Part shown: positions 1 to 64,000 of the stretch, one piece after another
How the letters are laid out: the number at the start of each line of letters is the position of its first letter
Position numbering within the stretch: the first letter of the stretch is position 1
From: Chloroflexota bacterium
Lineage (GTDB): Bacteria > Chloroflexota > Anaerolineae > UBA1429
DNA length: 64,000 nt
Assembly (NCBI GenBank): GCA_012841405.1
Contig: DUUT01000054.1
Span: forward strand, 6,220-70,219
Direction of reading: 5' to 3'
Translations under genes and position numbers: made by a program
Notes under the pieces: generated by a model
What the model was told of the DNA's origin: nothing
Database searches by the model: none
What the model saw: only the letters and a program-made list of their open reading frames with translations

Positions 1-1344
1 CACCAGGATGGCCAACCCGGCGTACTTGCCGATGGTCACGTAGAGGCGCTCGCGGGCCGCCTGCTCCATGGCCTCCGCCTCGGCCTCGTAGTAGCTGCGA
101 TCGAACGGCATCCCCTTGACGCTGACCACATCGCCGCGCTCTGCATCAAAGCCAACGGCCGCAGAGACGGCCTCCTGAATATCGCTGAGGTGCTGGGCAT
201 CGGTGATCCCGTCGATGAGGACCGACACGGCCAACCGTTCGACACGCCCCGGTGCGTTGCTCGAGTGCGTCTCGACGCGCGACACTTCATAGTTGCGCAG
301 CGATTCTTCCCGGGCATAGTCACCCGTCTCTTCCAGCGAGGCCTCAGACGCGGGCATCGGCGAATCCGGAGCCGGTGGCAGGTTGGTGTCGGCCCCGGGA
401 ATGCCGCCCACGCCCGACTCGGTGCCCTTGTACCGCTCGACGATGTCTTGCGAGCTGCGCAGCACCCCTTCCCCCGTACCGGGAGCATAGGTCTCGCTGA
501 CGCTCTCAACGCGGTTCCAGTCCATGGTGACCTGCGCCTGTACGACGGCGCGTCCGGGGCCCACGAGCTGCTCCAGCATCGACTGGACCTTGGCCTCGAG
601 GGTGCGCTCGTAGGCGCGCTGGATCTCGAGCTGCTGGGAGCTGATCTCGAGTGCCTGCTCGAGGGTGACGTCTTCGGCGCCGGATGCCAGCGTGTTCCCC
701 TGGGTATCGACAATGGCCAGGTTGTCGGGGTCCAGTCCCTCCACGCTGCCCGCCACGAGGTAGCGGATGGCGCGGATCTGTGCCTTGGTGAGGCTCGCGC
801 CGGGGGCGAGGCGGATCATGATGGAGGCCGTCGGATCGACCCGCTGGGACGCGTAGAGTGACTGCTGGGGGATGACGAGGTGCACGCGGACCTGATCCAC
901 CGCATCGAGGCTGGCGATGGTGCGCGCCAGCTCGCCCTCGAGGGCGCGGCGATAGTTCACCTCCTGGTAGAACTCGCTCATGCCCAGGTTGCTGGCGTCG
1001 AACAGCTCAAAGCCGATGGCGCCCCCCTTGGGGAGACCCTCGGCGGCCATGGCCAGGCGCACCTCTGCCAGAGCGTTGCGCGGCACAAGGATCGAGCCGT
1101 CATCGCCCAGGCGGTAGGGATAGCCCTTCTCCTTGAGACTGGCGACGACCTCTGCGGCGTCGTCAGCGTCCAGCCCCTTGAAGGCGACCGCATAGTCCGG
1201 CGTGCGCGCCCAGGTGGCAAAGACCACCATCATGATGACGGCCAGCGTGGTGAGCCCCGCCAGCGCGATGCGCTGCACCCGGCTCAAGCGCGTCCACAGC
1301 GACGCAAGATTGGTTCCCATATGTCCCATGAATGACGGCATCAT
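1..1344 (-). CDS. fliF: Flagellar M-ring protein FliF, N-terminal ~440 aa (partial, continues past the left edge)
   Basis: Open-ended minus-strand frame, absent from the ORF track because it runs off the window. My translation from ATG 1320 reads MGTNLASLWTRLSRVQRIALAGL...PDYAVAFKGLDADDAAEVVASLKEKGYPYRLGDDGSILVPRNALAEVRLAMAAEGLPKGG..FELFD..YQEVNYRRALEGELARTI, the conserved FliF/YscJ-type N-terminus, and stays open to position 1. In-frame ATGs also lie at 1329, 1341 and 1344, so the start is uncertain. It follows fliE as in canonical flgC-fliE-fliF operons. Confidence 0.9.
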   Translation of the reverse strand, partial: MMPSFMGHMGTNLASLWTRLSRVQRIALAGLTTLAVIMMVVFATWARTPDYAVAFKGLDADDAAEVVASLKEKGYPYRLGDDGSILVPRNALAEVRLAMAAEGLPKGGAIGFELFDASNLGMSEFYQEVNYRRALEGELARTIASLDAVDQVRVHLVIPQQSLYASQRVDPTASIMIRLAPGASLTKAQIRAIRYLVAGSVEGLDPDNLAIVDTQGNTLASGAEDVTLEQALEISSQQLEIQRAYERTLEAKVQSMLEQLVGPGRAVVQAQVTMDWNRVESVSETYAPGTGEGVLRSSQDIVERYKGTESGVGGIPGADTNLPPAPDSPMPASEASLEETGDYAREESLRNYEVSRVETHSSNAPGRVERLAVSVLIDGITDAQHLSDIQEAVSAAVGFDAERGDVVSVKGMPFDRSYYEAEAEAMEQAARERLYVTIGKYAGLAILV

Positions 1345-1391
1345 CTTCCCCGGGGTGTGCGAGACGTGGAATCAGCGATCAAGCGCCCACG

Positions 1392-1706
1392 CTACACCTG
1401 CATGCGCATGACCTCTTGGTATGCCTGCACGAGCTTGTTGCGCAGCTGAAGCGCTACCCGAAACGTCAGATCCGTCTTTTCCGCCGAGAGCATCACCTGG
1501 TGGAGATCGACCTGCTGCCCAGCGATCAGCTTCTCGATGGCGCGGTCCGATTCGGCTTGCGTCTCCATGAGGTAGTCGAGGGCGTCGCCAAAGCTCGTGC
1601 CCGCCGCGGCGGCGTGGGGCGTGGCGGCCAGCGTTGCCGTCTCGCGGCTGGCGAGGGTTTGGCGGATCGTCTGGAGTGCCTGTGTGGCGGAAGTCTCGGG
1701 AATCAT
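1392..1706 (-). CDS. fliE: Flagellar hook-basal body complex protein FliE
   Basis: 104 aa. The C-terminal ...LIAGQQVDLHQVMLSAEKTDLTFRVALQLRNKLVQAYQEVMRMQV matches the FliE signature. Sits between flgC and fliF. Confidence 0.9.
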   Translation of the reverse strand: MIPETSATQALQTIRQTLASRETATLAATPHAAAAGTSFGDALDYLMETQAESDRAIEKLIAGQQVDLHQVMLSAEKTDLTFRVALQLRNKLVQAYQEVMRMQV

Positions 1707-1742
1707 GGCGTCCTCTTACATGGTAGCCGGGGTGCAGCCGGA

Positions 1743-1880
1743 CTAGGTAGTGTATGGGAAAAGGGCCACAGCGTCGTTCTGAGCGTGGCGAGAACCCTTG
1801 TCGATGGGCGTCAAGGCCCCTCGCGTACGCTCGGGGCGACATCGTTACGACGTCGGGTGCATTTTCGAATCACGGCCTAG
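1743..1880 (+). mobile_element. MITE-like palindromic repeat, copy A (138 bp, CTAG...CTAG), in the fliE-flgC intergenic space
   Basis: About 85-90% identical by eye to 39721-39858 and 43901-44038. Imperfect terminal inverted repeats: GGTAGTGT(A/T)TGG..AAAAGG at the left end, against CGTTTTTGAAACACGGCC at the right end in copies B and C (GCATTTTCGAATCACGGCC in this copy). Bounded by CTAG at both ends. The right-hand CTAG (1877-1880) supplies the TAG stop codon of flgC on the minus strand. Confidence 0.75.
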
Positions 1881-2335
1881 CGGCCGATCTCGAGTGCCTT
1901 CATGGCCAGCTGTTTGATGCTATCGATGACCGTCACATTGGCCTGGTAGGAGCGTGTCGCCGAGATCATGTCGGTCATCTCGGTGACCACGTCGACGTTC
2001 GGGTACTCGACGTACCCCTCGGCATCGGCGTCGGGATGCTCCGGCTCGTACACCCGCGCGCCGGGCGCGTCGTCGATCAGGATGCGCGTCGCCTCGACGC
2101 CAGCGATGCCGTCATCGGGGCCGAGCGACCTGGCGGCCGTGAACGACGGTGGAAGGGCGAGCTGGAAGGGCTTTTCCTTCGGTTCGACGACGATGCGCCG
2201 GCGCTGGTAGGCCCCACCGTCGGCGGTTCGCGTCGTGTTGACGTTGGCAATGTTGTTGGCGATCACGTTCAGGCGCAGGCGCTGCGTGCTGAGCGCTGAT
2301 CCCGCTGTTCTGAGGACTCGGAACACGTCGTGCAT
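1877..2335 (-). CDS. flgC: Flagellar basal-body rod protein FlgC
   Basis: 152 aa. N-terminal ...ALSTQRLRLNVIANNIANVNTTRT and C-terminal YPNVDVVTEMTDMISATRSYQANVTVIDSIKQLAMKALEIGR are canonical FlgC motifs. Confidence 0.95.
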   Translation of the reverse strand: MHDVFRVLRTAGSALSTQRLRLNVIANNIANVNTTRTADGGAYQRRRIVVEPKEKPFQLALPPSFTAARSLGPDDGIAGVEATRILIDDAPGARVYEPEHPDADAEGYVEYPNVDVVTEMTDMISATRSYQANVTVIDSIKQLAMKALEIGR

Positions 2336-2341
2336 GGTCGT

Positions 2342-3739
2342 CTACCTCATTGCAGTTGCCAGGCGTTTGAGGGCGTCCACCACGGGGCTGACCCAGCCGT
2401 TGCGCTGAAAGAGGGCCTGCCACTCAAAGGCATCGTCATGGCCGCCGCCCGCCTGGTTGGCGAGAATCCAGTAGGTATAGGCGAACGTGTAGGGCTCTGC
2501 CTGGGTCGCCATGTAGCGATAGGCGCCCGATATGAGGTCGACCTGCTTGGCTTCGTCGACCTGCTCGTTCACATAGGTGCCCGCTTCGGTGCCCACAATG
2601 GGGATGATGCGCCCCAACTCGCGCTGCAGGATGTCGGCGTACTGCCGGAAGCGCAGGAACCCGTCGGGGTTGTCCAGCGGCAGGTTCCCGGCATAGTTGT
2701 GCATGCTCAGCCAGCCACGATCGAGCAGCCATTCTTCGCCGCGCTCCTTGAGTCCCCGCAACGCCTGCGTGAGGAAACTGCGGTCGTCCACCTCGCCCTG
2801 CGGGCTGAGCGCCCCGAACCCGGGCAGCCCGCCAGCGGCCACGACGCGCTTGGCGGCGGCGATCCAGACGTCGAGGTAGCGGTTCACGTCCGGGTCGGCA
2901 CCGTCGTTCTCCAGACGGAGATTCGGCTCGTTGTACAGCTGGAAGTAGGAGACGCCGAGCTGCTTGTAGTGGCGTACCAGCGCCTCGAGGTCGCCCATGA
3001 TCGGCGCGAGCCCGGGCGTATAGACGCGCATGACCGGCATGATGCCGCTCTGTACGAGCTTGGACACGAGATAGTCATTGGCGCCGATCTGCGTACCCTC
3101 GTTGAGGATGACCATCCACTTGATGCCCATCTCTTGGGCCTCGCGCACAAAGCGATCGACGACCTCGGGAGTGCTGGACACCGTCGGAATCCAGTGCATT
3201 CCCCAGCCATTGTCAGCGACGGGCCGAGGGTACTCCTCCAGCGCCATCGGCTTACGGCCGGCGATGGGCCCGACGTTGCTCCTGCCCTTGACGGCGCCCA
3301 CCTGCGTCGCGCGCGTGGCGTCGATAGGCGCTGGCGCACTGGCCCCTGTCGAGCCGGTAAGTTGCGCCGGGAGGGGAGTGTCGGGAGGCGGCATGGCTGG
3401 CCTCCCATTGGGCATCACCGGGTCCTCGGGGGCTCTGTCAATGGTCCGTGGTGGAACCCGTACGCGCCCGGCCTGGCGGTACACCTTGGGTACGGCGGCG
3501 GTCCTCAGGTAACGGGTCTGCTGCCACGTCCGCGCTCGCGCGGGAGCCTGCGGTTGAGGCTGTGGCTGAGGGGCACTCTCCGCCGGCTGGGATTCGGCGC
3601 GTTTCCCGTCGAGGAGCAGAGCGAAGGACTGCCCGTTGGGCTGCCCATTTGGCGCGACGGGATGCGGCAGGCGCCCCTCAGTGAGAGAAGCCGGGGACTC
3701 TGCCCGTACCATCGTAATGTCACGCATAGCGTCCGTCAT
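2342..3739 (-). CDS. Clan GH-A (beta/alpha)8 glycoside-hydrolase-like protein with ~165-aa Pro/Gln/Ala-rich disordered N-terminus; first gene of the flgC-fliE-fliF operon
   Basis: 465 aa. The C-terminal 300 aa show the 4/7-superfamily pattern: GMHWIP, IKWMVILNEG, MPVMRVY, YFQLYNEPN (Asn270-Glu271-Pro272 acid/base motif), WLSMHNY, IPIVGTEAG (Glu385, putative nucleophile), YTYWIL. No signal peptide or TM segment. The stop lies 6 nt before the flgC start. Confidence 0.6.
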   Translation of the reverse strand: MTDAMRDITMVRAESPASLTEGRLPHPVAPNGQPNGQSFALLLDGKRAESQPAESAPQPQPQPQAPARARTWQQTRYLRTAAVPKVYRQAGRVRVPPRTIDRAPEDPVMPNGRPAMPPPDTPLPAQLTGSTGASAPAPIDATRATQVGAVKGRSNVGPIAGRKPMALEEYPRPVADNGWGMHWIPTVSSTPEVVDRFVREAQEMGIKWMVILNEGTQIGANDYLVSKLVQSGIMPVMRVYTPGLAPIMGDLEALVRHYKQLGVSYFQLYNEPNLRLENDGADPDVNRYLDVWIAAAKRVVAAGGLPGFGALSPQGEVDDRSFLTQALRGLKERGEEWLLDRGWLSMHNYAGNLPLDNPDGFLRFRQYADILQRELGRIIPIVGTEAGTYVNEQVDEAKQVDLISGAYRYMATQAEPYTFAYTYWILANQAGGGHDDAFEWQALFQRNGWVSPVVDALKRLATAMR

Positions 3740-3876
3740 GCCAGGACCTCACCAGACTGGGGCGTGTGGCGCACTCCACACGCTCGCGAGCCGCTATCGG
3801 TGCCGCGATCAGCGCCGGTCGCAACACCACCAATGGCGCCGTCGCGCCTCGGCAGGGGGCGCCACGTCGCAAGGCC

Positions 3877-3910
3877 ACTATAGCAAAGGGGGGCGGGCAA
3901 AGTCAGTAAA
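3877..3910 (-). promoter_or_regulatory. Putative housekeeping-sigma promoter of the GH-flgC-fliE-fliF operon (TTTACTGACT-N18-TATAGT)
   Basis: The minus strand reads CAACTTTACTGACTTTGCCCGCCCCCCTTTGCTATAGTGG. The -35-like CTGACT and -10 TATAGT are 18 nt apart, in the only AT-rich patch upstream of 3739. It shares the TTTACTGAC core with the flbD promoter at 23589. Confidence 0.45.
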
Positions 3911-3998
3911 GTTGTCGTGAAGTAGCTGTGAAAAGAATGTGAATGCGAGGGATGTAGAAAAAGACAAAAGAGGATATTGAGGGTAAAAGCAGCGAGGC

Positions 3999-4078
3999 GA
4001 GGAGGTGGTCTTCTCGGAGGAGGTCTCTTCTCGAGGGAGCCTTCCTTTCGGAGGCCTCCTCTAGGAGGCCTCCTCCAG
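3999..4078. repeat. Degenerate tandem repeat, five units of 14-18 nt rich in GGAGG (plus strand) / CCTCC (minus strand), spanning the sortase stop codon
   Basis: Units: GAGGAGGTGGTCTTCTCG / GAGGAGGTCTCTTCTCG / AGGGAGCCTTCCTTTCG / GAGGCCTCCTCTAG / GAGGCCTCCTCCAG. The last two contain the self-complementary 10-mer GGAGGCCTCC twice (4050-4059 and 4064-4073) flanking the sortase TAG. Confidence 0.6.
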
Positions 4079-4885
4079 AGGGGCGGGGGCAGCGATGACG
4101 ATGAGCCGGTGCGAGTTATCGCGATAGGGCCAGCAGGTGACCAGTGTGAGGCGTTCATCGATGGTGGGGGCAATCCAGAGGGCATTCTGCGCCCTCTGCT
4201 CCTCCGAAACGTGCTTCTCTGGCACGATAAAGCGCTCGCGCACGAGGTAGCGATAGGTCGTCTCTCCCGCGGCGAGGTACACCTCATCCCCCGGCGCCAC
4301 ATCCACCAGGTAGCGAAAGACCTCACCGCGGATGTTGTGGTGCCCCGCGAGCACGACGTTGGTCCCCTCACCGGGCAGGGCGGATCGCTCCAGCCACCCC
4401 ACGGCGGTGCCGGGATCCTCCCAGAGCACGCTCCCGTCCGCTTCCTCGCGCCAGCCCATCGGTACGACGGTTGCGCGGAGGCCGATGGCCGGGATAGCGA
4501 GCTCGGAGGGGGGCGCCTCGGCCAGCGGGATGGCGGGGGGCGGGGGCGCAATCGTCGGTGAGGGCGTCGCCGTCGGTCTAGGAAGGGGGGTGGCGGTCGT
4601 AAGGTAGGCTAGGGGCCGCGGCGGGAGTTGCTGCGGCGGAACGCCTGGCGGAGGGGCTGCCGTGGCGTCGTGCGCCGGCTGGAGCGCCGGTGTCGTGGGG
4701 CGGTCCTCGACGGCAGCACCCGCCGACGGGAGGTGCTCGGCGGTGGGTATCACCACGGTGATACGATTACAGGCCGTGCACTGGAGCAGGCAGACGGTGG
4801 CCGCCAGGAGCGCCAGACCTCGGCGCGCCCCAGACGGCCACCAGAGATGGGTGTGGGTAGCCATGGGCCGGTCAGAGCGATTCAC
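4061..4885 (-). CDS. Sortase-family transpeptidase (membrane-anchored, Pro-rich linker)
   Basis: 274 aa. N-terminal hydrophobic anchor GLALLAATVCLLQCTAC, then a Pro/Thr/Ala linker. The catalytic domain has NVVLAGHHN (His), the TLVTCWP (TLxTC) Cys motif and a downstream Arg (HRLIVIA). GTG start with GCGAGGT RBS, 36 nt after flaG. Confidence 0.85.
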   Translation of the reverse strand: MNRSDRPMATHTHLWWPSGARRGLALLAATVCLLQCTACNRITVVIPTAEHLPSAGAAVEDRPTTPALQPAHDATAAPPPGVPPQQLPPRPLAYLTTATPLPRPTATPSPTIAPPPPAIPLAEAPPSELAIPAIGLRATVVPMGWREEADGSVLWEDPGTAVGWLERSALPGEGTNVVLAGHHNIRGEVFRYLVDVAPGDEVYLAAGETTYRYLVRERFIVPEKHVSEEQRAQNALWIAPTIDERLTLVTCWPYRDNSHRLIVIAAPAPLEEAS

Positions 4886-4921
4886 GCGAAACCTCGCATG
4901 TGTGCAAATCGATGTGGGCCT

Positions 4922-5305
4922 CTAGAGCCGCGTCTCGATGAGGGAGCCGACCTGCGCATTCCCCTCGTAGAGTAGCTTGAGGATCTCCTCCGGCGGGATC
5001 GTGCGGATGACTTGGCCGGACCGACGATCAATGATGCGCACGCTGACCTGCTTGGTGGTGCGATCAATGACAAACTGGACGTACGCATCGCGAAAGGGGC
5101 CGTTGGGCGGCTCGCGCTCTGCCTCGCCGTCGGGCGTGGCGCCCTCGTCCGAATGCCGCACACGCGCCGGTGGTACCCAGTCCTGTCCGGGCGTGGTGAG
5201 TGGATCAACCGAGTTACTCCCCATGAACCGTGCCCACTCGGCGAGGCGCACGGTGAGCCGGTCGATGGGGGGTAGGTTCTCGATCGCGGAGATCGAGTGT
5301 GGCAT
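4922..5305 (-). CDS. flaG: Flagellar protein FlaG
   Basis: 127 aa. The C-terminal VQFVIDRTTKQVSVRIIDRRSGQVIRTIPPEEILKLL matches the FlaG family signature. GAGGAG RBS. Located next to fliD. Confidence 0.8.
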   Translation of the reverse strand: MPHSISAIENLPPIDRLTVRLAEWARFMGSNSVDPLTTPGQDWVPPARVRHSDEGATPDGEAEREPPNGPFRDAYVQFVIDRTTKQVSVRIIDRRSGQVIRTIPPEEILKLLYEGNAQVGSLIETRL

Positions 5306-5364
5306 GTCGTGTACTCCTCTATGCCACGGCTGGGCTCACGGAAGGTCCGAGCCCCATGCCGTGC

Positions 5365-7518
5365 CTAGCCATAGGTACCTCCCCAGTACATGCGCATTTG
5401 CTGCTGGCTGTAGGTCATCTGGGTGAGTTGAACCAAGAGATGGCTGTACTGCTTTTCGAGGACGGCACGCTGGCTCTCGATGCGCTCTTGGATCTGGGAG
5501 ACGCGGTCATTTACGCCGCGGAGCTGCTCGTTCGTTACCGCTATCTTGCGATTGATCATCCCATCGGCGCCTGTGTAGGGGGAGAGGCGCTTCTCCATGT
5601 TGTCCAGCACGGCGTTCAGGAGCGCCTCAACGCCCGACGGATCGGCAGCCAGGGCAGCATCCAGCGCGTTCGCATCGAGCACCGGTACCAGGTTGGCGTC
5701 CAACGTGATCCCGATCTGACGGAGACTGGTGGGCGCTCCTGCAGGCAGGCCGCTGATGGTCTCGGAGAGCGTCATGTAGAGCGATGTGCGCAGGGCGGTG
5801 AACAGCGTGTTATCGCCCGCGAGGGCATTGCGCGTGTAGGTGGCATTGGCACCCGAACCCGAGGCGGTCACCCCCGTCTCGTTCTTGATCAGCGACTGAA
5901 AGGCGGTAAAGGCATCCAAGAGCGTGCTGATCTTGTCGGCGATGGAGCCGGTGTCGCGCTCCACCGTCAGGATGGCGCTCTGCCCTTCAGCATCGGCGGC
6001 CAGGTTGATCGTCATGCCCGTCACGACGTCGGACAGGCCGGTGTTGCGGTCGCGGGTGACGGTGATGCCGTTCACCGTAAAGACCGCATCGGTCGCGTCC
6101 TGGTAGCCGCTACCAGGGCCTGTATTCTTGAACGTGTTGGGTGCCGAGATGAGGCCAATGCCGTTGGCGCCCGTGCCGCTGAGCACCGTGCCTTGCACAT
6201 CGGCGAGCTGGATGGTATGCGCCGCGCCGGTGGACTTGGCCGTCAGCACCAGGCGATTGGTGACGATACTGGCACTGACGCCCGCACCGTCGGGATAGCT
6301 CGCCGTGTTGATGGCGTTGGCAATGTCGATCAGGCTGTCGCCCGAGGAGACGGTGATCAGTGCGCCGCCGCTGGTGTACGAGACGCTGGCAGCGCCGGCC
6401 CCGATGGTGCCAACTTGGGTCAGGCGCGCGGTATAGTCGACCTGCGCCGCCCCGGCTCCCATGGTGCCCTCCACGTAGGGGCCCTCGCCGAAATCGATGC
6501 TGATGCCTCGCCCGGTGACAAAGACACCATTGGCGTCGTTGGCCAAGACAGCATCGATGGCCTGCCAACCAGCGGTAAAGCTGCCATCAGCCGCCGCGGC
6601 GTCATAGATCGACACCGCCGTGCCCGTCGCGTCAACGAGCCGGAACTGCCACTCGCCGCTCCCGGCGCCGTTCTCGCGGGTCTCGACATAGTAGCGGCCG
6701 CTGGCGAGCTCGGCCTGGCCAGAGCGCACCGCGCTGGTGGTGATGGCCTCCACCGTATCCGGCATCGTGACCACGTCGGCCACCGCGTGGTCCGACAGGG
6801 GGGCAAAGGTGATCGTGAGGCCTCGCCCCGTATCGAACGTCGTGCCGGCCACGGTGCTCAAGTCCTGCCAGTCCGACGTCATGGCGGTGCCCGCGTCGCC
6901 GGCAACGTCCACCGAGACGGCGACGCCGTGCTCGTCGACGATCCGGAACTGGAGGGTGTTGTGATGGTCGCGGATCTCGACGTGGTAGCTCCCGTGACTG
7001 AGCTCGGTCTGCCCGGAGCGCACGGCCGCGGTGCCAAAGGCGCTTACCGTGTTCAGCACAGGGGACGCGTCGCTGACGGCACGCGCGCCCGTTCCGCCGA
7101 TGACAAAGGTGCCCTCGAGGCCCAGTGCTGCGGTGGCGGATACCTGCGCGTCCGAGGCGGCACGCTGTGCCCGCGCCAAGCTCGTGACCGAGATGGTGTA
7201 GGCCCCTGCAACGGCGCTGCGGGTGGCGCTGGCCGTCACGATGGTGCCACCCGCCACACTGTGGCCGCCCACCGACACCTTGTTGGCAGTCCACACCGAA
7301 CCGGCGCTGCTGCGCAGGTCGGCGATAGCCGAGGTCAGATCGGTGAGCTTGCTGTTTAGCCTCGTGTACGCCTGCACGAGCGCGTTCAGCGTGGTGCGCT
7401 GGCTGGCGAGCTGGTCCAGGGGCTTGGACTGAGTCGTCAGCGCGGCATCAATGATCTGACGGAAGAACTGCCGATAGGTTTCGTTCACCCCAGCGATCGT
7501 GTTTGCGGTAAGTGCCAT
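5365..7518 (-). CDS. fliD: Flagellar filament cap protein FliD (enlarged, with internal tandem domain duplication)
   Basis: 717 aa. N-terminal ...SKPLDQLASQRTTLNALVQAYTRLNSKLTDLTSAIADLRS and C-terminal ...NEQLRGVNDRVSQIQERIESQRAVLEKQYSHLLVQLTQMTYSQQQM coiled-coil ends are typical of FliD. Confidence 0.9.
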   Translation of the reverse strand: MALTANTIAGVNETYRQFFRQIIDAALTTQSKPLDQLASQRTTLNALVQAYTRLNSKLTDLTSAIADLRSSAGSVWTANKVSVGGHSVAGGTIVTASATRSAVAGAYTISVTSLARAQRAASDAQVSATAALGLEGTFVIGGTGARAVSDASPVLNTVSAFGTAAVRSGQTELSHGSYHVEIRDHHNTLQFRIVDEHGVAVSVDVAGDAGTAMTSDWQDLSTVAGTTFDTGRGLTITFAPLSDHAVADVVTMPDTVEAITTSAVRSGQAELASGRYYVETRENGAGSGEWQFRLVDATGTAVSIYDAAAADGSFTAGWQAIDAVLANDANGVFVTGRGISIDFGEGPYVEGTMGAGAAQVDYTARLTQVGTIGAGAASVSYTSGGALITVSSGDSLIDIANAINTASYPDGAGVSASIVTNRLVLTAKSTGAAHTIQLADVQGTVLSGTGANGIGLISAPNTFKNTGPGSGYQDATDAVFTVNGITVTRDRNTGLSDVVTGMTINLAADAEGQSAILTVERDTGSIADKISTLLDAFTAFQSLIKNETGVTASGSGANATYTRNALAGDNTLFTALRTSLYMTLSETISGLPAGAPTSLRQIGITLDANLVPVLDANALDAALAADPSGVEALLNAVLDNMEKRLSPYTGADGMINRKIAVTNEQLRGVNDRVSQIQERIESQRAVLEKQYSHLLVQLTQMTYSQQQMRMYWGGTYG

Positions 7519-7544
7519 GGTGTCTCTCTTGTGCGCAGCAGGTG

Positions 7545-7904
7545 TCAGACGACGGCGGTGATGCTCTCCATGGTTCTCGAGCGCTCCGTAGCGGTGGCTA
7601 CCGCGTCCGAGTTCTTGGCCGCTTCGGCCCAGGCATCGCGCAGTTCCTGAAGCACACGGGCCGCGTCGCTAAAGCGCTGCTGACGGCCCAGCTCGCCACA
7701 CCACTGGTAGAGGGCGGCAAACTGAGACGCTACCGGATAGGTGAAATCCAGTGCTTCCATCAGCACGCTCAGCCCACGGGTCAAGTCCTCGAGGCGACGG
7801 TTTTCGCAGGCCCGCAGCGTGTAATCGTACACCGTCAGCAGGCGCGAGAGGGGGCTGGAGCTGATAGCCTGGTTCGTCTGGTAGACGCTGGCGACGGATG
7901 GCAT
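7545..7904 (-). CDS. fliS: Flagellin-specific export chaperone FliS
   Basis: 119 aa. YQTNQAISSSPLSRLLTVYDYTLRACE...LMEALDFTYPVASQFAALYQWC fits the FliS four-helix pattern. AGGAG RBS. Immediately downstream of fliC. Confidence 0.9.
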   Translation of the reverse strand: MPSVASVYQTNQAISSSPLSRLLTVYDYTLRACENRRLEDLTRGLSVLMEALDFTYPVASQFAALYQWCGELGRQQRFSDAARVLQELRDAWAEAAKNSDAVATATERSRTMESITAVV

Positions 7905-7944
7905 ATGGCTACTCCTGCGCGTTAGGGTGACAGATCAGAGAAGA

Positions 7945-7981
7945 GGTCCCTGGGGGCTGTGAACCACAGCCCCCAGGGACC
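7945..7981 (-). terminator. Stem-loop terminator/attenuator after fliC
   Basis: Perfect 17-bp inverted repeat GGTCCCTGGGGGCTGTG-aac-CACAGCCCCCAGGGACC starting 6 nt after the fliC stop, followed on the minus strand by TCTTCTCT. Confidence 0.7.
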
Positions 7982-7987
7982 TTGATA

Positions 7988-8902
7988 CTAGCGGAACAGA
8001 CCGAGGATAGCTTGCGGGGCCATGTTGGCCTGGCTCAGCATGGCGATGGCGGTCTGCTGGAGGATCTGGTACTTGGTGGCCTCGAGCTGCTCAAAGGCCA
8101 TGTCGGCGTTCATGATTCGGTTCCAGGATGCCTCGGTGTTCACCTTGGCGACGCTGAGCGAGGCCTCCTGGTAGTCGAGGCGGTTGACGATTGCGCCGAT
8201 GTAGCTCAAGCCCTCGGACACCTTGAGGCTGGCCGCGTCGACCTTGGTCATGAACTCGTTAGCGGATGCCTGGCTGGCCACCGACCACTGGCTCGCGCCG
8301 GTGCCGATCTGGACCTTGAGGTAGGCCGCGTTGAAGCAGGCCTTGCCTCCCGTGCTCGTCGAGCCAAAGACCTGGTCGGCGATCTGGAACGACATCTTGT
8401 CAGCGGTGCCGGTGCCGACACCCACCTGGAAGTTAAACTTGCCAACAGTGGTGGTGCTTGCAAAGGTCGAGGTGCTGCCGACCAGCAGGTTCACGCCCGC
8501 CCACTGCGCTTGGAGTACCTCGTTGTCGATCTGCGTGCAGAGCTGCTTCAGCTCGTTCGAGATCGCCGTGCGCTCATCCACACCGAGGGTGTCGTTGGCC
8601 GCCTGGGTGGCCTTGGTCTTCATCTTGGTGAGGATGTCGTTGATGTTGTTCAGGTGCCCCTCGGCGACGGTGATGAGTGACTTGGCGTCGGCGATGTTGG
8701 CCAGCACCTGACCGAGGCCCTTGACCTTAAAGTCGAACTTGGTGGCGATGGTCAGGCCAGCGGCATCATCGGCGGCCGAGTTGATGCGCTTGCCGGTGGA
8801 GAGGCGCAGCTGGGCGACGCCGAGCTTGTTGTTGATGCTCTGCAGCGAGTTGAGGGACTGCAGCGCGGCGATGTTGGTGGCGATGCGTGTGAAATCGGCC
8901 AT
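7988..8902 (-). CDS. fliC: Flagellin
   Basis: 304 aa. N-terminal IATNIAALQSLNSLQSINNKLGVAQLRLSTGKRINSAADDAAGLTIA and C-terminal EQLEATKYQILQQTAIAMLSQANMAPQAILGLFR are canonical D0/D1 segments. The central part is short and Ser/Thr/Gly-rich. Confidence 0.95.
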   Translation of the reverse strand: MADFTRIATNIAALQSLNSLQSINNKLGVAQLRLSTGKRINSAADDAAGLTIATKFDFKVKGLGQVLANIADAKSLITVAEGHLNNINDILTKMKTKATQAANDTLGVDERTAISNELKQLCTQIDNEVLQAQWAGVNLLVGSTSTFASTTTVGKFNFQVGVGTGTADKMSFQIADQVFGSTSTGGKACFNAAYLKVQIGTGASQWSVASQASANEFMTKVDAASLKVSEGLSYIGAIVNRLDYQEASLSVAKVNTEASWNRIMNADMAFEQLEATKYQILQQTAIAMLSQANMAPQAILGLFR

Positions 8903-8908
8903 GGTGAT

Positions 8909-8946
8909 TACCTCCGTGCAATCGTGGTGGGGGTATCCTTACCCCC
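8909..8946 (-). promoter_or_regulatory. Putative CsrA binding sites in the fliC 5' leader: GGA-loop hairpin plus Shine-Dalgarno site
   Basis: The minus-strand mRNA reads GGGGGUA-AGGA-UACCCCC (8929-8946), a 7-bp stem with AGGA in the tetraloop. It is followed by CACGGAGGUAAUCACC-AUG, where GGAGG (8911-8915) is the SD. csrA and fliW are encoded in the same regulon (40904-41628). Confidence 0.55.
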
Positions 8947-9054
8947 TCGCAAACAAGAAGCTGCCTTTTCGGCGCATCGACGATGCACTGGAACGCTCGA
9001 TAGACACCTCCTCCGCCCGTCCAGACTCAACGGTCGTCAACTACTCACTAGTGC

Positions 9055-9082
9055 TTATCGGCTCGGAGCAACGCGCCTAGAG
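9055..9082 (-). promoter_or_regulatory. Sigma-28 (FliA)-type promoter of fliC: CTCTAG-N14-GCCGATAA
   Basis: The minus strand reads CTCTAG GCGCGTTGCTCCGA GCCGATAA. The -10 is an exact match to the FliA/SigD consensus GCCGATAA. The same architecture recurs at 37331, 23400 and 15991. Predicts a leader of about 150 nt. Confidence 0.6.
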
Positions 9083-9159
9083 GTCAGTCCGTAAATGTTG
9101 CGCAAACGATGGGCATGGTGTACCTCGGGGCGCGCTCCGCTGCCGGGCGGGCTCTGGCG

Positions 9160-10863
9160 CTATGTCGAGATGGTCGGCTGCTCGACAAACCGTTGGAGGG
9201 CGGCGACGTTCTCTCGGACGAGGGCATCGTGCGGCGCTGCGGCTAACACACAGCGATACCCCTCCAGGGCGGCCGCATACTGCTGCAGGTGTGCATAGCA
9301 GGTCGCCAGGTCTGCGAGGGCATCCATGTCCGTAGGGTTGCCGTGCAGATACTCCTCGAGGTGGGCGATGGCGTCATCGAACGCGCCGCGCCCGGCGCAG
9401 GATCTCGCCGCGAGGAGGGCGGGCGCCCCTGGGGACGCGTCACCGGCTTCTCCCAGCACCTTCCAGCGGAACGCCGGGGCATCGGCGTGTGGCGCCTTTG
9501 GGTGTTCCCCGGCCTCGGGTGCGGCGGCCAGCGACGCGTCCACCGCTTCCGCTGCGGGCGCCTGCGCGGGCGCGCAGCGACGCGCCTGGGCATCGGCCTC
9601 CTCAGCCTCGACGAGCCGGTCCTGGGACCGGTAGAGGTCTGCCAAGTACTGCCATACCCTGCGGTTCGCCGCCCCACAGGCGATGGCCCTCTGGAGCACC
9701 GTCTCGGCCGGTACGAGCGATCCGGCGCGGCCGTAGCACATGGCCAGGTTCGCATAAGCGTCCCCATCCTGGGGAGAGTGCTCAATGGCGCGTTGGAAGG
9801 CGTCGATCGCCTTGTCTCGCTGGCCGAGGCGGTCGTAGCAGCCGCCCAAGTGATTCCACGCCATCCCCTCCGAGCTATAGTGGTCATACACCAGCTCGGT
9901 GGGCTTGGGGTTCCGTGTCTCCTCGCGCTTGAGTATCAAGAAGCGTTTGAACTGGCTGATGGCGGCTTCGGTCTTGTCCTCCTGCGCAAAGTACAGGAGG
10001 GCCAACTCGATATTCAGGTCGAGGCTCTCGGGGATGCGTTCAAGCTCTGCGAGGAGCACCTCTTCGCCCTGGGCGTAGCGTCCCAGGGCACGGCAGCTGA
10101 TGGCCACGTCGCAGGCTACGCCATGGCGGTGCAGGCGCTGCGTGTTGGGGCGGCCGAGCACCCACAGGCCCCGCTCGATGACCTCCTCGTGGCGCTCCGT
10201 GTTGCGGTACACGCGTATGAGGTTCATCCAGGCAAAGGTGTTCTCCGGGTCCTCGGCGAGCTGTTGTTGGAGCAGCTCTCCGGTGCGCTTCCACTTGCGC
10301 TCCAGATCCTCCCGGGAGAGGTTGTAGCCATAGTGCCACAGGCGCACCTCGGTGACGAGATGTTTGCCCTCGTAGACGAGTTGGTTGTGGACGATGCCCT
10401 CAAAGTGCGCCTTGCCCCGGCGAAAAAGCCGCGGAAAGTAGTGTTTGGCCAGCCGCCCGCCGGGGAGCGTGCTGAGCAGCGGCACGCCGAGGGCATGGAC
10501 GTCGGGCGAGGCATGAGCCCGGCGCACCGTCTCGAGGAGCAACTCCTGATCCTCATGCTCCAGCTCTTCATCGGCGTCGATCTGCAGGATCCAATCGCCG
10601 GTGGCGTAACGCAGCGAGTGGTTGCGCGCCTCGCTGAACGAGTTGTTCCAGGCGTGAAAGAACACCCGATCGGTGTAGCGACGGGCGATGTCAACGGTGG
10701 CATCCGTCGAGCCCGTATCGACGATGATGATCTCGTCGGCCACGTCCTGGACACTCTCGAGGCACTGCGCCAAAAAGCGCTCCTCGTTCTTGACGATCAT
10801 GCAGACAGACAGGCGTGGGGCGGGATCCTGGGGCGCGTTCGCTACGGGATTGACCATGTTCAC
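9160..10863 (-). CDS. Family-2 (GT-A) glycosyltransferase fused to C-terminal TPR repeats; candidate flagellin glycosyltransferase
   Basis: 567 aa. N-terminal LSVCMIVKNEERFLAQCLESVQDVADEIIIVDTGSTDATVDIA...ILQIDADEEL (GT2 DxD-type motifs). The C-terminal half has repeated TPR-like A..Y..LG....A...Y..A periodicity. Adjacent to the fliC promoter. Its start overlaps the wecB stop. Confidence 0.8.
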   Translation of the reverse strand: MNMVNPVANAPQDPAPRLSVCMIVKNEERFLAQCLESVQDVADEIIIVDTGSTDATVDIARRYTDRVFFHAWNNSFSEARNHSLRYATGDWILQIDADEELEHEDQELLLETVRRAHASPDVHALGVPLLSTLPGGRLAKHYFPRLFRRGKAHFEGIVHNQLVYEGKHLVTEVRLWHYGYNLSREDLERKWKRTGELLQQQLAEDPENTFAWMNLIRVYRNTERHEEVIERGLWVLGRPNTQRLHRHGVACDVAISCRALGRYAQGEEVLLAELERIPESLDLNIELALLYFAQEDKTEAAISQFKRFLILKREETRNPKPTELVYDHYSSEGMAWNHLGGCYDRLGQRDKAIDAFQRAIEHSPQDGDAYANLAMCYGRAGSLVPAETVLQRAIACGAANRRVWQYLADLYRSQDRLVEAEEADAQARRCAPAQAPAAEAVDASLAAAPEAGEHPKAPHADAPAFRWKVLGEAGDASPGAPALLAARSCAGRGAFDDAIAHLEEYLHGNPTDMDALADLATCYAHLQQYAAALEGYRCVLAAAPHDALVRENVAALQRFVEQPTIST

Positions 10864-12053
10864 CTCACAGGGTTCAGACGCCTCTCGAACGGTGCGGCCA
10901 AGGGAGTGGTGGAGAGCCCAAAGCGGCTGGCGATGGCCTGGGCGATGCGCTCGCCAGCGTGACCATCACCGAACGGGTTGGGCGCAGAGGCCATGCGTCG
11001 GTAGCTCTCCGCGTCGGTAAGCAGGCGCTCGGCCTCGCGGACGATGCGCTCTGCGTCGGTGCCGACGAGCAGCGCTGCTCCCGCTTGGACGGCTTCGGGG
11101 CGTTCAGTGGTATCGCGCAATACGAGCACGGGCACATTCAAGGAGGGGGCTTCCTCCTGGATGCCGCCGGAATCCGTCAGGATCAGGTGCGACCGCCGCA
11201 TCGTGTGGGCAAAGGCGACATAATCGAGCGGCTCGACGAGGCGGATGTTGTCCCGCCCCGACAGCAGGCCAAAGACGGTCTCGCGTACGCGCGGATTGAG
11301 GTGCACGGGGAGGAGAAAGGTATCCTCCGGGTGTGCGTCGGCCAGACGAGACACCGCGTCGCAGATGCGGTGGAGGGGGGTGCCCAAGCTCTCACGGCGG
11401 TGCGTCGTGACGAGGATGAGCCGACCCGAGAGCCCCTGCAGCGGGGCATCAACGGGTGCCCAGGGGCGACTGACCACGTCGAGGAGGGCGTCGATCACCG
11501 TGTTCCCCGTCACGGTGATGCCGTCGGGTGCCACCCCCTCGCGCAGGAGGTTCTGGCGAGCGGCCTCGGTGGGTGCAAAGTGCATCGCGGCGATCGCGCC
11601 GGTGAGGCGACGGTTCATCTCTTCGGGGAACGGGTTGAGCGGATCGCCGGTTCGCAGCCCTGCCTCGACGTGGCCAACGGGCACGCGCCGGTAAAAGGCC
11701 GCCAGGGAGCCCGCGAATGCTGTGGTGGTATCGCCCTGCACGAGGACGACGTCCGGCTTTTCCGCCTCGATGACCTGCGACACACCCTCGAGCACCCGCG
11801 CCGTGAGGAGCTCCAGGCTCTGGCGCGGCTGCATGACGTCGAGGTCGTATTGCGGGACGATGTCAAACGTCGCGAGTACCTGATCGAGCATCTGCCGGTG
11901 CTGGGCGCTCACGCACACGGTGGTGGTCAACTGGGGCAGCGCGCGCAACGCGCGGATCACCGGTGCCAACTTGACGGCTTCGGGGCGCGTGCCCAAGACG
12001 ACGAGGACGCGCGCGCCAGCGGGCCGATGTCTGCAATCCGTTGACGGTGCCAT
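10860..12053 (-). CDS. wecB: UDP-N-acetylglucosamine 2-epimerase (non-hydrolysing)
   Basis: VLVVLGTRPEAVKLAPVI...VCVSAQHRQMLDQVL..F.I.P.YDLDVMQP.QSL..LTARVLEGV...KPDVVLVQGDTTT...AAFY..VPVGHVEAGLRT...PFPEE.NR are classic WecB/MnaA motifs. I trimmed the 475-aa ORF to the ATG at 12053 (MAPSTDC...), because the upstream part is low complexity and overlaps the preceding gene. Confidence 0.9.
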   Translation of the reverse strand: MAPSTDCRHRPAGARVLVVLGTRPEAVKLAPVIRALRALPQLTTTVCVSAQHRQMLDQVLATFDIVPQYDLDVMQPRQSLELLTARVLEGVSQVIEAEKPDVVLVQGDTTTAFAGSLAAFYRRVPVGHVEAGLRTGDPLNPFPEEMNRRLTGAIAAMHFAPTEAARQNLLREGVAPDGITVTGNTVIDALLDVVSRPWAPVDAPLQGLSGRLILVTTHRRESLGTPLHRICDAVSRLADAHPEDTFLLPVHLNPRVRETVFGLLSGRDNIRLVEPLDYVAFAHTMRRSHLILTDSGGIQEEAPSLNVPVLVLRDTTERPEAVQAGAALLVGTDAERIVREAERLLTDAESYRRMASAPNPFGDGHAGERIAQAIASRFGLSTTPLAAPFERRLNPVR

Positions 12054-12081
12054 AGGTCTCTTCACGCAGCCTTTCTCCGCC

Positions 12082-14751
12082 TCATGAGCCGTCAACCAAC
12101 ACTGTAGCGGCAACGACACCCGCCGGCTCGCTGATGGCGCCCATGGGAGCACCGGGCGTGCCATCGCCGGCCAGGTACGCGCTTCCAGGACTGGCGGGTA
12201 GCGCAGGGGCTCCAGGGAGGCTCGCCGCCAACGCCAGGAGCTCTTGCAGTCGGTGTCGATAGGTGTGCCCCTGCAGGATGGCGGCATGCCCGCGTCGGGC
12301 GATCGCCTCCCGCTCGGCGTCGTGGGCGAGGTAGTAGGCTACGGCCTCGTGCAGAGCAGCGATGTCGCCAGTTGGAACGCTGACATAGTGCTCACCCTCT
12401 CGCAGCAGGTGGGGCGATGACAGCGCCTCGGTGATCAAGAAAGCGCCGGCGCCGAGCACCTCGGCGATGCGCGTCTCGGTATTGGGCAGATCGGAGAGGT
12501 GCAGATTGAGAACGATCTTGGACTCGTTGTAGAGCGCGTTGAGGGCGCGAGGGTTCCAGACGTTTGCCCGGTGCAATCGACAGCGCTGCGCGAGGGCATC
12601 GAGGATCTGCGCGCGGCGTGGCGTAACCGTGCCGACAAAGGTGACGTCGTAGCGCTTGGGGAGATCGAGCACGCCATGCACCGCGGGGTCGACGGCGGCC
12701 GTTGACAGCCACGCGACGCGCTGGGCGCCCAGGCGACGATAGACCTCGAGGTTGCCCTCATCATGGGATAGGACCAAATCAAAGGCGCCGATGTTGAACG
12801 CCAGCTCGTGGCGTCGCTCCATGGCGGCCGCATCGGCGGCGTCAGGAGTCCCGAGCTGCTCGGCATACCACAAGACAGTCGGGCAGGGGGCTGCACGGAT
12901 GATGCGCGGGTCGATCCCCTCGCCGCGACACACTAGCACGAGGCTGGCCGGCTGTTGGATGCGCTCGGCCAGATCATGCCGGTGCTGGCGATAGTCGGTG
13001 CTGATCACCCTGTAACCGAGCGCCTCTAGTGGAGCGATGAGGCGATTCTCAAAACCCCATGGGTAGTTGGCCTCCTGGGCGCCCACGAGGTGCACGGTGG
13101 GCTGCGGAGGAGAGTCTGACGCGACGACCGTGGCCGTGGGACGATCTCGGCGCGACACGGCGGGCGGTGCATCTTGGATCACCCGGTGGAGCACCCGACC
13201 GAGCTGCCGACGCAGCGTATCGATGGACAGCTGCTCCTCCGCAAAGCGCCGCGCGTTGGCCCCCATGGCGGCGATTCGATCCGGGGCGCTCGCGAGGGCG
13301 CGCATCTTGTCGGCGAGATCGTGCGTGCTGACGATCGTCTCGGGGAAGGCAATGTTGTCCGCGCGGGTAACGGTGCGCTCCACGTCCACCAGGAGGCCGT
13401 TGTAGCCCTCGATCACGAACTCGTTCATCGGTGGGGCGTTCGTGGCGATGGCGGGCAGGCCGCAGGCGAGGCCCTCGGGCAGTGGAAGCCCCAGGCCCTC
13501 GAGCTTGGACGGGAACACGAGGATGCGACCGCGGTGATACAGCCCGGGCGCCGGCTCGGTGCCCACGTGGTAGGTGATGCGGGGGTGGCGAGCGACGATG
13601 GCGGCGCTCTCGGGAGGCAGCTTGTCCGTGCCTACCTGCGCGTGCACGAGAAGCGTCACCTCGGGCAGGTCTTTGGAGACCATATCAAAGGCGGTGATGA
13701 CGGCGGGCGTCATCTTGCGGTAGCCGATGCCCAGCCAGCCCGCGTTGTGGAAAAAGGTGTGCGTCGCGGCGCGCGGGTCGGCAGGGGCAAAGAGTGCGGT
13801 GTCCACCGCCCAGCCGATGTAAAACGCCTGGCAGTGGGAACGGACGAGATTGTAGGTGCGCAGGGTGGAGCAGAGCACCCCGTCATAGAGGCGCATAAGG
13901 GGCGTCCACTCGTCCCTGTAATAGTCGAGATAGGTGAGGACACGCACTCCTGTGGACTTGGCCGCCACCACGAGGTTCCAGTCATACTCCTCGTTAAAGA
14001 CGACGGCGTCGAGGCGGTTCTCGTGGATCCAGCGCACGAGGACATCGCACGGAATCTCATAGTCGGGAAAGGTGTGGAGGTTGGGCACGTGCCAAAAGCC
14101 GGCGGTTTCGAGCATCGAACGGCCATAGACGCCGCCGGTACGGGCAAAGACAAAGGTCTCGTGGTCCTGCGCCAGGGCGTCGCGCAGCATCTTGGTGACG
14201 TATGCCTGGCCGCGTTCGAACCAGATGGAGACGAACCCGACACGGAGGCGCCGGGTATGGCGCGTGGCGTGCGCTTCGGCGCGCGGCACGACGGCATCGA
14301 GACGCTCTCTGGCGCGGGCGTTGGCCGGTTCACGCCGGAGACAGACTCGGTACGCCAGCTCGGCTTCGATCGCCTCATCGAGGCTGTCCAACGTCCTGGC
14401 CAACCCGTACCACGCCTGGGAATAGTCCACGTCGAGTGCCACGGCGCGGCGGTAGCACTCCTCCGCCTGGGTATAGTGCCCCTGTGCATAGTGGAGCACA
14501 CCGAGATTGTTCCAGATGCTGGCATCGTCCGGCACGAGGGCGGCGGTGCGCTCAAAAGAGGCGATGGCCTCGGGCACCTCCCCGCGCGCGTGGTGCAGGA
14601 GGCCCAACTCGTAATGCGGGCCAGGCTGGTCGGGGTAAGTACTGGCGGCGTGGCGGTAGGCGGCGATCGCCTCGGAGTGGCGTCCCTCAGCCGCCAGTGC
14701 GGCGGCGTGGGCCATCATCCCGTCGTACGCGATTCGAGTGCTATCGGCCAT
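12082..14751 (-). CDS. Three-module protein: N-terminal TPR repeats, central GT-B (GT4-like) glycosyltransferase, C-terminal CgeB/DUF3880-like glycosyltransferase-type domain
   Basis: 889 aa. TPR region: AIAAYRHAASTYPDQPGPHYELGLLHHARGEVPEAIASFERTAAL.P.D...WNNLGVLHYAQG. GT4-type core: RILVFPSKLEGLGLPLPEGLACGLPAIATNAPPMNEFVIEGYNGLLV. The C-terminal ...YDVTFVGT..PRRAQILDAL......H.ANVWN...LNALYNESKIVLNLH.........R.AEVLGAGAFLITE resembles CgeB-family proteins. Confidence 0.7.
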   Translation of the reverse strand: MADSTRIAYDGMMAHAAALAAEGRHSEAIAAYRHAASTYPDQPGPHYELGLLHHARGEVPEAIASFERTAALVPDDASIWNNLGVLHYAQGHYTQAEECYRRAVALDVDYSQAWYGLARTLDSLDEAIEAELAYRVCLRREPANARARERLDAVVPRAEAHATRHTRRLRVGFVSIWFERGQAYVTKMLRDALAQDHETFVFARTGGVYGRSMLETAGFWHVPNLHTFPDYEIPCDVLVRWIHENRLDAVVFNEEYDWNLVVAAKSTGVRVLTYLDYYRDEWTPLMRLYDGVLCSTLRTYNLVRSHCQAFYIGWAVDTALFAPADPRAATHTFFHNAGWLGIGYRKMTPAVITAFDMVSKDLPEVTLLVHAQVGTDKLPPESAAIVARHPRITYHVGTEPAPGLYHRGRILVFPSKLEGLGLPLPEGLACGLPAIATNAPPMNEFVIEGYNGLLVDVERTVTRADNIAFPETIVSTHDLADKMRALASAPDRIAAMGANARRFAEEQLSIDTLRRQLGRVLHRVIQDAPPAVSRRDRPTATVVASDSPPQPTVHLVGAQEANYPWGFENRLIAPLEALGYRVISTDYRQHRHDLAERIQQPASLVLVCRGEGIDPRIIRAAPCPTVLWYAEQLGTPDAADAAAMERRHELAFNIGAFDLVLSHDEGNLEVYRRLGAQRVAWLSTAAVDPAVHGVLDLPKRYDVTFVGTVTPRRAQILDALAQRCRLHRANVWNPRALNALYNESKIVLNLHLSDLPNTETRIAEVLGAGAFLITEALSSPHLLREGEHYVSVPTGDIAALHEAVAYYLAHDAEREAIARRGHAAILQGHTYRHRLQELLALAASLPGAPALPASPGSAYLAGDGTPGAPMGAISEPAGVVAATVLVDGS

Positions 14752-14809
14752 GCAAGCTCACTCTCCGTGGGGCTCACCGTGGAATGCGGCAGCCGGCGGT
14801 CATAGCGTC

Positions 14810-15907
14810 TCAATCGAGGGTCAGGCTGGTACGCCGGTACTGAGGCGTCACCGCCTGCAGGGCGCGGGTCACTGTGGGTTGGTCGGGCACCAGCGCAAGG
14901 GATTCCTCCCAAAGCTGTCGGGCGCGGCCAGTATCGCCCGCAGCGTGGCAGCAGTCGGCCAGCGCGTTCAGTGTGTGCACCTTGGGCCCCGGATCGGGCG
15001 TCTCGGCCCAGCGCCTGCGGCGCTCCTCGATGGCGCAGTGTTGGTTGAGCGCCTCCTCGAGCATGGCGATGGCCAGCTCGAGATCGCCCCGGTCGCGGTA
15101 GAGCTCGCCGAGCTCGTGCCACGCCTCGGCATAGTCGGGGCGTAGCTTGATCGCCCGTGACAGGAATGCCTCGGCCTCTTGTGACAGGCCGCACGCCCGG
15201 GAGCACACGCCCAGGCGGAAGTAGCCCTCCTCGTGCTGATCATCGGCGAGCACCACGTTGCGAAAGTGGGCCAGCGCTTCGCGATGACGGTCCTGCATCT
15301 CGAGGATGAGGCCCAGCCCCAGGTTCAGGGAGACGTCATCGGGGTGGTGCGCCAGGGCGCCACGCAGCACCTCACCCGCCTGGCGCAGGTCGCCCTGTTC
15401 GAGGTGAATCCGTGAGAGGGCGGCGGCACTCCCCAGGTCATCGGGCCGCAGCCTGACGGCCTCGGAGTAGAGGACGATGGCATCCTTCACGCGGCCCAGG
15501 CGCAGCGCACTCTCGGCCATCTGGCCATACACCGCGGCGTCTTCGGGGCAGGCCAAGACGACTTCCTTGTAGCAGGAGAGCGCCTTGTCGTGTTCTCCGA
15601 GCCGCTGATAGACCGCGGCAAGGTTGTAGTAGACATCGACGTCGTCGGGCAAGAGTCGCGCTGCGCGGAGGAGGTGCTGTTGGGCCTCCTGGAGGCGCCC
15701 TTGGTGGACCAAACAGACGCCGAGATGCGCCAATCCCTCGCCCCAGCGTGGGTCGTCGTCCAAGGCGCGCTGGAGCAGCGTCGCGGCTTCCATCCAGTTC
15801 TCGGCCAACAGGGCATCCTCCGCCTGGCGGCGTACGTCAAGGAGAGGAGTTGCGAGCGCTCCATCTGCGGGCGCAAGAGGCTCTGCCTGCTTATCACTGC
15901 TTGGCAT
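14810..15907 (-). CDS. TPR repeat protein (first gene of the TPR/glycosyltransferase operon)
   Basis: 365 aa made almost entirely of 34-residue repeats: WGEGLAHLGVCLVHQGRLQEAQQHLLRAARLLPDD, VYYNLAAVYQRLGEHDKALSCYKEVVLACPED, and so on. Confidence 0.8.
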   Translation of the reverse strand: MPSSDKQAEPLAPADGALATPLLDVRRQAEDALLAENWMEAATLLQRALDDDPRWGEGLAHLGVCLVHQGRLQEAQQHLLRAARLLPDDVDVYYNLAAVYQRLGEHDKALSCYKEVVLACPEDAAVYGQMAESALRLGRVKDAIVLYSEAVRLRPDDLGSAAALSRIHLEQGDLRQAGEVLRGALAHHPDDVSLNLGLGLILEMQDRHREALAHFRNVVLADDQHEEGYFRLGVCSRACGLSQEAEAFLSRAIKLRPDYAEAWHELGELYRDRGDLELAIAMLEEALNQHCAIEERRRRWAETPDPGPKVHTLNALADCCHAAGDTGRARQLWEESLALVPDQPTVTRALQAVTPQYRRTSLTLD

Positions 15908-15990
15908 GGTCTGTTGATCCCCCAGCTCTTGGCTAAAAAAGGAACCCTGCCCGGACGGCTCGGCGGGCGAAGGTGTAGGTGTCTAGGATA

Positions 15991-16018
15991 GCATCGGCAT
16001 CGGGCGAGGGCGCTTGAG
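15991..16018 (-). promoter_or_regulatory. Sigma-28-type promoter upstream of the TPR/glycosyltransferase operon: CTCAAG-N14-GCCGATGC
   Basis: The minus strand reads CTCAAG CGCCCTCGCCCGAT GCCGATGC, about 85 nt upstream of the 15907 start. It has the same hexamer, spacing and GCCGAT core as the fliC and flgM promoters. Confidence 0.5.
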
Positions 16019-16132
16019 CGGGGGCCGATAAAACTACCGTGAAGACAGCACGGGGTGGGGCATGGGGCCGAGTCCAGGGGGGATGCCGCGGCCAGCGCCC
16101 GCACGGTGAGTGCTGGCCGCGTGGGCGGAGCG

Positions 16133-16648
16133 CTAGGTGAACGCAGAGACGTTCGCGGTGTAGCTGGCGAACTCGACGGGGGCGTCAGGGTTCTCGCAGA
16201 GGGCGAGATCGAGCCCAATCTCGCCCACATTGGTGATCAGGGGGATGGAGATGCGCTCCATGTTGAGCGTGAACACGCGCGAGCCCTTCCCGATGATGAG
16301 CATGGGCACTGAAATGATGGAGGCGTACCCCACTTCGGCGAGCTTGGTGCTGGAGAGCCCGGTGATGACGTTGGCGAGCTCGGCGATGCCACTCTGTGCC
16401 AGCTCGTCGAACGCGTCAAACGCCTGGCCGAGGATGGCCGAAACGAGGGCCTGGGCCGTCTCGTAGCTCATGTAGAGCAGCACGGTGCCCTGTACGCGCC
16501 CCACGAGGCTGATGAGCACCGTGACATCGCTCGACACAAAGAGCCCTTTCTGCACACGTATCGGGCCGCGGGAGACGTCGGTGCCTACCTCCTGCTGAAG
16601 AACACTGGCTGCGGCGGCAATAAACGGATTGAGAAATTCGACCTTCAT
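16133..16648 (-). CDS. cheX: CheX-like CheY-P phosphatase (CheC/CheX/FliY family), copy 2
   Basis: Trimmed to MKVEFLNPFIAAAASVLQQEVG...DELAQSGIAELANVITG. The ELxNVIxG phosphatase motif and about 170-aa size fit CheX. The ATG at 16648 was verified in the sequence. Confidence 0.8.
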   Translation of the reverse strand: MKVEFLNPFIAAAASVLQQEVGTDVSRGPIRVQKGLFVSSDVTVLISLVGRVQGTVLLYMSYETAQALVSAILGQAFDAFDELAQSGIAELANVITGLSSTKLAEVGYASIISVPMLIIGKGSRVFTLNMERISIPLITNVGEIGLDLALCENPDAPVEFASYTANVSAFT

Positions 16649-16686
16649 GGCATCGATCCCTGTGCGTGGTGTGGCACCATCCCCTC

Positions 16687-17178
16687 TCACTGAGCGGCGA
16701 GCACCGTGGAGGACGCGTTGCCCTCCCGCAGGGCCAGGAGGATGTCGATATCGCCATACTGTGTTTGCAGGGGCACGGCCAGGAGCTGCAGCTCGGGCGT
16801 CGCGATGCGCGTATCCGCCCCGAGGATGACGGTGGGCGTCGAGATGTTGCACTCGTAGCCTGCCTGCGCGAGCTTGATACTTGCCCGACCGGTGATGACG
16901 TTGCCTAGCTCAGCGATGCCGCTCTGCGCCAGCTCGTCCATGTCGCAAAGCGTGTCGCCCATCATGCACGAGACCAACTGGAGGGCCGTGGCGGTGGAGA
17001 GCCCGTAGAGGACCATCCCGTCCACCCGGCCGATGAGGCTGAGGGTCACGGTCACATCGCGCGCCGTATAGAGCGAGCGATGGAGCGTCACCGGCCCGCG
17101 GGTGATGGATGCGCCGACCTCCGCATGGAGCACCTCGGCGGCGGCTTCGATGAACGGGTTCAGGTATCTGACGTTCAT
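16687..17178 (-). CDS. cheX: CheX-like CheY-P phosphatase, copy 1 (tandem paralog)
   Basis: 163 aa. MNVRYLNPFIEAAAEVLHAEVG...DELAQSGIAELGNVITG is clearly paralogous to the next gene. Its start overlaps the cheR stop (ATGA). Confidence 0.8.
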   Translation of the reverse strand: MNVRYLNPFIEAAAEVLHAEVGASITRGPVTLHRSLYTARDVTVTLSLIGRVDGMVLYGLSTATALQLVSCMMGDTLCDMDELAQSGIAELGNVITGRASIKLAQAGYECNISTPTVILGADTRIATPELQLLAVPLQTQYGDIDILLALREGNASSTVLAAQ

Positions 17179-17969
17179 GATGGCGACAACTCCCTCCGAC
17201 GGTAAAATGAGACGGCAACGTTGCTGAGGGGAAGGTTGGGCAAGGCGGGAACGAGCTCTGTGCCACCGACGAACAGCACACCCCCAGGGCGTAGGGCCTG
17301 GGCAAAGCGTTGGTACAGCGCGCGCTTGCTCTCCTCAACAAAGTAGATCACCACGTTGCGACAGACGATGAGATCAAAGTCCTCGTCAAAGTCGTCAAGC
17401 AGCAGGTTATGGGCGCGGAACGTCGCCCGAGAGCGCAGCTCAGGGCGGATGGTGTAGGACTCGCCGTGGGCAACAAAGTAGCGCGCCAAGCGCGCGGGCG
17501 TCACCGCCCGCACCTCGTTGGCCAGGTAGGGGCCTCCCTGTTGCGCTTTGGCCAACACGGCGCGATGGATGTCGGTGGCCAGGATGTGGTGGCGCGCCCC
17601 GCCGCCGAGCTCGTCCAGGAGTATCGCCAGGGTGTACGGCTCGGCGCCGTGGGAGCATCCCGCGCTCCAAATGCGCAACCGTTGTCGCTGGCGCAAGAGC
17701 TCTGGGAGGATGTTCTGCTCCAGGTACTGCCACTTTTGCGGGTCGCGAAAGAACTCGGTAACGTTGATGGTCAAATAGTCGCGAAAGCCTTGCATCGCCT
17801 CCTGGTTGGTCCGCAGATAGGCAAAGTACGCTTGCCACGTCGGGTAGCCCGAGCGCGCAAGCAGGGTATCGAGCCGCCGCTGGACCTGGGGGCGCTTGTA
17901 GTGATCGAGATCGACGCGTACGAGCCGCTTGACCTCGCGTTGGATGTACAGGTACTCCGTATCCTCCAT
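17175..17969 (-). CDS. cheR: Chemotaxis protein methyltransferase CheR
   Basis: LTINVTEFFRDPQKW..L...ILPEL......LRIWSAGCSHGAEPYTLAILL...NLL.D....FDLIVCRNVVIYF are the CheR SAM-binding motifs. I prefer ATG 17969 (AGGGGATGG RBS) over the GTG at 18023. Confidence 0.9.
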   Translation of the reverse strand: MEDTEYLYIQREVKRLVRVDLDHYKRPQVQRRLDTLLARSGYPTWQAYFAYLRTNQEAMQGFRDYLTINVTEFFRDPQKWQYLEQNILPELLRQRQRLRIWSAGCSHGAEPYTLAILLDELGGGARHHILATDIHRAVLAKAQQGGPYLANEVRAVTPARLARYFVAHGESYTIRPELRSRATFRAHNLLLDDFDEDFDLIVCRNVVIYFVEESKRALYQRFAQALRPGGVLFVGGTELVPALPNLPLSNVAVSFYRRRELSPS

Positions 17970-18034
17970 GGCACCATCCCCTATCGTAGGGCGTGTCGAG
18001 CGCTCCGACGCCAGGATGCGCACCTTCGGCGCAG

Positions 18035-19147
18035 CTACAGCGTCTCCCGGGCGCGATGGACCAGCCGTGTCGCGGTCTCGGCCATGTCACCAAGGGGCAC
18101 AAGGGCATCGACGAGCCCGGCGTTGGCGGCGCTCCTGGGCATGCCATAGACAACACACGTCTCTTCGGATTCGGCGGCGACGAACCCCCCGGCGGCCTTG
18201 ATGTGCCGTGCACCCTCGGTTCCATCGGAGCCCATGCCGGTGAGGATGACGGCCACGGTGGCGCTCCCGTAGGATGCGGCCGCTGATTCAAAGGTCACGT
18301 CCACCGAGGGGCGCACGTGGTTGCGCGGGGGAGCGCTTGACAGGGAGACGGCGCCTCCCCGATGCAACACCAGGTGGTAGCCGCCTGGGGCCACCAATCC
18401 CTGCCCTACCCGCAGGGTCTCGGTGCCGTCCGATTCACGAATTCGAAAGGCCGAGTGCGCATCGAGCCGTTCCGCCAGAGTCGCGGTGAACTGGGGTGGC
18501 ATGTGCTGCACGATAACCAGTGCCGCGGGCAGGTCGGCGGGGAGGCGCGATACCACACTCTGGAGCGCCTGCGGGCCTCCCGTCGATGCGCCGATCACGA
18601 GCACCACGTCCCTCCGACCCAGCGACCGCGTGTGCGCAGGGGGCTGGGGCACTCCCACCCGAGCGGACGCCTGCCGCAAGCGCTGCAGCCGGCCCATGGG
18701 CATGCCGGCCACGCTGCGGATCTTGTCGATAAGCGTGTCCAGCACCTGCTGGACGTGAATCGTCGTCGTCGGTTTGGGCACAAAGTCCACCGCTCCCAGG
18801 GCGAGCGCCTGGAACGTCTCGCGGGCGCCTTCCTGGGTGAGGGTGCTCAGCATGATGACGGGCCGAGGGCTCTGCGCCATCAGCTGGCGCAGCGTGTCCA
18901 GCCCATTCAGCCGCGGCATCTCGATATCCAGCGTGACCACGTCCGGCTGGAGGTAGGCGACTTTGTGCAGGGCATCGATACCATCGTATGCCGTGCCGAC
19001 GACCGTCAGATCGGGTTCCGCGTCGAGCCGCTTGGCCAGCGCATAGCGGATAAAGGCCGAGTCATCGACGATGAGGATGCGTATCGGCTGCACGCCTCTC
19101 TTGCGGCTGCCATTGCTCGTGGCCAGGCAGGCCGGTCGTACTGTCAC
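18035..19147 (-). CDS. cheB: Chemotaxis response regulator protein-glutamate methylesterase CheB
   Basis: Receiver domain (IRILIVDDSAFIRYAL...DVVTLDIEMPRLNGLDTL) plus methylesterase domain (VVLVIGASTGGPQAL...VIVQHMPPQFT...GMGSDG). The GTG start overlaps the cheY stop. Confidence 0.9.
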   Translation of the reverse strand: MTVRPACLATSNGSRKRGVQPIRILIVDDSAFIRYALAKRLDAEPDLTVVGTAYDGIDALHKVAYLQPDVVTLDIEMPRLNGLDTLRQLMAQSPRPVIMLSTLTQEGARETFQALALGAVDFVPKPTTTIHVQQVLDTLIDKIRSVAGMPMGRLQRLRQASARVGVPQPPAHTRSLGRRDVVLVIGASTGGPQALQSVVSRLPADLPAALVIVQHMPPQFTATLAERLDAHSAFRIRESDGTETLRVGQGLVAPGGYHLVLHRGGAVSLSSAPPRNHVRPSVDVTFESAAASYGSATVAVILTGMGSDGTEGARHIKAAGGFVAAESEETCVVYGMPRSAANAGLVDALVPLGDMAETATRLVHRARETL

Positions 19148-19500
19148 GCCAGGGCCTTCTGCAGGGCTGACAGCACCCGCTCCTGCTCAAAGGGTTTGAC
19201 GATGAAATCGCGGGCGCCGGCCTTGATCGCCTCCAAGACGATGGACTGCTGCCCAAGGGCGGTGAGCATGACGACGCGCGCGTTGGGGTCCTTGGTGCGG
19301 ATCTCGCGTAGCACCTCGAGGCCATCCTTCTCGGGCATGGTAATATCGAGCAGTACGGCATCTGGCGCGTTGGCCTCGTACTGGGCAATGGCGCGCTCGC
19401 CGTTCTCCGCCTCGATGATCTCGTACCCGTGCTCCGTCAGCATGCGGGTCAATCGTACCCTTAGGAACTGGGCATCGTCGACTACGAGGATTCGTGCCAT
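19144..19500 (-). CDS. cheY: Chemotaxis response regulator CheY
   Basis: MARILVVDDAQFLRVRL...PDAVLLDITMPEKDGLEVLREIR......VVMLTALGQQ..V.EAIKAGARDFIVKPF. AGGAGA RBS before ATG 19500. Confidence 0.9.
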   Translation of the reverse strand: MARILVVDDAQFLRVRLTRMLTEHGYEIIEAENGERAIAQYEANAPDAVLLDITMPEKDGLEVLREIRTKDPNARVVMLTALGQQSIVLEAIKAGARDFIVKPFEQERVLSALQKALA

Positions 19501-19532
19501 CGTACTATCTCCTATCACATGATGACATGGCA

Positions 19533-20063
19533 TCAGCGGGACAGGTCCTGCTCGCCCCGACCAACCGAACGTACCGTTACTCGGCCGTTGCAGACAAACA
19601 GCTTGACCGTGCGCCCCCAGTGTCCGCCCGTGTCCGCGCCGGCCACGGCGAGACCTCTGTGCTGGAGCACGGTTCTGGCCATCTCGACGTTGCGGGCGCC
19701 GATGTTGAGAATGTTCTTGAACCCCGGTGCGGTGAGCATATGGGCGCCCCCCGTCAAGTGGATCACGAGCCGATGGGGGGCCACGCCCTGCGCCGTCAAC
19801 TCCTGGAGCATGTGGGCGATGCCACTATCCACGTAGCGCGTCACTTGCGCAGGAGCCCGGCCGGTGTTCTCGGGGAGCATGGCATGGAGTAGCGCCCCGA
19901 TGCGCAGCTTGGGATCGTAGGCGCAGACGCCGACGCAGGACCCCAACCCGTGTGCCACGAGGCATGCCCGTGGATCGCGGCTGATCCCGAGTTCCCCGAG
20001 CCCCACGCTGATTACGTGCGAAGCATCCCGATCCATCAACGTTCCTTTGAACGAACCTATCAA
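19533..20063 (-). CDS. cheD: Chemoreceptor glutamine deamidase CheD
   Basis: 176 aa. LVAHGLGSCVGVCAYDP..RIGALLHAMLP....YVD.GI..ML.EL...G......I.LTGGA.M.......NIG.RNV......L are CheD motifs. Confidence 0.9.
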   Translation of the reverse strand: MIGSFKGTLMDRDASHVISVGLGELGISRDPRACLVAHGLGSCVGVCAYDPKLRIGALLHAMLPENTGRAPAQVTRYVDSGIAHMLQELTAQGVAPHRLVIHLTGGAHMLTAPGFKNILNIGARNVEMARTVLQHRGLAVAGADTGGHWGRTVKLFVCNGRVTVRSVGRGEQDLSR

Positions 20064-20659
20064 CCTAACGACTTGCCGAGGGCATCCAGATTGGGGATGA
20101 CCCAGAAGAGTGCCTCAACGCGGCGGTCGGACCGACAAAAGGTGGTCTCGATGGCGACGATATACTCCGAGATGGCGCCCACGGCCACGACGATCACGTC
20201 GAGGATGGCACCTACCATATCCTCCAAGACCGCCGGAGGCGATGGGCGGGCGCTCACGCCACACATCCTGGCGACCGAGTTCAAAAAGAGCGCGCCGGTG
20301 AGATTGCCTACCTCGGCGAGGGCAGAGCGCTCCAGCGGGCCCAACGCTGTCGTCGTACCCGGGGCATTGTCCATCAAGAGATCCACCAGTGCAGCGGCGG
20401 CCTGTTGTTCGAGCAGAAGGAGGATGTGGCCATCCATGTCACCATCTACGGCCAGATAGATGCCCACGGCAAGCGTCTCCGGCCCCCCCATGATAGAGGG
20501 GACCTCGGTGATGGGCAGTATGGCGACCCGCGGCTCGGTGAGGCGAATCTCGTGCCCGACGAACACCGATAGGCCGTGTGCCGCGCTCTCCAACCCCTCC
20601 TGTGCCAGCGTCTCGAGCAATGCCTGCATCTGCTCGGGCAATGCGTCAACTGTCTCCAT
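20060..20659 (-). CDS. cheC: CheY-P phosphatase CheC
   Basis: Two CheC-type half-sites (ERSALAEVGNLTGALFLN, and an upstream half around EGLESAAHGLS). About 200 aa, immediately upstream of cheD as in Bacillus/Thermotoga. The start may be 20659 or 20680. Confidence 0.8.
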   Translation of the reverse strand: METVDALPEQMQALLETLAQEGLESAAHGLSVFVGHEIRLTEPRVAILPITEVPSIMGGPETLAVGIYLAVDGDMDGHILLLLEQQAAAALVDLLMDNAPGTTTALGPLERSALAEVGNLTGALFLNSVARMCGVSARPSPPAVLEDMVGAILDVIVVAVGAISEYIVAIETTFCRSDRRVEALFWVIPNLDALGKSLG

Positions 20660-20715
20660 GGGCCTACCTCTGCTGTGCACTCAGCCCGGTACTCCCGGGT
20701 TCTACCGCTACGGTG

Positions 20716-22743
20716 CTACCGCTTCATCGCGAGCTTGATGAGGTTGGGCACGTCCAGGATCAGAGCGATGCGGCCATTGCCGAGGATGCTCCCTCCCGCC
20801 AGCCCGCGGATACCCGTGAGCAAGGGGCCCAACGACTTGATGACGACCTCCTGGTTGCCGATCAAGGCGTCGACCATCAGCCCGGCCTCGACCCGCCCCC
20901 AGCGGATGACCACGATCTGCCCGGGGCTGCCGTGGTGACCGTTGCCGCCATCGGGGCTGGGGAGGCGCAAGAGATTGCGCAACCTCAGCAGCGGCAGCAC
21001 TTGGTCCCGGAGCCGGATCACTTCGGCGCCTTCTACAGTCTGAATCTGGCCCGGAGTGAGCTGATGGACCTCTACGACCGAGGAGAGGGGGATGGCAAAG
21101 GTGTTGTCGCCGGTGGTCACCAGCATCGCCGGGATGATGGCCAGGGTGAGGGGCAGCGTCAGCTCAAACGCCGTGCCCACGCCCACCTCGGTATGGATCT
21201 CGACGGAGCCGTTGAGCCGTTCGATGTTCGCCCGCACGATATCCATCCCGACGCCGCGGCCCGAGAGATCCGTCACTTGTTCCTTGGTAGAGAGGCCGGG
21301 GCGGAAGATGAGCTCGACGGCCTCGCCATCACTGAGCGCCTCGGCCGCCTCGGCGGTGAGCTGTCCCTTTTCCACCGCGCTGCGCCGCATCTGGGCCGCA
21401 TCGATCCCCCGGCCATCGTCGGCGATGGTGATGCGAATATGCCCCTCGTGCTGTTGCGCCGACAGGCGCACGGTGCCCGTCTCGGGTTTCCCTGCCCGAA
21501 GGCGCTCCTCCGTCGACTCGATGCCGTGATCGATGGCATTGCGCAAGAGGTGGATGATCGGATCGCCGATCGCCTCGATCACCGAACGATCAAGCTCGGT
21601 CTCTTGGCCCTCGATGAACAGGTCGATCTTTTTGCCGAGGCGGCGCGACACGTCACGCACCAGGCGCGGGAACTTGATGAACAGCGATGACACCGGAACC
21701 ATGCGGGCGCGCATCACCTCTTCGTGCAACTGATCGATGATGCGGCTGAGCTGCACCGTGACCTGGTTCAGGTCCGAGATGCCCTGGTCGCTGTGGAGCG
21801 CCGCCGGATCGTTGGCCACCTGGAGGAGCTGCGTGCGGCTGACGACGAGCTCGCCCGTGAGGTTCATCAGCCGGTCGAGCTGATCAACGCCGACGCGCAC
21901 CTTGGTCTCAAGCTCGATGGGGTGCGTGCCTGCTGCTGGAGCCGATCCTGCAGCCGGTGGCGCCTGCTCGGCGGGGGGGCGGGCGGCAGGCGGCGTGGCC
22001 TGGCGCACGACCTGCACATCGATGATCTCGGGGATGGCCACCACTGCCGCGGCGAGGTCCTCAGCGCCCTCCCTGCTGAGGACCAGGGCTTCGTAGCGCG
22101 TGGCGGTGGTGCCCATCTCGATGTCATCGGCAGGTGGCGAGGTAGCGAGCACCTCGGCGAGCGTGCCCAGGGCGGCGTGGAGCTGGTAGATGCGCGCTGC
22201 GGGTGCGATGCTGGTGGCGTCCACCGCAGCCGTCACGCGATAGGCCGGCGGCGCGTCTGGCGCGCCCAGAAGGGCGCGTACCTCTGGAGTAACCAAGTCC
22301 GCAGACTGGTGCGCCGCCGATGGAGCCTCCTGCTCCTCATGGTAATCGTGGAGGCGCCGTACCGCCTCGGCCACATCGACGGCGCTCTCCTCACGGGTAA
22401 TGAGCTCTTCTTTCAGCGCCTTTAGCGCATCGACGCTGGCGAGGACGACGTCGATGAGCCCCGGTGTTACCTCGAGCTGCCCCTTGCGGAGGCGATCGAG
22501 CACCGTCTCGAGGGCGTGGGTCAGCTCGGCCATGCGGTGGTGTTGAATCAGCCCCGCATTGCCCTTGAGGGTGTGCGCGGCGCGAAAGATCGCCTGGAGC
22601 AGCGCTTCATCGTCAGATCGCGCCTCGAGCTCGACGACGGCCTGATCGAGGAGCGCTAATTGCTCGTTGGTGTCCTCCAAGAAGGCCTCAATCTCGTCCG
22701 GTGAGACATCAAAAGTCAGAGGCATGGCGATTCCATCGGGCAT
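20716..22743 (-). CDS. cheA: Chemotaxis histidine kinase CheA
   Basis: 675 aa. Hpt domain with FRAAHTLKGNAG, dimerisation/HATPase core (IGDPIIHLLRNAIDHGIE...DDGRGID...SGRGVGMDIV) and C-terminal CheW-like domain. Confidence 0.95.
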   Translation of the reverse strand: MPDGIAMPLTFDVSPDEIEAFLEDTNEQLALLDQAVVELEARSDDEALLQAIFRAAHTLKGNAGLIQHHRMAELTHALETVLDRLRKGQLEVTPGLIDVVLASVDALKALKEELITREESAVDVAEAVRRLHDYHEEQEAPSAAHQSADLVTPEVRALLGAPDAPPAYRVTAAVDATSIAPAARIYQLHAALGTLAEVLATSPPADDIEMGTTATRYEALVLSREGAEDLAAAVVAIPEIIDVQVVRQATPPAARPPAEQAPPAAGSAPAAGTHPIELETKVRVGVDQLDRLMNLTGELVVSRTQLLQVANDPAALHSDQGISDLNQVTVQLSRIIDQLHEEVMRARMVPVSSLFIKFPRLVRDVSRRLGKKIDLFIEGQETELDRSVIEAIGDPIIHLLRNAIDHGIESTEERLRAGKPETGTVRLSAQQHEGHIRITIADDGRGIDAAQMRRSAVEKGQLTAEAAEALSDGEAVELIFRPGLSTKEQVTDLSGRGVGMDIVRANIERLNGSVEIHTEVGVGTAFELTLPLTLAIIPAMLVTTGDNTFAIPLSSVVEVHQLTPGQIQTVEGAEVIRLRDQVLPLLRLRNLLRLPSPDGGNGHHGSPGQIVVIRWGRVEAGLMVDALIGNQEVVIKSLGPLLTGIRGLAGGSILGNGRIALILDVPNLIKLAMKR

Positions 22744-22792
22744 TCCCCGTTGTGGTAGGCGGCTCTGGATAGGCGGGATGGGCCGCTGTGCG

Positions 22793-23281
22793 CTAGGCCG
22801 TCTCTGCGGCGACGCGGCTCAGGGCTTGCTGCTCGGCAACGGACAGCACGCGGTCGAGATCGAGCAGGATGACAAGGCGCTCGTCCAGCTTGGCGATGCC
22901 GCGCAGGTAGGCCGAATCCACCGTGGTGACCAGGTCGGGGGGCGGTTCGATGACGTCCGTGGGGATGTTCAGCACCTCCTCGACGGCATCGACGATGAGG
23001 CCGACCAGGTGGTCACCCATCTCCACGTTGATGATGCGCGTGTCGACGCCGATCTCGTGCTCGAGCAGGCCAAAGCGCTTGCGCAAGTCGATGATGGGCA
23101 CGATCTCGCCGCGCAGGTTGATGACGCCCTCTACGAACGCGGCCGCGCGGGGCACCCGTGTCACCTCGGGCATCTTGATGATGCCCTGTACCCGCGAGAT
23201 ATCCAGCCCGTAGCGCTCCTGGGCCAACGCGAATACGACGACCTGCTCCTCGGCGACCTGCGCCTTGGTTTCGATAGCCAT
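22793..23281 (-). CDS. cheW: Chemotaxis coupling protein CheW
   Basis: Trimmed to MAIETKAQVAEEQVVVFALAQERYGLDISRVQGIIKMPEVTRVP.A..FVEGVINLRGEIVPIIDLRKRFGL. GAAGGAG RBS before ATG 23281. Confidence 0.9.
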   Translation of the reverse strand: MAIETKAQVAEEQVVVFALAQERYGLDISRVQGIIKMPEVTRVPRAAAFVEGVINLRGEIVPIIDLRKRFGLLEHEIGVDTRIINVEMGDHLVGLIVDAVEEVLNIPTDVIEPPPDLVTTVDSAYLRGIAKLDERLVILLDLDRVLSVAEQQALSRVAAETA

Positions 23282-23399
23282 CGCCCAGACTCCTTCACTA
23301 GCTAGATAGGGATCGTATCGTGCGGCGGGGCACGTAGCGACCTCGCTCCACCGCGGCAGCGTGCCAGCGGCGCGGCGGAACACGAGGCCCATGGTATAG

Positions 23400-23427
23400 G
23401 TATCTGCCTTTTGCGGCGAAACTTGAG
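23400..23427 (-). promoter_or_regulatory. Sigma-28-type promoter variant upstream of the che operon: CTCAAG-N14-GCAGATAC
   Basis: The minus strand reads CTCAAG TTTCGCCGCAAAAG GCAGATAC, about 120 nt upstream of cheW. There is one mismatch in the GCCGAT core. Confidence 0.4.
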
Positions 23428-23588
23428 GGCCTGAGGGGAAACCGTGCGTACGAGATGCCACCTCTGCTGTGGCCACTAATAGCGAAATAGTATGCTATTC
23501 TACGTTTGTATTCTGTTTCGATCTGTAGAAGCCATCATTCATCTTCCAGAGTCCGTTCACGTTACATTCACGACATCATCACGGTCAG

Positions 23589-23621
23589 TTTACTGACGCA
23601 CGTAGGGCGCTGTTCTATGAT
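23589..23621 (+). promoter_or_regulatory. Putative housekeeping-sigma promoter of the flbD-motA...fliA operon (TTTACTGACG-N17-TATGAT)
   Basis: GGTCAGTTTACTGACGCACGTAGGGCGCTGTTCTATGATGGG. The -35-like CTGACG and -10 TATGAT are 17 nt apart, about 65 nt upstream of the flbD GTG. GTCAGT-TT-ACTGAC is also a palindrome. Confidence 0.45.
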
Positions 23622-23684
23622 GGGAGCCGTCAGCAGTACGAATCGGCGGATGCGCTCCGCCTCATCGCAAGTGGGAGAAGGAAC

Positions 23685-23945
23685 GTGATTCCAGTGACCC
23701 GGCTGAATGGCGTACCCATTCACGTGAACGCCGAGATGATCGTCTTTGTGGAGGCCACGCCCGACACGGTGATCTCGTTGGCGAATGGGGACCGGGTGGT
23801 GGTGCGCGAGACGCCGCAGAGCGTCGTGGATGCCGTGATTGCCTATCGTCGCGCTATTCACAATTGGCAGCCACAGGTGGGGTCGGCGGACACCTCGAAC
23901 GATGAGCCCTCTCGCGTGCCCAACCCCGGCGCGAGGCGCGCCTGA
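23685..23945 (+). CDS. flbD: Flagellar protein FlbD
   Basis: 86 aa. MIPVTRLNGVPIHVNAEMIVFVEATPDTVISLANGDRVVVRETPQSVVDAVIAY is a near-consensus FlbD. GTG start with GGGAGAAGGA RBS. Confidence 0.85.
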   Translation: MIPVTRLNGVPIHVNAEMIVFVEATPDTVISLANGDRVVVRETPQSVVDAVIAYRRAIHNWQPQVGSADTSNDEPSRVPNPGARRA

Positions 23946-24010
23946 GCTCTCGTGGGCGAACCCGATGCCGCCGCAGGCGGCGCAGTCCCTGACAGGTGGA
24001 TAGGCGAAGG

Positions 24011-24772
24011 ATGGAGATCTCAACGATTCTGGGTCTGGTGGTAGGTCTTGGCGCCATCTTTGGCGGCCTGGCGATGGACGGCGGCTCGATCAGCGAGCTG
24101 GTGAGCGTTTCTTCAGTGGTGATCGTGGTGGGCGGCACCATCGGTGCGTCCGCCGTGAACTTTCCGATGTCCACGATCCTCTCGATCCCCAAGTTGGTTG
24201 CCCAGAGCTTTCGGGCGTATGCGATCGATCCCAAGGAGACCATCGACCTCATGGTCAACCTGGCGGACCGTGCCCGACGAGACGGCCTCTTGACCTTGGA
24301 AGAGGCCGCCCAGTCGATCGAAGACGACTTTTTGCGCAAGGGGATCAACCTCGTCGTGGACGGCGTGGATTCGGCCACGGTGAGCGACATCCTGCGCACC
24401 GATCAGGAGCTCGCCAGCGAGCGCCACGCCGCGGGGATCACGCTGCTGGAGGCCATGGGTGGTTATGCGCCGGTGATGGGCATGGTCGGCACCGTCATGG
24501 GCCTGGTGACCGCCCTGGGGAACATGAACGACCCCGACCAGTTGGGTGGGGCGGTGGCGGTGGCCTTTTTGACCACGCTGTACGGCGCGCTGATCGCCAA
24601 CCTCTTCTGCCTCCCCATAGCCGGCAAGCTGCGGGAAAAGGATGAGGCCGAGCTCCTCCTGCGCCGCCTGACCATGGAAGGCGTCCTCGCCATCCAGGCG
24701 GGACAGTCACCGCGTATCGTGCGCGAAAAGCTCTCTGCCTTTCTCCCGCCTTCGCAGCGCGAGGAGGCCTAG
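24011..24772 (+). CDS. motA: Flagellar stator protein MotA
   Basis: MEISTILGLVVGLGAIFGG...GGYAPVMGMVGTVMGLV..L.......LG..VAVAFLTTLYGALIANL...PIA.KL is a typical MotA/ExbB channel core. The start may be 24011 (ATG) or 23996 (GTG). Confidence 0.9.
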   Translation: MEISTILGLVVGLGAIFGGLAMDGGSISELVSVSSVVIVVGGTIGASAVNFPMSTILSIPKLVAQSFRAYAIDPKETIDLMVNLADRARRDGLLTLEEAAQSIEDDFLRKGINLVVDGVDSATVSDILRTDQELASERHAAGITLLEAMGGYAPVMGMVGTVMGLVTALGNMNDPDQLGGAVAVAFLTTLYGALIANLFCLPIAGKLREKDEAELLLRRLTMEGVLAIQAGQSPRIVREKLSAFLPPSQREEA

Positions 24773-24775
24773 ACC

Positions 24776-25567
24776 ATGGCGCGGAAGAGCGACGGTGGGG
24801 GCGGGTCGCAGCGGTGGCTGCTGACGTATTCAGACATGGTCAGCCTGGTGATGGTGTTCTTTGTGTTGCTCTTTGCGATGTCGCAGATTGACATCCGAAA
24901 GTACCGCCGGCTGGCCGACTCGCTCCAGCGGGCCTTTGGCGGCGGATCCAGCCGCGTCATCACGCCCATCAGCAATGGCGAGGGGACGCTCTGGGAGTCG
25001 GAGTACAGCAGGCCGGCCATCGTCGAGGCACCGTCGATCTCGTACGACCCCACGGATGTGAGCGCCGAGCTGGGCAACGCCATCGCCCAGGCGGGTATCG
25101 AGGGGCAGGTGAGCGTGCGCACCCACATCGAGGGGGTCATCATCAGCCTCAGTGAGGACTTGGTCTTTCCGCCGGGCAGCGCCGAGTTGCAGCCCGACGG
25201 CAAGGAGGCGCTGAGCGACATTGCGGCGGTGCTCCACGGTATGCCCAACCTCGTGCGGGTGGAGGGGCACACGGACGATCGCCCGACGAACAGCCCCATC
25301 TATCCCACGAACTGGGAGCTGTCCACGGCGCGCGCCGTCAGCATTGTGCGCTATCTCATCGAGTGCGGCATCTCGCCGGCGCGGCTGACGGCCGCGGGCA
25401 TGGCGTCCTATCAGCCGCTGGTGCCCAACGATACGCCCGAGGGGCGGGCGATGAACCGTCGGGCGAGCCTCGTCATCGTCTATCCCATCGAGAGTAGTGA
25501 CTTTCGGGTGAACCTGCTGCCGGAGCTCGATGCGATGAAGAATCCCATCACCGGCATCGCCCAGTAG
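24776..25567 (+). CDS. motB: Flagellar stator protein MotB (OmpA-like peptidoglycan-binding C-terminus)
   Basis: WLLTYSDMVSLVMVFFVLLFAMS (TM with the conserved Asp) and VRVEGHTDDRP.......NWELSTARAVSIVRYL...GI...RL.A.G......P......EGRA.NRR. Confidence 0.9.
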   Translation: MARKSDGGGGSQRWLLTYSDMVSLVMVFFVLLFAMSQIDIRKYRRLADSLQRAFGGGSSRVITPISNGEGTLWESEYSRPAIVEAPSISYDPTDVSAELGNAIAQAGIEGQVSVRTHIEGVIISLSEDLVFPPGSAELQPDGKEALSDIAAVLHGMPNLVRVEGHTDDRPTNSPIYPTNWELSTARAVSIVRYLIECGISPARLTAAGMASYQPLVPNDTPEGRAMNRRASLVIVYPIESSDFRVNLLPELDAMKNPITGIAQ

Positions 25568-25669
25568 GCACTACGCCGCAGCGGGTGCTCGCGGTGGTCC
25601 TCCGAGGTGGGCCCCGCGAACAGGCATCATCCAAGCGGTATCACGCATATGCAAGGCGGTAACTCAACC

Positions 25670-26260
25670 ATGGCAAATCTTCTGGCAGACAAGAAGCGCC
25701 TCCTCTTCCTGGCGACCGCGGTGTTCGGGGTGTTGTTCGTGGCCTATATCCTGATTCCGTCGAATCTCCCCAAGCCGTTCTACATCGAGGTGGCCCGTGC
25801 CCAGGGGGCGGAAGATGGGGCGCAGCCCAACGGCAACGGATCGATCGCCCCACCGGCTGGCACGCGGGAGCAGTCCACGGCGTTGGCCGTCTACCCCAAG
25901 ATGGGCGACGGCATCATGTACGACGTCGGCAGCCGCATCGTGAACCTCCTGGATCCGGTGGGCCGCCGGTATCTCAAGGTCACCATCGTGCTCGAGTTCC
26001 TCCCGCCGGACTATGCCTATTACACCCTGCCGGACGAGGAACGCGAGGACATGCGCAGTGAGACGCTCTCCAAGATCGAGGCGCGCAAGCCCGTGATCGA
26101 CGATCTGCTCACGAGCCTCCTCACGAGCAAGAGCTATGAGGATATCTATAACCTCGACGGCAAGAATCGTCTCCGGGCAGAGATCCAGGAGCGCCTCAGC
26201 CAGGTGCTTGGTGAGCCTCAGGTGATCGCGGTGTACTTTACCGATTTCATCGTGCAGTGA
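25670..26260 (+). CDS. fliL: Flagellar basal-body-associated protein FliL
   Basis: Single N-terminal TM (LLFLATAVFGVLFVAYILI), then ...IVNLLDPVGRRYLKVTIVLEF...RKPVIDDLLTSLLTSKSYEDI....GKNRLRAEIQERL......V..VYFTDFIVQ, the FliL pattern. An alternative start lies at 25649. Confidence 0.8.
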   Translation: MANLLADKKRLLFLATAVFGVLFVAYILIPSNLPKPFYIEVARAQGAEDGAQPNGNGSIAPPAGTREQSTALAVYPKMGDGIMYDVGSRIVNLLDPVGRRYLKVTIVLEFLPPDYAYYTLPDEEREDMRSETLSKIEARKPVIDDLLTSLLTSKSYEDIYNLDGKNRLRAEIQERLSQVLGEPQVIAVYFTDFIVQ

Positions 26261-26270
26261 GGTAGAGGGC

Positions 26271-27269
26271 ATGGATGGAGTGGCGGCGGACGAGAGGATG
26301 CTGTCGCAGCGCGAGATTGATGCGCTGCTCAGCAGCCTGGCACTGGGCGCTCCCGAAGCGCAGCGGCCCAAGCAGGACAGCCTCAGACCATACGATTTCC
26401 GCTCACCGGCGCGCTTTTCCAAGGAGCAGATGCGCACCCTCAAGCTGGTGTTTGAGGACTTTGCCCGGCAGATCAGCTCGCTCCTCTCAGTCCTGCTGCG
26501 CTGTGGCGTCAAGGCACGGTTCGTGCACCTCGAGCAGAGTACCGGCCGGGACGTGATCGGCATGCTGGACACCGAGCGCACCAGCATGGTGAACATCCTG
26601 CGGCTCGCGCCACTGCCGGGTCGCGCCCTGCTCATCATGGGCGTCGAGCTCGTCTGCATTCTGGTGGAACGCGTCCTCGGGGGGCGCTCCACCACGCCCG
26701 TCGATAAGGCGCGCGAGATCACCAACATCGAGCTCGCACTGATGGAAGTGGTGATGCGCCATGTGAACCGCGGCCTCGAGACGGCCTGGAGCAAGGTCGT
26801 CGAGGTCAAGGCCGTGCTGGAGAGCAGCACCGTGGACCTGGAGATGGTCCAGGGCGCGCTGGGCGACGAGATCATTTTCGTCGCCATGGTCGAGATCCAC
26901 GTGGAGAACGCGTCGGGCATGCTGACCTTTCTGATGCCCCTGTCTCTCCTGCACCCCATCGCGCCGGCGCTCCGCCCCCACCTGATCATGACGCACGAGC
27001 AGGAGGAGGAGGGCGACGAGCACGATCGTGCTCTGGTGGTGAACCAATTGCAGCGCGCCCCGGTGCCGGTCTCGGTGACTTTGGGGACGGCGCAGCTCAC
27101 CTTTCGTGACCTCCTGGGGCTCGAGCCCGGTGATGTGATACCCCTCGATCGCGGCGCCGACGAGGATCTGACGGTCTCTGTGAGCGGCCGCGAAAAGTTC
27201 TGTTGCCGCCCCGGCCTGATTGGCAAAAAGCTGGCGGTGAGCATCACAGGTGTGATCGACGAGGACTAG
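26271..27269 (+). CDS. fliM: Flagellar motor switch protein FliM
   Basis: N-terminal CheY-P-binding peptide LSQREIDALL, then PYDFRSPARFSKEQMRTLKLVFEDFAR and a C-terminal SpoA-type domain. Confidence 0.9.
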   Translation: MDGVAADERMLSQREIDALLSSLALGAPEAQRPKQDSLRPYDFRSPARFSKEQMRTLKLVFEDFARQISSLLSVLLRCGVKARFVHLEQSTGRDVIGMLDTERTSMVNILRLAPLPGRALLIMGVELVCILVERVLGGRSTTPVDKAREITNIELALMEVVMRHVNRGLETAWSKVVEVKAVLESSTVDLEMVQGALGDEIIFVAMVEIHVENASGMLTFLMPLSLLHPIAPALRPHLIMTHEQEEEGDEHDRALVVNQLQRAPVPVSVTLGTAQLTFRDLLGLEPGDVIPLDRGADEDLTVSVSGREKFCCRPGLIGKKLAVSITGVIDED

Positions 27270-27365
27270 CCGACCGCGTGGGCACGGTGGGTGTGCACGG
27301 GGTGCCCAAGCCACCCGCATACGCCCAGCGGACACGTATACCGATCTAGCGAGGAAACCAAGGTC

Positions 27366-28076
27366 ATGGCCCCCAACCAAGACACGGACAACAAAGGGAT
27401 CACTCTGGATGAGGACGAACTGCGACGCCTGCTCGAGCAACCCATTTCTGAGGAGGATGCCGACGGAGAGGCCGAGGTTGCCGATGGGGCCACGCCGGAC
27501 GTGACTGCAGCGGCTGCTCTCGATAGCAGCATCCTCGGCTCGCAGGCGACCGCGGCGCCCGTGCCCTTGGGCCAGGATGCCGTCGACCAGCTCTTGTTCG
27601 AGGCGCGCGCCGGATCCATCGCCGCGCCGCCTCCGGACCCAGAGCCCCTGGCTGAGGCAGCGCATGACCGCCCGGCGGTGGAGCCAGAGGCCGCGCCGAC
27701 GGCCACGCCCCCCCGGGTGGAGCCGACGCAGCCCAAGGCGCCCGTCACCGTGCAGCCGGTGCAGTTCGCACCGCTGGGAACGACGTCGGAGAGGAGCCGT
27801 CAGGGCTCGCTCGGTGATCTCGGCATTCTGCTCGATGTCCCTCTCCGCATCACCGTCGAGCTCGGGCGCGCCGAGATGGCCGTGCGCGACGTACTGGCCC
27901 TCGGACCCGGCTCGGTCATTGAGCTGGATCGCTCAGCGGGTGAGGTGCTCGATGTGCTGGTGAACGGCACACTCATCGCCCAGGGCGAGGTGGTGGTCGT
28001 CGATGAGCAGTTTGGTATTCGTCTCACCAATGTGTTCTCGCCGAGCAAGGGCCTCCTCGATGGGATGGGGGCGTAG
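27366..28076 (+). CDS. fliN: Flagellar motor switch protein FliN (extended N-terminus, no CheC-like domain)
   Basis: C-terminal LLDVPLRITVELGRAEMAVRDVLALGPGSVIELDRSAGEVLDVLVNGTLIAQGEVVVVDEQFGIRLT is the FliN SpoA domain. I chose the start at ATG 27366 (GAGGAAACCAAGG RBS). Confidence 0.9.
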   Translation: MAPNQDTDNKGITLDEDELRRLLEQPISEEDADGEAEVADGATPDVTAAAALDSSILGSQATAAPVPLGQDAVDQLLFEARAGSIAAPPPDPEPLAEAAHDRPAVEPEAAPTATPPRVEPTQPKAPVTVQPVQFAPLGTTSERSRQGSLGDLGILLDVPLRITVELGRAEMAVRDVLALGPGSVIELDRSAGEVLDVLVNGTLIAQGEVVVVDEQFGIRLTNVFSPSKGLLDGMGA

Positions 28077-28079
28077 GGC

Positions 28080-28466
28080 ATGATGGACGGCGTCGAGCTG
28101 CAGGTCCTGGTCAAACTTGGCGTGGTGCTGCTGCTCATCTTTCCCACGCTGTGGGTGTTGCGGCGCCTGATGGGCGGACCCGCCGGCGGCTGGCGCCAGT
28201 CGATCCACGTGCTCGAGAGCCGACCCCTGGCGGACGGGCAGCGCCTGTACCTCGTGCGCATTCATGATCGCCATCTGTTGCTGGGCGGCAGCAAGCAGGC
28301 AGTGAGCCTGCTGACCGAGATCGAGGCGCCCCCAGAACCCGAGGCGATGGCAGCCGAGGGGCCCATGGGGTGGGACGAGGCCGTGCGATCCCTGCGTACC
28401 GTGTATAGGCGGTGCCTTGCATCGTTGGGTGCCCGGCTCCATGCCGGCCGACCTGAGGCGCTGTGA
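28080..28466 (+). CDS. fliO: Flagellar export apparatus protein FliO/FliZ-like
   Basis: 128 aa. One TM (LVKLGVVLLLIFPTLWVL), then IHVLESRPLADGQRLYLVRIHDRHLLLGGSKQAVSLLTEI, the FliO pattern. Sits between fliN and fliP. Confidence 0.65.
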   Translation: MMDGVELQVLVKLGVVLLLIFPTLWVLRRLMGGPAGGWRQSIHVLESRPLADGQRLYLVRIHDRHLLLGGSKQAVSLLTEIEAPPEPEAMAAEGPMGWDEAVRSLRTVYRRCLASLGARLHAGRPEAL

Positions 28467-28473
28467 GCCGATC

Positions 28474-29259
28474 ATGAGGCCATTCCCTTCCTCGGCATCG
28501 CGGCGCGCGTTGGGGCGCTTGGTACGCGTGGGGCTCTTACTCGGGCTGGCCGCGCTGCTGTCGGGCTGCGCCACCGATCAGACGGTGAACCTCTCCGCCG
28601 ACCTTGTGCCGGTGGGGGCGAGCGAGCCGGTGACGGTGAGCACGCCGCTCCAGCTGGCGTTGCTCCTCACCGCGGTGACGCTGTTGCCGGCCATTCTCAC
28701 CCTGGTCACCGCGTTTACCCGGATCGTGATTGTGCTCTCCTTCGTGCGCAACGCCGTGGGCACACCGCAGACGCCGCCGACGCAGGTGGTCATTGGGCTG
28801 AGCCTCATCCTGACCTTCTTTGTCATGGCGCCGACGTGGAGCACGGTGAACGCCGAGGCGGTGCAGCCCTACCTGGAGGGGCAGATCGGCCACCGGGAGG
28901 CGTACGAGCGCGGGATCGTGCCGGTGCGGGCGTTCATGTTCGAGCAGACCCGCGAGAAGGACCTGTCGCTCTTTGTGCGTCTGGCCAAGATAGAGCAGCC
29001 CGACACGCCGGACGACATCCCAACCCACGTGCTGGTGCCGGCGTTCGTGATCAGTGAGCTCAAGACCGCCTTTCAGATGGGATTCATGATCTTTGTGCCC
29101 TTCCTGGTGATCGACCTACTCATCTCGAGCACGCTGATGTCCATGGGCATGATGATGCTGCCGCCTTCGCTCATCGCAACGCCCTTCAAGATCCTGTTGT
29201 TCGTCATGGTCGATGGCTGGCACCTGATCATCAAGTCGCTCATCGAGAGCTTTGGCTAG
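28474..29259 (+). CDS. fliP: Flagellar type III export gate protein FliP
   Basis: LLTAVTLLPAILTLVTAFTRIVIVLSFVRNAVGTPQTPPTQVVIGLSLILTFFVMAP...PAFVISELKTAFQMGFMIFVPFLVIDLLISSTLMSMGMMMLPP. I chose the start at ATG 28474, just after the fliO stop. The signal peptide ends in LLSGC. Confidence 0.95.
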   Translation: MRPFPSSASRRALGRLVRVGLLLGLAALLSGCATDQTVNLSADLVPVGASEPVTVSTPLQLALLLTAVTLLPAILTLVTAFTRIVIVLSFVRNAVGTPQTPPTQVVIGLSLILTFFVMAPTWSTVNAEAVQPYLEGQIGHREAYERGIVPVRAFMFEQTREKDLSLFVRLAKIEQPDTPDDIPTHVLVPAFVISELKTAFQMGFMIFVPFLVIDLLISSTLMSMGMMMLPPSLIATPFKILLFVMVDGWHLIIKSLIESFG

Positions 29260-29268
29260 GAGGTCCCT

Positions 29269-29538
29269 GTGACGGAGGCATTCGTGCTCACCCTGGCCCG
29301 CGATACGCTGACCATGACGCTCATGCTCGCGGCGCCGATCATGGGGGTGGGGCTGATCATCGGGCTGGGGGTGAGCATCTTTCAGGCGCTCACGCAGATC
29401 CACGAGATGACGCTCACCTTTGTGCCCAAGCTGATCGGCATGGCGCTGGTGATCGTCATCCTGGGGCCCTGGATGCTGCAGAACCTGCTCCAGTTCACGA
29501 CGCGCATGCTGGGCGGGTTGGCGCCCATGGCGCGCTAG
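29269..29538 (+). CDS. fliQ: Flagellar type III export gate protein FliQ
   Basis: 89 aa, two TM segments. ...LMLAAPIMGVGLIIGLGVSIFQALTQIHEMTLTFVPKL is the FliQ signature. Confidence 0.9.
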   Translation: MTEAFVLTLARDTLTMTLMLAAPIMGVGLIIGLGVSIFQALTQIHEMTLTFVPKLIGMALVIVILGPWMLQNLLQFTTRMLGGLAPMAR

Positions 29539-29565
29539 ACGCATGCACAGGACGAGGAGAGACGT

Positions 29566-30336
29566 GTGACCTTTACCATCGCCCAGGCGGAGCACGTGCT
29601 GCTCGTGACGGTGCGCGTACTAGCCATCACCATGGTGGCGCCGGTGTTCAGCACGTCGCGCTACCCGGCGCCGGCCAAGATCGGCTTGGCGCTGGTTGTC
29701 GCCGGCATCATCGTACCCACCCTGCCTCCCATCGAAGAGACGTGGGGCCTGTTCCCGCTGGCGTTCCTGGTGGGGCAAGAGTTCCTGGTGGGACTCATCA
29801 TCGGGTTCTGCAGCCTGATCGCCTTTGTGGGCGTGCAGATGGCGGCCACGTACATCGGCTTACAGGCCGGGTTTCGCATGGCCGACATGCTGAACCCCAA
29901 CATGCCCGACCTGGTACAGCAACAGGGCTCGTCCCTGGAACAGGTCTACACGGTGCTGGTGGTGCTGGTGTTCCTGGCGGTGGATGGCCACCACTGGATC
30001 ATCATGGGCATTCAGCGCAGCTTTGACCTGGCACCGGTAGGGCCGCTCGCCCTCGATGGACTGGCGGGCGAGCGGCTGGTGACGCTGGCGAGCACGCTCT
30101 TTACCATCGCGCTATCGATTGCCATGCCCATCATGGGCACGCTCCTGCTGCTAGACGTCGCCCTGGCCATCATTGCGCGCGCAGTGCCCCAGGTGCAGGT
30201 GTTCTTTGTCGGTGCGCCGGTCAAGATGGCCTTGGGATTGGTAACGCTCATCCTCTCGCTCCCGTGGATGGCGAGCTATATGGTTGATCGCCTGGGGCGA
30301 GTGATTGACGACATGCTGATCGTGCTGGTTGCGTAG
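29566..30336 (+). CDS. fliR: Flagellar type III export gate protein FliR
   Basis: 256 aa polytopic membrane protein between fliQ and flhB. RVLAITMVAPVFS......P...K..LAL and later FliR-like segments. Confidence 0.9.
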   Translation: MTFTIAQAEHVLLVTVRVLAITMVAPVFSTSRYPAPAKIGLALVVAGIIVPTLPPIEETWGLFPLAFLVGQEFLVGLIIGFCSLIAFVGVQMAATYIGLQAGFRMADMLNPNMPDLVQQQGSSLEQVYTVLVVLVFLAVDGHHWIIMGIQRSFDLAPVGPLALDGLAGERLVTLASTLFTIALSIAMPIMGTLLLLDVALAIIARAVPQVQVFFVGAPVKMALGLVTLILSLPWMASYMVDRLGRVIDDMLIVLVA

Positions 30337-30348
30337 GAGAACGAGGCC

Positions 30349-31443
30349 GTGCCCGAGAGGACCGAAGCTCCCACGCCCCACCGCATCGCCGAGGCGCGTC
30401 GGAAGGGGCAAATCGCTCGTAGCACAGAGATCAACACCGCGCTGCTGCTCCTGGCGGGCTTTTGGATGCTGGGGCCCATGGCCCAGCGGTTGGCTTCAGA
30501 GCTCGCCCATATGACGCGCGAGTGCTTTACCTGGCCACTGGCGCAGGAGGAGCTCACGGTGAGTGGGCTGCTCCATGGTGGCCTCGGTGTGGGCCTGCGC
30601 TTTGGCCTGCTGCTGGCGCCGTTCGTGGGGGTGCTGATGGTCACGGGCATCGGGGCCAACGTGCTGCAGACGGGGCTGTTCTTTTCCTTTGCAGGGCTCA
30701 AGCCGAATCTGAGCAAGCTGAACCCACTGTCTGGTCTGCAGCGCATCGTGTCCAAGCAGGGGGTCATCGAGCTCGCCAAGGCCTCGCTCAAGATCGCCGT
30801 GGTGGGGCTGGTGGCCTACGGCGGCATCCGCAAGGCCTATCCCGAGCTGCTGACCCTGCCGCACCATGGCCTGGCCCATTCCTGGGCGACATGGCAAGGC
30901 ATTGCCCTGAACCTAGGGCTGCGCATTGGCATGACGTTCATGGGCTTGGCCGTCATGGACTACCTCGTGCAGCGCTGGCAGTGGTGGCAGGGCCTGCGCA
31001 TGACGCGCGAAGAGCTGCGTGAGGAGATGCGCCAGTCGGAGGGCGACCCGCAGCTGAAGGGCAGGCTCCGACAGCGCCAGCGCTACTTGGCCCAGAGCCG
31101 CATGATGGCGGCCGTGCCCACGGCGGATGTCGTGGTGACCAACCCCACCCACTATGCCGTGGCGCTCGCGTATGACGCCAAGACCATGGCGGCGCCCACC
31201 GTGGTGGCCAAGGGGCAGCGCCTGGTGGCGCAAAAGATCAAGGACCTGGCGCGGCAGCACCGTGTGCCCATCGTGGAGAACAAGCCGCTCGCCCAAGCGC
31301 TGTTCAAGTCGGTAGAGGTAGGCCACGAGATCCCAGGCAATCTCTACGATGCCGCCGCCGGCGTGCTGGCATACGTGTACAGCCTGAGATCCGTGCGCAG
31401 ACACGCCGCGCGGACGAGTACGAGGGTCCATCAATCGGCCTGA
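30349..31443 (+). CDS. flhB: Flagellar type III export switch protein FlhB
   Basis: PERTEAPTPHRIAEARRKGQIARS..I at the N-terminus, and the autocleavage site VVVTNPTHYAVAL (NPTH). Confidence 0.95.
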   Translation: MPERTEAPTPHRIAEARRKGQIARSTEINTALLLLAGFWMLGPMAQRLASELAHMTRECFTWPLAQEELTVSGLLHGGLGVGLRFGLLLAPFVGVLMVTGIGANVLQTGLFFSFAGLKPNLSKLNPLSGLQRIVSKQGVIELAKASLKIAVVGLVAYGGIRKAYPELLTLPHHGLAHSWATWQGIALNLGLRIGMTFMGLAVMDYLVQRWQWWQGLRMTREELREEMRQSEGDPQLKGRLRQRQRYLAQSRMMAAVPTADVVVTNPTHYAVALAYDAKTMAAPTVVAKGQRLVAQKIKDLARQHRVPIVENKPLAQALFKSVEVGHEIPGNLYDAAAGVLAYVYSLRSVRRHAARTSTRVHQSA

Positions 31444-31479
31444 GGCCTTTCCACCATCGAGACATAGGCAAAGCGAACC

Positions 31480-33573
31480 ATGACTGCAGCAGCGACCGTC
31501 GCCCAACCGAAAAACGCCTCGCAGCGCAACGACTTGTTCATCACCGTGGCCTTGGCCCTGATCATCGGCATGATGATCGCGCCACTGCCATCGTTGTTGC
31601 TCGACATGGCGCTGATCCTGAACATCGGCATCTCGGTGCTCATCGTGCTGATCGCTATGTACATCACCGAGCCGCTCCAGTTCTCCGTGTTCCCGTCGCT
31701 CCTGCTCATCATCACCCTCTTTCGGCTGGGCCTGAACGTCTCGGCGAGCCGCATGATCCTGGCTCAGGCGACGGCTGGACGCGTCATCGAGACGTTCGGC
31801 GGCTTTGTTGTCGGCGGCAACTATGTCGTGGGGGTGGTGGTCTTTGTCACCCTGTTGGTGATCCAGTTCCTGGTGATCACCAACGGCGCCGGCCGCGTGG
31901 CAGAGGTGGCCGCACGCTTTACGTTGGACGCCATGCCCGGCAAGCAGCTCAGCATCGATGCCGACCTGAACAGCGGCCTCATCGACGAGGCGGAGGCCCG
32001 CAGACGGCGCCGCATGGTCGAGCAGGAGGCGGATTTCTATGGGGCGATGGACGGCGCCTCCAAGTTCGTCAAGGGCGATGCCATCGCCGCCGTGGTGATC
32101 GTGGTGGTGAACATCATCGGCGGGTTCGTCATCGGCCTGTGGCAGCACGGCATGGACATCATCGAGGCGCTCGAGACCTATACGCTACTCACGGTGGGCC
32201 AGGGGCTGGTGACCCAGATTCCTTCCCTGCTCGTGTCCACGGCCACGGGGCTGATCGTCACGCGTTCGGCGTCCGAAGAGTCGCTGGGCAGCGATGTGAC
32301 GCACCAGCTCTCCGACGGCAATGCGATGATGCTGATGGCCGGTTTTCTTATCCTGCTGGGCCTCGTGCCGGGCATGCCCAAGGTCCCGTTCCTGGGGCTG
32401 GGCGTGGCGTTGGGGGTGGTGGCGGCCGTGATCCGCAGCCACCGGCAGGCCGTGGCCGGCGCGCTCGGCGAGGACGCCGAGGGGGCCCCGGCGGCCGGGG
32501 CCGCCCAGCTGGAGGCGGGCGACACGCCCAAGGCGCTGCTGCAGGTCGATCCGCTGGAAATCGAGCTGGGCTTTGCGCTCATCCCCTTGGTGGACGAGAC
32601 GCAGGAGGACAACCTCCTGAACCGCGTCACCAGCATTCGGCGCCAGCTCGCCATGGAACTCGGCTTTGTGCTGCCCAAGGTGCGCATTCGCGACAACCTC
32701 CGCCTGCCCACCAACCGCTACCGCATCAAGCTCCGTGGCGCCGAGGTGGGCCAAGGCGAGCTGTTGCTCGGCCAGATGCTGGCCATGCCCACACAGCCAG
32801 GCGTGCCCGAGCCCGAGGATGGCCACCGCACGGCCGAACCTGCCTTTGGCCTCCCTGCCTGGTGGGTGGACACGTCCACCCAGGCGCAACTCGAGCTCAT
32901 GGGCTACACCGTGGTCGACCCGCTGTCGGTGCTGGTGACGCACCTATCCGAGACGATTCGCGCCCACGCGCCGCAGCTCCTCAGCCTGCAGGACGTGCAG
33001 GACTTGCTGGATAACCTACGCCAGGCAGCGCCCGCCGCGGTGGATGGCGTGGTTCCTGAGCGCCTGACGCTGAGCGAGCTTCAGGAGGTGTTGCGCAACC
33101 TGCTGCGCGAGCGCGTCTCGATTCGTGACCTGGGAACCATCCTCGAGACGGTGAGCCGCTACGCGGATACCCGCGACACGGCACTCCTCACCGAGCTGGC
33201 GCGGCGTGCCCTTTCCTACGCCATCTCCGATCAGCATGCGGAGGAGGGCATCATCCACGTCGTGACCCTTGATCCGGCCACGGAGGCCGAGCTCGTTGAT
33301 CGGCTGGACCACGGGCAGGGAGGAGCGCCGAACGCACTGGCGCTGGACCCCGCCTCGGCGCAGGAGCTGCTCCAAGAGATCGGGCGCGCAGTGGAGCAGC
33401 TGGCCCAAGTGGGGCATCAGCCGATCCTACTCTGCTCGGCGGATGTTCGGCGGCCGCTGGCGCGCCTGACGGAGCGCTCGCTGCCGAACCTGACGGTACT
33501 GTCATACAACGAGATCGCGCCTACGGTACAGGTAGAGGCGCACGCCATGGTAACGCTACGCATGGCGGCGTAA
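31480..33573 (+). CDS. flhA: Flagellar type III export gate protein FlhA
   Basis: 697 aa. FSVFPSLLLIITLFRLGLNVSASR.IL, VVGGNYVVGVVVF..L.VIQFLVITNGAGRVAEVAARFTLDAMPGKQ.SIDADL, FYGAMDGASKFVKGDAIA. Confidence 0.95.
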   Translation: MTAAATVAQPKNASQRNDLFITVALALIIGMMIAPLPSLLLDMALILNIGISVLIVLIAMYITEPLQFSVFPSLLLIITLFRLGLNVSASRMILAQATAGRVIETFGGFVVGGNYVVGVVVFVTLLVIQFLVITNGAGRVAEVAARFTLDAMPGKQLSIDADLNSGLIDEAEARRRRRMVEQEADFYGAMDGASKFVKGDAIAAVVIVVVNIIGGFVIGLWQHGMDIIEALETYTLLTVGQGLVTQIPSLLVSTATGLIVTRSASEESLGSDVTHQLSDGNAMMLMAGFLILLGLVPGMPKVPFLGLGVALGVVAAVIRSHRQAVAGALGEDAEGAPAAGAAQLEAGDTPKALLQVDPLEIELGFALIPLVDETQEDNLLNRVTSIRRQLAMELGFVLPKVRIRDNLRLPTNRYRIKLRGAEVGQGELLLGQMLAMPTQPGVPEPEDGHRTAEPAFGLPAWWVDTSTQAQLELMGYTVVDPLSVLVTHLSETIRAHAPQLLSLQDVQDLLDNLRQAAPAAVDGVVPERLTLSELQEVLRNLLRERVSIRDLGTILETVSRYADTRDTALLTELARRALSYAISDQHAEEGIIHVVTLDPATEAELVDRLDHGQGGAPNALALDPASAQELLQEIGRAVEQLAQVGHQPILLCSADVRRPLARLTERSLPNLTVLSYNEIAPTVQVEAHAMVTLRMAA

Positions 33574-33598
33574 TGAACTGCCCGAGAAGGAGATTGCG

Positions 33599-34003
33599 AT
33601 GAGTACCATCCCATCCGAACCCATCGATGTAACCAGCGAGATGGAGACGTTCTGCCACTGGGGGATTCGCGTCGCATGGTACCTGTCGCTGTTGTGGGGT
33701 GGCCTGGTGTTGCTCCTGTCGTGGACGGGGGGCGCCGCAGCGGCGATAGCGGTAATCCGTGGGCTTGTCGCGTTCCTGGCGATCGGGCTCGTGGGTTGGG
33801 GCGTGAATGCCGTGATGGTGCACGCCGGCGCCCAAGACGCGCAAACCACGAGCGCGTCGGCGGACGCGATGGAGGGCTCGGAGACGCAGGAAACGGGCCC
33901 GGCGGACGAGGCGGCGCTTGCCGGTGTGGAAACGGAGGCGAACCGGGGCGATACGGCAACGATGGAGACCGACGCGGGCGCGCCTGCCGACGCGACCTCG
34001 TAA
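33599..34003 (+). CDS. Small hypothetical membrane protein with acidic C-terminal tail (occupies the usual flhF/flhG position)
   Basis: 134 aa. GAAGGAG RBS. Predicted TM helices (VAWYLSLLWGGLVLLLSW, AAAIAVIRGLVAFLAIGLVGWGVNAVMV), then an Ala/Glu/Asp/Thr-rich tail. No family recognised. Confidence 0.6.
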   Translation: MSTIPSEPIDVTSEMETFCHWGIRVAWYLSLLWGGLVLLLSWTGGAAAAIAVIRGLVAFLAIGLVGWGVNAVMVHAGAQDAQTTSASADAMEGSETQETGPADEAALAGVETEANRGDTATMETDAGAPADATS

Positions 34004-34048
34004 GAGTTGGGGCTAGAGTACGGGATAGACGCCTGGGGGGCGAGGCCA

Positions 34049-34873
34049 ATGGACGCGACAACTTCAAAGATGGATACAAAACAGATCTGGGAGCGGTATG
34101 ACGAGACGCGCGACCCGGAGCTTCGTCAGGAGATCATCACCCGGAATATGCACCTCGTGCGCTACGCGGTAGAGCGCCTGGGATTCGGTGTCTCTTACCT
34201 GGATCGCGAGGACCTGATCAGCGAGGGGATCATCGGCCTCATCGACGCCGTCGATCGCTTTGATCCCAAGCGGGGGATCCAGTTCGTCACCTATGCCACC
34301 ATCCGCATTCGGGGGCAGATCCTAGACGCCCTGCGCACGCGCGACCTCTTGCCGCGGTCGGCTCGTCGCCGGGTGAAGGGCATGCAGGAGGCGGTTCAGA
34401 CGCTCGTAGCGACACTAGGGGAGCCGCCCACCGAGGAGCAACTGGCTGAGTACATGAACGTCAGCGCTGAGCAGCTGCAGCAGACGCTGTGCGACGCCAG
34501 CCTCGAGATCTGCTCGCTGGATGCTCCCCTCGTCGAGGACGGGGAGACGTTCTCGCTGCAGAATCTCATCGAGGCATCGGAAGAGTTCGAGCCAGCCGAA
34601 CAGCAGGCCCGTGCCGAGCTGCACGAGGAGATGCGCCTGGCCATACGCAAGCTCCCCGAGCGGCAGCAGTTGCTCCTGTCGCTGTACTACGTGGAAGAGC
34701 TGACCATGCGCGAGATTGGCGAGGTGCTGTCGGTCTCCGAGTCGCGGGTGAGCCAGCTCCATGCTCAGGCGGTCACGAACCTGCGTGCTCTGCTCGAGAC
34801 TGCGGGCTATATCGAGAGGCCGCTCGTGCACGCGGCGCCAGCGCCCCTGGCCATGATGGCGGGGACTGCCTGA
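34049..34873 (+). CDS. fliA: Flagellar sigma factor FliA (sigma-28 / SigD)
   Basis: Region 2: DLISEGIIGLIDAVDRFDPKRGIQFVTYATIRIRGQILDALR. Region 4: LPERQQLLLSLYYVEELTMREIGEVLSVSESRVSQLHAQAV. About 270 aa, with no region 1 or region 3 expansion. The start could be 34049 or 34070. Confidence 0.9.
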   Translation: MDATTSKMDTKQIWERYDETRDPELRQEIITRNMHLVRYAVERLGFGVSYLDREDLISEGIIGLIDAVDRFDPKRGIQFVTYATIRIRGQILDALRTRDLLPRSARRRVKGMQEAVQTLVATLGEPPTEEQLAEYMNVSAEQLQQTLCDASLEICSLDAPLVEDGETFSLQNLIEASEEFEPAEQQARAELHEEMRLAIRKLPERQQLLLSLYYVEELTMREIGEVLSVSESRVSQLHAQAVTNLRALLETAGYIERPLVHAAPAPLAMMAGTA

Positions 34874-34938
34874 GCACGACGGCCGAACTGTGTCTGGAAT
34901 ATCACTGCGCCGGTGGGAACGGCCCCGGCTATGAAAGG

Positions 34939-35706
34939 ATGCGATCCGTGCGACACGAGCTCTTTGTAGGACGTGCTGCTCCAGTCATCATGGCGATGGC
35001 GCTGCTACTCGCCCTTGCACTGGCCCTGCCACCTGCCGCCAGCGCCAATGGCAAGGGGGTAACGGTCTATCTCGGTTACCTGCCCGAGGTGTCGACCTGG
35101 GGCCCCTTTGAAGCGACGGGAGAGGCCTATGTGAATGCGGGTGAGGCGCGCGCGCACATCACCGTCGACCACATGATCTACGATCCTGCCATCCGCTACG
35201 AGGTGTGGCTGGTCCGCGCGGATGACCGAAACAGTCTCTTTAGCGTGGGCTCCTTTGAGGTCGATAGCGACGGCCACGCGGACGTCGAGCTGTACAATCC
35301 CGACCTCAAGCCGGCCGAGTTCCGTTTCTTGGTCATCAGTGCCGAGCCCGTACCCGACGACGATCCGCGACCCGATGCGCGACGCACCGTGGCCGGTGTC
35401 TTTCCGAACGAGATGGCGCGGCCCGTCGCCGGTGGGGCCGCGGGCTTTGACGGCATATGGGCGCAACCCCCCGAGGCCGCCGGCGGCGCGGGAGCTCTAC
35501 ATGAGGGCTCGAATGCTGGGCCGCCGTCCGATGCTGTCGGCGCGGCTCCGCCCCGGTTGCCCGTGACGGGGGGCACCTCGACGCCGCTCGCTCTGGTGCT
35601 CGCCGTGATGAGCATGGCCTCGCTCGGCTTGGTCGTCGCCGGCGAACGCAAGTGCCGCATCGCTGCCCGCGCTCAACGCGAGCTGACACGAGGAGAAATG
35701 CAATGA
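34939..35706 (+). CDS. Secreted cell-wall-sorted protein: signal peptide, beta-rich ectodomain (RskA-C-like pattern), LPVTG sortase signal
   Basis: MRSVRHELFVGRAAPVIMAMALLLALALALPPAASA|NG signal peptide. Ectodomain with ...IRYEVWLVRADDRNSLFSVGSFEVDSDGHADVEL....FRFLVISAEPVPDD. C-terminal LPVTG (35557-35571) + GTSTPLALVLAVMSMASLGLVVAG + ERKCR. The upstream part of the 405-aa ORF is an out-of-frame overlap with fliA and was discarded. The stop overlaps the flgF ATG (ATGA). An alternative GTG start lies at 34948. Confidence 0.75.
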   Translation: MRSVRHELFVGRAAPVIMAMALLLALALALPPAASANGKGVTVYLGYLPEVSTWGPFEATGEAYVNAGEARAHITVDHMIYDPAIRYEVWLVRADDRNSLFSVGSFEVDSDGHADVELYNPDLKPAEFRFLVISAEPVPDDDPRPDARRTVAGVFPNEMARPVAGGAAGFDGIWAQPPEAAGGAGALHEGSNAGPPSDAVGAAPPRLPVTGGTSTPLALVLAVMSMASLGLVVAGERKCRIAARAQRELTRGEMQ

Positions 35707-36458
35707 TCGAGGGGATCTATACATCCGTTTCGGGCATGACGGCGGCCATGTGGCTGCAGGCGCGCCTGGGCCACGACATGACGAACGCCAACACCGTGGG
35801 TTACAAGAGCATCCGCACATCGCTGAGCGATTTCGCCGTGCTGCTGGAGACGATGGACGCCGAGGGGAACGTCAACATCCCCGATGTCATCGTGCACGAT
35901 GACGGCAACGGCGTGGCCATCGCCCAGGAGAGCACGGACTGGAGCCAGGGGCCGCTGCGGAACACGAATCGCCCTCTCGACGTGGCCATCTCGGGGCAGG
36001 GCTTTCTCGAGGTGCAGACCCCAGCAGGGATTCGCTACACGCGTGCCGGCAGGCTCCACCAGGATCAGGAGGGGATGCTCATCACTGCCGAGGGGCACGC
36101 AGTGATGGGAGATGCTGGGCCCATTCAGCTCCCTGTGGGCGACATCACCATCGGCGAGGGCGGAGAGGTGATTGTGGATGGCGAGCCGCGTGCGCGCCTC
36201 ACCATCGTCGAGTTTGGCAACCTCGAGGCGCTCGAACGGGTGGGAGGCACGTTATTCGTCGCGGGGGATGGCGCTCTGCCCCAGGCGGCCACCGAATCGC
36301 GCGTCCAGCAGGGCTATCTCGAAGGCGCGAACGTCGACATGAGCAGTAATATGACCAGCCTGATCGCCATCCAGCGCCTCTATCAGCTCGCTCAGCGCAT
36401 GACGCTGGCGCAAGATGATATCCTCAACCAGACCGTCAATGAACTGGCCAAAGTGTAA
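35703..36458 (+). CDS. flgF: Flagellar basal-body rod protein (FlgF/FlhO-like)
   Basis: MIEGIYTSVSGMTAAMWLQARLGHDMTNANTVGYKS... and C-terminal VQQGYLEGANVDMSSNMTSLIAIQRLYQLAQRM are rod-family N- and C-terminal motifs. Confidence 0.85.
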   Translation: MIEGIYTSVSGMTAAMWLQARLGHDMTNANTVGYKSIRTSLSDFAVLLETMDAEGNVNIPDVIVHDDGNGVAIAQESTDWSQGPLRNTNRPLDVAISGQGFLEVQTPAGIRYTRAGRLHQDQEGMLITAEGHAVMGDAGPIQLPVGDITIGEGGEVIVDGEPRARLTIVEFGNLEALERVGGTLFVAGDGALPQAATESRVQQGYLEGANVDMSSNMTSLIAIQRLYQLAQRMTLAQDDILNQTVNELAKV

Positions 36459-36503
36459 CACCCTGGGCGGACCGCCCCAGGTGATGTGCGAGGTATCCAC
36501 GCC

Positions 36504-37286
36504 ATGATCACAGCCCTAGCATCATCGTACAAGCTGGCCGCATCGGGCATGCGTGCCAACCAAATCCATCTCGACGTCGTATCGAACAACATTGCCAACG
36601 CCAACACTCCGGGGTTCAAGAGCAGCCACGCCTACTTTGCCGAGGCGCTGGACAGCGCCGCTGGGGGGCCCGACGCCCTCGATGCGCGGCGCTACCTCGG
36701 GGTCCGCGTCGCCAACACGAGCCCGAACCTCGCCCAGGGGACGTTGGCGCCCTCCGATGCGCCGTGGCACATGGCCATCGACGGGGCGGGCTACTTTCAG
36801 ATCCGCCTGCCCGATGGCACGCCGGCCTATACGCGTGACGGGCGCTTTGCCCTGGACGCCAGGCGTCGACTCGTGACCGTCGACGGCTATCTGCTCGAAC
36901 CGGCGGTGACGCTTCCCGAGGGCGCCCAAGAAGCGCACGTGAACCCCGATGGCACCATCATGGCCGAGTTTGCCGATGAGCAGGGGGGGCGCGAGCGGCG
37001 CGAGGTGGGGCGCATCACGGTGATGGGCTTTATCGTTCCCGAGCGCCTGCAGCACATTGGGAAGAACCTGTTCGCGGCGACGCCCGAATCCGGGGCGGCC
37101 ATGCCGCAGCGGCCGGACGGCCAGCCCTGGGGCGAGATCGTTGCCCAGGCCGTCGAGGGCTCGAACACAGAGCTCGCCGACGCCATGATGGACCTCGTCA
37201 GTGCGCAGCGGGCCTACGCCGTCTCGGCGCGGGTGCTACAGACCTATGACGAGATGGCCGCCGAGGCTGCCAACCTGAAGCGGTAG
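36504..37286 (+). CDS. flgG: Flagellar distal rod protein FlgG (FlhP-like)
   Basis: MITALASSYKLAASGMRANQIHLDVVSNNIANANTPGFKS... and C-terminal VEGSNTELADAMMDLVSAQRAYAVSARVLQTYDEM. Confidence 0.9.
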   Translation: MITALASSYKLAASGMRANQIHLDVVSNNIANANTPGFKSSHAYFAEALDSAAGGPDALDARRYLGVRVANTSPNLAQGTLAPSDAPWHMAIDGAGYFQIRLPDGTPAYTRDGRFALDARRRLVTVDGYLLEPAVTLPEGAQEAHVNPDGTIMAEFADEQGGRERREVGRITVMGFIVPERLQHIGKNLFAATPESGAAMPQRPDGQPWGEIVAQAVEGSNTELADAMMDLVSAQRAYAVSARVLQTYDEMAAEAANLKR

Positions 37287-37330
37287 CCGCCACGGATGGT
37301 CATCCATTCGTTGATCCGCCTCCCCCTGGG

Positions 37331-37358
37331 CTCAAGACAGCACCCTCCATGCCGATAC
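37331..37358 (+). promoter_or_regulatory. Sigma-28-type promoter of flgM-flgN-flgK-flgL-fliW-csrA: CTCAAG-N14-GCCGATAC
   Basis: CTCAAG ACAGCACCCTCCAT GCCGATAC, about 95 nt upstream of the flgM ATG. Same architecture as the fliC promoter. Confidence 0.55.
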
Positions 37359-37450
37359 TATCGCTGTAGTCGCGTCACCTTGCGACGAGTCCGTGTGGCT
37401 GGGCTCGGCCCAAGAGCCAACATCACTCTGGGGGAACAAGGAGTATCCTG

Positions 37451-37744
37451 ATGAGGATTGACGGCAGAACGGATCCAATCTACAGGATTACGCAAAAACT
37501 CTGTACGCCAGGCGGCAGGGATTCGGCGCGAGGAGACACCCCGGCGCTGCAGAGTAGCGACCAGGTGACACTCTCGTCGCGGGCCCAAGCGATCAGGCGC
37601 ATGTACCAGGCGCTCACAAGCGTACCGACCGAGCGCGCCGAGCGCATCGCGGCGCTGCGCGAGGCGGTACAAAGCGGCAGCTACGAGATCCCCGAGGATG
37701 CGTTGGCCGCACGCCTGATAGGCGTCATCTATCCGGAAAGGTAA
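37451..37744 (+). CDS. flgM: Anti-sigma-28 factor FlgM
   Basis: 97 aa. C-terminal ...ERAERIAALREAVQSGSYEIPEDALAARLI matches the FlgM sigma-28-binding region. AAGGAG RBS. Confidence 0.8.
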   Translation: MRIDGRTDPIYRITQKLCTPGGRDSARGDTPALQSSDQVTLSSRAQAIRRMYQALTSVPTERAERIAALREAVQSGSYEIPEDALAARLIGVIYPER

Positions 37745-37747
37745 GGT

Positions 37748-38266
37748 ATGCGCGATCACATCGGCGCATCAGAGCTAACGTCTTTGGTCGAGGCCGAGGT
37801 CGGTATCTGCGACGAGATGGTGCATCTGGCGCAGCGCGAACAGCACGCACTGGCCCGCTTTCGGCCGGCGCATCTGCCCGAGCTCCTCGCCGCGCAGGAC
37901 GATTGCGCGCATCGCTTTGCCCGAACCCATGAGGCGTTGGAGGCATCCATCGGTAGGGCTGCGGAGCACGTGGGCATCGCCGATGCGGGCAGCCCATCGC
38001 TAGACGTCTCTGCCCTCTTGCCATACCTCCCGCCGGATGCGCGGGAACGCCTCGAGGACCTGCGTAGCGCATTGGAGGGGCGGGCCTACACCCTCGCCGT
38101 GCTGAATGCTCAGAACGCCCTGCTCGTGCGCACGGGGCTCGTGCAGCTGGGCCAGACGGCGAACGTGCTGGCCGATGTGCTCGGTGAATCCCCGGCCTAC
38201 GGCGCGAGCGGCAGTGTGTGCCTGCCTACTGCCAACCACACCCTTGTCCTCGACCGCCAGGCGTAG
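37748..38266 (+). CDS. flgN: FlgN-like export chaperone (for FlgK/FlgL)
   Basis: 172-aa helical protein between flgM and flgK. ...LVEAEVGICDEMVHLAQREQHALARFRPAHLPELLAAQD... resembles the FlgN family. The assignment rests mainly on position and composition. Confidence 0.55.
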   Translation: MRDHIGASELTSLVEAEVGICDEMVHLAQREQHALARFRPAHLPELLAAQDDCAHRFARTHEALEASIGRAAEHVGIADAGSPSLDVSALLPYLPPDARERLEDLRSALEGRAYTLAVLNAQNALLVRTGLVQLGQTANVLADVLGESPAYGASGSVCLPTANHTLVLDRQA

Positions 38267-38296
38267 GGTGCGGGCGAGGGCCCCCCAGAAGGAGGT

Positions 38297-39724
38297 TTGA
38301 TGGCACACCCGTTTCTTGGTCTCGATATTGCCTTCCGGTCACTCATGGCGCACCAGCAGGCGCTGGAGGTGGTCAGCCACAACGTGGCGAACGTCAATAC
38401 GCCAGGGTACTCGCGGCAAGAGCCTGTCTTTCGCGCCGAGGGACCCTACACCGTGCCCGAGGCCACGCGCTCGACCCAGGCCGGGCAGGTAGGCATGGGC
38501 GTGCGGGTGACCGAGATACGCCGCCTGAATGAGAGCTTTGTCAACCGCAGCATCTGGTTGCAGAACCAGGCGGTGGGCAAGTGGGCGGTGATGCGCGAAT
38601 CGCTGGACCACATCGAGGCGATCATGCCTGAGCCGTCCGATGGCGGCCTCTCCAAGGCGCTGGACGAGTTCTGGGGCGCATGGCGCGATCTGAGCAGCGA
38701 CCCCGAGAGTATGGCGCTGCGTTCGGCCGTGCTCGAGCAGGGCGATCGGTTGGCCAATGTGATTCGCACCTACTCGGAGCAGATCGCGACCTACCGGCAG
38801 GACCTGAACACCCAGATCACGTCCTACGTGCAGGATATCAACGACATCGTACAAGAGATTGCCCAGCTCAATGCTCAGATCGTCGAGGTGCGAGCGGTGG
38901 GCGATCAGCCGAATGATCTGCTCGATGAGCGTGACTTTCTCGTGGGGCGCCTCTCCGAGCTGTGCAGCATCACCTATGCCGAGGACGCAGAGGGCTCGGC
39001 CACCATCCTCATGGGTGGGCACTACTTGGTGATGCGGGATGAGGCGGCGGTACTCGAAGCGGTGCCCAGCGTCGGCGACCCGATGCTGCTGGATGTCGAG
39101 TGGGTGGATCGGTCGGTGGCCGTCGCTCCCGGGGGTGGCAAGTTGGGCGGCATACTCGAGGCGCGCGATGAGGCGATTTCGGGGGTTCTGGCGAGCCTGG
39201 ACGAAATCGCGGTGGCGCTGATCAATGAGGTGAATGCCGTCCACCGCACGGGATACGGCCGCGATGGCTCTACCGGTCTCGACTTTTTCGCTGGCACGAC
39301 GGCGGCCACGATCCGCCTGAGCGACGACGTAGCGGACCCGGTCAAGCTGGCGACTGCCGCCGCGGACCCCCTCGATCCCAGCAGCCCCACCGGTCCCGGA
39401 GACGGCACCATCGCCCTGAAGATCGCACAGGTCGCTGAGCGGGCCGTCCTGGGGGGCGGTACGCTGACCATTAGTGATCAGTACAGGAACATGATCGGCA
39501 GCATCGGGCTTCAGGCGGCCCATGCGGAGCTCAACGAAGAGGCCAGCAAAGAGATGGTGGCCCACCTGCGGACGCGCCGCGATCAGGTCTCGGGAGTATC
39601 GCTGGACGAAGAGGCCGCGAACATGATCCGCTACCAGCGCGCGTACCAGGCGGCCGCCAAGATGATCACTGTCGTCGATCAAATGATAGAGACGCTCCTC
39701 ACCATGGGGCTCGTGGGGCGCTAG
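38297..39724 (+). CDS. flgK: Flagellar hook-associated protein 1 FlgK
   Basis: 475 aa. N-terminal LMAHQQALEVVSHNVANVNTPGYSRQ and C-terminal GVSLDEEAANMIRYQRAYQAAAKMITVVDQMIETLL. Its TAG stop lies inside the CTAG terminus of repeat copy B. Confidence 0.9.
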   Translation: MMAHPFLGLDIAFRSLMAHQQALEVVSHNVANVNTPGYSRQEPVFRAEGPYTVPEATRSTQAGQVGMGVRVTEIRRLNESFVNRSIWLQNQAVGKWAVMRESLDHIEAIMPEPSDGGLSKALDEFWGAWRDLSSDPESMALRSAVLEQGDRLANVIRTYSEQIATYRQDLNTQITSYVQDINDIVQEIAQLNAQIVEVRAVGDQPNDLLDERDFLVGRLSELCSITYAEDAEGSATILMGGHYLVMRDEAAVLEAVPSVGDPMLLDVEWVDRSVAVAPGGGKLGGILEARDEAISGVLASLDEIAVALINEVNAVHRTGYGRDGSTGLDFFAGTTAATIRLSDDVADPVKLATAAADPLDPSSPTGPGDGTIALKIAQVAERAVLGGGTLTISDQYRNMIGSIGLQAAHAELNEEASKEMVAHLRTRRDQVSGVSLDEEAANMIRYQRAYQAAAKMITVVDQMIETLLTMGLVGR

Positions 39725-39858
39725 GTAGTGTTTGGAAAAAGGGCCACAGCGTCGTTCTGAGCGTGGCGAGAAACCTTGGCGATGGGCGTCAAGGCCCTCC
39801 GCTTACGCGCGGGACGACATCGTTGCTACGTCGGGTGCGTTTTTGAAACACGGCCTAG
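39721..39858 (+). mobile_element. MITE-like palindromic repeat, copy B (138 bp, CTAG...CTAG), in the flgK-flgL intergenic space
   Basis: CTAGGTAGTGTTTGGAAAAAGGGCCACAGCGTCGTTCTGAGCGTGGCGAGAAACC...GGGTGCGTTTTTGAAACACGGCCTAG. See copies at 1743 and 43901. Confidence 0.75.
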
Positions 39859-40003
39859 TGTCGGCGGACATTGCTGGCGTGGGCGAGGGGCACAGCACGA
39901 TGTAGGTGCCGCGCGCTACCGTGTCCTTCGCCCGCAGTGTGAACGCACGCGCCGTTGCCCCACCACCCCTGCCCGTCCTCCAGAGTCACGAAGCGAGGTC
40001 AGT

Positions 40004-40879
40004 ATGCGAGTTACATCCAACATGATGATCGAGCGGGCGGTGCGCGACATGAACGCCAGCCTGCGTCGCCTCCGAGACCTGCAGGTGCAGATCGCCTCGG
40101 GTAAGCGCGTCACCAAGCCCAGCGATGACGCCTTTGCCGCCGAACAGGCTCTGGGGATGCGCTCGGTGTTGCGCGCCAACGAGAGCTATCAGCACAGCAT
40201 CGACCTGGCCACGAGCTGGCTAAACGCCACCGAACACTCGATAGCGACCATCACCGAGATCATGTCGCGCGTTTCGGTGCTTGCCCTGAGCGCGTCGAAT
40301 GATACAATAGGCCCCGGAGAGCGCGAGGCGATCGCCGTCGAGGTCGACGAGTTGCTGGCGCATGCGGTGCAGGCCGGCAACACCCAGCACCAGGGGCGCT
40401 ATATTCTGGCCGGTTTTCAGACGAACGCCGAGCCCTTTACCCTGGAGGCCGATCTCTCGGTCACGTACCACGGTGATGGAGGCGCTATCCGGCGGGAGAT
40501 CGGCCCCGGGGAGACGATGCAGGTCAATATCCCGGGCGATGAGGCGCTCGCCGAGGTGTTTGCGGCGCTCCGCAGCTTTTCGCAGGCCCTGCGCAACGAC
40601 CCGAGCGCCATCGAGGCCTGTCGCAGCGAGATCGAGGCTGCTGCGGACCACCTGGCCATGCTCACGGCGACGGTGGGCACGCGGGTGCGCAACCTGCAGG
40701 ATCGTCAGCAACGCCTGACGGCGGTTGACACCGCCATCCGCGAGCAGCTGTCCAAGATTGAGGACATTGACCAAGCGGAGGCGTTGATGTACCTCGCCAA
40801 CCAGGGGGCAGCGTACCAGGCCCTCTTGCAGGTGGCAGCAGATCTGCCGCAGACGACGCTATTTGAGCACCTGCGCTAA
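40004..40879 (+). CDS. flgL: Flagellar hook-associated protein 3 FlgL
   Basis: Trimmed to MRVTSNMMIERAVRDMNASLRRLRDLQVQIASGKRVTKPSDDAFAA (flagellin-N-like) and C-terminal ...IEDIDQAEALMYLANQGAAYQALLQVAA. The upstream part of the ORF runs through the repeat element. Confidence 0.9.
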   Translation: MRVTSNMMIERAVRDMNASLRRLRDLQVQIASGKRVTKPSDDAFAAEQALGMRSVLRANESYQHSIDLATSWLNATEHSIATITEIMSRVSVLALSASNDTIGPGEREAIAVEVDELLAHAVQAGNTQHQGRYILAGFQTNAEPFTLEADLSVTYHGDGGAIRREIGPGETMQVNIPGDEALAEVFAALRSFSQALRNDPSAIEACRSEIEAAADHLAMLTATVGTRVRNLQDRQQRLTAVDTAIREQLSKIEDIDQAEALMYLANQGAAYQALLQVAADLPQTTLFEHLR

Positions 40880-40903
40880 GCACGAGTGGAGGAGACTGCG
40901 CGG

Positions 40904-41341
40904 ATGTCACAGGCGCCACTGGTCGGCAAGAGGATGCTCATCTTTCCCGATGGGCTCGTGGGGTACCCCGAGTGGCGACGCTTTACCCTGGAGGGCGCGC
41001 CTGATGGCTCCCCCGTAGCCTGGCTACAGGGGATGGATGACGAGGGGGCCAGTTTCCTGGTGACGGAGCCGCGCTTGGTGTGCCCCACCTTTACCATCGA
41101 GGTGCCAGCGCACGTGCGCGCCGCACTGGGGCTGGCGCCCACGCAAGAGCCGCGAACCCTGTGCATGCTGGTGATCAAACCAGAGCCCCTGACCATCACC
41201 GCCAACCTCTTGGGGCCCATCGTCTATAATCCCGACAGTGGTGTGGCCTGCCAGATGGTCTTGGCAGAGTCGAACTACTCAGCCCGCCATCCCGTCGTGG
41301 TGACCGAGTTGGATTCGGGGCAAGGCGGCGGGGCATGCTAG
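40904..41341 (+). CDS. fliW: Flagellar assembly factor FliW (CsrA antagonist)
   Basis: LIFPDGLVGYPEWRRFTL......PVAWLQ..DD...SFLVTEP....P.F.IEV.......LGL.......L..LVIK........TANLLGPIVYNP.S....Q.VL is the FliW pattern. GGAGGAG RBS before ATG 40904. Confidence 0.9.
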   Translation: MSQAPLVGKRMLIFPDGLVGYPEWRRFTLEGAPDGSPVAWLQGMDDEGASFLVTEPRLVCPTFTIEVPAHVRAALGLAPTQEPRTLCMLVIKPEPLTITANLLGPIVYNPDSGVACQMVLAESNYSARHPVVVTELDSGQGGGAC

Positions 41342-41628
41342 TACTTAGCCGGCGACCGGGAGAGAGCATCGTGATCGGCGACGGCAAGGAGCGGGTGCGC
41401 GTGACCATCGTGGAGGTGAGTGGCGATCGCGTCAAGGTGGGGATCGAGGCCCCCCAGGAGATCGTCATCCTCCGCCAGGAGCTGTGCGAGGCGGTCGAGG
41501 CGGAGAACCGTGCCGCCCGGCAGGTGCGCCCCGAGCAGGTCGGTGCGGCGCTGCAGTCACTGCGCCGGGTGCTCATGCCGCGCGCAGCGCCCCCGCGTGA
41601 TACTGGGCGCGGTGACGACGCGCCGTAG
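41335..41628 (+). CDS. csrA: Carbon storage regulator / translational repressor CsrA (with extended C-terminal tail)
   Basis: MLVLSRRPGESIVIGDGKERVRVTIVEVSGDRVKVGIEAPQEIVILRQEL is near-consensus CsrA. Its start overlaps the fliW stop. Confidence 0.95.
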   Translation: MLVLSRRPGESIVIGDGKERVRVTIVEVSGDRVKVGIEAPQEIVILRQELCEAVEAENRAARQVRPEQVGAALQSLRRVLMPRAAPPRDTGRGDDAP

Positions 41629-41665
41629 CGGCGCCGTTTCACTCCCTAGTGTGGCCAAAGAGACA

Positions 41666-41711
41666 CGCCGGCTGATGCGCATCAGTACGAGCTAATGCGC
41701 ATCAGCCGGCG
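41666..41711. terminator. Bidirectional stem-loop between convergent csrA and the response-regulator gene
   Basis: Perfect 17-bp inverted repeat CGCCGGCTGATGCGCAT-(12 nt)-ATGCGCATCAGCCGGCG. The 5' arm also contains the self-palindrome CTGATGCGCATCAG. Confidence 0.6.
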
Positions 41712-41733
41712 TTGTCGTTGCATGGCGAGCGCG

Positions 41734-42465
41734 TCAGGTGCTATCCGCGCTTTCGGGAAGCTGTACCGTGTAGCCGCGCCGCGGCACGGTGCGAATATAG
41801 ATCGGCGCTCGGGGATTCGGCTCGATCTTGAGGCGGAGGTTGCGTACGTGCATGCGCACCAGGTCTGGGCTGCCGGCATCGTAGGGATAGCCCCACACCT
41901 CCTGGAGCAGCCGATCGCTAGAAAAGACGGTACCGGCGTTGCTCATCAGGTGGTAGAGGAGGTCAAACTCGACGGGTGTCAGCAACACGCGCTGGCCGCT
42001 GCCGGTGGTGATCTGGAAGGTCTTGGTATCGAGGGACAACTCGCCGACGGTGAGGACGGTGGGCGGCTCGGCTTTGGTCGCGACCTCTGCATGGGTGCGG
42101 CGCAGCACGGCTTTGGCGCGCAGGGCGAGCTCTTCGACGTTGAACGGCTTGGTGAGATAGTCATCCGCCCCCAATCGGAACCCCTCGAGCCGATCATTGA
42201 TCTCCCCCTTGGCCGAGAGGAACAGGATCGGGATATCGGCGCACAGGGGGTCGGCGCGAAGCTGGCTGCACACCTCGTACCCATCCATGCCGGGCATGAT
42301 GATGTCCAAGATGACGAGGTCAGGGCAGTACCTTCGGATCGTCTGCAGCGCTTCTGCACCGTTGAACGCCAAAGAGACCTGGAAATCGGTGTGACGCCGC
42401 AAACTCAGCTCGATGGTGCGGGCGACGTCGACATCGTCATCGACAACAACGATGTGGAAAGGCAT
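41734..42465 (-). CDS. OmpR/PhoB-family response regulator (orphan)
   Basis: Receiver domain (HIVVVDDDVDV...DLVILDIIMPGMDGYEV...LSAKG...GADDYLTKPF) plus winged-helix domain (LTPVEFDLLYHLMSNAGTVFSSDRLLQEVWG....PDLVRMHVRNLRLKIE....P.YI.TV.RRGY). Confidence 0.9.
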   Translation of the reverse strand: MPFHIVVVDDDVDVARTIELSLRRHTDFQVSLAFNGAEALQTIRRYCPDLVILDIIMPGMDGYEVCSQLRADPLCADIPILFLSAKGEINDRLEGFRLGADDYLTKPFNVEELALRAKAVLRRTHAEVATKAEPPTVLTVGELSLDTKTFQITTGSGQRVLLTPVEFDLLYHLMSNAGTVFSSDRLLQEVWGYPYDAGSPDLVRMHVRNLRLKIEPNPRAPIYIRTVPRRGYTVQLPESADST

Positions 42466-42794
42466 GGCGATACCTCACTGGAAACGGCGAAATAGGCTAT
42501 GCGAGGCAGAAACCAGAAGGCGTCCTCAACAAAGCGGCACGAGTACAGCCGAGGGAGACTACCACACGCCAAACGGCGGCAGTATCCTAAACGGCAGTTA
42601 TCGCTTTGTCAAGAGCGACAAAGGGGCGGGTGTGCCGGGGAGTTCGGGCGACTGCCAGGGCCGGGCTCATACGGAATGGCCCGCCATAGGGGGCCGTGTG
42701 CCCCAGTGCTGGCGGTGAGCCGTCCTGCTGTGGTAATGTTCGGCGTGGCACTACGGCGGCTCTGATTTATCCAACCGAGACAGGGAGGCATCCC

Positions 42795-43904
42795 GTGACC
42801 AAGATTACCGACGTTCAGACGCTGCTCCTGCGTTTCCCGGAGGGCTCTTCGTTCTCTGATGCCCAACACCATTTTGGCAAGCGTGCCGGCGTGGTCCTGC
42901 GCGTGCACACGGATACGGGGGTGACGGGGCATAGCTACTGCTATTTCGGCGTGTCGGCGCGCTCGGCAGAGGCGGTACAGGACCTCATCGACCTACAGCT
43001 GGCGCCCGTACTGATCGGCCAGGATCCATTCCAGCCGCGGCGCCTGCGCGACCGCATGTGGCACGAACAGGAGTACACCGGCATCGAGGGGATCGCCCAT
43101 TTCGCCCTCACGACCATCGACACTGCTCTGTGGGACATCATGGCGCGGGCGCTGCGGGTCCCTGGATGGCAGTTGCTCGGCGCCTGCCGCGATTGCATTC
43201 CCGCCTATGCCATGGTGGGCTGGTACTATGATAACGACCCGGATCTCGACACGTATCGCCGGGCCATCGCCACGGCCATGGAGGATGGCATGGCGGGGGT
43301 CAAAATCAAGGTGGGGCGCGGCACGCTGGAGGAGGATCTCCACCGTATCGCCGTGGCCCGCTCGCTGGTCGGCGCGGACGGCGTACTGATGGTGGACGCC
43401 AACCAGGTGTTCGACCGCGTGGAGGCCATGCGTCGTGGCCGCGCCTATGAAGAGGCCGGCGTCTACTGGTACGAGGAGCCACTGCGACCCCACGACAAGG
43501 AGGGCTATGCCGACCTCTGCGCCGCCCTCGACGTGCCCGTGGCCGCCGGAGAGAACGAGTACACGAAATACCACGTCGCCGAGTTGCTGCAGGCCCGGGG
43601 GTGTGACATCTTGCAGCCCGATGCCCGTCGCACCGGCGGCCCCAGCGAGTGGATGGAGATTGCCGGCTTGGCGGCGGCGCTCCACGTGCCCATCGCCAGC
43701 CACGGTGGCGATGGCGTGGCCACGCACCTGCTCATGGCCACCCCCTCGGCCATCTGGTGCGAGACGGGGGGCAAGCCCAAGGGACCCGGGAACTTTGTCG
43801 ATCGGCCACGGATCGACGGGGGCTATATCTATGCTCCGGAGGCGCCCGGGTTTGGCATGGAGATCCGTCAGGAGCTCATTGACCGGTACGGTGTCAGGCG
43901 CTAG
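42795..43904 (+). CDS. Enolase-superfamily enzyme (mandelate racemase / muconate lactonizing enzyme family, sugar-acid dehydratase-like)
   Basis: GVTGHSY......A...ID.ALWDI.A.AL.VP..QLLG; metal ligands in ...LMVDANQ..., WYEEP and AAGENEY. GTG start at 42795 with GGGAGG RBS. Its TAG stop lies inside the CTAG terminus of repeat copy C. Confidence 0.85.
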   Translation: MTKITDVQTLLLRFPEGSSFSDAQHHFGKRAGVVLRVHTDTGVTGHSYCYFGVSARSAEAVQDLIDLQLAPVLIGQDPFQPRRLRDRMWHEQEYTGIEGIAHFALTTIDTALWDIMARALRVPGWQLLGACRDCIPAYAMVGWYYDNDPDLDTYRRAIATAMEDGMAGVKIKVGRGTLEEDLHRIAVARSLVGADGVLMVDANQVFDRVEAMRRGRAYEEAGVYWYEEPLRPHDKEGYADLCAALDVPVAAGENEYTKYHVAELLQARGCDILQPDARRTGGPSEWMEIAGLAAALHVPIASHGGDGVATHLLMATPSAIWCETGGKPKGPGNFVDRPRIDGGYIYAPEAPGFGMEIRQELIDRYGVRR

Positions 43905-44038
43905 GGAGTGTTTGGAAAAAGGGCCACAGTGTCGTTCTGGGCGTGGCGAGAAACCTTGGCTATGGGCGTCAAGGCCCCTCGCGTACGCTCGGGGCGACAT
44001 CGTGCCTACGTCGGGTGCGTTTTTGAGACACGGCCTTG
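43901..44038 (+). mobile_element. MITE-like palindromic repeat, copy C (right terminus degenerated to CTTG)
   Basis: CTAGGGAGTGTTTGGAAAAAGGGCCACAGTGTCGTTCTGGGCGTGGCGAGAAACC...GGGTGCGTTTTTGAGACACGGCCTTG. See copies A and B. Confidence 0.7.
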
Positions 44039-44179
44039 GGCGTCCGTTGGCTAACGCGCTTGTAGGCGGTTTGTGCGCCATAGGCAGGGGGATGGAGGGG
44101 GGCGAGGGGGCGTGAGGTGGCTGGTCAGGGGCAAGCGATCGAGCGTTCGCTGAGCCATGTGAGGCTCCAGACCCCTCAC

Positions 44180-44217
44180 CCCTTCCCCTCTCCCCGCCCG
44201 CAGGGAGAGGGGAAGGG
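44180..44217. repeat. Polypyrimidine/polypurine perfect hairpin (REP-like palindrome)
   Basis: CCCTTCCCCTCTCCC-cgcccgca-GGGAGAGGGGAAGGG, a 15-bp perfect stem inside a 420-nt non-coding stretch. Confidence 0.5.
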
Positions 44218-44460
44218 AGGTGGCATACCGTCTCGTAGCGCGGATGAGCCTCGCGCGATGGCAGCTGCGTCCACCTGCCGGGACCAGAGCCCGCGCAGGC
44301 GGGCTTGGCCATCCTAGCGCTGGGTTGCAACCCGCGGCGAACGTTCGGGGGCGCCCCATCGCGCACCCTTCCCCCAACCGGATGGCTTCTGACAATCCAG
44401 ACAGTAGCTCACCCCACACGCCACAACCCACGCCCTGCACCCAGATCGCTGCCGTTCCCA

Positions 44461-45453
44461 TCACTCGGTGCGTTCGACGGCCCTGCGCACGGCCATGAGG
44501 TTCGACGTGGGGGCTACGATGGGGGTGACGCAGCCCGTGCCGAGGATAAAGCGGCGTCCGCCGGTCTGGGCGATGGCGTCAGCGGCCTCGGCGCACACGG
44601 CCTGTGGCTCCCCGCGCACCATCGTTGCCCATTGGCGCAATCCACCGCACACGGCGGCATTCGTCCGCGCCAACCCTTCCGCCAGTGTGGGGGACGTCTC
44701 CCGGTCGTGCCAGTTCACCACGTGGACAGGATAGTCGGCCAAGAGATCGAACATGACGTCGGTGCCGTGGAGGTGCAAGAGCTGGAACCACCCTTCGCTA
44801 GCGGCCTCGAGCACGCGCAGGTCATAGGGCCGGCCAAAGGTGGCGTACTCCTCCTCCGAGAGAAGGCCGTACTGGGCGTGCTGGACAGCCAAAAAGATCC
44901 CCGCTGCGCCCGCACGGATGACCTCTTGCACGAATGCGACCATGACCTCGGTGATGATCTCTAGCCCGGCCAGGAGCTGCTCGGGGTGGCGGCGCAGGTG
45001 GATGCGCATCAGCTCGTCCCCAGCCAGGTACTTGGCCACAGAGAGCGGGTTAAAGATGGTCATGATGTAGGGCACGTGGCCCTGCATCGCCTCGCCGATG
45101 GCTCGTAGGCACGCGAGCTGGCGTCCCAGCGCGCCGTGGTGGGGGTCGAGCATCGGCAGCGCGGTCCATTCCTCCGGTGTCCGGACCCAGTACCGGCGGT
45201 ACTCGCGGGTGCCCTCGAGGCTGCCGACATAGGCCGTCTCGACGCCCCAGTCTTCGACGCAGTAGCCGCTATTGGGCGTCACCTTGATGAAATCCCAATC
45301 GTAGCGCTGTTGGAAGGCAATCTGCGCCGACGCCAGGTCGTCGGCGCGCTGGTCGTCACCGGGCCAGTGGCGCCACAGCGCCACCGGTGGACGATCGACG
45401 GGATCACCGCGGAACGCTGCCTCGAGTCGCTGCCGTTTGGTCATCGTGTCCAT
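44461..45453 (-). CDS. Uroporphyrinogen-decarboxylase (URO-D)-like family protein
   Basis: Only the C-terminal 330 aa of the 734-aa ORF are credible: MDTMTKRQRLEAAFRGDPVDRPPVALWRHW...FIKV.P......EDWG...... fits the URO-D/MtaA-like fold family. GGAGG RBS before ATG 45453. The upstream part is antisense to the epimerase gene. Confidence 0.7.
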   Translation of the reverse strand: MDTMTKRQRLEAAFRGDPVDRPPVALWRHWPGDDQRADDLASAQIAFQQRYDWDFIKVTPNSGYCVEDWGVETAYVGSLEGTREYRRYWVRTPEEWTALPMLDPHHGALGRQLACLRAIGEAMQGHVPYIMTIFNPLSVAKYLAGDELMRIHLRRHPEQLLAGLEIITEVMVAFVQEVIRAGAAGIFLAVQHAQYGLLSEEEYATFGRPYDLRVLEAASEGWFQLLHLHGTDVMFDLLADYPVHVVNWHDRETSPTLAEGLARTNAAVCGGLRQWATMVRGEPQAVCAEAADAIAQTGGRRFILGTGCVTPIVAPTSNLMAVRRAVERTE

Positions 45454-45636
45454 ACTGCCCTCCTCTGGCCATCGGCTGCGGAACCTGTCACGATTGTACC
45501 CAACGCATGGCAGCGGGCGCAAGGCGATGGGGAACGCGCACCGCTCTGCGTCAGCGTTCCTCGGCTCTCGCCATTGACACCACGGGCCGCAGCGTGCTAT
45601 GTTGCGGCTAATTGGACAACCGGGGGGGAGGCGGAA

Positions 45637-46602
45637 ATGCGCGTTGTGGTCATCGGGGGGACGGGACACATCGGCAGCTACCTCGTGCCGCGTCTGGTGG
45701 AGGCCGGCCATGAGGTGACGGTGTTGGCGCGGGGGCAGCGCGAGCCCTACCGGCGGCACGCTGCCTGGGAGCACGTGCGGCGCGTGACGGTGGATCGCCA
45801 CGCCGAAGAGCTGGCCGGCAGCTTTGGCCGGCGCATCCTCGATTTGCGCCCTGACGTGGTGATCGATGTCATCGCTTTTCGGCCCCTGAGCGTGCAGCGC
45901 ATGGTCGAGGCGCTGCGCGGCTCGGTGCAGCAGTACATTTTCATCGGCTCCATCTGGGTGCATGGCTACAGCACCGTTGTCCCGACCAGCGAGGAGCAAC
46001 CGCGCAAACCGTTCGGTGACTATGGCATCCAAAAGGCGACTGCCGAGCAGTACCTGTTGGAGCAGGCGCGTCGCAACGGCTTCCCGGCCACCGTCGTGCA
46101 TCCGGGCCACATCGTCGGGCCGGGGTGGGAGCCGATCAACCCCGCCGGTCATCGCGATCCCAAGGTGTTCGAGGTGCTGGCCCGCGGCGAGGAGCTCGCA
46201 CTGCCCAACTTTGGTCTCGAGACCCTCCACCATGTGCACGCGGATGACGTGGCGCAGGTGATCATCAAGAGCATGGTCCACTGGAGCAACGCCGTGGGGC
46301 AGAGCTTTCACGCCGTATCGCCGGCTGCCGTCACCCTGTGCGGCTATGCTGAGGCGGTGGCCGGGTGGTTCGGCGCGCAGGCGAACCTGCGGTTTCTGCC
46401 CTTTGAGGAGTGGAAGGCCACCGTCTCGGAAGAGAACGCGGCAATGACCGAAGACCACATCGCCCACAGCCCCTGCTGCAGTATCGCCAAGGCCCAGCGC
46501 CTGCTCGATTACCAGCCGCGGTACACGTCCATGGAGGCGGTGCGCGAGTCGGTCGCGTGGCTCATCGACCACGGCGTCATCCAGGCGCCGCCGTTGTGCT
46601 GA
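45637..46602 (+). CDS. NAD-dependent epimerase/dehydratase family protein
   Basis: MRVVVIGGTGHIGSYLVPRLVEAGHEVTVLARG (Rossmann GxxGxxG), and ...YGIQKA (YxxxK). Confidence 0.85.
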   Translation: MRVVVIGGTGHIGSYLVPRLVEAGHEVTVLARGQREPYRRHAAWEHVRRVTVDRHAEELAGSFGRRILDLRPDVVIDVIAFRPLSVQRMVEALRGSVQQYIFIGSIWVHGYSTVVPTSEEQPRKPFGDYGIQKATAEQYLLEQARRNGFPATVVHPGHIVGPGWEPINPAGHRDPKVFEVLARGEELALPNFGLETLHHVHADDVAQVIIKSMVHWSNAVGQSFHAVSPAAVTLCGYAEAVAGWFGAQANLRFLPFEEWKATVSEENAAMTEDHIAHSPCCSIAKAQRLLDYQPRYTSMEAVRESVAWLIDHGVIQAPPLC

Positions 46603-46683
46603 GAGGTGCGCCCTAGCGGGGGCGGCCTTTGATGCCACCGCCTTGCCCGTTGCTGACGGCAACACGAGAGGAGGTTCGCAGCG

Positions 46684-47490
46684 ATGGAGCGACAGCTACC
46701 CACCACCGTGCTGGGCCGCACCGGCCTCACCGTGACGCGCCTGGGGATCGGCGGGGCCTACTGTCCCACCGTGGCCGGGTATCGCGCCGCGCTGGACACC
46801 GGCGTCACCTATGTGGACACGGCCCGCGCCTACCGCGACGGCGATGACGAGCGCGTGATCGGTGAGGCGATCGCCGGGCGGCGGCAGAGCCTCGTCCTGG
46901 CCACCAAGACTCAGTCGCGCGACGCCGCCGGCGCGCGCGCCGATCTCGAGACCTCGCTGCGGCTCCTGCGTACCGACTATATCGATGTGTGGCAGATCCA
47001 CTACCTGAACACCGAGGCGGAACGCGAGCGGGTGTTGGGCCCGGGTGGAGCCATGGAGGCGGCCATCAAGGCGCGCGAACAGGGGCTTGTGCGCTACATC
47101 GGCGTGACGGGCCACGTCTGGCCCGAGATCGCCAAGGCGGTGGCGACGGGCCTGTTTGACACCGTTCTCTGCTGGTACAACGCGTCCTATCGCGAGGCCG
47201 AGGACACCGTCTTTGCCCAGGCGATGGCACAGGGGGCGGGCGTCGTCATAATGAATGCCACGCGCAACGACAAGCTGTTCGGGCCCGATGCCCCGCCGGC
47301 AGCCGATTTCTACCGCTATGTCCTCAGCCACGAGGCGGTGGACGTCACGATCATCGGCCTGCGCGACGTCGACCTGTTCCGCCAGATGGCGTTGGCTCTC
47401 GCCTGGCGCGATACCCTCTCGCCGGCGGAGCGAGACGCTCTCGAGGCGTACGGCGCGGGACGGCGTGCGGCCGGCGCCCTCGAGATGTGA
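46684..47490 (+). CDS. Aldo/keto reductase family oxidoreductase
   Basis: LGRTGLTVTRLGIGGA........G..YVDTARAY..G..E..IGEAI.GRR...VLATK....YID.WQIH......YIGVTGH. Confidence 0.9.
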   Translation: MERQLPTTVLGRTGLTVTRLGIGGAYCPTVAGYRAALDTGVTYVDTARAYRDGDDERVIGEAIAGRRQSLVLATKTQSRDAAGARADLETSLRLLRTDYIDVWQIHYLNTEAERERVLGPGGAMEAAIKAREQGLVRYIGVTGHVWPEIAKAVATGLFDTVLCWYNASYREAEDTVFAQAMAQGAGVVIMNATRNDKLFGPDAPPAADFYRYVLSHEAVDVTIIGLRDVDLFRQMALALAWRDTLSPAERDALEAYGAGRRAAGALEM

Positions 47491-47503
47491 GGAGGTGCAG
47501 CCG

Positions 47504-48535
47504 GTGACCGCCCAGACCTTTCCCCTGGTGACGGTGCGCGGTAATGCGCGGCAGATGGGGCAGCAGCACGGCGAGGCCGCCGCCGACATGATCGAGCGCT
47601 ACCTGCTGCTCATCGAGCGGCTGACGGCCAAGACCCGCGACGTGCTGTGCGCCCGTGCGATGACGTTCTGGCCACGCATGGAGACGCTGGGACCCACCTT
47701 TGTCGAAGAGGTGCGTGGCCTGGCCGAGGGTGCCGGCATCTCGCTGGAAGAAGCGGTGCTCTGCCAGGTGCGCGGCGAGGCGGGCAAGGCTGGCGCCGAG
47801 GGGTGCACCGCCTTTGCGCTGCGCGGTGCGGCCACCGCCGACGGTGGCATCCTCATCGGTCAGAACCAGGACCTGTCGCCGGAGCACAGCGACGTCTCGA
47901 TCCTGCTGCGTGTCTTGCCCGATGACGGCCGACCGCGGGCGCTCATCTATACCTTTGCGGGGCAACTCGGCTACTTTGGGATGAACGCCCATGGCGTGAC
48001 GAACTATGCCAATGCTGTCTATGATTTCCGCTGGCAGCCGGGCTTGGCCCACTATCCGCTAAAGCGCCTCATGCTCGAGTGCACCACCGCGGAGGATGCG
48101 CTGGCGCTCTATGACCGGCACGCCGTATGCTCGGCCGCCAATGTGCTGACCTCCGATGCGAGCGGGGTGGTTGCCGATCTGGAGGTGCGCCCCGAGGGGG
48201 TAGCGCGCTACGCCGGCGACCACCCGGACGCCATCGTCCACACCAACCACTACCTGAGTGATGCCTTTCGCCCGCTCGAGACCGGCTCGCTCCCCGATTC
48301 TTTTGCGCGCTATCGCCGTTTGACGGACCTCGTCCGCGAGGCGTGGGGCGCCATCACCGTGGAGACGCTGCAAGCGTTCCTGGCCGACCACGAGGGCGAC
48401 CCCGCCGGCATTTGTCGCCACGGCGCGCGGGGCATGCACACGACCTCGGGGCACATCGCCGAGCCGCAGCGGGGCGTCGTCCACGTGCGGCGTGGTCACG
48501 GCTGCCTGGGCTCGTGGGAGACGTACACGGTCTAG
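47504..48535 (+). CDS. Peptidase C45 / acyl-CoA:6-aminopenicillanic-acid acyltransferase-like Ntn hydrolase
   Basis: VRGNARQMGQQHGEA....I......, EGCTAFAL (putative Cys nucleophile), ILIGQNQD, HTNHY. GTG start at 47504 with GGAGGTG RBS directly after the reductase stop. Confidence 0.65.
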   Translation: MTAQTFPLVTVRGNARQMGQQHGEAAADMIERYLLLIERLTAKTRDVLCARAMTFWPRMETLGPTFVEEVRGLAEGAGISLEEAVLCQVRGEAGKAGAEGCTAFALRGAATADGGILIGQNQDLSPEHSDVSILLRVLPDDGRPRALIYTFAGQLGYFGMNAHGVTNYANAVYDFRWQPGLAHYPLKRLMLECTTAEDALALYDRHAVCSAANVLTSDASGVVADLEVRPEGVARYAGDHPDAIVHTNHYLSDAFRPLETGSLPDSFARYRRLTDLVREAWGAITVETLQAFLADHEGDPAGICRHGARGMHTTSGHIAEPQRGVVHVRRGHGCLGSWETYTV

Positions 48536-48711
48536 CATCCTCACCGCACGCGCCGCACACGCGGTGTCCCAGGGAATCCCGTGGCATGGCGCCCAGAACC
48601 CCGTCCACGCCGCTGCTGCCTGCCATCCTGTGCAGGCGCGCTCATGCCGGGGTTCTGGAAGTAGGTATGGGCTTGTGTTACCATAGCCATAGCTCGATGA
48701 GGGAGAGAGCC

Positions 48712-49734
48712 ATGCGTTGGACGCGCGGACGTCGGTGGGTGGCTGGGTTTGCCGCCGGCCTGGGACTGGTGGCAGCGGGGCTGATGGTGACGGAGGGGCG
48801 GCTGGGCCTGCTCCCGTCGACGCGCCGCATGTGGCGCGAGGCACGCGCCAAGGGACAGCCGTGGTGGCTCTTTTTCCACACCTACGTCTATGGGCGCTTT
48901 TCCTATGCCTACATCGGGACGGCCATTGGCGAGCGAGGCCTTTTGGCGCGCGTCAAGCGGGCGCTATCGCCCCTGGCGCTGCGCGTGGCCAACGGCAGGG
49001 GCTGGGCCAACGAGTACCACGGAAAGGTCTTGCCCACCGCAGCGGCGCGGCGGCTGGTGGAGGTACGTGAGGACGTCGCCGAGGTCGTGCCGGAGCAGAT
49101 CATTCCCTTTCAGAGCGCGCGCGACCTGGTGCTCTCGGCGTCAGGGCCGGTGGTAGCGTTTGACTGCCCATGTCGCTCGGCGCGCGCTGAGCCGTGCCTG
49201 CCCATGGACGTGTGCCTCGTGGTGGGCGATCCCTTTGCGAGCTTTGCCCTGGAGCACCATCCCGGCCGTGCCCGCGAGATCAGCCGCCAGGAGGCGGTGG
49301 AAATTCTCGAGGCGGAGGCCGACCGCGGCCACGTGCACCACGCCTTTCTCAAGCACGCGATGCTCGATCGCTTTTACGCGATCTGCAATTGCTGTTCGTG
49401 CTGCTGCGGCGCCATGTGGGCGCAGCGGAATGGCACGCCGATGCTCGTATCATCGGGGTACGTGGCGCAGGTCGACGCGCAGGGGTGTGTGGGCTGCAGG
49501 CTGTGTGCCGAGCGCTGCCCGTTTGACGCCGTGACGGTTGCGGGGCTTGCGCACATCGACGCCGAGCGCTGCATGGGCTGTGGTGTCTGTGTCCGTGCCT
49601 GCCCGCACGGCGCCCTCGCGCTGGTGCGCGACGCCTCCAAACCGGCGCCGCTCATCGTCGGTGGCGATGGGGCGCCCACGGAGGGGCTTGCCGGGGAGCT
49701 GCAGGAAGCGCCCATGGGTAGGCGCTCCGGATGA
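48712..49734 (+). CDS. Membrane-associated 4Fe-4S dicluster domain protein
   Basis: N-terminal TM (VAGFAAGLGLVAAGLMV), Cys cluster CNCCSCCCG, and two ferredoxin motifs: CVGCRLCAERCP and CMGCGVCVRACP. Confidence 0.7.
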   Translation: MRWTRGRRWVAGFAAGLGLVAAGLMVTEGRLGLLPSTRRMWREARAKGQPWWLFFHTYVYGRFSYAYIGTAIGERGLLARVKRALSPLALRVANGRGWANEYHGKVLPTAAARRLVEVREDVAEVVPEQIIPFQSARDLVLSASGPVVAFDCPCRSARAEPCLPMDVCLVVGDPFASFALEHHPGRAREISRQEAVEILEAEADRGHVHHAFLKHAMLDRFYAICNCCSCCCGAMWAQRNGTPMLVSSGYVAQVDAQGCVGCRLCAERCPFDAVTVAGLAHIDAERCMGCGVCVRACPHGALALVRDASKPAPLIVGGDGAPTEGLAGELQEAPMGRRSG

Positions 49735-49746
49735 GGCGCTCCGTCT

Positions 49747-50673
49747 CTAGTCCTCGCGCTCGACAGGCTCCACATGGATAAAGGCGTGGTCGACCTCGGC
49801 CATCTCTTCGATGGAGGCACGGACGGCGTCGCTCACGGCATGCACCTCATCGAGGTTCGCACGGCGGTCCATGTCAATGTGGACATCGGCGCGCACCTGC
49901 GGGCCGACGTACTCGACGATCACCTGATGCACGTCGAGCACTCCCGGGACCGACTGGGCGGCTTCGATGACGGCCTGGGTCAGCTCGGGGGATGCGGCGC
50001 CGCCGACGAGTTGGCGCACCCCCTCGCGCAGCACGTCGTAGGCGCCCCGCACGATCCACAGGGCGACCGCGAACGCCGCGATGGGGTCGGCAACGGGGGC
50101 AATGATCTGGCTGGCGGCCACGCCGATGAGCGCTGCGGTGGACGCAACGACGTCCATCAGGTTGTCCTTGGCGGACGCTCGGAGAGCGGGGCTGTGGGCC
50201 TCGTCCCCCAACCGGCGCACCTCGCGATACATCCAGCCCTTGACCAGGACGGTGCCCAGCGGCGCCAGGTAGGCCCAGAGCGAGGTAATCGCCTGGGGAC
50301 CGATACGCAGGGTGCGCCAGCCGGCCTGTGCCGCTTGGTACCCAGCAAAGCCCATCGCCAGGCCGATGACGACACTCACCAGCGGCTCGATGCGTCGGTG
50401 CCCGTGGGGGTGGCTGAGGTCGGGTGGGCGCAACGATAGCCACAGCGCGACCCCTAGGAAGAGGCTATAGACGACGTCGGCCGCCGAATTGGCCGCATCG
50501 GCGTACACGGCGCTACTACCACTCGCTGCGGCGGCGGCCGCCTTGGCGGCCATGAGGGCCAGGTTGCCCACCACAGCAATGATGCTGGCGCGCAGATACA
50601 GGCGGCGCGTCTGCGGCGCGATGCTGTCCTCGTCGACGCGCTGGACCCGTTGCATGGCCATAACCTCCGGCAC
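49747..50673 (-). CDS. Cation diffusion facilitator (CDF) family metal efflux transporter
   Basis: SGSSAVYADAANSAADVVYS......L..RPPD..HPHGHRR.EPL......KDN..DV..S.AALIG and a C-terminal cytoplasmic domain (VLDVHQV.....GP....DVHI.). Confidence 0.9.
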   Translation of the reverse strand: MPEVMAMQRVQRVDEDSIAPQTRRLYLRASIIAVVGNLALMAAKAAAAAASGSSAVYADAANSAADVVYSLFLGVALWLSLRPPDLSHPHGHRRIEPLVSVVIGLAMGFAGYQAAQAGWRTLRIGPQAITSLWAYLAPLGTVLVKGWMYREVRRLGDEAHSPALRASAKDNLMDVVASTAALIGVAASQIIAPVADPIAAFAVALWIVRGAYDVLREGVRQLVGGAASPELTQAVIEAAQSVPGVLDVHQVIVEYVGPQVRADVHIDMDRRANLDEVHAVSDAVRASIEEMAEVDHAFIHVEPVERED

Positions 50674-50738
50674 GCCCAGAATATCGAAACGCCGCCCGGG
50701 GCGTGGTGTTGCTGGGCGGCGTGAGTGACTCTGATTCG

Positions 50739-50766
50739 AGTATAGTCACGGGAGGGGCCGCGTCAA
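50739..50766 (-). promoter_or_regulatory. Putative promoter of the CDF gene (TTGACG-N16-TATACT)
   Basis: The minus strand reads TTGACG CGGCCCCTCCCGTGAC TATACT, about 65 nt upstream of the start. It overlaps the interrupted palindrome GTGACT...AGTCAC (50725-50749). Confidence 0.4.
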
Positions 50767-50856
50767 GCACGTCCGTCCCCAGCGCGCATGGCAGCGTGGC
50801 CGTGTAGCCCCCCTTCCTTCCCACCACCTGTGCGAACACTTGCTCCGTTACGTTCA

Positions 50857-50885
50857 TTGACCGCCGCTTGGGCCCCGAGTATCAT
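50857..50885 (+). promoter_or_regulatory. Putative promoter of malQ (TTGACC-N17-TATCAT)
   Basis: TTGACC GCCGCTTGGGCCCCGAG TATCAT, ending 21 nt before the malQ ATG. Confidence 0.5.
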
Positions 50886-50906
50886 CGGTTCACGAGGTGA
50901 AGCGAA

Positions 50907-52469
50907 ATGTCCGACGAACGAGGGAGTAACCGGACGAGTGGCATCCTCTGTCATCCCACCTCCATGCCGGGCGCCCACGGCATCGGCGACCTCGGTGAAG
51001 GGCCGCGCCGCTTTGTTGATTTCCTGGTCGCTGCCGGGCAGACCCTCTGGCAGATACTGCCGCTGGGGCCCACCGGCTATGGCGATTCGCCCTACCAGCC
51101 CTTCTCCGCCTTTGCCGGGAATCCTCTGCTCATCGCGCTCGACGATCTGGTCCGCGAGGGCCTGCTAGATCACGCCGAGCTGACCGATGCTGCGGCGCTG
51201 CCCGCCGATCACGTCGACTATGGGCGGGTAATCGCTTTGAAGGGGCGCGCGCTGCGTACCGCTCACGCGCGGCTGGCGGAGCGTGGCTCGGCCTCCTTGC
51301 GGCGTGAGCTCGAGGCCTACGTCGCCCGTGAGGTTCACTGGCTGGAAGACTATGCGCTGTTCATGGCACTCAAGGAGCGCTTTGACTGGAAGCCGTGGGT
51401 CGAGTGGCCGCCCGATATCGCCCTGCGCCGTGCGGACGCCGTGGCGCGGTGGCGCGCCGAGCTCGCCGATGCCGTGAGCTACCACCGCTTTGCGCAGTTC
51501 GTCTTTTCCCGCCAGTGGGCGCGCTTGCGCGCCTACGCCAATGATGTCGGCATCACCATCATTGGCGATATGCCCATCTTTGTGGGCCACGACAGCGCCG
51601 ACGTCTGGGCGCACCGCGATCTCTTTCGCCTCGACGATCGCGGCCTGCCCACGGTGGTGGCGGGCGTACCGCCGGACTATTTCAGCGCCACCGGCCAGCT
51701 GTGGGGAACCCCCCTGTACCGCTGGGACCTCATGCGCGAACGCGGCTATGACTGGTGGCTGGCACGGCTACGCAACGCCCTCCAAGCCGTGGATATGGTG
51801 CGGCTCGATCATTTCCGCGGCTTTGCGGGGTACTGGGAGGTGCCGGCGGGAGAGGTCACGGCCATCAATGGTCGCTGGGTGCGGGGGCCTGGCGCGGGCT
51901 TTTTCCAGGCTGTGCGCCGCGAGCTCGGCGCCCTGCCGATCATCGCCGAGGACCTGGGCCTCATCTCCGTCGACGTGGACGCGTTACGGCGCGCATTGGG
52001 GTTGCCGGGGATGCGCGTCATCCAGTTCGGATTTGGCGCGGATGCCAGCAACCTCAACCTACCGCACAACTGGGAACGCAACCTCCTCGCCTATACGGGC
52101 ACCCACGACAACGATACGACGCTCGGCTGGTACCACCAGGCCGATGAGCAGACGCGCCACCAGGTGCGCGTCTACACCGGCACCGATGGCAGCGACGTAC
52201 ACTGGACGCTCATGCGGTTGATCATGAACTCGGTGGCCGACATGGCCGTCTTTCCCCTGCAGGACGTGCTGGGCCTGGGGAGCGAGGCGCGCCTCAACAC
52301 GCCAGGGCGCCCACACGGCAACTGGACCTGGCGCTACACCGCGGCGATGCTGCGCCCGGAGCTGGCCGTCGCCCTGCGCGACATGGCCGAGGCCTCGGGC
52401 CGCTGGCTCCCACCCGGCGAGACGTGGGACGCCGCCACGCCCCTGGTGCTCACCTACGAGGAGCCCTAG
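50907..52469 (+). CDS. malQ: 4-alpha-glucanotransferase (amylomaltase, GH77)
   Basis: GILCHPTS.PG..GIGDLG.....FVDFL...GQ..WQILPLGPTGYGDSPYQ.FSAFAGNPLLI, DMVRLDHFRGF, IIAEDLG, YTGTHDNDT. Confidence 0.95.
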   Translation: MSDERGSNRTSGILCHPTSMPGAHGIGDLGEGPRRFVDFLVAAGQTLWQILPLGPTGYGDSPYQPFSAFAGNPLLIALDDLVREGLLDHAELTDAAALPADHVDYGRVIALKGRALRTAHARLAERGSASLRRELEAYVAREVHWLEDYALFMALKERFDWKPWVEWPPDIALRRADAVARWRAELADAVSYHRFAQFVFSRQWARLRAYANDVGITIIGDMPIFVGHDSADVWAHRDLFRLDDRGLPTVVAGVPPDYFSATGQLWGTPLYRWDLMRERGYDWWLARLRNALQAVDMVRLDHFRGFAGYWEVPAGEVTAINGRWVRGPGAGFFQAVRRELGALPIIAEDLGLISVDVDALRRALGLPGMRVIQFGFGADASNLNLPHNWERNLLAYTGTHDNDTTLGWYHQADEQTRHQVRVYTGTDGSDVHWTLMRLIMNSVADMAVFPLQDVLGLGSEARLNTPGRPHGNWTWRYTAAMLRPELAVALRDMAEASGRWLPPGETWDAATPLVLTYEEP

Positions 52470-52815
52470 CTCTAGCGCCGTGCTGTGCCGCTACGTCGGG
52501 CGGTGTTGTATGGCGGGCTTCGGTGGTGTGGCAGGTATCTCCACCGTATTGTATTTTTTGGTGCTGTTGCTTCTCGTAGCGTTCTATGTTACACTTAAAT
52601 TGCCATCGCCTGTCGCTGTGTAGCGCCCGGCGGGCCGGAGCCCTGGCGCATGTGGTGAGCCCGACACCGCGGGGCTTGGCCGCGTCTGGGTGGATGCGGC
52701 GGACGACGCGTGCGCTCCAACGCGTGCATCTCGACGACGTACGGTCCGACGACGTGCGTTCCGTGGCCTCGGCGCAACGCAACGGCATTGTGCTACAGGT
52801 GGCTGTGGAGGAGCC

Positions 52816-55800
52816 ATGGGCCATTCCCTCGTAGCCGGCAGACTGGAGGCAGCGCGCCAGCGCCTGGTCGGTTGTATCGAACGCTCCCCCGAGCCGGGCG
52901 GGTGCGATGGCGTGCTGCGCGAGGCACTGGAGCAGCTGGAACAGGCTTTGGAGGAGCTACAGGGCACCGGTACGGGGCGAGCTGACCAGAACGACGCGTG
53001 GGCCGCCATGTGCGCCCGTATCGAGGCCGAACGCGAACGCTACCGGAGCCTGTTCGCGTCGATGCCGACTGCCTGCCTGGTCACGGCGCGTGATGGCACG
53101 ATCCTGGAAGCGAATCGCGCGGCTGGCATCCTATTGAACGTGGACCAGCGTGCGCTCATTGGCCAGCCGCTGGAGCGGTACATCGCGGAGGCACAGCGAG
53201 CGGCGCTTGGCGAGACGCTCCGGCGCATCGAAGAGGCGCCGGGAGCAGTCGGGGTGGAGCTCGATCTGCTGCCCCATGGCGGTACGGCCATCCCATTGCT
53301 CGCCTCGGCCGAGCTGGAGTGTAGAGCCGTGCGTGATGGTGCCCGTCAGACGGTTTGCTGGATGCTGCAACGCGGTGGCGCTTCGCCGGCGTCGGGAGTG
53401 GCGGACGCCCTCCCCGACGATGCGCAGCACGTGCACGATACTCTCCAGATTGTGATGGAGAACACCCAGGCACAGCTGGCCTATCTCGATGCCGAGTTGC
53501 GCATCGTCCGCGTGAACGCGGCATTTGCCCAGGCGAGTGGCCATCGGCGTGAGGATCTCCTGGGGCGTCGCCTCTTTGATCTCTTTCCCAGTAGCGAGAG
53601 CCAGGCGGTTTTCGAGCACGTGATCCACACGGGCCGGGCCGTGAGCTTTGTGGCCCGGCCTGTTACCGATCCCAATCGGCCGGAGCGGGGCACGGTCTAC
53701 CTGGACTGGCGACTGACGCCCATCAGCGACGCGCAGGGCAGCGTGTATGGCCTCGTGTTGTCGCTCTTGGATGTGACCGAACGGGAACGCCTCCTCGATA
53801 TGCTCGCCGCGGAGCGGGCGCGGCTGCACACCGTTATTGCCAATGCCCCGGGGGCGATTATCGTCACGGACGAGGCAGGGCGGATCGTGTTGGCCAACAG
53901 CGCCGCGCGTGATCTGGGCTTTGTGACCGGCTCCAGCGCGCAACAGCCCAGTGGCGAGGGGCCAGGCGACGAACTCGGCTCGAAGCAGCGCATCGCTGCC
54001 GTGTTTCAGGCCGTAGCGGCGGGCGGGCCCGTATGCGATGTGGAGGTCACGGGGGAGCGCGCCGATGGCGAGGTGCGCGACCTCGTGGTGAGCGCGGCGC
54101 CCATCCGCGACGGCGCGGAGACGATCACCGGTGGCGTGGCCGTGCTGCAGGATATCACCGAGTGGAAGCGCACCCAGGAGGCGCTGCGTCGCTACGCCGA
54201 GCGCCTGCAGATCCTCCACGAGCTCGACGAGGCGGTGCTGACCTCCCACTCGGTGGAGGCCATCGCTGAGGCGGCGCTCCACTATGCCTGGCAGCTCGTC
54301 CCTTGCCTCTGGGCGGCGGTGGCCATGTTCGCTGCGGATCGCGACGAGGTCGAGCTCTTGGCGGCGCGCGCCGATCGCGAGACGGCGCTGACCACGGGAT
54401 GGCGCGGGCCGCTGGACTGGTGCTGGTTCACCGAAGAGCTCGCGGCCGGCAAAGCGCACGTGGTCGAGAACCTTGGCAGGCTCCCCTGTACCTCTACCGT
54501 CATCGCCACGTTGCGCGAGCAGGGGGTGCGTACCTATGTGAACGTGCCCCTCCTCGCTCAGGGGCGACTTATCGGCTCCCTGAACCTCGGCATCGCCGAC
54601 CCAGGGGGGCTCCTGCCCGGGCACGTGGACACGATGCAAGAGATGGCCAATAGCCTGGCCATCGCCATCCACCAGGCGGAGCTGAGCGAGCGGGTGGCGC
54701 GCCATGCCCAAGAGATGGAGCGGCGCGTCGCCGAACGCACCGCCGCCTTGCGCGCCAGCGAGGCGCGCTTTCGCACGGTGTTTGAGGAATCGGCGATCGG
54801 CATCGCTCTCCTCGACCTGGAAGGGCGCATCCTGGACGCCAATCCCGCCCTGCAGGGGATACTGGATCGCGATCTGGAAGATCTCGTCGGTGAGCCGTTG
54901 TCGCGGTCCATAGCTATTGAGGCTGAGGGCAGCGATGGGGACTCGTACACGACCCTGTTGGCCGGGCAGTGCGATTACTATCGGGCCGAGCGCCCATGTG
55001 CCCGCCATAGCGGGGGTGAAGCGTGGGTCCTCATCACGCTCTCTCTGGTGCGGCGGCATGGCGGCATCCCCTGGTTCGTCATCGCCATGGTGGCTGACGT
55101 GACGGAGGAACGCGCCATGCGGGCGGCCCTTGCCGAGGCAGAAAAGCTGACGCTCACCGGCAGATTGGTGGCCTCGTTGACCCATGAGATCAACAATCCT
55201 CTCCAGGCCGTCATTGGGTGTCTCGGCCTGGCACAGGAGGCGCTGGCCCAGGGAGATAATCCCGATCGCTTTCTCAACGTGGCTCGTGAGGAGCTGCGCC
55301 GTACGTCGAGCATCGTCGGCCATCTGCGCGACCTCTACCGCCCGGTCCAGCCGGGTGAGAAAAAGCCCAGTGATGCCAACGCCCTCATCCAGGAGGTGCT
55401 GGAGCTCAGTCGCAAACAAGTCTCTGGTCGCGGTATCCATGTCGTCACCGAGTGGGGCGATTTGCCCCCGGTGCCGATGATAGTCGATCGCATGCGCCAG
55501 GTTGTGCTGAACCTGGTCCTGAACGCCGTAGATGCCATGCCCGATGGTGGGCGGCTGCACATCGCTACCGCCGCCACCCGTCGCCCACAGGGGGTGCGCA
55601 TCACCTTTCGCGATGAGGGGGTGGGTATCTCGCCCGACATCCTGCCGCACATCTTTGACTCGTTCTACAGCACCAAGCAAGACGGCCTCGGGCTGGGGCT
55701 GTTTATCACCCGCGGCATCATTCGTGAGCACGGAGGCACCATCACGGCGGCGAGCCAGCCGGACGAAGGCACGACCTTTACCATCTGGCTGCCCTTAGGA

Positions 55801-55842
55801 AGCAGAGCGTCCGAGCAGTTGGAGTGCGACCCCACCACATAG
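52816..55842 (+). CDS. Multi-PAS/GAF sensor histidine kinase
   Basis: About 1000 aa. Several PAS-like modules (RYRSLFASMPTACLVTARDGTILEAN..., RFRTVFEESAIGIALLDLEGRILDANP), a GAF-like segment, the H-box LTHEINNPLQAV and HATPase motifs (NLVLNAVDAM, FRDEGVGI, GLGLGLFI). I chose ATG 52816 for its GTGGAGGAG RBS. Confidence 0.9.
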   Translation: MGHSLVAGRLEAARQRLVGCIERSPEPGGCDGVLREALEQLEQALEELQGTGTGRADQNDAWAAMCARIEAERERYRSLFASMPTACLVTARDGTILEANRAAGILLNVDQRALIGQPLERYIAEAQRAALGETLRRIEEAPGAVGVELDLLPHGGTAIPLLASAELECRAVRDGARQTVCWMLQRGGASPASGVADALPDDAQHVHDTLQIVMENTQAQLAYLDAELRIVRVNAAFAQASGHRREDLLGRRLFDLFPSSESQAVFEHVIHTGRAVSFVARPVTDPNRPERGTVYLDWRLTPISDAQGSVYGLVLSLLDVTERERLLDMLAAERARLHTVIANAPGAIIVTDEAGRIVLANSAARDLGFVTGSSAQQPSGEGPGDELGSKQRIAAVFQAVAAGGPVCDVEVTGERADGEVRDLVVSAAPIRDGAETITGGVAVLQDITEWKRTQEALRRYAERLQILHELDEAVLTSHSVEAIAEAALHYAWQLVPCLWAAVAMFAADRDEVELLAARADRETALTTGWRGPLDWCWFTEELAAGKAHVVENLGRLPCTSTVIATLREQGVRTYVNVPLLAQGRLIGSLNLGIADPGGLLPGHVDTMQEMANSLAIAIHQAELSERVARHAQEMERRVAERTAALRASEARFRTVFEESAIGIALLDLEGRILDANPALQGILDRDLEDLVGEPLSRSIAIEAEGSDGDSYTTLLAGQCDYYRAERPCARHSGGEAWVLITLSLVRRHGGIPWFVIAMVADVTEERAMRAALAEAEKLTLTGRLVASLTHEINNPLQAVIGCLGLAQEALAQGDNPDRFLNVAREELRRTSSIVGHLRDLYRPVQPGEKKPSDANALIQEVLELSRKQVSGRGIHVVTEWGDLPPVPMIVDRMRQVVLNLVLNAVDAMPDGGRLHIATAATRRPQGVRITFRDEGVGISPDILPHIFDSFYSTKQDGLGLGLFITRGIIREHGGTITAASQPDEGTTFTIWLPLGSRASEQLECDPTT

Positions 55843-55846
55843 AGGG

Positions 55847-56581
55847 ATGGACCCGATGGCGGAGACGGTACGTTCACTGGTAATCGACGATGAGGACACG
55901 GTCCGCTTCTTCATGGCCGAGACTCTAAAGCGGGATGGGCACGAGGTGACGACCGCCCGCAACGGTGAAGAGGCGCTGGAGCGTCTCCGCGAGAACCCCT
56001 TTGACCTGGCGTTGGTGGACCTCAAGCTTGGGGGCCGCATCGATGGATTGCGGGTGCTGGAGGCGATCCGGTGGCGCTGGCCGAGCACGGCTGTGATCAT
56101 CCTCACTGCCCATGGCTCGCTCGAGTCCGCCGTGGCCGCCATTCGCGAGGGCGTCGATCTCTATCTCCTCAAGCCCCTAGAGATGGAGGAGTTGCGCGAG
56201 GCGGTGCGGGAGGCGCTGGCTAGGCGGCGGCGGGCGACGACGACCAACGCCGCCGGTGAGGAAGGAGCGGCTGACGTGCTCCGCTGCGGCCCCTTTACGG
56301 TGGATCTCGACAAGCGCCAGGTACAGGTGCATGGGCGCACGATCGAGCTCACCCAGCGCGAGTACCGCCTGTTGGTGCACCTCATCGAGAACGCCCAGCG
56401 CGTCGTTCCCCCCCAGGAGCTGGTGCGCGTGGTGCAGGACTATGAGCCGCAGGGCGTCCGTGAGGCGCGAGACATCATCAAGTGGTACATCTATAGCCTA
56501 CGGCGCAAAGTCGAGCCGGACCCCTCGAACCCGCGGTACATCGTCAACATCCGCGAGGCGGGCTATACCTTTGGGGAGTAG
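55847..56581 (+). CDS. OmpR-family response regulator (partner of the upstream kinase)
   Basis: Receiver domain (LVIDDEDTVR...DLALVDLKLGG.DGL...LTAHGS...G.DLYLLKP) plus winged helix (LTQREYRLLVHLIENAQRVVPPQELV......IKWYIYSLRRKVE.....PRYIVN.REAGY). Confidence 0.9.
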   Translation: MDPMAETVRSLVIDDEDTVRFFMAETLKRDGHEVTTARNGEEALERLRENPFDLALVDLKLGGRIDGLRVLEAIRWRWPSTAVIILTAHGSLESAVAAIREGVDLYLLKPLEMEELREAVREALARRRRATTTNAAGEEGAADVLRCGPFTVDLDKRQVQVHGRTIELTQREYRLLVHLIENAQRVVPPQELVRVVQDYEPQGVREARDIIKWYIYSLRRKVEPDPSNPRYIVNIREAGYTFGE

Positions 56582-57008
56582 GGGTGGCCCCCTGGAGCCG
56601 CCCAGGGCAATCCGTGTGATACCGTGACGTCGCTCTGCGCACGGGTGACGCTCCGTGCCCGTGCTGGAGCGCTCTGCCATCCGGACGATAGCACAGCCCG
56701 GCGATGGCGCGCAGCGCAAACCCACGCCCAACACTTCTGCAGCATTCAACTCGCCCCTTCTCTCACCAACTAACCGCAAACCTTCCCCCAACTGCCCCCG
56801 GCACTCAACAGCCCATATTTCGGCTATGATAAAGCCAACATTGCGGTAGGCTATTGCCAGTACAGGGAGCCCGACGGCTCGCGCACATCGTAGTCGTCGT
56901 CCTTACCAGCTCAAGACACAGTCGCCATAAACGGGTAACCCTGTTTTATCGTGTCTGGTGACAGGCTGGCATCGATCCGGACCCATCGCACGTCGGAGGT
57001 CAAGCAAG

Positions 57009-57491
57009 GTGGGGAAACGCATCCTGGTGGTGGACGACGACGAGCGGATCCTCTTTGTACTTGAGCACGCCCTACTGAGCCTGGCACCCGACACCGAGGT
57101 GATTACGGCAACCAATGCCGCCCAGGCTCTCGAGCAGGTGAGCGAAGTGCGGGTGGACCTCGTTCTCACCGACCTCCGCATGCCGGGGCAGGACGGCATC
57201 TCGCTGACGAGTGACCTGCGTCTGCTGATCCCGACCACGCCCGTCATCTGGGTGACGGCTCATCACGGGCCGGCAGTGTCGGAGGAGGCACGGCGCCTGG
57301 GGGTATTCGGCTGTCTGACCAAGCCGGCGGATCTGGCCGAGATTCGCGCGATGGCCCGTAGGGCGCTGGAGCAGGGCGTGGGGCTGCATACGGCGGCGGC
57401 GAACGCGCGAGCGCGGATCGACGCCACACCACGAAAGGAGGCGGAGGCGGGATCACAACCGGCGCAGCCGTCGATCCTGTATGGGGAGTGA
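57009..57491 (+). CDS. Stand-alone receiver-domain response regulator
   Basis: GKRILVVDDDERILFVL....DLVLTDLRMPGQDGISL.....VIWVTAHHG.....RRLGVFGCLTKP. GTG start at 57009 with GGAGGT RBS. Confidence 0.8.
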   Translation: MGKRILVVDDDERILFVLEHALLSLAPDTEVITATNAAQALEQVSEVRVDLVLTDLRMPGQDGISLTSDLRLLIPTTPVIWVTAHHGPAVSEEARRLGVFGCLTKPADLAEIRAMARRALEQGVGLHTAAANARARIDATPRKEAEAGSQPAQPSILYGE

Positions 57492-57582
57492 TCACGAAGG
57501 TGCATTACGGCGTGCTTTGGTGACCGCACAGCGTTTGAGTGCATTGGTTACTGCACAACCAACCAGAAGACGAGGAGACAAG

Positions 57583-57879
57583 ATGTCCAGCATTCTAAAG
57601 GTATCCGCTCAGTCGAGGTCCACAGCCGTTGCGGGGGCGATCGCAGGCGTCATCCGTGAGAGTGGACGCGCCGAGGTTCAAGCCATTGGGGCAGGGGCAG
57701 TGAATCAGGCGGCCAAGGCAGTAGCCATTGCGCGCTCGTATTTGGCGCTTGACGGCTTTGATGTGGTGGTGATCCCCGCCTTCACCGAAGTGAACATCGC
57801 CGATCAGGTGCGTACGGCGATCAAGTTTACCATCGAGGACCGGGTTGCGGCCACTCAGCCAGATGTGCCGCTCGCCTAG
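57583..57879 (+). CDS. spoVS: SpoVS-family protein
   Basis: MSSILKVSAQSRSTAVAGAIAGVIRESGRAEVQAIGAGAVNQAAKAVAIARSYLALDGFDVVVIPAFTEVNI....RTAIKF is very close to the stage V sporulation protein S consensus. Confidence 0.9.
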   Translation: MSSILKVSAQSRSTAVAGAIAGVIRESGRAEVQAIGAGAVNQAAKAVAIARSYLALDGFDVVVIPAFTEVNIADQVRTAIKFTIEDRVAATQPDVPLA

Positions 57880-58239
57880 TTGCCGGGCAGCGGGCGGCAT
57901 ACTTCGGCTCAAGCATGCCCTCCATGCCGATTACATACCACACTGGTGAACATGAACATCAACAACGCGATACGCCTTCGTGATCACTCCGCGTGCAGGA
58001 TGGGCAACCACAGGAGCCGGTAGCGCCACCGGCTCCTCTCCCCATTTCTCCCCTCTCGACACGTCCCGCCCATATCCCTGTTCATGCCCCTCTCTGCTCC
58101 ACATCGCCGCTCATCCGTTCGCGCAGCGCTGGGCAGCAACGGTTGCTCGGCACATGCCACGATAGGCCGCGACGCTTGCGCAGCGCAGCAACGGCCGACG
58201 TGCCGGAGCCTCGCGGCGGTCCCCTTGTGGAGGTTGCAG

Positions 58240-59259
58240 ATGGCGAGTCGAGTTCGAACGGGACACCAGGTTCTGTTGCGCCGCGAGCACAAGAACCCGA
58301 TCCTCACCGCTGATGACTGGCCCTATCCCGCGCACACGGTGATGAACCCCGGCGCCACGCTCTTGGAAGATGGCACGACGCTCCTCCTCTGCCGGGTAGA
58401 GGATCGGCGCGGCATCTCGCACCTGACTGCGGCGCGCTCGCATAACGGCGTCAGCGGCTGGGAGATCGCCCCCACACCCACGATGATGTCGGATCCCCAG
58501 GCTCGCCCCGAGGAGCTGTGGGGTATCGAAGATCCACGGATTGTCTACGCTGAGGAGCTGGGCGTCTATGTGATCACCTACACCGCCGTCTCGATCAATG
58601 GCCCGGGCGTAGCCCTCAGCACCACTACCGATTTCCACACCTTTGAGCACTATGGCTTTATCATGTCTCCCGATAACAAGGATAGCGCCCTCTTGCCCCG
58701 CCGTATTGGCGGTAACTGGGCCCTCATCCATCGCCCCAGCAATCCGGAGGGGGCCCACATCTGGATCTCGTACTCGCCCGACCTGCGCCACTGGGGCAGC
58801 CACAAGCTGATTCTCGCTTCTCGGCGCGGCACGTGGTGGGATGCCAACAAGATCGGTCTGTCGCCGCCCGTCATTGACACCCCCCGCGGCTGGCTGATGC
58901 TCTACCACGGCGTGCGCACGACGGCCTCGGGGTCCATCTATCGTGTCGGGCTCGCTCTCTTTGACCGCGACGAGCCCGAGCGCTGCCTGTTGCGCGGCGA
59001 CGATTGGATCTTTGCCCCCGAAGAGCCCTACGAGCGTGAGGGCGATGTGGACGACGTTGTCTTTCCCTGCGGCTACACCATCGGGCCCGACGGTGACACG
59101 CTCAACATCTACTACGGCGCGGCGGATACGTGCATCGCGCTGGCGCGGGCCAGCATTGGTGAGTTGCTGGAATGGCTCGACAGGAATGGCCGCCCCTACC
59201 AGGCGACGCCTCCCATCGATAGCGTCATCGGCCGCCCGGAGGAGAGGCTGGCCATCTGA
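58240..59259 (+). CDS. GH130-family glycoside phosphorylase/hydrolase (beta-mannoside-type, five-bladed propeller)
   Basis: NPILT...WPY....V.NPGA......T.LL.RVED..G.S.L..ARS.NG...W, EDPRI, DSAL.PRRIGG.WALIHRP, W...K.G...P.I.T..GWLMLYHGV, VVFPCG......GDTL.IYYGAADT.IALA. Confidence 0.8.
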   Translation: MASRVRTGHQVLLRREHKNPILTADDWPYPAHTVMNPGATLLEDGTTLLLCRVEDRRGISHLTAARSHNGVSGWEIAPTPTMMSDPQARPEELWGIEDPRIVYAEELGVYVITYTAVSINGPGVALSTTTDFHTFEHYGFIMSPDNKDSALLPRRIGGNWALIHRPSNPEGAHIWISYSPDLRHWGSHKLILASRRGTWWDANKIGLSPPVIDTPRGWLMLYHGVRTTASGSIYRVGLALFDRDEPERCLLRGDDWIFAPEEPYEREGDVDDVVFPCGYTIGPDGDTLNIYYGAADTCIALARASIGELLEWLDRNGRPYQATPPIDSVIGRPEERLAI

Positions 59260-59460
59260 CAGCCATCCGGGCACGGATCGGCGTGGCTGTCAGGGCTTCC
59301 CCAGTCCTCAGGAGAAGGGAGGGGGGCGGGCGCGCTTGTGTGCCGCTGGCACGACGGGTAGACTGCGGCGATGCTCCAGAACGCGGAGCATCGCCGCTTG
59401 CTATACCCATCATGCCGCCGTCCCCATCGCGGCGGATCACCCACACCCAGCGGAGGAACC

Positions 59461-60651
59461 ATGACCAAGATCACGCGCCTCGAGATTCTGCGGGTACCGC
59501 CGAGTTGGGTCTGGCTTCGTATCCACACGGACGAGGGGGTCACCGGCCTCGGAGAACCCTACCTGGAGAACCACCCCGAAAGCGTCATCGCCGAGGTGCG
59601 GCGTCTCGAGCCGCTCCTGATAGGCCACGATCCAACGCGCATCGAGGCCCTATGGCAGGCGATGTACAACGCCGGCGTGGGCTACAAGGGCGGCCCCGTC
59701 ACCATGAGCGCCATCAGCGGTATCGACATTGCCCTGTGGGACATCGTCGGCAAGCTCGCCGGGCAACCGATCCACCGCCTCCTCGGTGGCGCCACCCGTG
59801 ATCGGGTGCGCATGTACCGCGCCACCGGCGGTGAGATGCCGCATGTCGTCGAGCCGGGCAGGCCCTACCGGGAGGCAGGCGCGCCGCGCCCACGCCGCCT
59901 CGCCGAGCCCGCCGTCTGGGCCGAGGCGGCACGGACCCTGGTGGAGGAGTGGGGCTTTCGTTGCCTGAAGGTGCACTTTGGCCCCGGGGAGGGGATCGAG
60001 GCCACGGGCCAGGTGGACGCGCTGGCAGAGCGTTTTGCCGCCGTGCGCGAGGGCGCCGGGCCCGACGTCGATGTGGCGGTGGACATCCACAACCCGCACC
60101 CTACCGTGGCGTCGCAGATCATCGATGCCCTGGCCCCCTACCGCCCCCTCTTTGTCGAGGAGCCGATGCCGATCGAGCGCGTCGATGCCCTCGTCGAGGT
60201 GGCGCGTCGGACGAATGTGCCCATCGCCGCGGGGGAGCGCTGGATGGGCAAGTGGGTGTTCTTTGACGCCCTGGCGCGCGGCGCGCTGGCCGTGCTCCAG
60301 CCCGACATCTGCCATGCCGGAGGTATTACCGAATGCCACAAGATCGCCGTCATGGGCGAGGCGGCCTACGCCCGGCTGGCGCTCCACTGCCCTCTCAGCC
60401 CGCTGGCCTTGGCGGCGTCGATCCAGCTCGATGCCTGCGCGCCGAATTTCCTCGTCCAGGAGCACAACGAGGTGAACGCTTGGCGCGAGGGGGGCCGCAC
60501 CTACCTTGGAGCGGGATACTTGCGCGAGCCGTTCATCCTCGACGAGGACGGCTGTGTTGCCGTGCCCGCCGGCCCGGGCCTGGGGATCGAGCTCGATGAG
60601 AAGGGGATGGAGCGCATCATGGAGCTCCCCTGGCGGGTGCAGAGGGGCTAG
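59461..60651 (+). CDS. Enolase-superfamily dehydratase (galactonate-dehydratase-like)
   Basis: MTKITRLEILRVPPSWVWLRIHTDEGVTGLGEP, AISGIDIALWDI.GK..GQPI..LLGG, VAVDIHN, FVEEP, AAGER, LQPD..HAGGITE. Confidence 0.85.
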   Translation: MTKITRLEILRVPPSWVWLRIHTDEGVTGLGEPYLENHPESVIAEVRRLEPLLIGHDPTRIEALWQAMYNAGVGYKGGPVTMSAISGIDIALWDIVGKLAGQPIHRLLGGATRDRVRMYRATGGEMPHVVEPGRPYREAGAPRPRRLAEPAVWAEAARTLVEEWGFRCLKVHFGPGEGIEATGQVDALAERFAAVREGAGPDVDVAVDIHNPHPTVASQIIDALAPYRPLFVEEPMPIERVDALVEVARRTNVPIAAGERWMGKWVFFDALARGALAVLQPDICHAGGITECHKIAVMGEAAYARLALHCPLSPLALAASIQLDACAPNFLVQEHNEVNAWREGGRTYLGAGYLREPFILDEDGCVAVPAGPGLGIELDEKGMERIMELPWRVQRG

Positions 60652-60744
60652 GGAGCGCTGGCGACGCCCCAAACGCTTGACCATCGCCATCGCACCGGGT
60701 ATCCTCCTGGTACATCATTCCTCAACCGGGAGGAGCCCGGACCC

Positions 60745-62031
60745 ATGAGTGACCAGACACCGGCGGGCGCCATCGCCCGCCAGGGACACACCGAGCTCGA
60801 CCTCGAGCTATCCGCGCGCGACCGCGCCATCCTCGGTGATCTCGCCTCGCGGGTGGCAGAGCTCGCCGCCCGCCCCGTGGAGGACGCCAAGCGCGATCTG
60901 TGGTACCGCCATAACGCCCTCGAGGCGACGCGCCCCGTCATCTTTTGTGATCCCGAGAACGGCTGGAACGAGATCATCAGGCCGGCGGACCTCGCCTGTG
61001 AGGGCGAGTTGGCGCGGAGCTGGGAGATGCGGCTGCGCAAAGAGATCTGGTGGGGCGAGGTGATGCGTGACGACCGCGTCATCGAGCCGGTGTTCGACGT
61101 CGCCCATGTGTACACCGAGAGCGACTGGGGGATGCAGGAGACGCGCATCGGTGGCCAGGACGGCGGCTCGTACACGTGGGACGCCCCTCTGAAGGACTAT
61201 GCCGACCTCGACCGCCTGCGTTTTCCCCGCATCACCGTGGATGCCGCCGCGACCGAGCGCTCCCTGGCGCTGGCGGAGGAGGCCGTGGGCCACGCGCTCA
61301 CGGTGCGGCTCAAGACGGTGTGGTGGTGGACTCTGGGGATGACATGGACGCTCATCAACCTGCGCGGCCTGACCCAGGTGATGCTCGACATGAGCGACCA
61401 TCCCGATGAGCTCCATCGTCTCATGGCCTTCTTGCGCGATGGCCACCTCGCGCGGCTCGACTATCTCGAGTCCGAAGGGTTGCTGAGCCTGAACAATGAC
61501 GGCACCTATGTGGGCTCTGGCGGTTTCGGTTGGACGCACGAGCTCCCGCAGGCCGATCACCAGGGGCGCGTGCGCACCATGGACATGTGGGGCTTTGCCG
61601 AGAGCCAGGAGACGGTGCATGTCTCGCCACGCATGTTCGCCGAGTTTGTATTTCCCTACCAAGAGCCGCTGCTCGCGCGCTTTGGCCTCAACTGCTACGG
61701 TTGTTGTGAGCCGCTGGACAAGCGCTGGCACATCGTGGAGCGTTTCCCCCGCCTGCGGCGCATCTCGGTGTCGGCGTGGGCCGACCCCGCGGCGATGGCC
61801 GAGCTGCTGGGGGATCGCTACATCTACTCCTACAAGCCCACGCCTGCGGATCTGGCGATGCCGTCCTTTGATGCCGAGCGCATTCGCGCCGGGCTGCGCG
61901 AGGTGATGCGCATCACGCGAGACTGCCGCCTCGAGGTCATCATGAAGGACAACCACACCATCGGGAACGATCCTTCCCGGGTCGTCAACTGGGTGCGGAT
62001 CGCCCGCGAAGAGGCGGAGCGCTTGACGTAA
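60745..62031 (+). CDS. Conserved hypothetical protein, possibly URO-D-like TIM-barrel family
   Basis: 428-aa ORF with normal composition and GC3 bias. The C-terminal half (...HVSPRMFAEFVFPYQEPLLARFGLNCYGCCEPLDKRW.IVERFP.LRRISVS.WAD) resembles URO-D/MtaA-like proteins. The product call is weak. Confidence 0.4.
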   Translation: MSDQTPAGAIARQGHTELDLELSARDRAILGDLASRVAELAARPVEDAKRDLWYRHNALEATRPVIFCDPENGWNEIIRPADLACEGELARSWEMRLRKEIWWGEVMRDDRVIEPVFDVAHVYTESDWGMQETRIGGQDGGSYTWDAPLKDYADLDRLRFPRITVDAAATERSLALAEEAVGHALTVRLKTVWWWTLGMTWTLINLRGLTQVMLDMSDHPDELHRLMAFLRDGHLARLDYLESEGLLSLNNDGTYVGSGGFGWTHELPQADHQGRVRTMDMWGFAESQETVHVSPRMFAEFVFPYQEPLLARFGLNCYGCCEPLDKRWHIVERFPRLRRISVSAWADPAAMAELLGDRYIYSYKPTPADLAMPSFDAERIRAGLREVMRITRDCRLEVIMKDNHTIGNDPSRVVNWVRIAREEAERLT

Positions 62032-62063
62032 CGGGCGACGCTGGCCCGTACGGGAGAGGACCC

Positions 62064-62357
62064 ATGAGCAGTACCCCCTTGAGCGCGGAGCAGGTGCGCT
62101 CCGCGCTGCAGGAGCTTGAGGGATGGACGTACGATGAGCGCCGCCTCACCAAGACCTTTCGCTTCGGTGGCTTTCCCGAGGCGATCGCCTTTATCGTACG
62201 GCTGGCGTTCGAGGCCGAAGCGCTGGACCACCATCCCGATCTCCACAACGTCTATAACCGCGTCGAGATCGCCCTAAGCACCCATGAGGCGGGTGACCGC
62301 GTCACCGAGCGCGACATCCGTCTTGCCCGCGCCATCGACGCGCTGGCGACACGCTGA
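62064..62357 (+). CDS. phhB: Pterin-4-alpha-carbinolamine dehydratase (PCD/DCoH)
   Basis: 97 aa. L.GW.......L.K.F.F..F..A.AF..R.A..AE...HHPD.....YN.V...L.TH....G.T..D is the PCD signature. Confidence 0.9.
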   Translation: MSSTPLSAEQVRSALQELEGWTYDERRLTKTFRFGGFPEAIAFIVRLAFEAEALDHHPDLHNVYNRVEIALSTHEAGDRVTERDIRLARAIDALATR

Positions 62358-62551
62358 GCACCGGCGCGTCGCCGCGAGCTGATCGCTGGGGCGCGCACCC
62401 CATCGCCCGCGTGCTCTGTCACGTGATGAGGGCACGTACGCGATGTCCTCGGTGCGCCTGCCCATCCTGACCATCGATAGCCGAACCGCCTTGCCTCACA
62501 CCTGTCGATAGCCCAACCCACATCGAACATGCATCCAAGCGGGGGAACGGC

Positions 62552-64000
62552 ATGTCCGTGCGTCTCTTCCTGGCCCCGGCGGGCTCGGGCAAGACGGCCT
62601 GGGTCCTCGACCGGGCGCGTGCCGCAACGCGTCGCCTCGAGGGCCTGGCCTACGTGTGCGTCGCCAGCCGTCTGCAGGTTCGCGCCTGCCGCCGGCGCCT
62701 GGCCGAGCGGGGTGGCGGCATGGGCGTCCACGTGGTTACCTGTGAGGGGTTGGCCGCCGCCTGCCTCGAGGCCACCCGCACTTCATACGCCGAGCTGGAC
62801 GAGGTGGTGCAGCATCGGCTCTTGCGCTGGGCCGTGGAGTGGTCGGACCTCCCCTACTACGGCGGGCTGGCCTCGAGCCCCGGCTTTATCCAGCTCTTGT
62901 GGCGCCTCATCCAAGAGCTGACATCGGCCGCCGTCACCCCCGAGTGCCTCGAGCGCGCCCTGCAGGGGACGGAGCCGCGGCTTGCGGAGCTCGGCCGCAT
63001 CTACCGTGCCTACTGGGAGGGGGCCCGCGCTCTGGGCGGAGCCGACCGGCTCGCCCTCATCCCGATGGCGCGCGACGCCATCAGGCGCGCCCCGGACGGC
63101 GTCTTGAGCGATTGGTTGCTGCTGGCCTTCGACGGTTTTGACAGCCTCACCCCCGCCCAGCTGGACCTCGTGCAGGTGCTCGCCCCTCGCGTCCCCGAAA
63201 TGGTGGTGATGCTCACGGGAGACGTGGTGCCCGCGACGCCGCTCGTCTGGCGGCGCTTTCGTCGCACGCAGCAGGACGTGGAGCGGGTGCTGGGCATCCG
63301 TGCAGAGCCGTTCCCGGCGACGTTCGACCCGGGGCAGCGACCCCTCGCCTCCCTCGAGCCCGCGCTGCGGGATGGTGGGCGCGCTCCGGCGGCGCACTGC
63401 GCGGGCGTCGAGCTGTTGGAGGCGCCAGACCGCGCGAGCGAGGTGCGCGAGGCGTTGCGCTGGCTGAAGGAGCGCCTCGTGCACGACGGCCTGCGGCCGG
63501 GAGACGTGGCGTTGCTGGCGCGCGACCTGGACGCCTACCGCCCCTACATGCTGCAGATCGCCGCCGAGATGGGCCTGCCGCTCCGCGTGGCGGGAGGCGT
63601 TCCTCTTTCTGGCGTGCCCGTTATTGCCGCTATCCTCGACCTGCTGCGCTTGACGCTGCCGGCGGAGCGCGATGGCGCCGGGCCAGCGCTGCCTTACCGG
63701 TTGCTGGTGGAGGCGTGGCGGTCGCCGTACTTTGACTGGCAGGCCCTCCTGTCGGACGACGGGGGCCCACCGGACACGAGCGATGGTCCTAGCGGTGGTG
63801 CCGAGAGCGGCGCTACCGGCGGCGGCGAGCTCGCAGGGGCGCCCATCGACGGGGCCGCGGTGGCTAGCGCCCTCGATGCGGTGGCCCGCGCAGGTCGCGT
63901 CATCGGCGGTTGGGACCAGTGGGAGGAGGCGTTGTGCCGACGCGCTGCGGCCCGGCCGGACGAGGACGCGGAGCGCGATGATGGCTTTGACGGCGGGGAC
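62552..64000 (+). CDS. AddB-like helicase-nuclease subunit / PD-(D/E)XK-family protein, N-terminal part (partial, continues past the right edge)
   Basis: Open-ended frame, not in the ORF track. My translation from ATG 62552 reads MSVRLFLAPAGSGKTAWVLDRA... (Walker A), ...LLLAFDGFDSLTPAQLDLVQVL..., ...ELLEAPDRASEVREALRWLKE.....GLRPGDVALLARDL..Y. This layout is typical of AddB/RexB-type subunits. Confidence 0.65.
   Translation, partial: MSVRLFLAPAGSGKTAWVLDRARAATRRLEGLAYVCVASRLQVRACRRRLAERGGGMGVHVVTCEGLAAACLEATRTSYAELDEVVQHRLLRWAVEWSDLPYYGGLASSPGFIQLLWRLIQELTSAAVTPECLERALQGTEPRLAELGRIYRAYWEGARALGGADRLALIPMARDAIRRAPDGVLSDWLLLAFDGFDSLTPAQLDLVQVLAPRVPEMVVMLTGDVVPATPLVWRRFRRTQQDVERVLGIRAEPFPATFDPGQRPLASLEPALRDGGRAPAAHCAGVELLEAPDRASEVREALRWLKERLVHDGLRPGDVALLARDLDAYRPYMLQIAAEMGLPLRVAGGVPLSGVPVIAAILDLLRLTLPAERDGAGPALPYRLLVEAWRSPYFDWQALLSDDGGPPDTSDGPSGGAESGATGGGELAGAPIDGAAVASALDAVARAGRVIGGWDQWEEALCRRAAARPDEDAERDDGFDGGD

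Follow-up and report, generated by a model that had tools for sequence, protein, structure and literature searches.

A predicted clan GH-A glycoside hydrolase encoded at the head of the flgC operon of Chloroflexota, a candidate for envelope penetration by the flagellar rod

Introduction

FlgJ of Salmonella and other beta- and gamma-proteobacteria joins a rod cap to a GH73 beta-N-acetylglucosaminidase and reaches the outside through the flagellar type III system. Bacillus lacks FlgJ (PMC10746217), and stand-alone flagellar lytic transglycosylases, such as BB0259/LTaseBb of Borrelia, SltF of Rhodobacter and PleA of Caulobacter, are dedicated wall-passage enzymes (PMC8517470). For Chloroflexota, a wall of 20-30 nm of peptidoglycan with an S-layer has been described, and swimming is known in one cultivated genus only (PMC10284905), while other members have multilayered envelopes in which some layers are of unknown composition and possibly polysaccharide (PMC13319060). 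How flagella cross thick or multilayered monoderm walls is poorly understood. Here we describe a gene, referred to as X, that heads the rod operon in many of these bacteria and offers a specific candidate, open to testing, for the way in which the envelope is penetrated. In the bacterium analysed here FlgJ is not detectable.

Gene order at the flgC locus

The window, that is, the whole 64,000-nt stretch of Chloroflexota DNA that was analysed, contains X on the minus strand (2342..3739), directly upstream of flgC. The ORF encodes 465 amino acids from an ATG at 3739 that is preceded by a GGTGAGG ribosome-binding site, and its stop codon is separated from the start of flgC by 6 nt, exactly as the earlier note had read it. 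The public gene call begins at M116 (350 aa, P0001); the long N-terminus is kept in P0002-P0006, which are 65-75% identical over 99-100% of the query. A candidate sigma-70-like promoter (CTGACT-18-TATAGT with a TG extension, 3877..3906, minus strand) lies upstream of X in an intergenic region of 320 nt and is the sole promoter-like site within 1300-5400, where 0.4 would be expected by chance, the assignment being a consensus match only. All 487 homologs of X are unnamed or annotated as "hypothetical", and have no Pfam domain.

X is followed on the same strand by the proximal rod gene flgC (1877..2335; TIGR01395, 159 bits; Pfam Flg_bb_rod and Flg_bbr_C), by fliE (1392..1706; Pfam FliE, 1.8e-22; TIGR00205) and by the 5' part of fliF (1..1341), of which 447 of the 609 codons precede the end of the window (tblastn 100% to residues 1-447 of FliF on contig L001, where Pfam YscJ_FliF is matched). 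The export-gate component flhB is encoded on the plus strand (30349..31443; Pfam Bac_export_2, 1.9e-120), with fliP (28417-29259; Pfam FliP), fliR (29566-30336; Pfam Bac_export_1) and flhA (31480-33573; Pfam FHIPEP) nearby.

The earlier note placed X in the slot of flgB, which it took to be missing. Taken literally, the absence of a flgB-like ORF from the window holds, in that a six-frame search for rod motifs recovers flgC, flgG and flgK only, and tblastn with the FlgB of the organism itself returns rod paralogs only, which also rules out a flgB hidden in or near X. However, the absence is only apparent, because the window stops inside fliF, before flgB is reached. L001 matches the window at 99.94% identity over 13,394 nt, and there flgB lies in the same gene string 4.8 kb past the window edge (TIGR01396, 97 bits vs a cutoff of 59), downstream of fliJ and of a gene for an SLT lytic transglycosylase (L001 17624-18157). 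It has therefore been relocated rather than replaced, and is found in nearly all related loci. The adjoining transglycosylase gives a clear Pfam SLT match (2.4e-28), and its best NCBIfam match is the Borrelia flagellar enzyme BB0259 (6.8e-25), with 87.9 bits, far under the curated cutoff of 234.

The arrangement is widespread. In 46 of 80 GTDB Chloroflexota loci the glycoside hydrolase gene directly precedes flgC, in the order X-flgC-fliE-fliF-fliG-(fliH)-fliI-fliJ-SLT-flgB, bearing out in relatives the linkage that the earlier note had drawn from a single locus. X and flgC are at most 30 nt apart in 34 of these 46 loci (median over the 46, 8 nt), X identity falls as low as 46% in them, and the SLT gene accompanies X in essentially every locus. 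Across Anaerolineae-type Chloroflexota, X thus has a conserved place at the start of the flgC-fliE-fliF operon.

Fold and active site of the catalytic domain

Residues 166-465 of X (2345..3244, minus strand) are modelled by AlphaFold with a pLDDT above 90 as eight strand/helix units, and the model ends with this barrel, the last helix comprising residues 452-464. A Foldseek comparison with the PDB yields 328 matches at E <= 0.001, of which PslG (5bx9, E 1e-10) is the top one, followed by GH39, GH5, GH2, GH128 and GH164 enzymes (E 1e-10 to 1e-6); the leading matches in BFVD are GH5-like proteins of phages. The motifs N270-E271-P272, H347-N348-Y349, T384-E385-A386-G387 and W424 are all present, as the earlier note had listed them. 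Among 71 homologs N270, E271, P272, H347, N348, Y349, E385, G387 and W424 are invariant and T384 nearly so (at least 90%), while A386 is in neither group. N270-E271-P272 comes right after strand 265-268 and E385 is within strand 381-387, which is the placement seen in clan GH-A, with E271 (nt 2927-2929, minus strand) as the predicted acid/base following beta4 and E385 (nt 2585-2587, minus strand) as the predicted nucleophile in beta7. As judged from the model, the C-terminal domain of X is therefore a clan GH-A (4/7 superfamily) barrel, in line with the fold that had been proposed from the motifs, and the fold together with the invariant residues predicts a catalytically intact retaining glycoside hydrolase.

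At the level of sequence this assignment has no counterpart. Searches of Pfam, NCBIfam, PHROG and the PDB sequences with X gave no match, and a profile search of the PDB sequences returned nothing relevant and hence no sequence-level link to solved structures. When the 71 members were compared with Pfam at E <= 0.1, Glyco_hydro_39 was not found, so that membership in a GH39/PslG-like sequence family is not indicated; the GH5 family (Pfam Cellulase) is approached by three of the 71 at E ~0.03, which is short of the gathering score, and is not matched by the window protein. Judged by sequence, X would belong to an undescribed family, found to date mostly in Chloroflexota.

The N-terminal region and a candidate export motif

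The first 165 residues of X (3245..3739, minus strand) are disordered (AlphaFold pLDDT <50, the surroundings of the motif described below included), with short helices predicted at residues 39-48 and 71-79. The earlier note had characterized this part as rich in Pro, Gln and Ala and as free of a signal peptide or transmembrane segment. The composition agrees with this (P 16%, A 15%, Q 7%), with arginine as a further abundant residue (R 10%), and the region contains no hydrophobic segment, the highest Kyte-Doolittle value for a 19-residue window being 0.32. No Sec, Tat or transmembrane signal was found in it.

Within this otherwise unalignable region F39 and L43 are conserved in at least 90% of the sequences and delimit the candidate gate-recognition motif F39-A-L-L-L43 (3611..3625, minus strand), which could dock on FlhB. 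An F-x-x-x-hydrophobic motif is found in 68 of 71 sequences, compared with 11 expected from shuffles, and the phenylalanine of the aligned column, which is likewise present in 68 of the 71, is mostly at positions 28-58. The gate-recognition motif of FlgD comprises residues 36-40 (PMC8983047), and the position of the motif in X agrees with this as well as, in the same organism, with F39 of FliE, F37 of FlgD, F46 of FlgB and F39 of FliK (long ORF). X thereby resembles an early substrate, in which such a motif is placed in an unstructured stretch some 30-50 residues from the N-terminus, at the level of the pattern only, the motif being five residues long. HMMs built from 19 FlgD and 24 FliE motif windows of related loci scored the N-termini of X no better than shuffled controls, and a profile similarity to these motif regions was accordingly rejected, so that the argument for gate recognition is confined to pattern, position and conservation. 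The extreme N-terminus, MTDAMRDITMV, has A4, M5, I8, M10 and V11, the start codons of the homologs being uncertain.

The N-terminus was also considered as a FlgJ Rod_binding domain (PF10135), some homologs with FEAVLAQMLLKIL... seeming similar to it. This was discarded, as no such Pfam match was obtained in 71 full-length members (E <= 0.1) or in seven isolated N-termini (E <= 10).

Relatives with other N-termini and fusion partners

The X copies adjacent to flgC have no signal peptide and carry the F-x-x-x-hydrophobic motif near residue 40. By contrast, about 31 homologs without flagellar neighbours begin with a lipobox signal peptide and continue with a Pro/Thr-rich linker, and these lipoprotein-type homologs form a clade apart from the flagellar-type ones. 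Two loci of the flagellar-type clade (L043 and L044) have no flagellar genes within the little flanking DNA available. The conserved neighbours of the non-flagellar loci, as judged from N-terminal sequences only, resemble housekeeping genes (for instance a thioredoxin-like protein, reductases and regulators) and give no clue to a substrate.

Most of the wider relatives of X have Sec or transmembrane N-termini. Of 62 long relatives, 16 combine the X domain with a peptidoglycan-hydrolase domain in one chain, namely Amidase_2, NlpC/P60, M23, SpoIID or the lysozyme-like SLT_3. One protein, P0125, combines a flagellar-type N-terminus with the X domain and NlpC/P60, and its gene adjoins that of a chemoreceptor. 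These sequence features are best explained if the members of the family work on the cell envelope, beyond the cytoplasm. An origin as a phage endolysin family was considered as well and rejected: a search of IMG/VR with patterns revealed no relatives of X, PHROG gave no match, and the one amidase-fused relative that was examined has a chromosomal context.

A possible role at the rod stage

Taking the observed fold, invariant catalytic residues, synteny, two N-terminal types and domain fusions together, we infer a route of export, a kind of substrate and a role in flagellar assembly for X. The lipoprotein sister clade, the peptidoglycan-hydrolase fusions and the motif near residue 40 are most economically explained by an envelope hydrolase whose export needs no Sec signal. 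X is probably adapted for export through the secretion channel of the flagellum, so as to open a way through the envelope. The more specific reading that we prefer, a cell-envelope glycan hydrolase that is exported via the flagellar type III system and acts at the rod stage, we regard as an evenly balanced call.

Away from flagellar genes the enzyme is predicted to be a Sec-exported lipoprotein on a Pro/Thr-rich tether. In flagellated Anaerolineae-type lineages one clade would have dropped the lipoprotein signal and gained a disordered N-terminus of 100-170 residues with the motif near residue 40, and X, tightly coupled to flgC, would have come to head the flgC-fliE-fliF-fliG-fliH-fliI-fliJ-SLT-flgB operon. 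In the most likely scheme, X would be synthesised at the same time as the MS ring, export apparatus and proximal rod, and could dock on the cytoplasmic domain of FlhB like a substrate of the rod/hook type and pass through the flagellar type III channel. Substrates of type III systems are normally exported unfolded, and the folded 300-residue TIM barrel of X would need the same. At the assembly site X would cut an envelope glycan locally, be it the glycan strand of peptidoglycan or a polysaccharide layer associated with peptidoglycan, enabling rod and hook to cross a thick multilayered wall, and it may act together with the lytic transglycosylase encoded beside flgB.

The presence of this second enzyme modifies the idea of the earlier note that X remodels the wall for rod penetration. 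The envelope hydrolase stands as the most economical reading, but X is not the sole wall-lytic candidate, since the SLT protein is itself a candidate for peptidoglycan lysis, and X is therefore not required to explain the penetration of peptidoglycan. The lytic role in passage through the wall is, within this operon, most plausibly that of SLT and not that of X, and any flagellar role of X would be an additional one.

Alternatively, X could be a glycan hydrolase of the envelope or matrix that is co-regulated with motility and acts outside flagellar assembly, for example by loosening the shared outer layer, a sheath or an exopolysaccharide and thereby freeing flagellated cells from a filament or biofilm, and that exits the cell by another route. 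The best structural match, PslG, trims exopolysaccharide, and the cells of filamentous Chloroflexota have a common outer layer, which is missing at the poles, where appendages emerge (PMC13319060); furthermore, the lipoprotein sister clade, being free of any flagellar link, suggests a housekeeping role in the envelope. However, without a Sec, Tat or transmembrane signal in X this explanation must invent another route, and it leaves the conserved N-terminal motif unexplained, whereas the tight coupling to flgC in 46 genomes (median gap 8 nt), where X heads the earliest structural operon, favours a role at the rod stage over general dispersal. We consider it unlikely, while keeping it as the first of the alternatives.

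It is likewise unlikely, in our estimate, that X cleaves the peptidoglycan glycan strand as a new GH-A muramidase or glucosaminidase, functionally equivalent to the GH73 domain of FlgJ, with SLT cutting another type of bond. Such an activity would fit the position of X-like domains in modular wall hydrolases, where they fill the "glycosidase slot" beside Amidase_2, NlpC/P60 and M23, and also the FlgJ-like layout of an unstructured N-terminus and a C-terminal hydrolase in a rod operon. Yet to our knowledge no clan GH-A family in CAZy cleaves peptidoglycan, and the nearest folds are those of enzymes for exopolysaccharide, xylan and mannan. Moreover, the fusion partner in some relatives is SLT_3 or SpoIID, already a cutter of the glycan strand, suggesting that the X domain supplies a different specificity.

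A cytoplasmic enzyme for a flagellin glycan, a lipid-linked precursor or a polymer derived from nucleotide sugars, with the N-terminus as a protein-interaction tail, would agree with the lack of a signal peptide, with the glycosyltransferase and epimerase genes (probably for flagellin glycosylation) upstream of fliC in the same region and with the intracellular role that one study reportedly gives to PslG, but is very improbable, given that export is clear for the sister clade and for most of the wider relatives, that the fusion partners are extracellular peptidoglycan hydrolases and that X is among rod genes, with the glycosylation genes on the far side of fliC.

Returning to the rod-stage envelope hydrolase, its boldest form would make X the founding member of a new envelope-hydrolase family with a GH-A fold and the first TIM-barrel enzyme known to use the flagellar channel, digesting a non-peptidoglycan layer, or peptidoglycan by a new fold, for passage of the rod, and thus a second, independent solution to the problem that is solved by FlgJ; this we put forward tentatively, as rather less than an even prospect. 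The family, which may deserve a CAZy number of its own as a group of wall-active enzymes, presents a natural experiment in the swapping of export signals, one clade having a lipoprotein signal and the other a candidate flagellar type III signal, and the substrate of X could give a way into the composition of the Chloroflexota envelope layers.

Comparison with known systems

Distant relatives of X resemble modular wall hydrolases and endolysin-like enzymes in carrying Amidase_2, NlpC/P60, M23, SpoIID or SLT_3, whereas the window protein lacks another catalytic domain besides the barrel. With BB0259, SltF and PleA, X may share the concept of a separate lytic enzyme for wall passage, but these are enzymes of the SLT/GH23 type and X is of the GH-A type.

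The best structural match is PslG of Pseudomonas aeruginosa (E 1e-10; PDB 5bx9, 4zn2 and 9g17), a GH39-like endoglycosidase of the Psl exopolysaccharide, with which the model of X shares the clan GH-A barrel, the predicted acid/base after beta4 and the predicted nucleophile in beta7. However, X is only 18% identical to PslG and is without a sequence-level Pfam or PDB match, and its export signal and genomic context differ. PslG and GH39 enzymes carry a beta-sandwich domain packed on the barrel, whereas the model of X has no such accessory domain.

FlgJ differs from X in its catalytic fold, the GH73 domain being lysozyme-like and that of X a (beta/alpha)8 GH-A barrel, with no Pfam match to the GH73 glucosaminidase domain. 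Furthermore, X has no detectable Rod_binding domain, it co-occurs with a separate SLT enzyme and its substrate may be other than peptidoglycan. As in FlgJ, the protein is encoded with rod genes, has an unstructured N-terminal part and no Sec signal, and ends in a glycoside hydrolase domain, which by analogy would serve passage through the wall at the rod stage.

X in the flagellar locus and the position of flgB

The reading frame of the putative glycosidase X (window 2342-3739, minus strand) starts with ATG and has 465 codons, and is followed after 6 nt by flgC (1877-2335, minus; TIGR01395, 159 bits), then by fliE (1392-1706, minus) and by fliF (minus), which runs off the window start after 447 codons; the observation made here in the earlier note is confirmed. 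Upstream on the same strand lie a 320-nt intergenic region and then a sortase gene, flaG, fliD, fliS and fliC. The intergenic region holds a sigma-70-like site (3906-3877), a candidate promoter and the only such site found within 1300-5400, and the ATG at 3739 has a ribosome-binding site, GGTGAGG, in front of it. In the public (JGI) annotation X is called as P0001, which starts instead at M116 (350 aa), excluding window 3395-3739 (minus) and thus removing a conserved N-terminal motif; the 465-aa form is backed by homolog conservation and by the quality of the ribosome-binding site.

The sortase gene between flaG and X (4061-4885, minus; Pfam Sortase 8e-26) has a weak, sub-threshold likeness to the sortase models of classes E and C, and about 12 related flagellar loci (L005-L007, L011, L030, L040, L048, L054, L074, L076, L084) also have a sortase at this position. 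An ORF at 34489-35706 (plus), directly after a sigma-70-family (perhaps FliA-like) gene (34007-34873) and directly before two distal-rod genes (35652-36458 and 36486-37286), ends in LPVTG with a hydrophobic segment and a basic tail behind it, the make-up of a sortase sorting signal; it had no match in a Pfam search, probably starts at an internal MRSVRHELF... with a signal peptide, and may encode a wall-anchored flagellar accessory protein. Immediately upstream of fliC, two TPR-containing glycosyltransferases and a UDP-GlcNAc 2-epimerase-like gene (9160-14751, minus) probably form a flagellin glycosylation island.

In Firmicutes and spirochaetes flgB takes the position that X holds here, and the earlier note had placed X in the slot of a missing flgB. 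The absence is true of the window, where flgB was looked for and not found, but it arises only from where the window ends, since flgB lies 4.8 kb beyond that edge. The window's own contig in public data, L001 (99.94% identity across 13,394 nt, with L001 position 13394 matching window position 1), continues with fliF-fliG-fliH-fliI-fliJ, then a lytic transglycosylase gene (SLT), flgB, fliK and flgD. FlgB (134 aa; TIGR01396, 97 bits vs a cutoff of 59) was left unannotated in the source annotation of L001, without any Pfam label. X does not replace flgB, although it stands where Firmicutes and spirochaetes have it. The 177-aa SLT protein (Pfam SLT 2.4e-28) is a candidate dedicated peptidoglycan-lytic enzyme already in the locus; its best NCBIfam match is BB0259, a flagellar enzyme of Borrelia (6.8e-25), though at 87.9 bits this is far under the curated cutoff of 234. 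SLT and flgB occupy L001 17624-18575, 4.2-5.2 kb past the window's left edge. Here flgB has shifted from the operon head to behind fliJ, and nearly all of the related flagellar loci keep the pair; SLT has no obvious signal peptide and contains F50DQLI.

Conservation of the linkage between X and flgC

Scanning a single genome for each GTDB species gave 80 loci, nearly all from Chloroflexota MAGs, including Anaerolineae, Caldilineaceae and Ardenticatenales, with one record binned as Zixibacteriota. In 46 of them the string flgC-fliE-fliF-fliG-(fliH)-fliI-fliJ-SLT-flgB comes directly after the X homolog. Between the X stop and the flgC start the median distance is 8 nt (≤30 nt in 34 of the 46), and in some loci the two genes overlap by 4 or 7 nt. 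Identity to X falls as low as 46% among these flagellar loci, and the arrangement is therefore old and maintained. Beyond the 46, the contig of L039 stops right after X, with fliC-fliD-flaG-fliS upstream.

Fold and active site

All motifs listed in the earlier note are present in X, and N270-E271-P272, H347-N348-Y349, E385, G387 and W424 are among the positions invariant across 71 aligned homologs. In an AlphaFold2 model built on this alignment, residues ~166-465 form eight beta/alpha units with pLDDT >90, E271 lies just past strand 4 and E385 within strand 7, while residues 1-165 have pLDDT <50 except for two short helices (39-48 and 71-79). The top Foldseek matches in the PDB are PslG structures (5bx9, 4zn2, 9g17; E ~1e-10, 18% identity), followed among the high-ranking ones by GH39 xylosidases, GH5 mannanases and cellulases, GH2, GH128 and GH164; the top-ranked matches all belong to clan GH-A, and a viral structure library returned phage GH5-like proteins. 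The GH-A-like barrel proposed in the earlier note is borne out at the level of predicted structure. By sequence, X had no match among Pfam or NCBIfam models, a profile search against PDB sequences gave nothing relevant, Pfam over the 71 family members gave three GH5 matches, all sub-threshold, and PHROG held no family matching the domain. Because of its fold and catalytic geometry X is very probably a clan GH-A enzyme, and it falls outside GH39, GH5 and any profiled family.

Two N-terminal types and a probable export route

The flagellar-linked X proteins have an N-terminus without a hydrophobic segment; in X itself the Kyte-Doolittle maximum over residues 1-165 is 0.32 (19-residue window), in agreement with the earlier statement that this region has no signal peptide or transmembrane segment. 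These N-termini are long, of low complexity and barely alignable except for a motif [S/G/D]-F-[A/E/S/D]-x-x-[L/I/V/M], of which F39 and L43 of X are conserved to at least 90% in the alignment. In 68 of 71 sequences the motif phenylalanine, mostly at positions 28-58, falls in the aligned column (the other three are truncated gene calls), and the motif occurs at positions 25-60 in 68/71 vs ~11/71 expected from shuffled N-termini. About 31 homologs, mostly from Ardenticatenales and Promineifilaceae, have no flagellar genes within 10 kb and start with a lipoprotein signal peptide (e.g. MKRSRLLFGLSLVVWSLLVGC) followed by a linker of 30-43% Pro+Thr; their neighbours, judged on N-terminal sequences only, resemble housekeeping genes and are uninformative. 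In a neighbour-joining tree of catalytic domains the two types form separate clades. L043 (2338-3270) and L044 (9941-10924) fall in the flagellar clade and lack a lipoprotein signal, with no flagellar genes in their short flanks; L043, from a Dehalococcoidia MAG, has a Gly-rich N-terminus. From the lipoprotein clade it follows that the catalytic domain acts outside the membrane, and the flagellar clade must therefore exit the cell without Sec.

The gate-recognition consensus is F-x-x-x-hydrophobic, reportedly from Evans et al. 2013. Several early substrates of this organism carry this pattern at the same N-terminal distance as X (F39ALLL): FliE (F39GDAL), FlgD (F37MQLL), FlgB (F46DATL) and the long ORF of FliK (F39TAML). 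Rod and hook subunits are unchaperoned, and their short hydrophobic gate-recognition motif, residues 36-40 in Salmonella FlgD, docks on the cytoplasmic domain of FlhB (PMC8983047). The export gate genes fliP, fliR, flhB and flhA are at window 28417-33573. The fliK gene (L001 18599-20305, plus) was called at 209 aa, its frame being open for 568 aa; F39TAML43 of the long form matches the motifs of X and FliE in position, and a 275-aa minus-strand gene called within this stretch is probably spurious. The candidate motif of X is only five residues long, HMMs made from the motif regions of FlgD and FliE in related loci score X N-termini no better than shuffles, and no FlgJ Rod_binding domain is detectable. 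For these reasons exit through the flagellar type III channel is something we infer, with good motivation, and do not report as a result; a genuine flagellar role of X with type III export has about even chances.

Relatives, fusions and likely substrate

An exhaustive profile search returned 965 representative clusters (E ≤1e-3), of which 210 reach E ≤1e-30. Most of the wider relatives have Sec or transmembrane N-termini. A Pfam scan of 62 long relatives found a peptidoglycan-hydrolase domain on the same chain in 16 (Amidase_2 in five, SpoIID in five, NlpC/P60 in three, SLT_3 in two and Peptidase_M23 in one), which places the family among cell-wall hydrolases; many others carry beta-sandwich repeats typical of surface proteins. 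P0125 (L087 215-2152) has an N-terminus of the flagellar type (…DFQRSLLAAL…) together with the X domain and, at its C-terminal end, NlpC/P60; the next gene encodes a chemoreceptor (methyl-accepting chemotaxis protein). An amidase-fused relative lies in an ordinary chromosomal context of a Chloroflexota genome. Three relatives with Amidase_2 (P0156, P0184, P0198) begin directly with the X domain and have no signal peptide.

X is quite likely to target the cell envelope, and Chloroflexota envelopes offer such a wall-active enzyme something to act on: Tepidiforma has 20-30 nm of peptidoglycan and an S-layer (PMC10284905), and Litorilinea has extra layers, inner and outer, whose composition is not known and which are lacking at the poles, the sites from which appendages emerge (PMC13319060). 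A bond in a wall-associated, non-peptidoglycan polysaccharide would fit the constant co-occurrence of SLT, the glycan-strand-cleaving domains fused to some relatives, and the nearest folds, which act on exopolysaccharides and hemicelluloses. A bond in the peptidoglycan glycan strand would fit the place of the X domain, which is the usual glycosidase-module position of modular wall hydrolases, and the evidence is compatible with either reading. The core proposal of the earlier note, that the flagellar operon may have taken up a non-orthologous wall-remodelling glycosidase which would leave the cell without Sec, survives and is strengthened by comparative evidence that was beyond the reach of that note.

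Comparison with known systems

A limited literature search found no paper on the X family or on a GH-A enzyme in a flagellar operon. PslG and GH39 are nearest in structure, but X falls outside them by sequence and domain content and lacks the beta-sandwich domain that is a feature of both. The closest functional analogue is FlgJ, a rod-operon protein with no Sec signal whose N-terminus is unstructured, whose C-terminal part is a glycosidase and which is a substrate of the flagellar type III system; X is not a member of the FlgJ family, because it lacks both defining FlgJ domains. In Borrelia, Rhodobacter and Caulobacter two separate proteins take the place of FlgJ (PMC8517470). X would be a putative flagellum-dedicated wall hydrolase built on an undescribed GH-A family.

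Follow-up and report, generated by a model that had tools for sequence, protein, structure and literature searches.

A sortase gene at the end of a flagellin operon in Anaerolineae, and a candidate substrate encoded with the rod genes

The window (the whole stretch of DNA that was analysed, 64 kb in length) contains a sortase gene, referred to here as srt, which follows a row of late flagellar genes on the minus strand and precedes a second flagellar operon. The features of this region are the following:

2342-3739, minus strand: p465, which heads the flgC-fliE-fliF operon (no Pfam or PDB match)
3867-3951, minus strand: boundary element downstream of srt, consisting of TTCAC(A/G) repeats and a sigma-70-like promoter (promoter scan, alignment of four relatives)
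4061-4885, minus strand: srt, sortase, terminal gene of the late operon (profile match, catalytic residues, fold, synteny)
4922-5305, minus strand: flaG (Pfam FlaG, E 1.8e-11)
5365-7518, minus strand: fliD, filament cap (Pfam FliD_N, FliD_C, Flagellin_IN)
7545-7904, minus strand: fliS, flagellin chaperone (Pfam FliS)
7988-8902, minus strand: fliC, flagellin, first gene of the late operon (Pfam Flagellin_N, Flagellin_C)
9055-9082, minus strand: sigma-28 (FliA)-type promoter of the flagellin operon (CTCTAG at 9077-9082, a 14-nt spacer, GCCGATAA at 9055-9062)

Three exact copies of GCCGATAA were found in the window, one of them being the -10 element of the late-operon promoter. Compared with the sigma-28 consensus (TAAA/CTAAAG, N14-15, GCCGATAA), the site before fliC has an exact -10 and a partial -35 element. 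Of 15 related loci, 12 have the arrangement C-T-x-A/T-A-G, N14-15, (G/T)CCGATAA at 150-250 nt before their first fliC, and several of these carry the full CTAAAG -35 element. The sigma-28-type promoter that an earlier note had placed at 9055-9082 was thus recovered at the same coordinates and with a motif that is kept among relatives. The flaG stop codon lies at 4922-4924, so the spacer between flaG and srt is exactly 36 nt; consensus scanning of this spacer returned no promoter- or terminator-like site, as that note had also observed. Neither of the two spacers flanking srt folds better than shuffled sequences (z = 0.09 for the flaG-srt spacer), and a search for structured RNA around srt gave only a spurious miRNA match in Rfam (E 0.45). 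From the spacing and the promoter consensus we infer that srt is co-transcribed with fliC to flaG and depends on FliA; as the last gene of a FliA-type operon fliC-fliS-fliD-flaG-srt, it would be made when the late genes are switched on.

The srt reading frame encodes 274 aa and begins with a GTG codon that has GAGG 8 nt upstream. The product was matched to the sortase family (MEROPS C60, Pfam Sortase PF04203) with 90.6 bits (cut-off 26.6, E 8e-26) over profile positions 1-124 of 125. The motif LAGHHN (His182/183) is encoded at nt 4334-4351 and TLVTCWP (Cys251) at nt 4127-4147, and a third motif, SHRLIV, contains Arg260; His182, Cys251 and Arg260 are invariant in a 77-sequence alignment of homologues. 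In an AF2 model residues 125-268 have pLDDT >90, and comparison of the model to solved sortases by using Foldseek returned more than 50 at probability 1.00 (E down to 1e-10), with the eight-stranded beta-barrel of the sortase fold. The protein is composed of a signal or anchor segment (residues 21-39) with a lipobox-like CTAC, a Pro/Ala/Thr-rich stalk (41-125; ~85 residues, rich in Pro) and the catalytic domain (125-268), and it ends 6-7 residues past the last strand. Judged by its sequence, the product of srt looks like an active sortase and belongs to a lineage specific to Chloroflexota, with a predicted membrane tether of the lipoprotein-signal type; the earlier reading of the gene as a membrane-anchored sortase with those His and Cys motifs was borne out by the profile match, the invariant triad and the confident fold.

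Classes A-F and GN were scored by using NCBIfam subfamily models with their curated cut-offs. This classification, which the earlier note had proposed, yielded no class assignment, as srt scored below every class cut-off: 55.5 bits for class E (cut-off 160), 53.9 for class C (160), 44.4 for class D (165), 44.7 for class F (166) and 35.8 for GN (158). Among the NCBIfam sortase models only the generic sortase_fam TIGR01076 was passed (48.8 vs 39.35), and classes C, D and E were not separable for srt by NCBIfam models, PDB sequence search or fold search. Class E (SrtE of Streptomyces, Actinoplanes and Thermobifida) is the best-scoring class, although the 55.5 bits are one third of the cut-off; solved class E enzymes rank with the best fold matches of the srt model, and class E hosts are high-GC monoderms, as is the host of srt. 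Class E sortases typically recognize LAxTG, whereas substrates of the srt family carry LPxTG, and in contrast to the housekeeping sortases of that class srt has a flagellar operon context. Class C structures are the nearest solved relatives of srt, and of the class C traits neither a DPW/DPY-type lid before the barrel nor a C-terminal membrane helix was found in the protein, nor were pilin genes found near srt. Class C pilus-island sortases, SrtB (isd locus) and class D sporulation sortases share with srt the His-Cys-Arg set and the sortase beta-barrel, and each is likewise embedded in the gene cluster of one surface structure, with probable co-regulation. Class D sporulation sortases are expressed under a developmental sigma factor. 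These substrate-linked enzymes serve a pilus, haem uptake or the spore, whereas the context of srt is the flagellum; srt differs from them further in its lipoprotein-type signal, in a candidate substrate that lies 30 kb off in another operon, and in showing no sign of polymerisation.

The order fliC...flaG/fliS-srt was found in approximately 25 loci from diverse Anaerolineae; genomes with the flagellar-operon sortase include JAXGNH01 (AnMBR.bin251), BGOS01 (Anaerolineaceae bacterium BD1), CAYTNQ01 and JBPNTK01. Sequence identity of srt among these loci goes down to 43%, whatever gene sits downstream; what srt is linked to is therefore the late operon. Among loci retrieved with p465 as the query, a sortase adjoins the late operon in L015, L016, L017, L021, L040, L050, L058, L064, L083, L084, L086 and L094, and in L013, L014, L181, L183 and L184 it likewise closes the late operon. 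The position of fliS before or after fliD varies by lineage, and srt comes last regardless. The order p465-flgC-fliE was found in >40 Chloroflexota loci, which makes p465 the usual downstream neighbour of srt, not an obligatory one: in L083, L181 and L184 srt remains together with fliC-fliD, while p465 is missing or lies on the opposite strand. Nine of the 80 nearest metagenomic relatives of srt, including the top four, have a flagellar late-operon context. The claim that srt is the terminal gene of the flagellin operon was therefore upheld by gene order, spacing and a position that is conserved in homologous Anaerolineae loci with varying downstream neighbours.

A candidate substrate is encoded in the same 64-kb flagellar supercluster, approximately 30 kb from srt and in a different operon:

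34007-34873, plus strand: fliA (sigma-28), directly upstream of the LPXTG gene (translation)
34939-35706, plus strand: LPXTG protein, candidate substrate (signal peptide, sorting signal, conserved context)
35703-36458, plus strand: flgF, rod (sequence; overlap with the LPXTG gene)

In a six-frame scan of the window, only 34939-35706 combined LPxTG with a hydrophobic stretch and a basic tail, in agreement with the earlier statement that the single LPXTG substrate of the window is this flagellar-operon protein. The protein consists of a signal peptide (ASA/NG site), an RskA_C-like beta-sandwich (40-155), a disordered stalk (157-205) and a C-terminus with LPVTG (nt 35557-35571), a hydrophobic helix and a basic tail (RLPVTGGTSTPLALVLAVMSMASLGLVVAGERKCR); Pfam Gram_pos_anchor scored 17.8 bits (E 0.0033), its cut-off being 20. 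Since a Shine-Dalgarno sequence abuts the ATG at 34939, the GTG at 34948 is probably the better start. The stop codon overlaps the ATG of flgF (ATGA at 35703-35706), an arrangement of translational coupling to flgF. Counterparts of the flanking genes in relatives carry the expected domains: Sigma70_r2/r3/r4 for fliA in the syntenic L095 and L097 (84% identical), and LlgE_F_G_D1 plus Flg_bbr_C for flgF, with an overlap of 4-8 nt kept.

Regions between fliA and flgF were collected by an FlhA-based genome scan, which returned mostly Firmicutes and 11 usable Chloroflexota loci. The LPXTG gene lies between fliA and flgF in nine of the ten informative Chloroflexota loci (Anaerolineae, Chloroflexia, Dehalococcoidia) and in all five metagenomic loci from four context look-ups, again with a 4-8 nt flgF overlap. 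The homologue that Tepidiforma has between these two genes carries LPNTG. Distant family members were obtained by an exhaustive search of representatives, the word-indexed search having given 15 and then 22 matches (low-complexity stalk words). Twelve diverse members all keep L, P, T and G in the motif, and LPxTG with an anchor was present in at least 96 of the best 150 representatives; some members lack LPxTG and have a plain membrane anchor instead. By sequence and context the gene is a genuine, conserved member of the flagellar cluster that belongs to a Chloroflexota-wide family. Its modelled domain is a small Ig-like sandwich with weak Cu,Zn-SOD-like matches only (E 5e-3), from which no function was deduced. 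Other late and rod proteins were considered as sortase substrates, and no LPxTG-like sorting signal was found in FliC, FliD, FlaG, FliS, p465, FlgF/G/K/L/M/N, MotB, FliL or FliO; a pilin-like polymerisation of flagellar proteins was dismissed on this ground.

Both genes occur together in JAXGNH01 (L001 and L096) and JAANWY01 (L050 and L099), and a further pair (P0002 and P0125) is on one 98.5-kb contig. The LPXTG family has a much wider distribution than the flagellar-operon sortase, and the timing of the two genes is not obviously matched, since the LPXTG gene stands with the middle genes fliA-flgF-flgG and srt with the late genes. On balance we lean towards a flagellar late-operon sortase that has the LPVTG protein of the fliA-flgF region as its most probable substrate and would so produce a wall-anchored flagellar accessory; we infer that enzyme and substrate are paired, that the pairing is exclusive, and what the anchored protein would do. 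The earlier reading of srt as a dedicated flagellum-associated sortase is supported in part: its position, the promoter and the conserved LPXTG gene bear it out, and its dedication is putative. In this scheme the LPVTG protein would be exported by Sec along with the rod proteins and held in the membrane by its C-terminal helix; the sortase would cut it between Thr and Gly and move it onto lipid II and from there to peptidoglycan. The outcome, in a phylum that is monoderm and has no FlgH/FlgI rings, would be an accessory attached covalently to the wall at the base of the flagellum or close to it.

A less probable reading, and still a serious one, is that srt is a general, possibly the sole, cell-wall sortase that anchors all LPXTG proteins, with its place in the flagellin operon an inherited gene order of no special flagellar meaning. 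The sortase family is widespread in Anaerolineae, mostly in non-flagellar contexts such as the housekeeping-like lgt-srt-DUF6391-holA; housekeeping-like contexts account for 22 of the 80 metagenomic loci. The curated models place srt in no substrate-specialised class. A non-exhaustive search saw no second sortase in the genomes that carry the flagellar-operon sortase, which may there be the only one and serve all substrates, and in JAXGNH01 only one locus with motifs common to both types turned up. Many flagellated Chloroflexota also have a late operon that lacks srt: the LPXTG gene or else the p465 cluster is present in L031, L033, L037, L039, L049 and the Dehalococcoidia loci, and in these a sortase encoded elsewhere must suffice. 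A neighbour-joining tree divided the flagellar-operon sortases among four deep groups, with all the others forming a single clade, and the split had a bootstrap of 0.35; the tree was therefore not relied on, and a separate flagellar subtype that is so weakly set apart fits a housekeeping enzyme. An lgt-DUF6391-holA site without a sortase, as expected of a relocated housekeeping gene, had no match in the window and the flagellar loci, a result that is uninformative. Against a housekeeping role, the position is kept at 43-64% identity although late-gene order, flagellin copy number and downstream neighbour vary, and the sigma-28 promoter together with an upstream gap of 9-80 nt in relatives would confine the enzyme to motile cells. 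The hydrophobic segment ends in the lipoprotein-type x-x-[GAS]-C in 23 of 23 flagellar-operon sortases vs 2 of 23 non-flagellar ones, and the single sorting-signal protein in 64 kb is a conserved flagellar-cluster gene. As a further sign of a distinct subtype, other members of the sortase family stand beside LPXTG substrates (L010, L192, L203, L260, L264).

The gene could also adjoin the late operon without being co-transcribed with it, driven from an unrecognised promoter in flaG/fliD or read together with the downstream p465-flgC operon. The promoter scans used sigma-70 and sigma-28 consensus sequences only, Chloroflexota promoters are poorly known, and no intrinsic terminator was found after srt, nor any minus-strand terminator near it, by consensus scan. 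Even so we regard this arrangement as improbable, because the 36-nt flaG-srt spacer holds a Shine-Dalgarno sequence and nothing else, the upstream gap narrows to 9 nt in L013, and in L050 the preceding ORF overlaps the start codon of srt. Moreover, the promoter block that is conserved comes after srt and not before it: the boundary spacer (3867-3951), which separates srt from p465, is nearly invariant among four aligned relatives and contains a sigma-70-like promoter (CTGACT, 18 nt, TATAGT with TG; 3877-3906) that would drive the next operon, p465-flgC-fliE. In relatives this gap between srt and p465 is 123-321 nt and holds the same block, and the loci in which srt does not adjoin p465 (L083, L181, L184) likewise argue against a shared transcript with that operon. 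The function of p465 was sought in Pfam (no match at E up to 1) and among PDB profiles (no match better than E 0.95); a glycoside hydrolase is a guess.

The known roles of sortases concern pili, haem uptake, spores and the display of surface proteins in general and, to our knowledge, not flagella. No description of a sortase coupled to a flagellin operon was found in the literature searched, so the earlier remark that wall anchoring coupled to flagellar genes is undescribed stands for that literature; the coupling of srt to the late operon is real and conserved, and apparently new. How the rod is supported through a thick monoderm wall without P and L rings is an unsettled matter. Flagellar clusters of Chloroflexota lack flgH and flgI (PMC10284905). 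The data suggest an undescribed wall-anchored flagellar part in bacteria without the usual bushing rings. Flagellar accessories that are embedded in the envelope include the P ring (FlgI) and L ring (FlgH), the peptidoglycan-binding domain of MotB and the accessory disks of Vibrio and Campylobacter. The LPXTG protein would likewise be fixed in or on the wall as a companion of the flagellum, and its gene stands with rod genes, here in overlap with flgF. The LPXTG protein differs from all of them in lacking any sequence or fold relationship, in an attachment that would be covalent through the sortase, and in an association with the motor that is putative. A more specific and decidedly tentative version is that in monoderm Chloroflexota the LPXTG beta-sandwich is made with the distal rod proteins and bound to peptidoglycan, in many Anaerolineae by the late-operon lipoprotein sortase, so that anchoring would be gated by the FliA checkpoint and the protein would substitute for the missing P/L rings, be it as bushing, collar or stator scaffold.

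The extracytoplasmic domain of the LPXTG protein is distantly related to that of mycobacterial RskA, the anti-sigma-K factor (PF10099), whose gene also directly follows a sigma factor gene. RskA_C PF10099 had no match on the window protein at E up to 0.01 and matched 3 of 12 family members (best E 7e-13), and precomputed matches exist for P0130, P0137, P0139 and P0140; unlike RskA, the LPXTG protein has no cytoplasmic anti-sigma domain, and its topology is reversed, the signal that is cleaved off being at the N-terminus and the sorting signal at the C-terminus. It is very improbable that the sortase is a regulatory or processing switch, made after completion of the hook-basal body and cutting the membrane-held RskA_C-like protein so that its relocation signals or locks a late assembly step: the RskA likeness, the place of the LPXTG gene as the first one after fliA, the suitability of a late enzyme and an earlier substrate for a checkpoint, and an unusually long, conserved cytoplasmic tail (~20 residues) in the close clade are met by the missing anti-sigma domain, canonical FlgM and FlgN nearby (37451-38266, Pfam on syntenic genes), family members with a plain anchor and the lack of any experimental hint of such a switch.

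For a wall-anchored flagellar part there are accordingly two candidate genes, the LPXTG protein coupled to flgF in three Chloroflexota classes and the late-operon sortase in many Anaerolineae, and the idea can be tested in cultured motile Chloroflexota such as Tepidiforma. Should srt prove to be a housekeeping enzyme, the LPXTG protein would still be a member of the Chloroflexota flagellar gene set that has gone unannotated.

The ORF at 4061-4885 (-) encodes a sortase beyond reasonable doubt. Its product was matched by Pfam PF04203 (90.6 bits, E 8e-26), His182, Cys251 and Arg260 showed no variation in 77 homologues, and the AlphaFold model (pLDDT > 90 over residues 125-268) matched more than 50 solved sortases at probability 1.00 using Foldseek. 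Classification by class profiles, which the earlier note had proposed, thus returned a sortase and no curated class: none of the class models fits, the top scores being 55.5 bits for class E and 53.9 bits for class C against cut-offs of 160, and classes C, D, and E were not separable in a structure search with the model.

The window is a flagellar and chemotaxis supercluster (65% G+C); the closest related sequences come from metagenome-assembled genomes that carry the label Anaerolineae (phylum Chloroflexota). The genes around the sortase gene (srt) are the following:

9160-10863 (-), GT2-TPR glycosyltransferase
7988-8902 (-), fliC
7545-7904 (-), fliS
5365-7518 (-), fliD
4922-5305 (-), flaG
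4061-4885 (-), srt, the sortase ORF
2342-3739 (-), p465, uncharacterised, 465 aa
1877-2335 (-), flgC
1392-1706 (-), fliE

The earlier note had read srt as the terminal gene of the flagellin late operon, with neither promoter nor terminator between it and flaG. Both points held, the first by the 36-nt flaG-srt spacer and a gene order conserved in diverse loci, the second by consensus scans of that spacer, in which promoter- and terminator-like sites were absent. The sole content of the spacer is a GAGG Shine-Dalgarno sequence, and its folding was not unusual. On the 3' side of srt, the spacer to p465 is 321 nt long and lower in G+C. Within it, a block of ~85-95 nt (3867-3951, -) is almost invariant in four relatives, with diverged flanks, and carries three TTCAC(A/G) repeats followed downstream by a promoter with an extended -10 element (CTGACT-18-TATAGT, with TG in front, TGcTATAGT). 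An independent promoter for p465-flgC-fliE is therefore placed after srt, not before it. The regulator of the early flagellar operon likely binds in this block. The srt stop codon is spanned by two copies of a 12-nt direct repeat, GAGGAGGCCTCC, with 2 nt between them (4050-4078, -); since each copy contains the palindrome GGAGGCCTCC, the pair could form a 10-bp hairpin, which has no T-run after it and is not present in the four relatives aligned over the srt-p465 spacer.

The sigma-28-type promoter previously noted at 9055-9082 (-) was located at exactly these coordinates, and its motif is conserved in relatives. GCCGATAA lies at 9055-9062 (-), with CTCTAG 14 nt upstream, and has only three exact copies in the 64 kb; a one-mismatch copy, GCCGATAC, lies at 37351, 93 nt before flgM. 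Of 15 related loci, 12 have the same arrangement 150-250 nt before their first flagellin gene, several of them with the textbook CTAAAG-N14-GCCGATAA. Given this consensus and conservation, the prediction that the flagellin operon is FliA-dependent is well supported. The fliC leader (~150 nt) holds a hairpin with GGA in its loop (GGGGGU-AAGGAU-ACCCCC; 8911-8946, -) and a second GGA within CACGGAGG, covering the Shine-Dalgarno sequence, and fliW (40886-41341, +) and csrA (41335-41628, +) lie in the same cluster. Control of flagellin translation by CsrA and FliW is known in Bacillus subtilis, and the leader GGAs together with the fliW-csrA pair look like that system.

Homologous flagellar loci also carry srt, as the earlier note had asked (e.g., L013, L050, L083, L181, L183, and L184; L numbers denote related loci fetched for comparison). 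The order flaG-srt-p465-flgC-fliE is conserved in the close relatives L001/L015, L013, and L014, and in the set of 80 loci retrieved by a p465 query a sortase adjoins the late operon in L016, L017, L021, L040, L050, L058, L064, L084, L086, and L094. L183 has the gene order of the window, L083 has fliC-fliD-srt and p465 on opposite strands, and in L181 and L184 the genes beyond fliC-fliS-fliD-flaG-(small ORF)-srt are convergent with it and not flagellar. When metagenomes were scanned independently, using a profile of flagellar-operon sortases, 9 of the 80 nearest relatives had a flagellar context, the four most similar sortases among them. Across the late-operon loci, sortase identity to the window's enzyme goes down to 43%, fliS lies 5' or 3' of fliD, and flagellin copies number 1 to 3; srt is always last, 9-80 nt behind the preceding gene (overlapping it in L050) and 123-321 nt before the next. 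This constancy despite varying order, copy number, and downstream genes argues for linkage to the late operon itself.

A sorting signal was found in one ORF only of the window, 34939-35706 (+), between fliA and flgF, and the ORF scan thus agrees with the first reading of this gene as encoding the window's only LPXTG protein. GTG at 34948 is probably the true start, and the stop overlaps the flgF start (ATGA at 35703-35706). The protein is composed as follows:

N-terminus, signal peptide, ending between ASA and NG
Residues 40-155, beta-sandwich domain (pLDDT 75-93)
After the beta-sandwich, disordered Pro/Gly/Ala stalk
C-terminus, LPVTG, hydrophobic helix and basic tail

Sequence comparison indicates a divergent RskA_C-like domain (PF10099), the profile being matched by 3 of 12 family members (best E 7e-13). 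Fold matches were to generic Ig-like sandwiches only, and no solved structure related by sequence was found. Close orthologues keep both the LPxTG motif and the fliA-flgF position, and distant homologues (25-34% identity) are found at this position elsewhere in the Chloroflexota:

Anaerolineae (L098, L099), LPITG, LPVTG
Chloroflexia chromosome (L101), LPDTG
Dehalococcoidia (L109, L116, L126, L127), LPNTG
Another Chloroflexota MAG (L111), LPYTG

The gene lies between fliA and flgF in 9 of 10 informative Chloroflexota loci (the exception being L100) and, overlapping flgF by 4-8 nt, in all five metagenomic loci from context look-ups. The ~65 loci that FlhA retrieved from Firmicutes, Actinomycetota, and other groups had no homologue within 8 kb. 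An exhaustive profile search gave 241 clusters (E ≤ 1e-10); at least 96 of the best 150 end in LPxTG plus anchor, and the others of these 150 are mostly fragments or have longer tails, with a minority carrying a plain membrane anchor. Several Chloroflexota have a small ORF (129-163 aa) between fliA and the LPXTG gene slot (L100 8226-8627, L177 1595-2086, L179 2582-2971, L180 4751-5221); that of L100, where the LPXTG gene is absent, is HTH-like. The window instead has a 134-aa membrane protein (33599-34003) before fliA.

Coupling of enzyme, substrate, and flagellum is, by a little more than even chances, the reading we favor; its weakest element is the dedication of the sortase to the flagellum. 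The conserved late-operon position of srt argues against a housekeeping sortase merely residing in the flagellin operon, which we consider less likely, as does the lipoprotein-type signal of the enzyme. A lipobox-like x-x-[GAS]-C ends the N-terminal hydrophobic segment in 23/23 flagellar-operon sortases (variants LVSC, LAGC, and LTAC; CTAC in the window, residues 21-41, nt 4763-4825, -, is atypical) but in only 2/23 non-flagellar relatives, the rest having a plain membrane helix or an added LysM domain. Most family members nevertheless occur in non-flagellar contexts, notably lgt-srt-DUF6391-holA, as would suit a housekeeping enzyme. Non-flagellar members often have one or two LPXTG genes only a few kb away, for instance on the 3' side of srt-DUF6391-holA (neighbor regions L192 6988-8757, L203 5521-6537, L260 1402-3419, L264 4286-7930, L010 8176-9645), so substrate-linked placement is a habit of the family, a point in favor of a flagellum-linked subtype. 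Sortase and LPXTG gene occur together in JAXGNH01, JAANWY01, and one 98.5-kb contig, whereas many flagellated Chloroflexota have p465-flgC or the LPXTG gene and no sortase in the fetched flagellar part, and the neighbor-joining split between flagellar and non-flagellar sortases was recovered with a bootstrap of only 0.35. Gene timing also speaks against the coupling: the substrate gene is placed among the middle genes and the enzyme among the late genes, which would be unexpected if the role were purely structural. A regulatory-cleavage role and independent transcription of srt are jointly the least probable.

If enzyme, substrate, and flagellum are coupled, the LPXTG protein would be exported by Sec alongside FlgF and FlgG of the rod, with its C-terminal helix keeping it in place, and the sortase would cut it between Thr and Gly and transfer it to lipid II and thence peptidoglycan. 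Both steps are based on features of the sequences and on what is established for sortases. The sortase, presumably lipid-anchored with a long Pro-rich stalk, would be made from the FliA-dependent flagellin transcript, so that anchoring would follow hook-basal body completion, and the anchored beta-sandwich on its 50-residue stalk may act at the flagellar base. flgH and flgI are missing from Chloroflexota flagellar clusters (PMC10284905), and neither was seen in the related gene contexts inspected for them, which makes a wall-fixed support or scaffold for rod or stators an attractive reading of the anchored protein.

In its working, the system is closest to substrate-linked specialised sortases (pilus-island class C, SrtB, and sporulation-controlled class D), but by their membership tests the product belongs to none of the named classes, and class C hallmarks are missing. 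In the most detailed account of flagellar genes in Chloroflexota (PMC10284905), sortase and LPXTG go unmentioned, and no paper on either in a flagellar gene cluster was found in full-text searches of open-access papers, an absence that is not proof. Sortase enzymology is the familiar part; what appears to be new is the integration of the enzyme into the flagellar regulon, together with an LPXTG protein encoded in flagellar clusters throughout the phylum.

In more than 40 Chloroflexota loci p465 stands first in the flgC-fliE-fliF operon, the usual flgB position. Neither Pfam nor the PDB gave a match for it; a Sec signal is absent from flagellar copies, and a signal or lipobox is present in the non-flagellar homologues L059, L077, and L065. 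Its conserved C-terminal domain (NEP and GTE(G/A)G motifs) appears by eye to be clan GH-A glycosidase-like, and p465 may be a wall hydrolase exported by the type III route, an analogue of FlgJ. Upstream of fliC (9160-15907, -), the GT2-TPR glycosyltransferase, a UDP-GlcNAc-2-epimerase-like gene, an 889-aa TPR/glycosyltransferase, and a TPR protein probably form a flagellin glycosylation island; the position of the GT2-TPR gene before fliC is kept in L001, L013, L183, and L184.

What the first reader, a model, noticed from the sequence alone, without database searches (positions are those of the whole stretch)
34939..35706. Sortase-sorted (LPVTG) secreted protein translationally coupled to flgF inside the flagellar structural operon
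Seen:
- The ORF between fliA and flgF encodes a classical Sec signal peptide (…LLLALALALPPAASA/NG).
- It has a beta-rich ectodomain of about 190 aa and a Gly/Ala/Pro linker.
- It ends in a complete Gram-positive cell-wall sorting signal: LPVTG at 35557-35571, a 24-residue hydrophobic stretch and an ERKCR tail.
- Its TGA overlaps the flgF ATG (ATGA at 35703-35706), and it starts 65 nt after fliA, so it is almost certainly co-transcribed and co-translated with rod genes.
- The ectodomain pattern (YEVWLV...SVGSF....DG...L......FLVISAEP) resembles the extracytoplasmic C-terminal domain of RskA-type anti-sigma factors. No anti-sigma N-domain is present.

Established: LPXTG proteins are covalently attached to peptidoglycan by sortases. 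To my knowledge no sortase-anchored protein is a recognised component of any bacterial flagellum, and monoderm flagella lack the P/L-ring bushing.

Inference: this may be a peptidoglycan-anchored flagellar accessory, such as a bushing or collar around the rod, a stator anchor, or a wall-embedded assembly factor. Together with the sortase at 4061-4885 it would form a two-gene module recruited into the flagellar regulon.
Basis: partly seen in the sequence, partly recalled or inferred. Interest (0 to 1): 0.8.

Follow-up and report, generated by a model that had tools for sequence, protein, structure and literature searches.

The report
Sortase-anchored protein in Chloroflexota flagellar cluster
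A single-membrane bacterium of the Chloroflexota keeps, inside its flagellar gene cluster, a wall-attaching enzyme (sortase) and one small secreted protein with the matching attachment signal. The same arrangement recurs in many distant relatives, which points to a so far undescribed flagellar accessory fixed covalently to the cell wall.

Summary
ORF 34939-35706 encodes a 255-aa protein with these parts:
- a Sec signal peptide
- a ~118-aa beta-sandwich
- a ~50-aa disordered Gly/Ala/Pro linker

Its TGA overlaps the flgF ATG.

The beta-sandwich is a divergent RskA_C (PF10099) domain. There is no anti-sigma N-domain.

New evidence:
- **Family size.** The family has at least 389 clusters at 50% identity. 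Every member that carries a source name comes from Chloroflexota. 122 of the family members shorter than 330 aa that were examined carry an LPxTG-type sorting signal.
- **Position of the gene.** In all 12 lineages inspected the gene lies immediately upstream of flgF, with an ATGA overlap in 9 of 11. This holds down to 30% identity. fliA lies upstream wherever that sequence is available.
- **Position of the sortase.** The sortase at 4061-4885 is itself inside the flagellar cluster (flagellin-fliS-fliD-flaG-sortase-unknown-flgC-fliE-fliF). That position is kept in four other lineages. A generic Chloroflexota sortase sits elsewhere.

No paper linking sortases to flagella was found.

A dedicated flagellar sortase-substrate pair is well supported by genomics. 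The physical role (wall-tethered collar, bushing or rod-passage factor) is inference only.

The parts
34939..35706 (+). Gene X: a 255-aa secreted LPVTG protein (signal peptide, RskA_C-like beta-sandwich, linker, sorting signal)
   Evidence: Translation. Homolog family. Structure model.
34939..35046 (+). Signal peptide, residues 1-36: R-rich n-region, hydrophobic core, and ASA just before the conserved N-G
   Evidence: Hydropathy. A36/N37/G38 are nearly invariant across the family. The cleavage site is inferred by rule only.
35047..35418 (+). RskA_C-type beta-sandwich domain, about residues 37-160
   Evidence: AF2 pLDDT is above 94 for residues 40-157. PF10099 scores 19.1 bits for this copy, 34.4 bits for the 76%-identical P0010, and 45.3 bits for the family member P0172.
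35419..35556 (+). Disordered Gly/Ala/Pro-rich linker, residues 161-206: the putative wall-spanning tether
   Evidence: pLDDT is 51-67. Its length and sequence vary across homologs, with a family median of ~36 aa.
35557..35571 (+). LPVTG sortase recognition motif
   Evidence: L207, P208 and G211 are invariant and T210 is nearly so across 84 sequences.
35572..35703 (+). Hydrophobic segment (residues 212-235) plus the 20-aa basic tail ERKCRIAARAQRELTRGEMQ
   Evidence: Tails in the family carry on average +4.5 and -0.9 charges.
35690..35706 (+). flgF Shine-Dalgarno GAGGAG (35690-35695) lying inside the tail codons of X, plus the ATGA stop/start overlap (35703-35706)
   Evidence: The same arrangement occurs in 9 of 11 lineages.
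34007..34873 (+). fliA (sigma-28), immediately upstream of X
   Evidence: Pfam Sigma70 regions r2, r3 and r4. Synteny.
35703..36458 (+). flgF-like distal rod gene, overlapping the stop codon of X
   Evidence: Pfam LlgE_F_G_D1 and Flg_bbr_C.
36486..37286 (+). flgG-like distal rod gene
   Evidence: Pfam.
4061..4885 (-). Flagellar-cluster sortase: N-terminal membrane anchor, a ~80-aa Pro-rich linker, and a catalytic domain with His (AGHH), TLVTC and Arg (SHRLIV)
   Evidence: Pfam Sortase scores 90.7 bits. Sequence. PDB alignment. Conserved position.
4922..5305 (-). flaG, 36 nt upstream of the sortase on the same strand
2342..3739 (-). Conserved 465-aa protein of unknown function that always follows the sortase and precedes flgC
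   Evidence: No family or PDB hit. Synteny. At least 500 homologs.

Best explanation
Gene X encodes a sortase-dependent, peptidoglycan-anchored accessory protein of the flagellum of monoderm Chloroflexota. The sortase at 4061-4885 is its dedicated partner enzyme.

**Proposed sequence of events**
1. X is co-transcribed with fliA, flgF and flgG, and its translation is coupled to that of flgF. The overlap and the embedded Shine-Dalgarno sequence are shown; coupling itself is inferred.
2. X is exported by Sec and its signal peptide is removed after ASA (inferred).
3. X is held in the membrane by the C-terminal hydrophobic segment and basic tail.
4. The flagellar-cluster sortase cleaves it between T and G of LPVTG and joins it to lipid II or peptidoglycan (inferred from the canonical signal).
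5. The RskA_C-type beta-sandwich is left on a ~50-residue flexible tether, within or at the outer face of the wall.

**Proposed role (least certain step)**
There it acts where the distal rod (FlgF/FlgG) crosses the wall. It may be a wall-tethered collar or spacer, or a rod-passage or assembly factor. This lineage lacks P- and L-rings.
For: **The signal is canonical and under selection**
- LPxTG, a hydrophobic segment and a basic tail are found in 122 of the family members shorter than 330 aa that were examined.
- The motif is invariant in an alignment with 23% mean column identity.
- X is the only such ORF in the window.

**X is tied to flgF**
- X lies directly upstream of flgF in 12 lineages. 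Across these, FlgF identity falls to 29-33% and FlhA identity to 52%.
- An ATGA overlap and an internal flgF Shine-Dalgarno sequence occur in 9 of 11 lineages.
- fliA is upstream wherever that sequence is available.

**The sortase is tied to the flagellar cluster**
- The sortase has an intact H/C/R catalytic set.
- It sits in the order flaG-sortase-unknown-flgC-fliE-fliF in the window and in L006-L009.
- X and the sortase are on one contig both in the window and in NODE_528.
- A control Chloroflexota sortase lies next to lgt and holA.

**Context**
- No flgH, flgI or flgA was found in the ~41-kb flagellar region.
- Chloroflexota flagellar clusters lack the L- and P-ring genes and the phylum is regarded as monoderm (PMC10284905).
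- How a rod rotates through thick peptidoglycan in monoderms is stated as an open question (PMC10746217).
Against: - There is no experimental evidence of any kind.
- The flexible tether does not suit a rigid bushing.
- The fold is a generic Greek-key sandwich with no significant match to any solved flagellar protein. The best Foldseek E-value is 5e-3, to an LPMO and to Cu,Zn-SOD-like folds.
- The sorting-signal HMMs score just below their cut-offs for this copy.
- The sortase appears to belong to the filament-gene operon, while X lies with the fliA and rod genes, so their timing may differ.
- Gene position does not prove physical membership of the flagellum.
- Whether the genome has other sortases or other substrates is unknown.
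Confidence: 0.6

Rival explanations
1. X is a regulatory, anti-sigma-like envelope sensor acting on FliA. On this view it descends from an RskA-type anti-sigma factor encoded next to its sigma factor, and it couples wall or flagellar status to sigma-28 activity. This could work through the membrane-retained C-terminal peptide left after sortase cleavage.
For: - The domain is of RskA_C type.
- The gene lies directly downstream of a sigma-factor gene, as rskA does with sigK (my own knowledge).
- NCBI names relatives 'anti-sigma factor'.
- A natural 541-aa FliA::X fusion is present in 8 contigs.
- In the window's close relatives the tail is unusually long (17-20 aa) and conserved.
Against: - There is no cytoplasmic anti-sigma domain and no room for one, because only 65 nt separate the fliA stop from the start of X.
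- A canonical FlgM is encoded 1.7 kb downstream (and synteny).
- Much of the tail conservation is explained by the embedded flgF Shine-Dalgarno sequence.
- Distant family members have ordinary tails of 3-11 aa.
- The tightest linkage is to flgF, not to fliA. In L021-L023 another gene separates fliA from X.
Confidence: 0.12
2. X is a wall-anchored surface protein that is co-regulated with motility, for example one that modifies surface properties of swimming cells. On this view it is not physically or functionally part of the flagellar machine.
For: - The architecture is that of an ordinary LPXTG surface protein, with a wall-spanning linker that displays a small domain.
- RskA_C domains also occur as tandem repeats in very large proteins of 870-5900 aa; two of the four were confirmed as RskA_C by Pfam. 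I take these to be surface proteins, though their location was not checked.
- There is no structural match to flagellar proteins.
Against: - The position against flgF, with a stop/start overlap, is kept over very deep divergence.
- A sortase subclade is embedded in the structural flagellar operons.
- This is far more linkage than co-regulation alone usually preserves.
Confidence: 0.15
3. X is not processed by a sortase. It stays as a C-terminally anchored membrane protein beside the export gate or MS ring, and the sortase in the cluster serves other substrates.
For: - The sorting-signal HMMs fall just below threshold for this copy.
- The sortase and X are 30 kb apart and on opposite strands.
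Against: - L, P, T and G of the motif are invariant or nearly so, while the flanking linker drifts freely.
- No other sorting-signal ORF exists in the window.
- The sortase catalytic residues are intact.
Confidence: 0.08

Closest known systems
Dedicated sortase-substrate pairs of Gram-positive bacteria (for example SrtB-IsdC, class D sortases in Bacillus sporulation, class E SrtE with chaplins or SspA in actinomycetes)
   Same: A sortase with the His/Cys(TLxTC)/Arg set is genetically grouped with a protein carrying a signal peptide, LPXTG, a hydrophobic segment and a basic tail. The pair is recruited to one cellular process.
   Different: Here the process is the flagellum. Enzyme and substrate sit in different operons of one flagellar cluster. 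The sortase reaches no NCBIfam class cut-off: its best score is 55 bits for class E against a cut-off of 160.
RskA, the anti-sigma-K factor of Mycobacterium (Pfam RskA_C, PF10099)
   Same: The extracytoplasmic beta-sandwich domain is homologous by transitive profile evidence. The gene lies next to a sigma-factor gene.
   Different: There is no N-terminal cytoplasmic anti-sigma domain. The membrane helix of RskA is replaced by a cleavable signal peptide. A C-terminal LPXTG sorting signal has been added. The neighbouring sigma factor is sigma-28, not an ECF sigma factor.
P-ring protein FlgI (with its chaperone FlgA), the peptidoglycan-level bushing of diderm flagella
   Same: Both are Sec-exported and act at the peptidoglycan around the distal rod. 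The gene for X is adjacent to distal-rod genes. X occurs in a lineage that lacks flgI and flgH.
   Different: There is no sequence or fold similarity. FlgI is a non-covalent 26-mer ring. X would be attached covalently through a flexible tether, and there is no evidence that it oligomerises.
FlhE, the small Sec-exported beta-sandwich protein encoded after flhBA in enterobacteria
   Same: Both are small secreted beta-sandwiches encoded just downstream of flhB and flhA. FlhE is reported to act on the rod in the periplasm (PMC11247099, abstract).
   Different: No detectable homology was found. No FlhE entry appeared among the top 50 Foldseek PDB matches. FlhE has no wall anchor.
SwrB of Bacillus subtilis, the gene downstream of sigD (from memory, not tested)
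   Same: Both are membrane-associated flagellar accessories encoded directly after the sigma-28 gene in a monoderm.
   Different: SwrB has an N-terminal membrane helix and a cytoplasmic domain. It has no sorting signal and no RskA_C domain.

Membership tests
LPXTG cell-wall-sorted proteins (sortase substrates; PF00746 / TIGR01167) | N-terminal Sec signal peptide | tested here: met
   The n-region is R-rich, the hydrophobic core spans residues 13-35, and ASA precedes NG. This was judged by rule; no predictor was available.
LPXTG cell-wall-sorted proteins (sortase substrates; PF00746 / TIGR01167) | LPXTG pentapeptide followed by a hydrophobic segment and a positively charged tail at the C-terminus | tested here: met
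   LPVTG is followed by 24 hydrophobic residues and a tail containing 5 Arg and 1 Lys. The arrangement is conserved across the family.
LPXTG cell-wall-sorted proteins (sortase substrates; PF00746 / TIGR01167) | Profile score at or above the curated cut-off | tested here: not met
   PF00746 scores 17.8 against 20. TIGR01167 scores 14.4 against 15.9. Both are near misses.
LPXTG cell-wall-sorted proteins (sortase substrates; PF00746 / TIGR01167) | Cleavage at Thr-Gly and amide linkage to peptidoglycan | not testable with these tools
   This needs biochemistry or mass spectrometry.
RskA_C domain (PF10099) | Profile score at or above the gathering score of 29.4 | tested here: inconclusive
   The window's domain alone scores 19.1 bits (E 1.6e-3). 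P0010, 76% identical, scores 34.4. The flagellar-locus member P0172 scores 45.3. The X profile retrieves multi-repeat RskA_C proteins.
RskA-type anti-sigma factor | N-terminal cytoplasmic anti-sigma domain followed by a transmembrane helix | tested here: not met
   The protein begins with a signal peptide. Only 65 nt lie between the fliA stop and the start of X, and no Pfam hit was found.
Sortase (PF04203), for the partner enzyme at 4061-4885 | Sortase domain profile above cut-off, with catalytic His, Cys (TLxTC) and Arg | tested here: met
   The domain scores 90.7 bits against 26.6. AGHH, TLVTC and SHRLIV align with the solved sortase 5K9A.
Sortase classes A-F (NCBIfam class models) | Score above a class-specific cut-off | tested here: not met
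   The best is class E at 55.5 bits against 160. Class C scores 53.9 against 160. The class is unassigned.
Flagellar P-ring / FlgI or other known flagellar structural families | Sequence or fold similarity to a known flagellar component | tested here: not met
   No Pfam or NCBIfam flagellar family was hit. No Foldseek PDB match reached E below 1e-3.
Flagellar gene cluster member (operational definition) | Conserved position within flagellar operons across divergent genomes | tested here: met
   12 of 12 lineages have X immediately upstream of flgF.

The most novel reading that the evidence does not exclude
X is the first covalently peptidoglycan-linked structural element of a bacterial flagellum. 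It would be a sortase-installed functional substitute for the P-ring in monoderms, assembled around FlgF/FlgG by a flagellum-dedicated sortase. In a bolder version, the invariant mature N-terminus (N-G...) serves as the amine acceptor, so that the sortase joins X head-to-tail into a covalent ring or chain anchored in the wall.
Probability: 0.15. Interest if true: 0.9.

Novelty: new variant of a known kind. Interest (0 to 1): 0.72.

Why it matters
How a flagellar rod is held and turns through a thick wall without P- and L-rings is an acknowledged open question for monoderm bacteria (PMC10746217).

This work gives that question concrete, testable candidates. They are lineage-specific genes fixed inside the flagellar cluster of many Chloroflexota:
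- a wall-anchored RskA_C-type protein
- its sortase
- a conserved unknown neighbour

It would also add a new task, motility, to the list of processes served by dedicated sortases. It gives a first functional context for the uncharacterised extracytoplasmic domain of RskA. Finally, it corrects the automatic annotation 'anti-sigma factor' now attached to these proteins.

Tried and rejected
- **Fold searches.** Two AF2 models were searched against PDB with Foldseek. The domain pLDDT was 75-90 with 16 sequences and above 94 with 84 sequences. Only generic Greek-key/Ig-like hits came back (Cu,Zn-SOD, LPMO, ASF1) and none reached E below 1e-3. A profile search of PDB sequences gave nothing.
- **Locus retrieval.** The narrower A5 scan of metagenomes returned only 7 loci. 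The genome-contig scan returned one locus, from an Anaerolineae MAG.
- **Sigma-28 promoters.** TAAA-N15-CCGAT gave no match. One GCCGATAA box lies upstream of the flagellin gene, but it is not conserved in related loci. I therefore make no claim about the sortase's regulatory class.
- **Anti-sigma reading.** I rejected it as the main reading because no cytoplasmic domain exists.
- **Pilin-like polymerisation.** I rejected polymerisation through a lysine because no Lys is conserved in the family.
- **The 465-aa neighbour.** It gave no hit in Pfam, NCBIfam or PDB sequences. Its 'NEP'/'TEAG' glycosidase-like motifs are my reading by eye and are untested.
- **Literature.** Eight full-text searches found no paper linking sortase or LPXTG to a flagellar component.
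Full report
**1. What is at the coordinates**

- ORF 34939-35706 (+) encodes 255 aa.
- Hydropathy shows exactly two hydrophobic segments, residues ~13-35 and 213-236.
- The first segment has an Arg-rich n-region and ends in PPAASA followed by NG, a classical Sec signal by rule.
- The C-terminus reads PPRLPVTG-GTSTPLALVLAVMSMASLGLVVAG-ERKCRIAARAQRELTRGEMQ. This is LPVTG (35557-35571), 24 hydrophobic residues and a 20-residue basic tail.
- The TGA of this gene overlaps the flgF ATG (ATGA, 35703-35706).
- The flgF Shine-Dalgarno sequence GAGGAG (35690-35695) is formed by the tail codons of X.
- The gap after fliA is 65 nt. A GTG at 34948 has better spacing from the AGGA and may be the real start.
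- No promoter-like or terminator-like site was found anywhere in the scanned stretch 33400-37800, from the end of flhA to the start of flgN.
- Codon-position GC is coding-like.
- The Pfam and TIGRFAM sorting-signal models score just below their cut-offs: 17.8 against 20, and 14.4 against 15.9.

**2. The domain**

- With 16 sequences AlphaFold gave a moderate model.
- With 84 family members, residues 40-157 form an eight-strand beta-sandwich with pLDDT above 94. Residues 161-206 are disordered and residues 217-252 form a helix.
- The folded part is therefore ~118 aa, not ~190 aa.
- Foldseek against PDB found nothing below E = 1e-3. The best matches are generic Greek-key sandwiches such as Cu,Zn-SOD and an LPMO.
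- A profile search of PDB sequences found nothing.
  - the isolated domain scores 19.1 bits (E 1.6e-3) against PF10099, below the gathering score of 29.4;
  - a 76%-identical homolog (P0010) scores 34.4;
  - a flagellar-locus family member (P0172) scores 45.3;
  - the X profile retrieves multi-repeat RskA_C proteins.
- No anti-sigma N-domain exists, and there is no room for one.

**3. The family**

- The word-indexed search found only 15 relatives.
- An exhaustive HMM search with the ectodomain profile found 389 representatives of 50%-identity clusters at E ≤ 1e-3, and 164 at E ≤ 1e-10.
- Most are 200-260 aa with the same layout.
- 122 of the family members shorter than 330 aa that were examined carry [LIM]PxT[GAS] followed by a hydrophobic segment and a basic tail.
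- 96 of those 122 keep A-N-G at the predicted signal-peptidase site.
- The linker has a median of ~36 aa and varies freely. The tail has a median of 11 aa.
- In an 84-sequence alignment with 23% mean column identity, the invariant columns are W90, L207, P208 and G211. T210 is nearly invariant. The motif is therefore under strong selection.
- Where sources give names, the organisms are Chloroflexota or Anaerolineae. The names given are 'anti-sigma factor', 'LPXTG-motif cell wall-anchored protein' or 'hypothetical protein'.

**4. Gene neighbourhood of X**

- The window is 65.9% G+C. Its first ~41.6 kb is one flagellar and chemotaxis cluster (synteny with L002).
- On the minus strand, read in the direction of transcription, the order is: cheW, cheA, cheC-like, cheD, cheY, cheB, cheR, two cheX, TPR and glycosyltransferase genes, flagellin, fliS, fliD, flaG, sortase, a 465-aa unknown, flgC, fliE, fliF.
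- On the plus strand the order is: flbD, motA, motB, fliL, fliM, fliN, fliOPQR, flhB, flhA, a 134-aa membrane protein, fliA, X, flgF, flgG, flgM, flgN, flgK, flgL, fliW, csrA.
- No flgH, flgI or flgA is present.
- X homologs were located on contigs from 12 lineages: the window/L012, L001/13-15, L002/3, L004, L005, L011, L016/17, L018, L019, L020 and L021-23.
- In every one X lies immediately upstream of a flgF-like gene. Across these lineages FlgF identity to the window falls to 29-33% and FlhA identity to 52%.
- fliA lies upstream wherever sequence is available. In L021-23 a 170-aa gene (membrane helix plus coiled coil) lies between fliA and X.
- In 9 of 11 junctions the stop of X and the start of flgF form ATGA. 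All 11 have a GGAG-type Shine-Dalgarno sequence inside or at the end of X.
- This embedded Shine-Dalgarno sequence also explains much of the apparent conservation of the long tail (…R-G-E/D…) in the window's clade.

**5. The sortase**

- ORF 4061-4885 (-) matches Pfam Sortase at 90.7 bits.
- It carries AGHH, TLVTC and SHRLIV, which align with the catalytic His, Cys and Arg of solved sortases.
- It has an N-terminal hydrophobic anchor and a ~80-aa Pro-rich linker.
- It reaches no NCBIfam class cut-off.
- It lies 36 nt after flaG on the same strand. A 321-nt gap separates it from the next gene.
- Its relatives show the order fliS-fliD-flaG-sortase-unknown(430-465 aa)-flgC-fliE-fliF-fliG-fliH-fliI-fliJ-SLT-flgB-fliK. 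These are P0017 and P0018 (62-65% identical over the full length), P0038 (47%) and P0031 (58% over the catalytic part).
- P0017 is on the same 98.5-kb contig as the X homolog P0005.
- A control sortase from a Chloroflexota MAG (P0056, 61% identical over the catalytic half) lies between lgt and holA with no flagellar genes nearby.
- Equal contig lengths suggest further co-located pairs of sortase and the 465-aa protein, for example at 72916, 62881, 6532, 5156 and 20524 bp. This is an inference.
- X is the only ORF in the window with a sorting signal.

**6. How it most likely works**

- *Shown:* a canonical and conserved sorting signal; an intact sortase; both genes fixed inside the flagellar cluster across deep divergence; a stop/start overlap with flgF.
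- *Inferred:* Sec export, signal-peptide removal, retention by the C-terminal segment, cleavage at T/G by the cluster sortase, and amide linkage to peptidoglycan. This would leave the beta-sandwich on a flexible ~50-residue tether, up to roughly 15-18 nm if extended.
- *Role:* because it is produced together with the distal rod proteins in a lineage without P- and L-rings, the most economical role is an extracytoplasmic one at the point where the rod crosses the wall. It could be a collar or spacer, a factor that keeps the channel through the wall open, or an assembly aid.
- A rigid bushing is less likely given the tether, and nothing indicates ring formation.
- I give 0.6 to 'sortase-anchored flagellar accessory' and about 0.2 to the specific 'bushing' idea.

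**7. Rival readings**

- *Regulatory or anti-sigma-like role.* For: the RskA_C ancestry, the position after a sigma-factor gene, and a natural FliA::X fusion (P0136, 541 aa, 8 contigs). Against: the lack of any cytoplasmic domain, the presence of flgM, ordinary short tails in distant members, and tighter linkage to flgF than to fliA.
- *Motility-co-regulated surface protein that is not part of the machine.* This cannot be excluded, but it explains the conserved overlap with flgF and the embedded sortase poorly.
- *No sortase processing.* This is unlikely given the invariance of the motif.

**8. Comparison with the known, and novelty**

- Dedicated sortase-substrate pairs are well known. RskA_C is a known but functionally uncharacterised domain. 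Accessory proteins of flagella are many.
- Eight full-text searches found no report of a sortase or an LPXTG protein as a flagellar component or flagellar-cluster gene.
- Papers on Chloroflexota and actinobacterial flagella note the missing P- and L-rings and list rod passage through thick peptidoglycan as an open question. Neither mentions sortases.
- I rate this a new variant of a known kind: a flagellum-dedicated sortase system.
- The genomic evidence is robust. The function is untested. Most carriers are uncultivated, which limits immediate testing.

Noticed in passing
window 2342-3739 (-): A 465-aa protein with no Pfam, NCBIfam or PDB-sequence match always follows the flagellar-cluster sortase and precedes flgC, at the position where flgB is usually found. 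It has no signal peptide, a ~165-aa low-complexity N-terminal part, and a well conserved ~300-aa C-terminal part. The motifs LYNEPN and GTEAG look glycosidase-like by eye, but this is untested. It has at least 500 homologs, all named 'hypothetical' and all from Chloroflexota. It may be a flagellar wall-remodelling enzyme.
   Followed up: partly
protein P0136 (Chloroflexota MAGs; not in the window): A natural 541-aa fusion joins FliA (sigma-28) to the whole X protein (membrane segment, RskA_C domain, LPVTG signal). It is seen on 8 contigs from several sources and is annotated only as a FliA/WhiG sigma factor. If real, it would be a membrane-tethered sigma-28.
   Followed up: partly
window 33599-34003 (+): A conserved 134-aa protein with two predicted membrane helices and an acidic tail lies between flhA and fliA. 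It has no family match. It is kept in L001, L002, L013-L016 at 49-71% identity.
   Followed up: partly
window 9160-15907 (-): Four genes lie between the flagellin gene and the che genes: a GT2+TPR protein, a UDP-GlcNAc 2-epimerase fused to a GT4-like region, a GT1+TPR protein of 889 aa, and a TPR protein. Together they look like a flagellin glycosylation island. The relative L006 also has a radical-SAM/SPASM gene there.
   Followed up: no
L021:9492-10004 (also L022, L023): In a distant lineage a 170-aa gene sits between fliA and X and overlaps both by 4 nt. It encodes an N-terminal membrane helix, a coiled coil and a C-terminal helix-turn-helix-like end. The same locus carries flhF, flhG and a PilZ gene, all of which are absent from the window.
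   Followed up: partly
window 3740-4060: A 321-nt intergenic region follows the sortase. It is noticeably less G+C-rich and begins with two copies of the palindromic GGAGGCCTCC around the stop codon. It probably holds the terminator of the filament operon and the promoter of the unknown-flgC-fliE-fliF operon.
   Followed up: no
window 9055-9062 (-): A GCCGATAA box, matching the sigma-28 -10 consensus, lies ~150 nt upstream of the flagellin start. It was not found at the equivalent place in L006-L009, so it is of uncertain meaning.
   Followed up: yes
L006:18929-19886, L008:10241-11196, L009:14819-15771: In related clusters an SLT-domain lytic transglycosylase and a small FlgB-like rod protein follow fliJ. 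The rod genes are therefore ordered unusually: flgC-fliE-fliF come early and flgB comes after the ATPase genes. The equivalent region lies beyond the start of the window.
   Followed up: no
window 16133-16852 and 16687-17178 (-): Two adjacent CheX/CheC-like ORFs overlap by ~165 nt as listed. The upstream one probably starts later than the longest ORF suggests.
   Followed up: no
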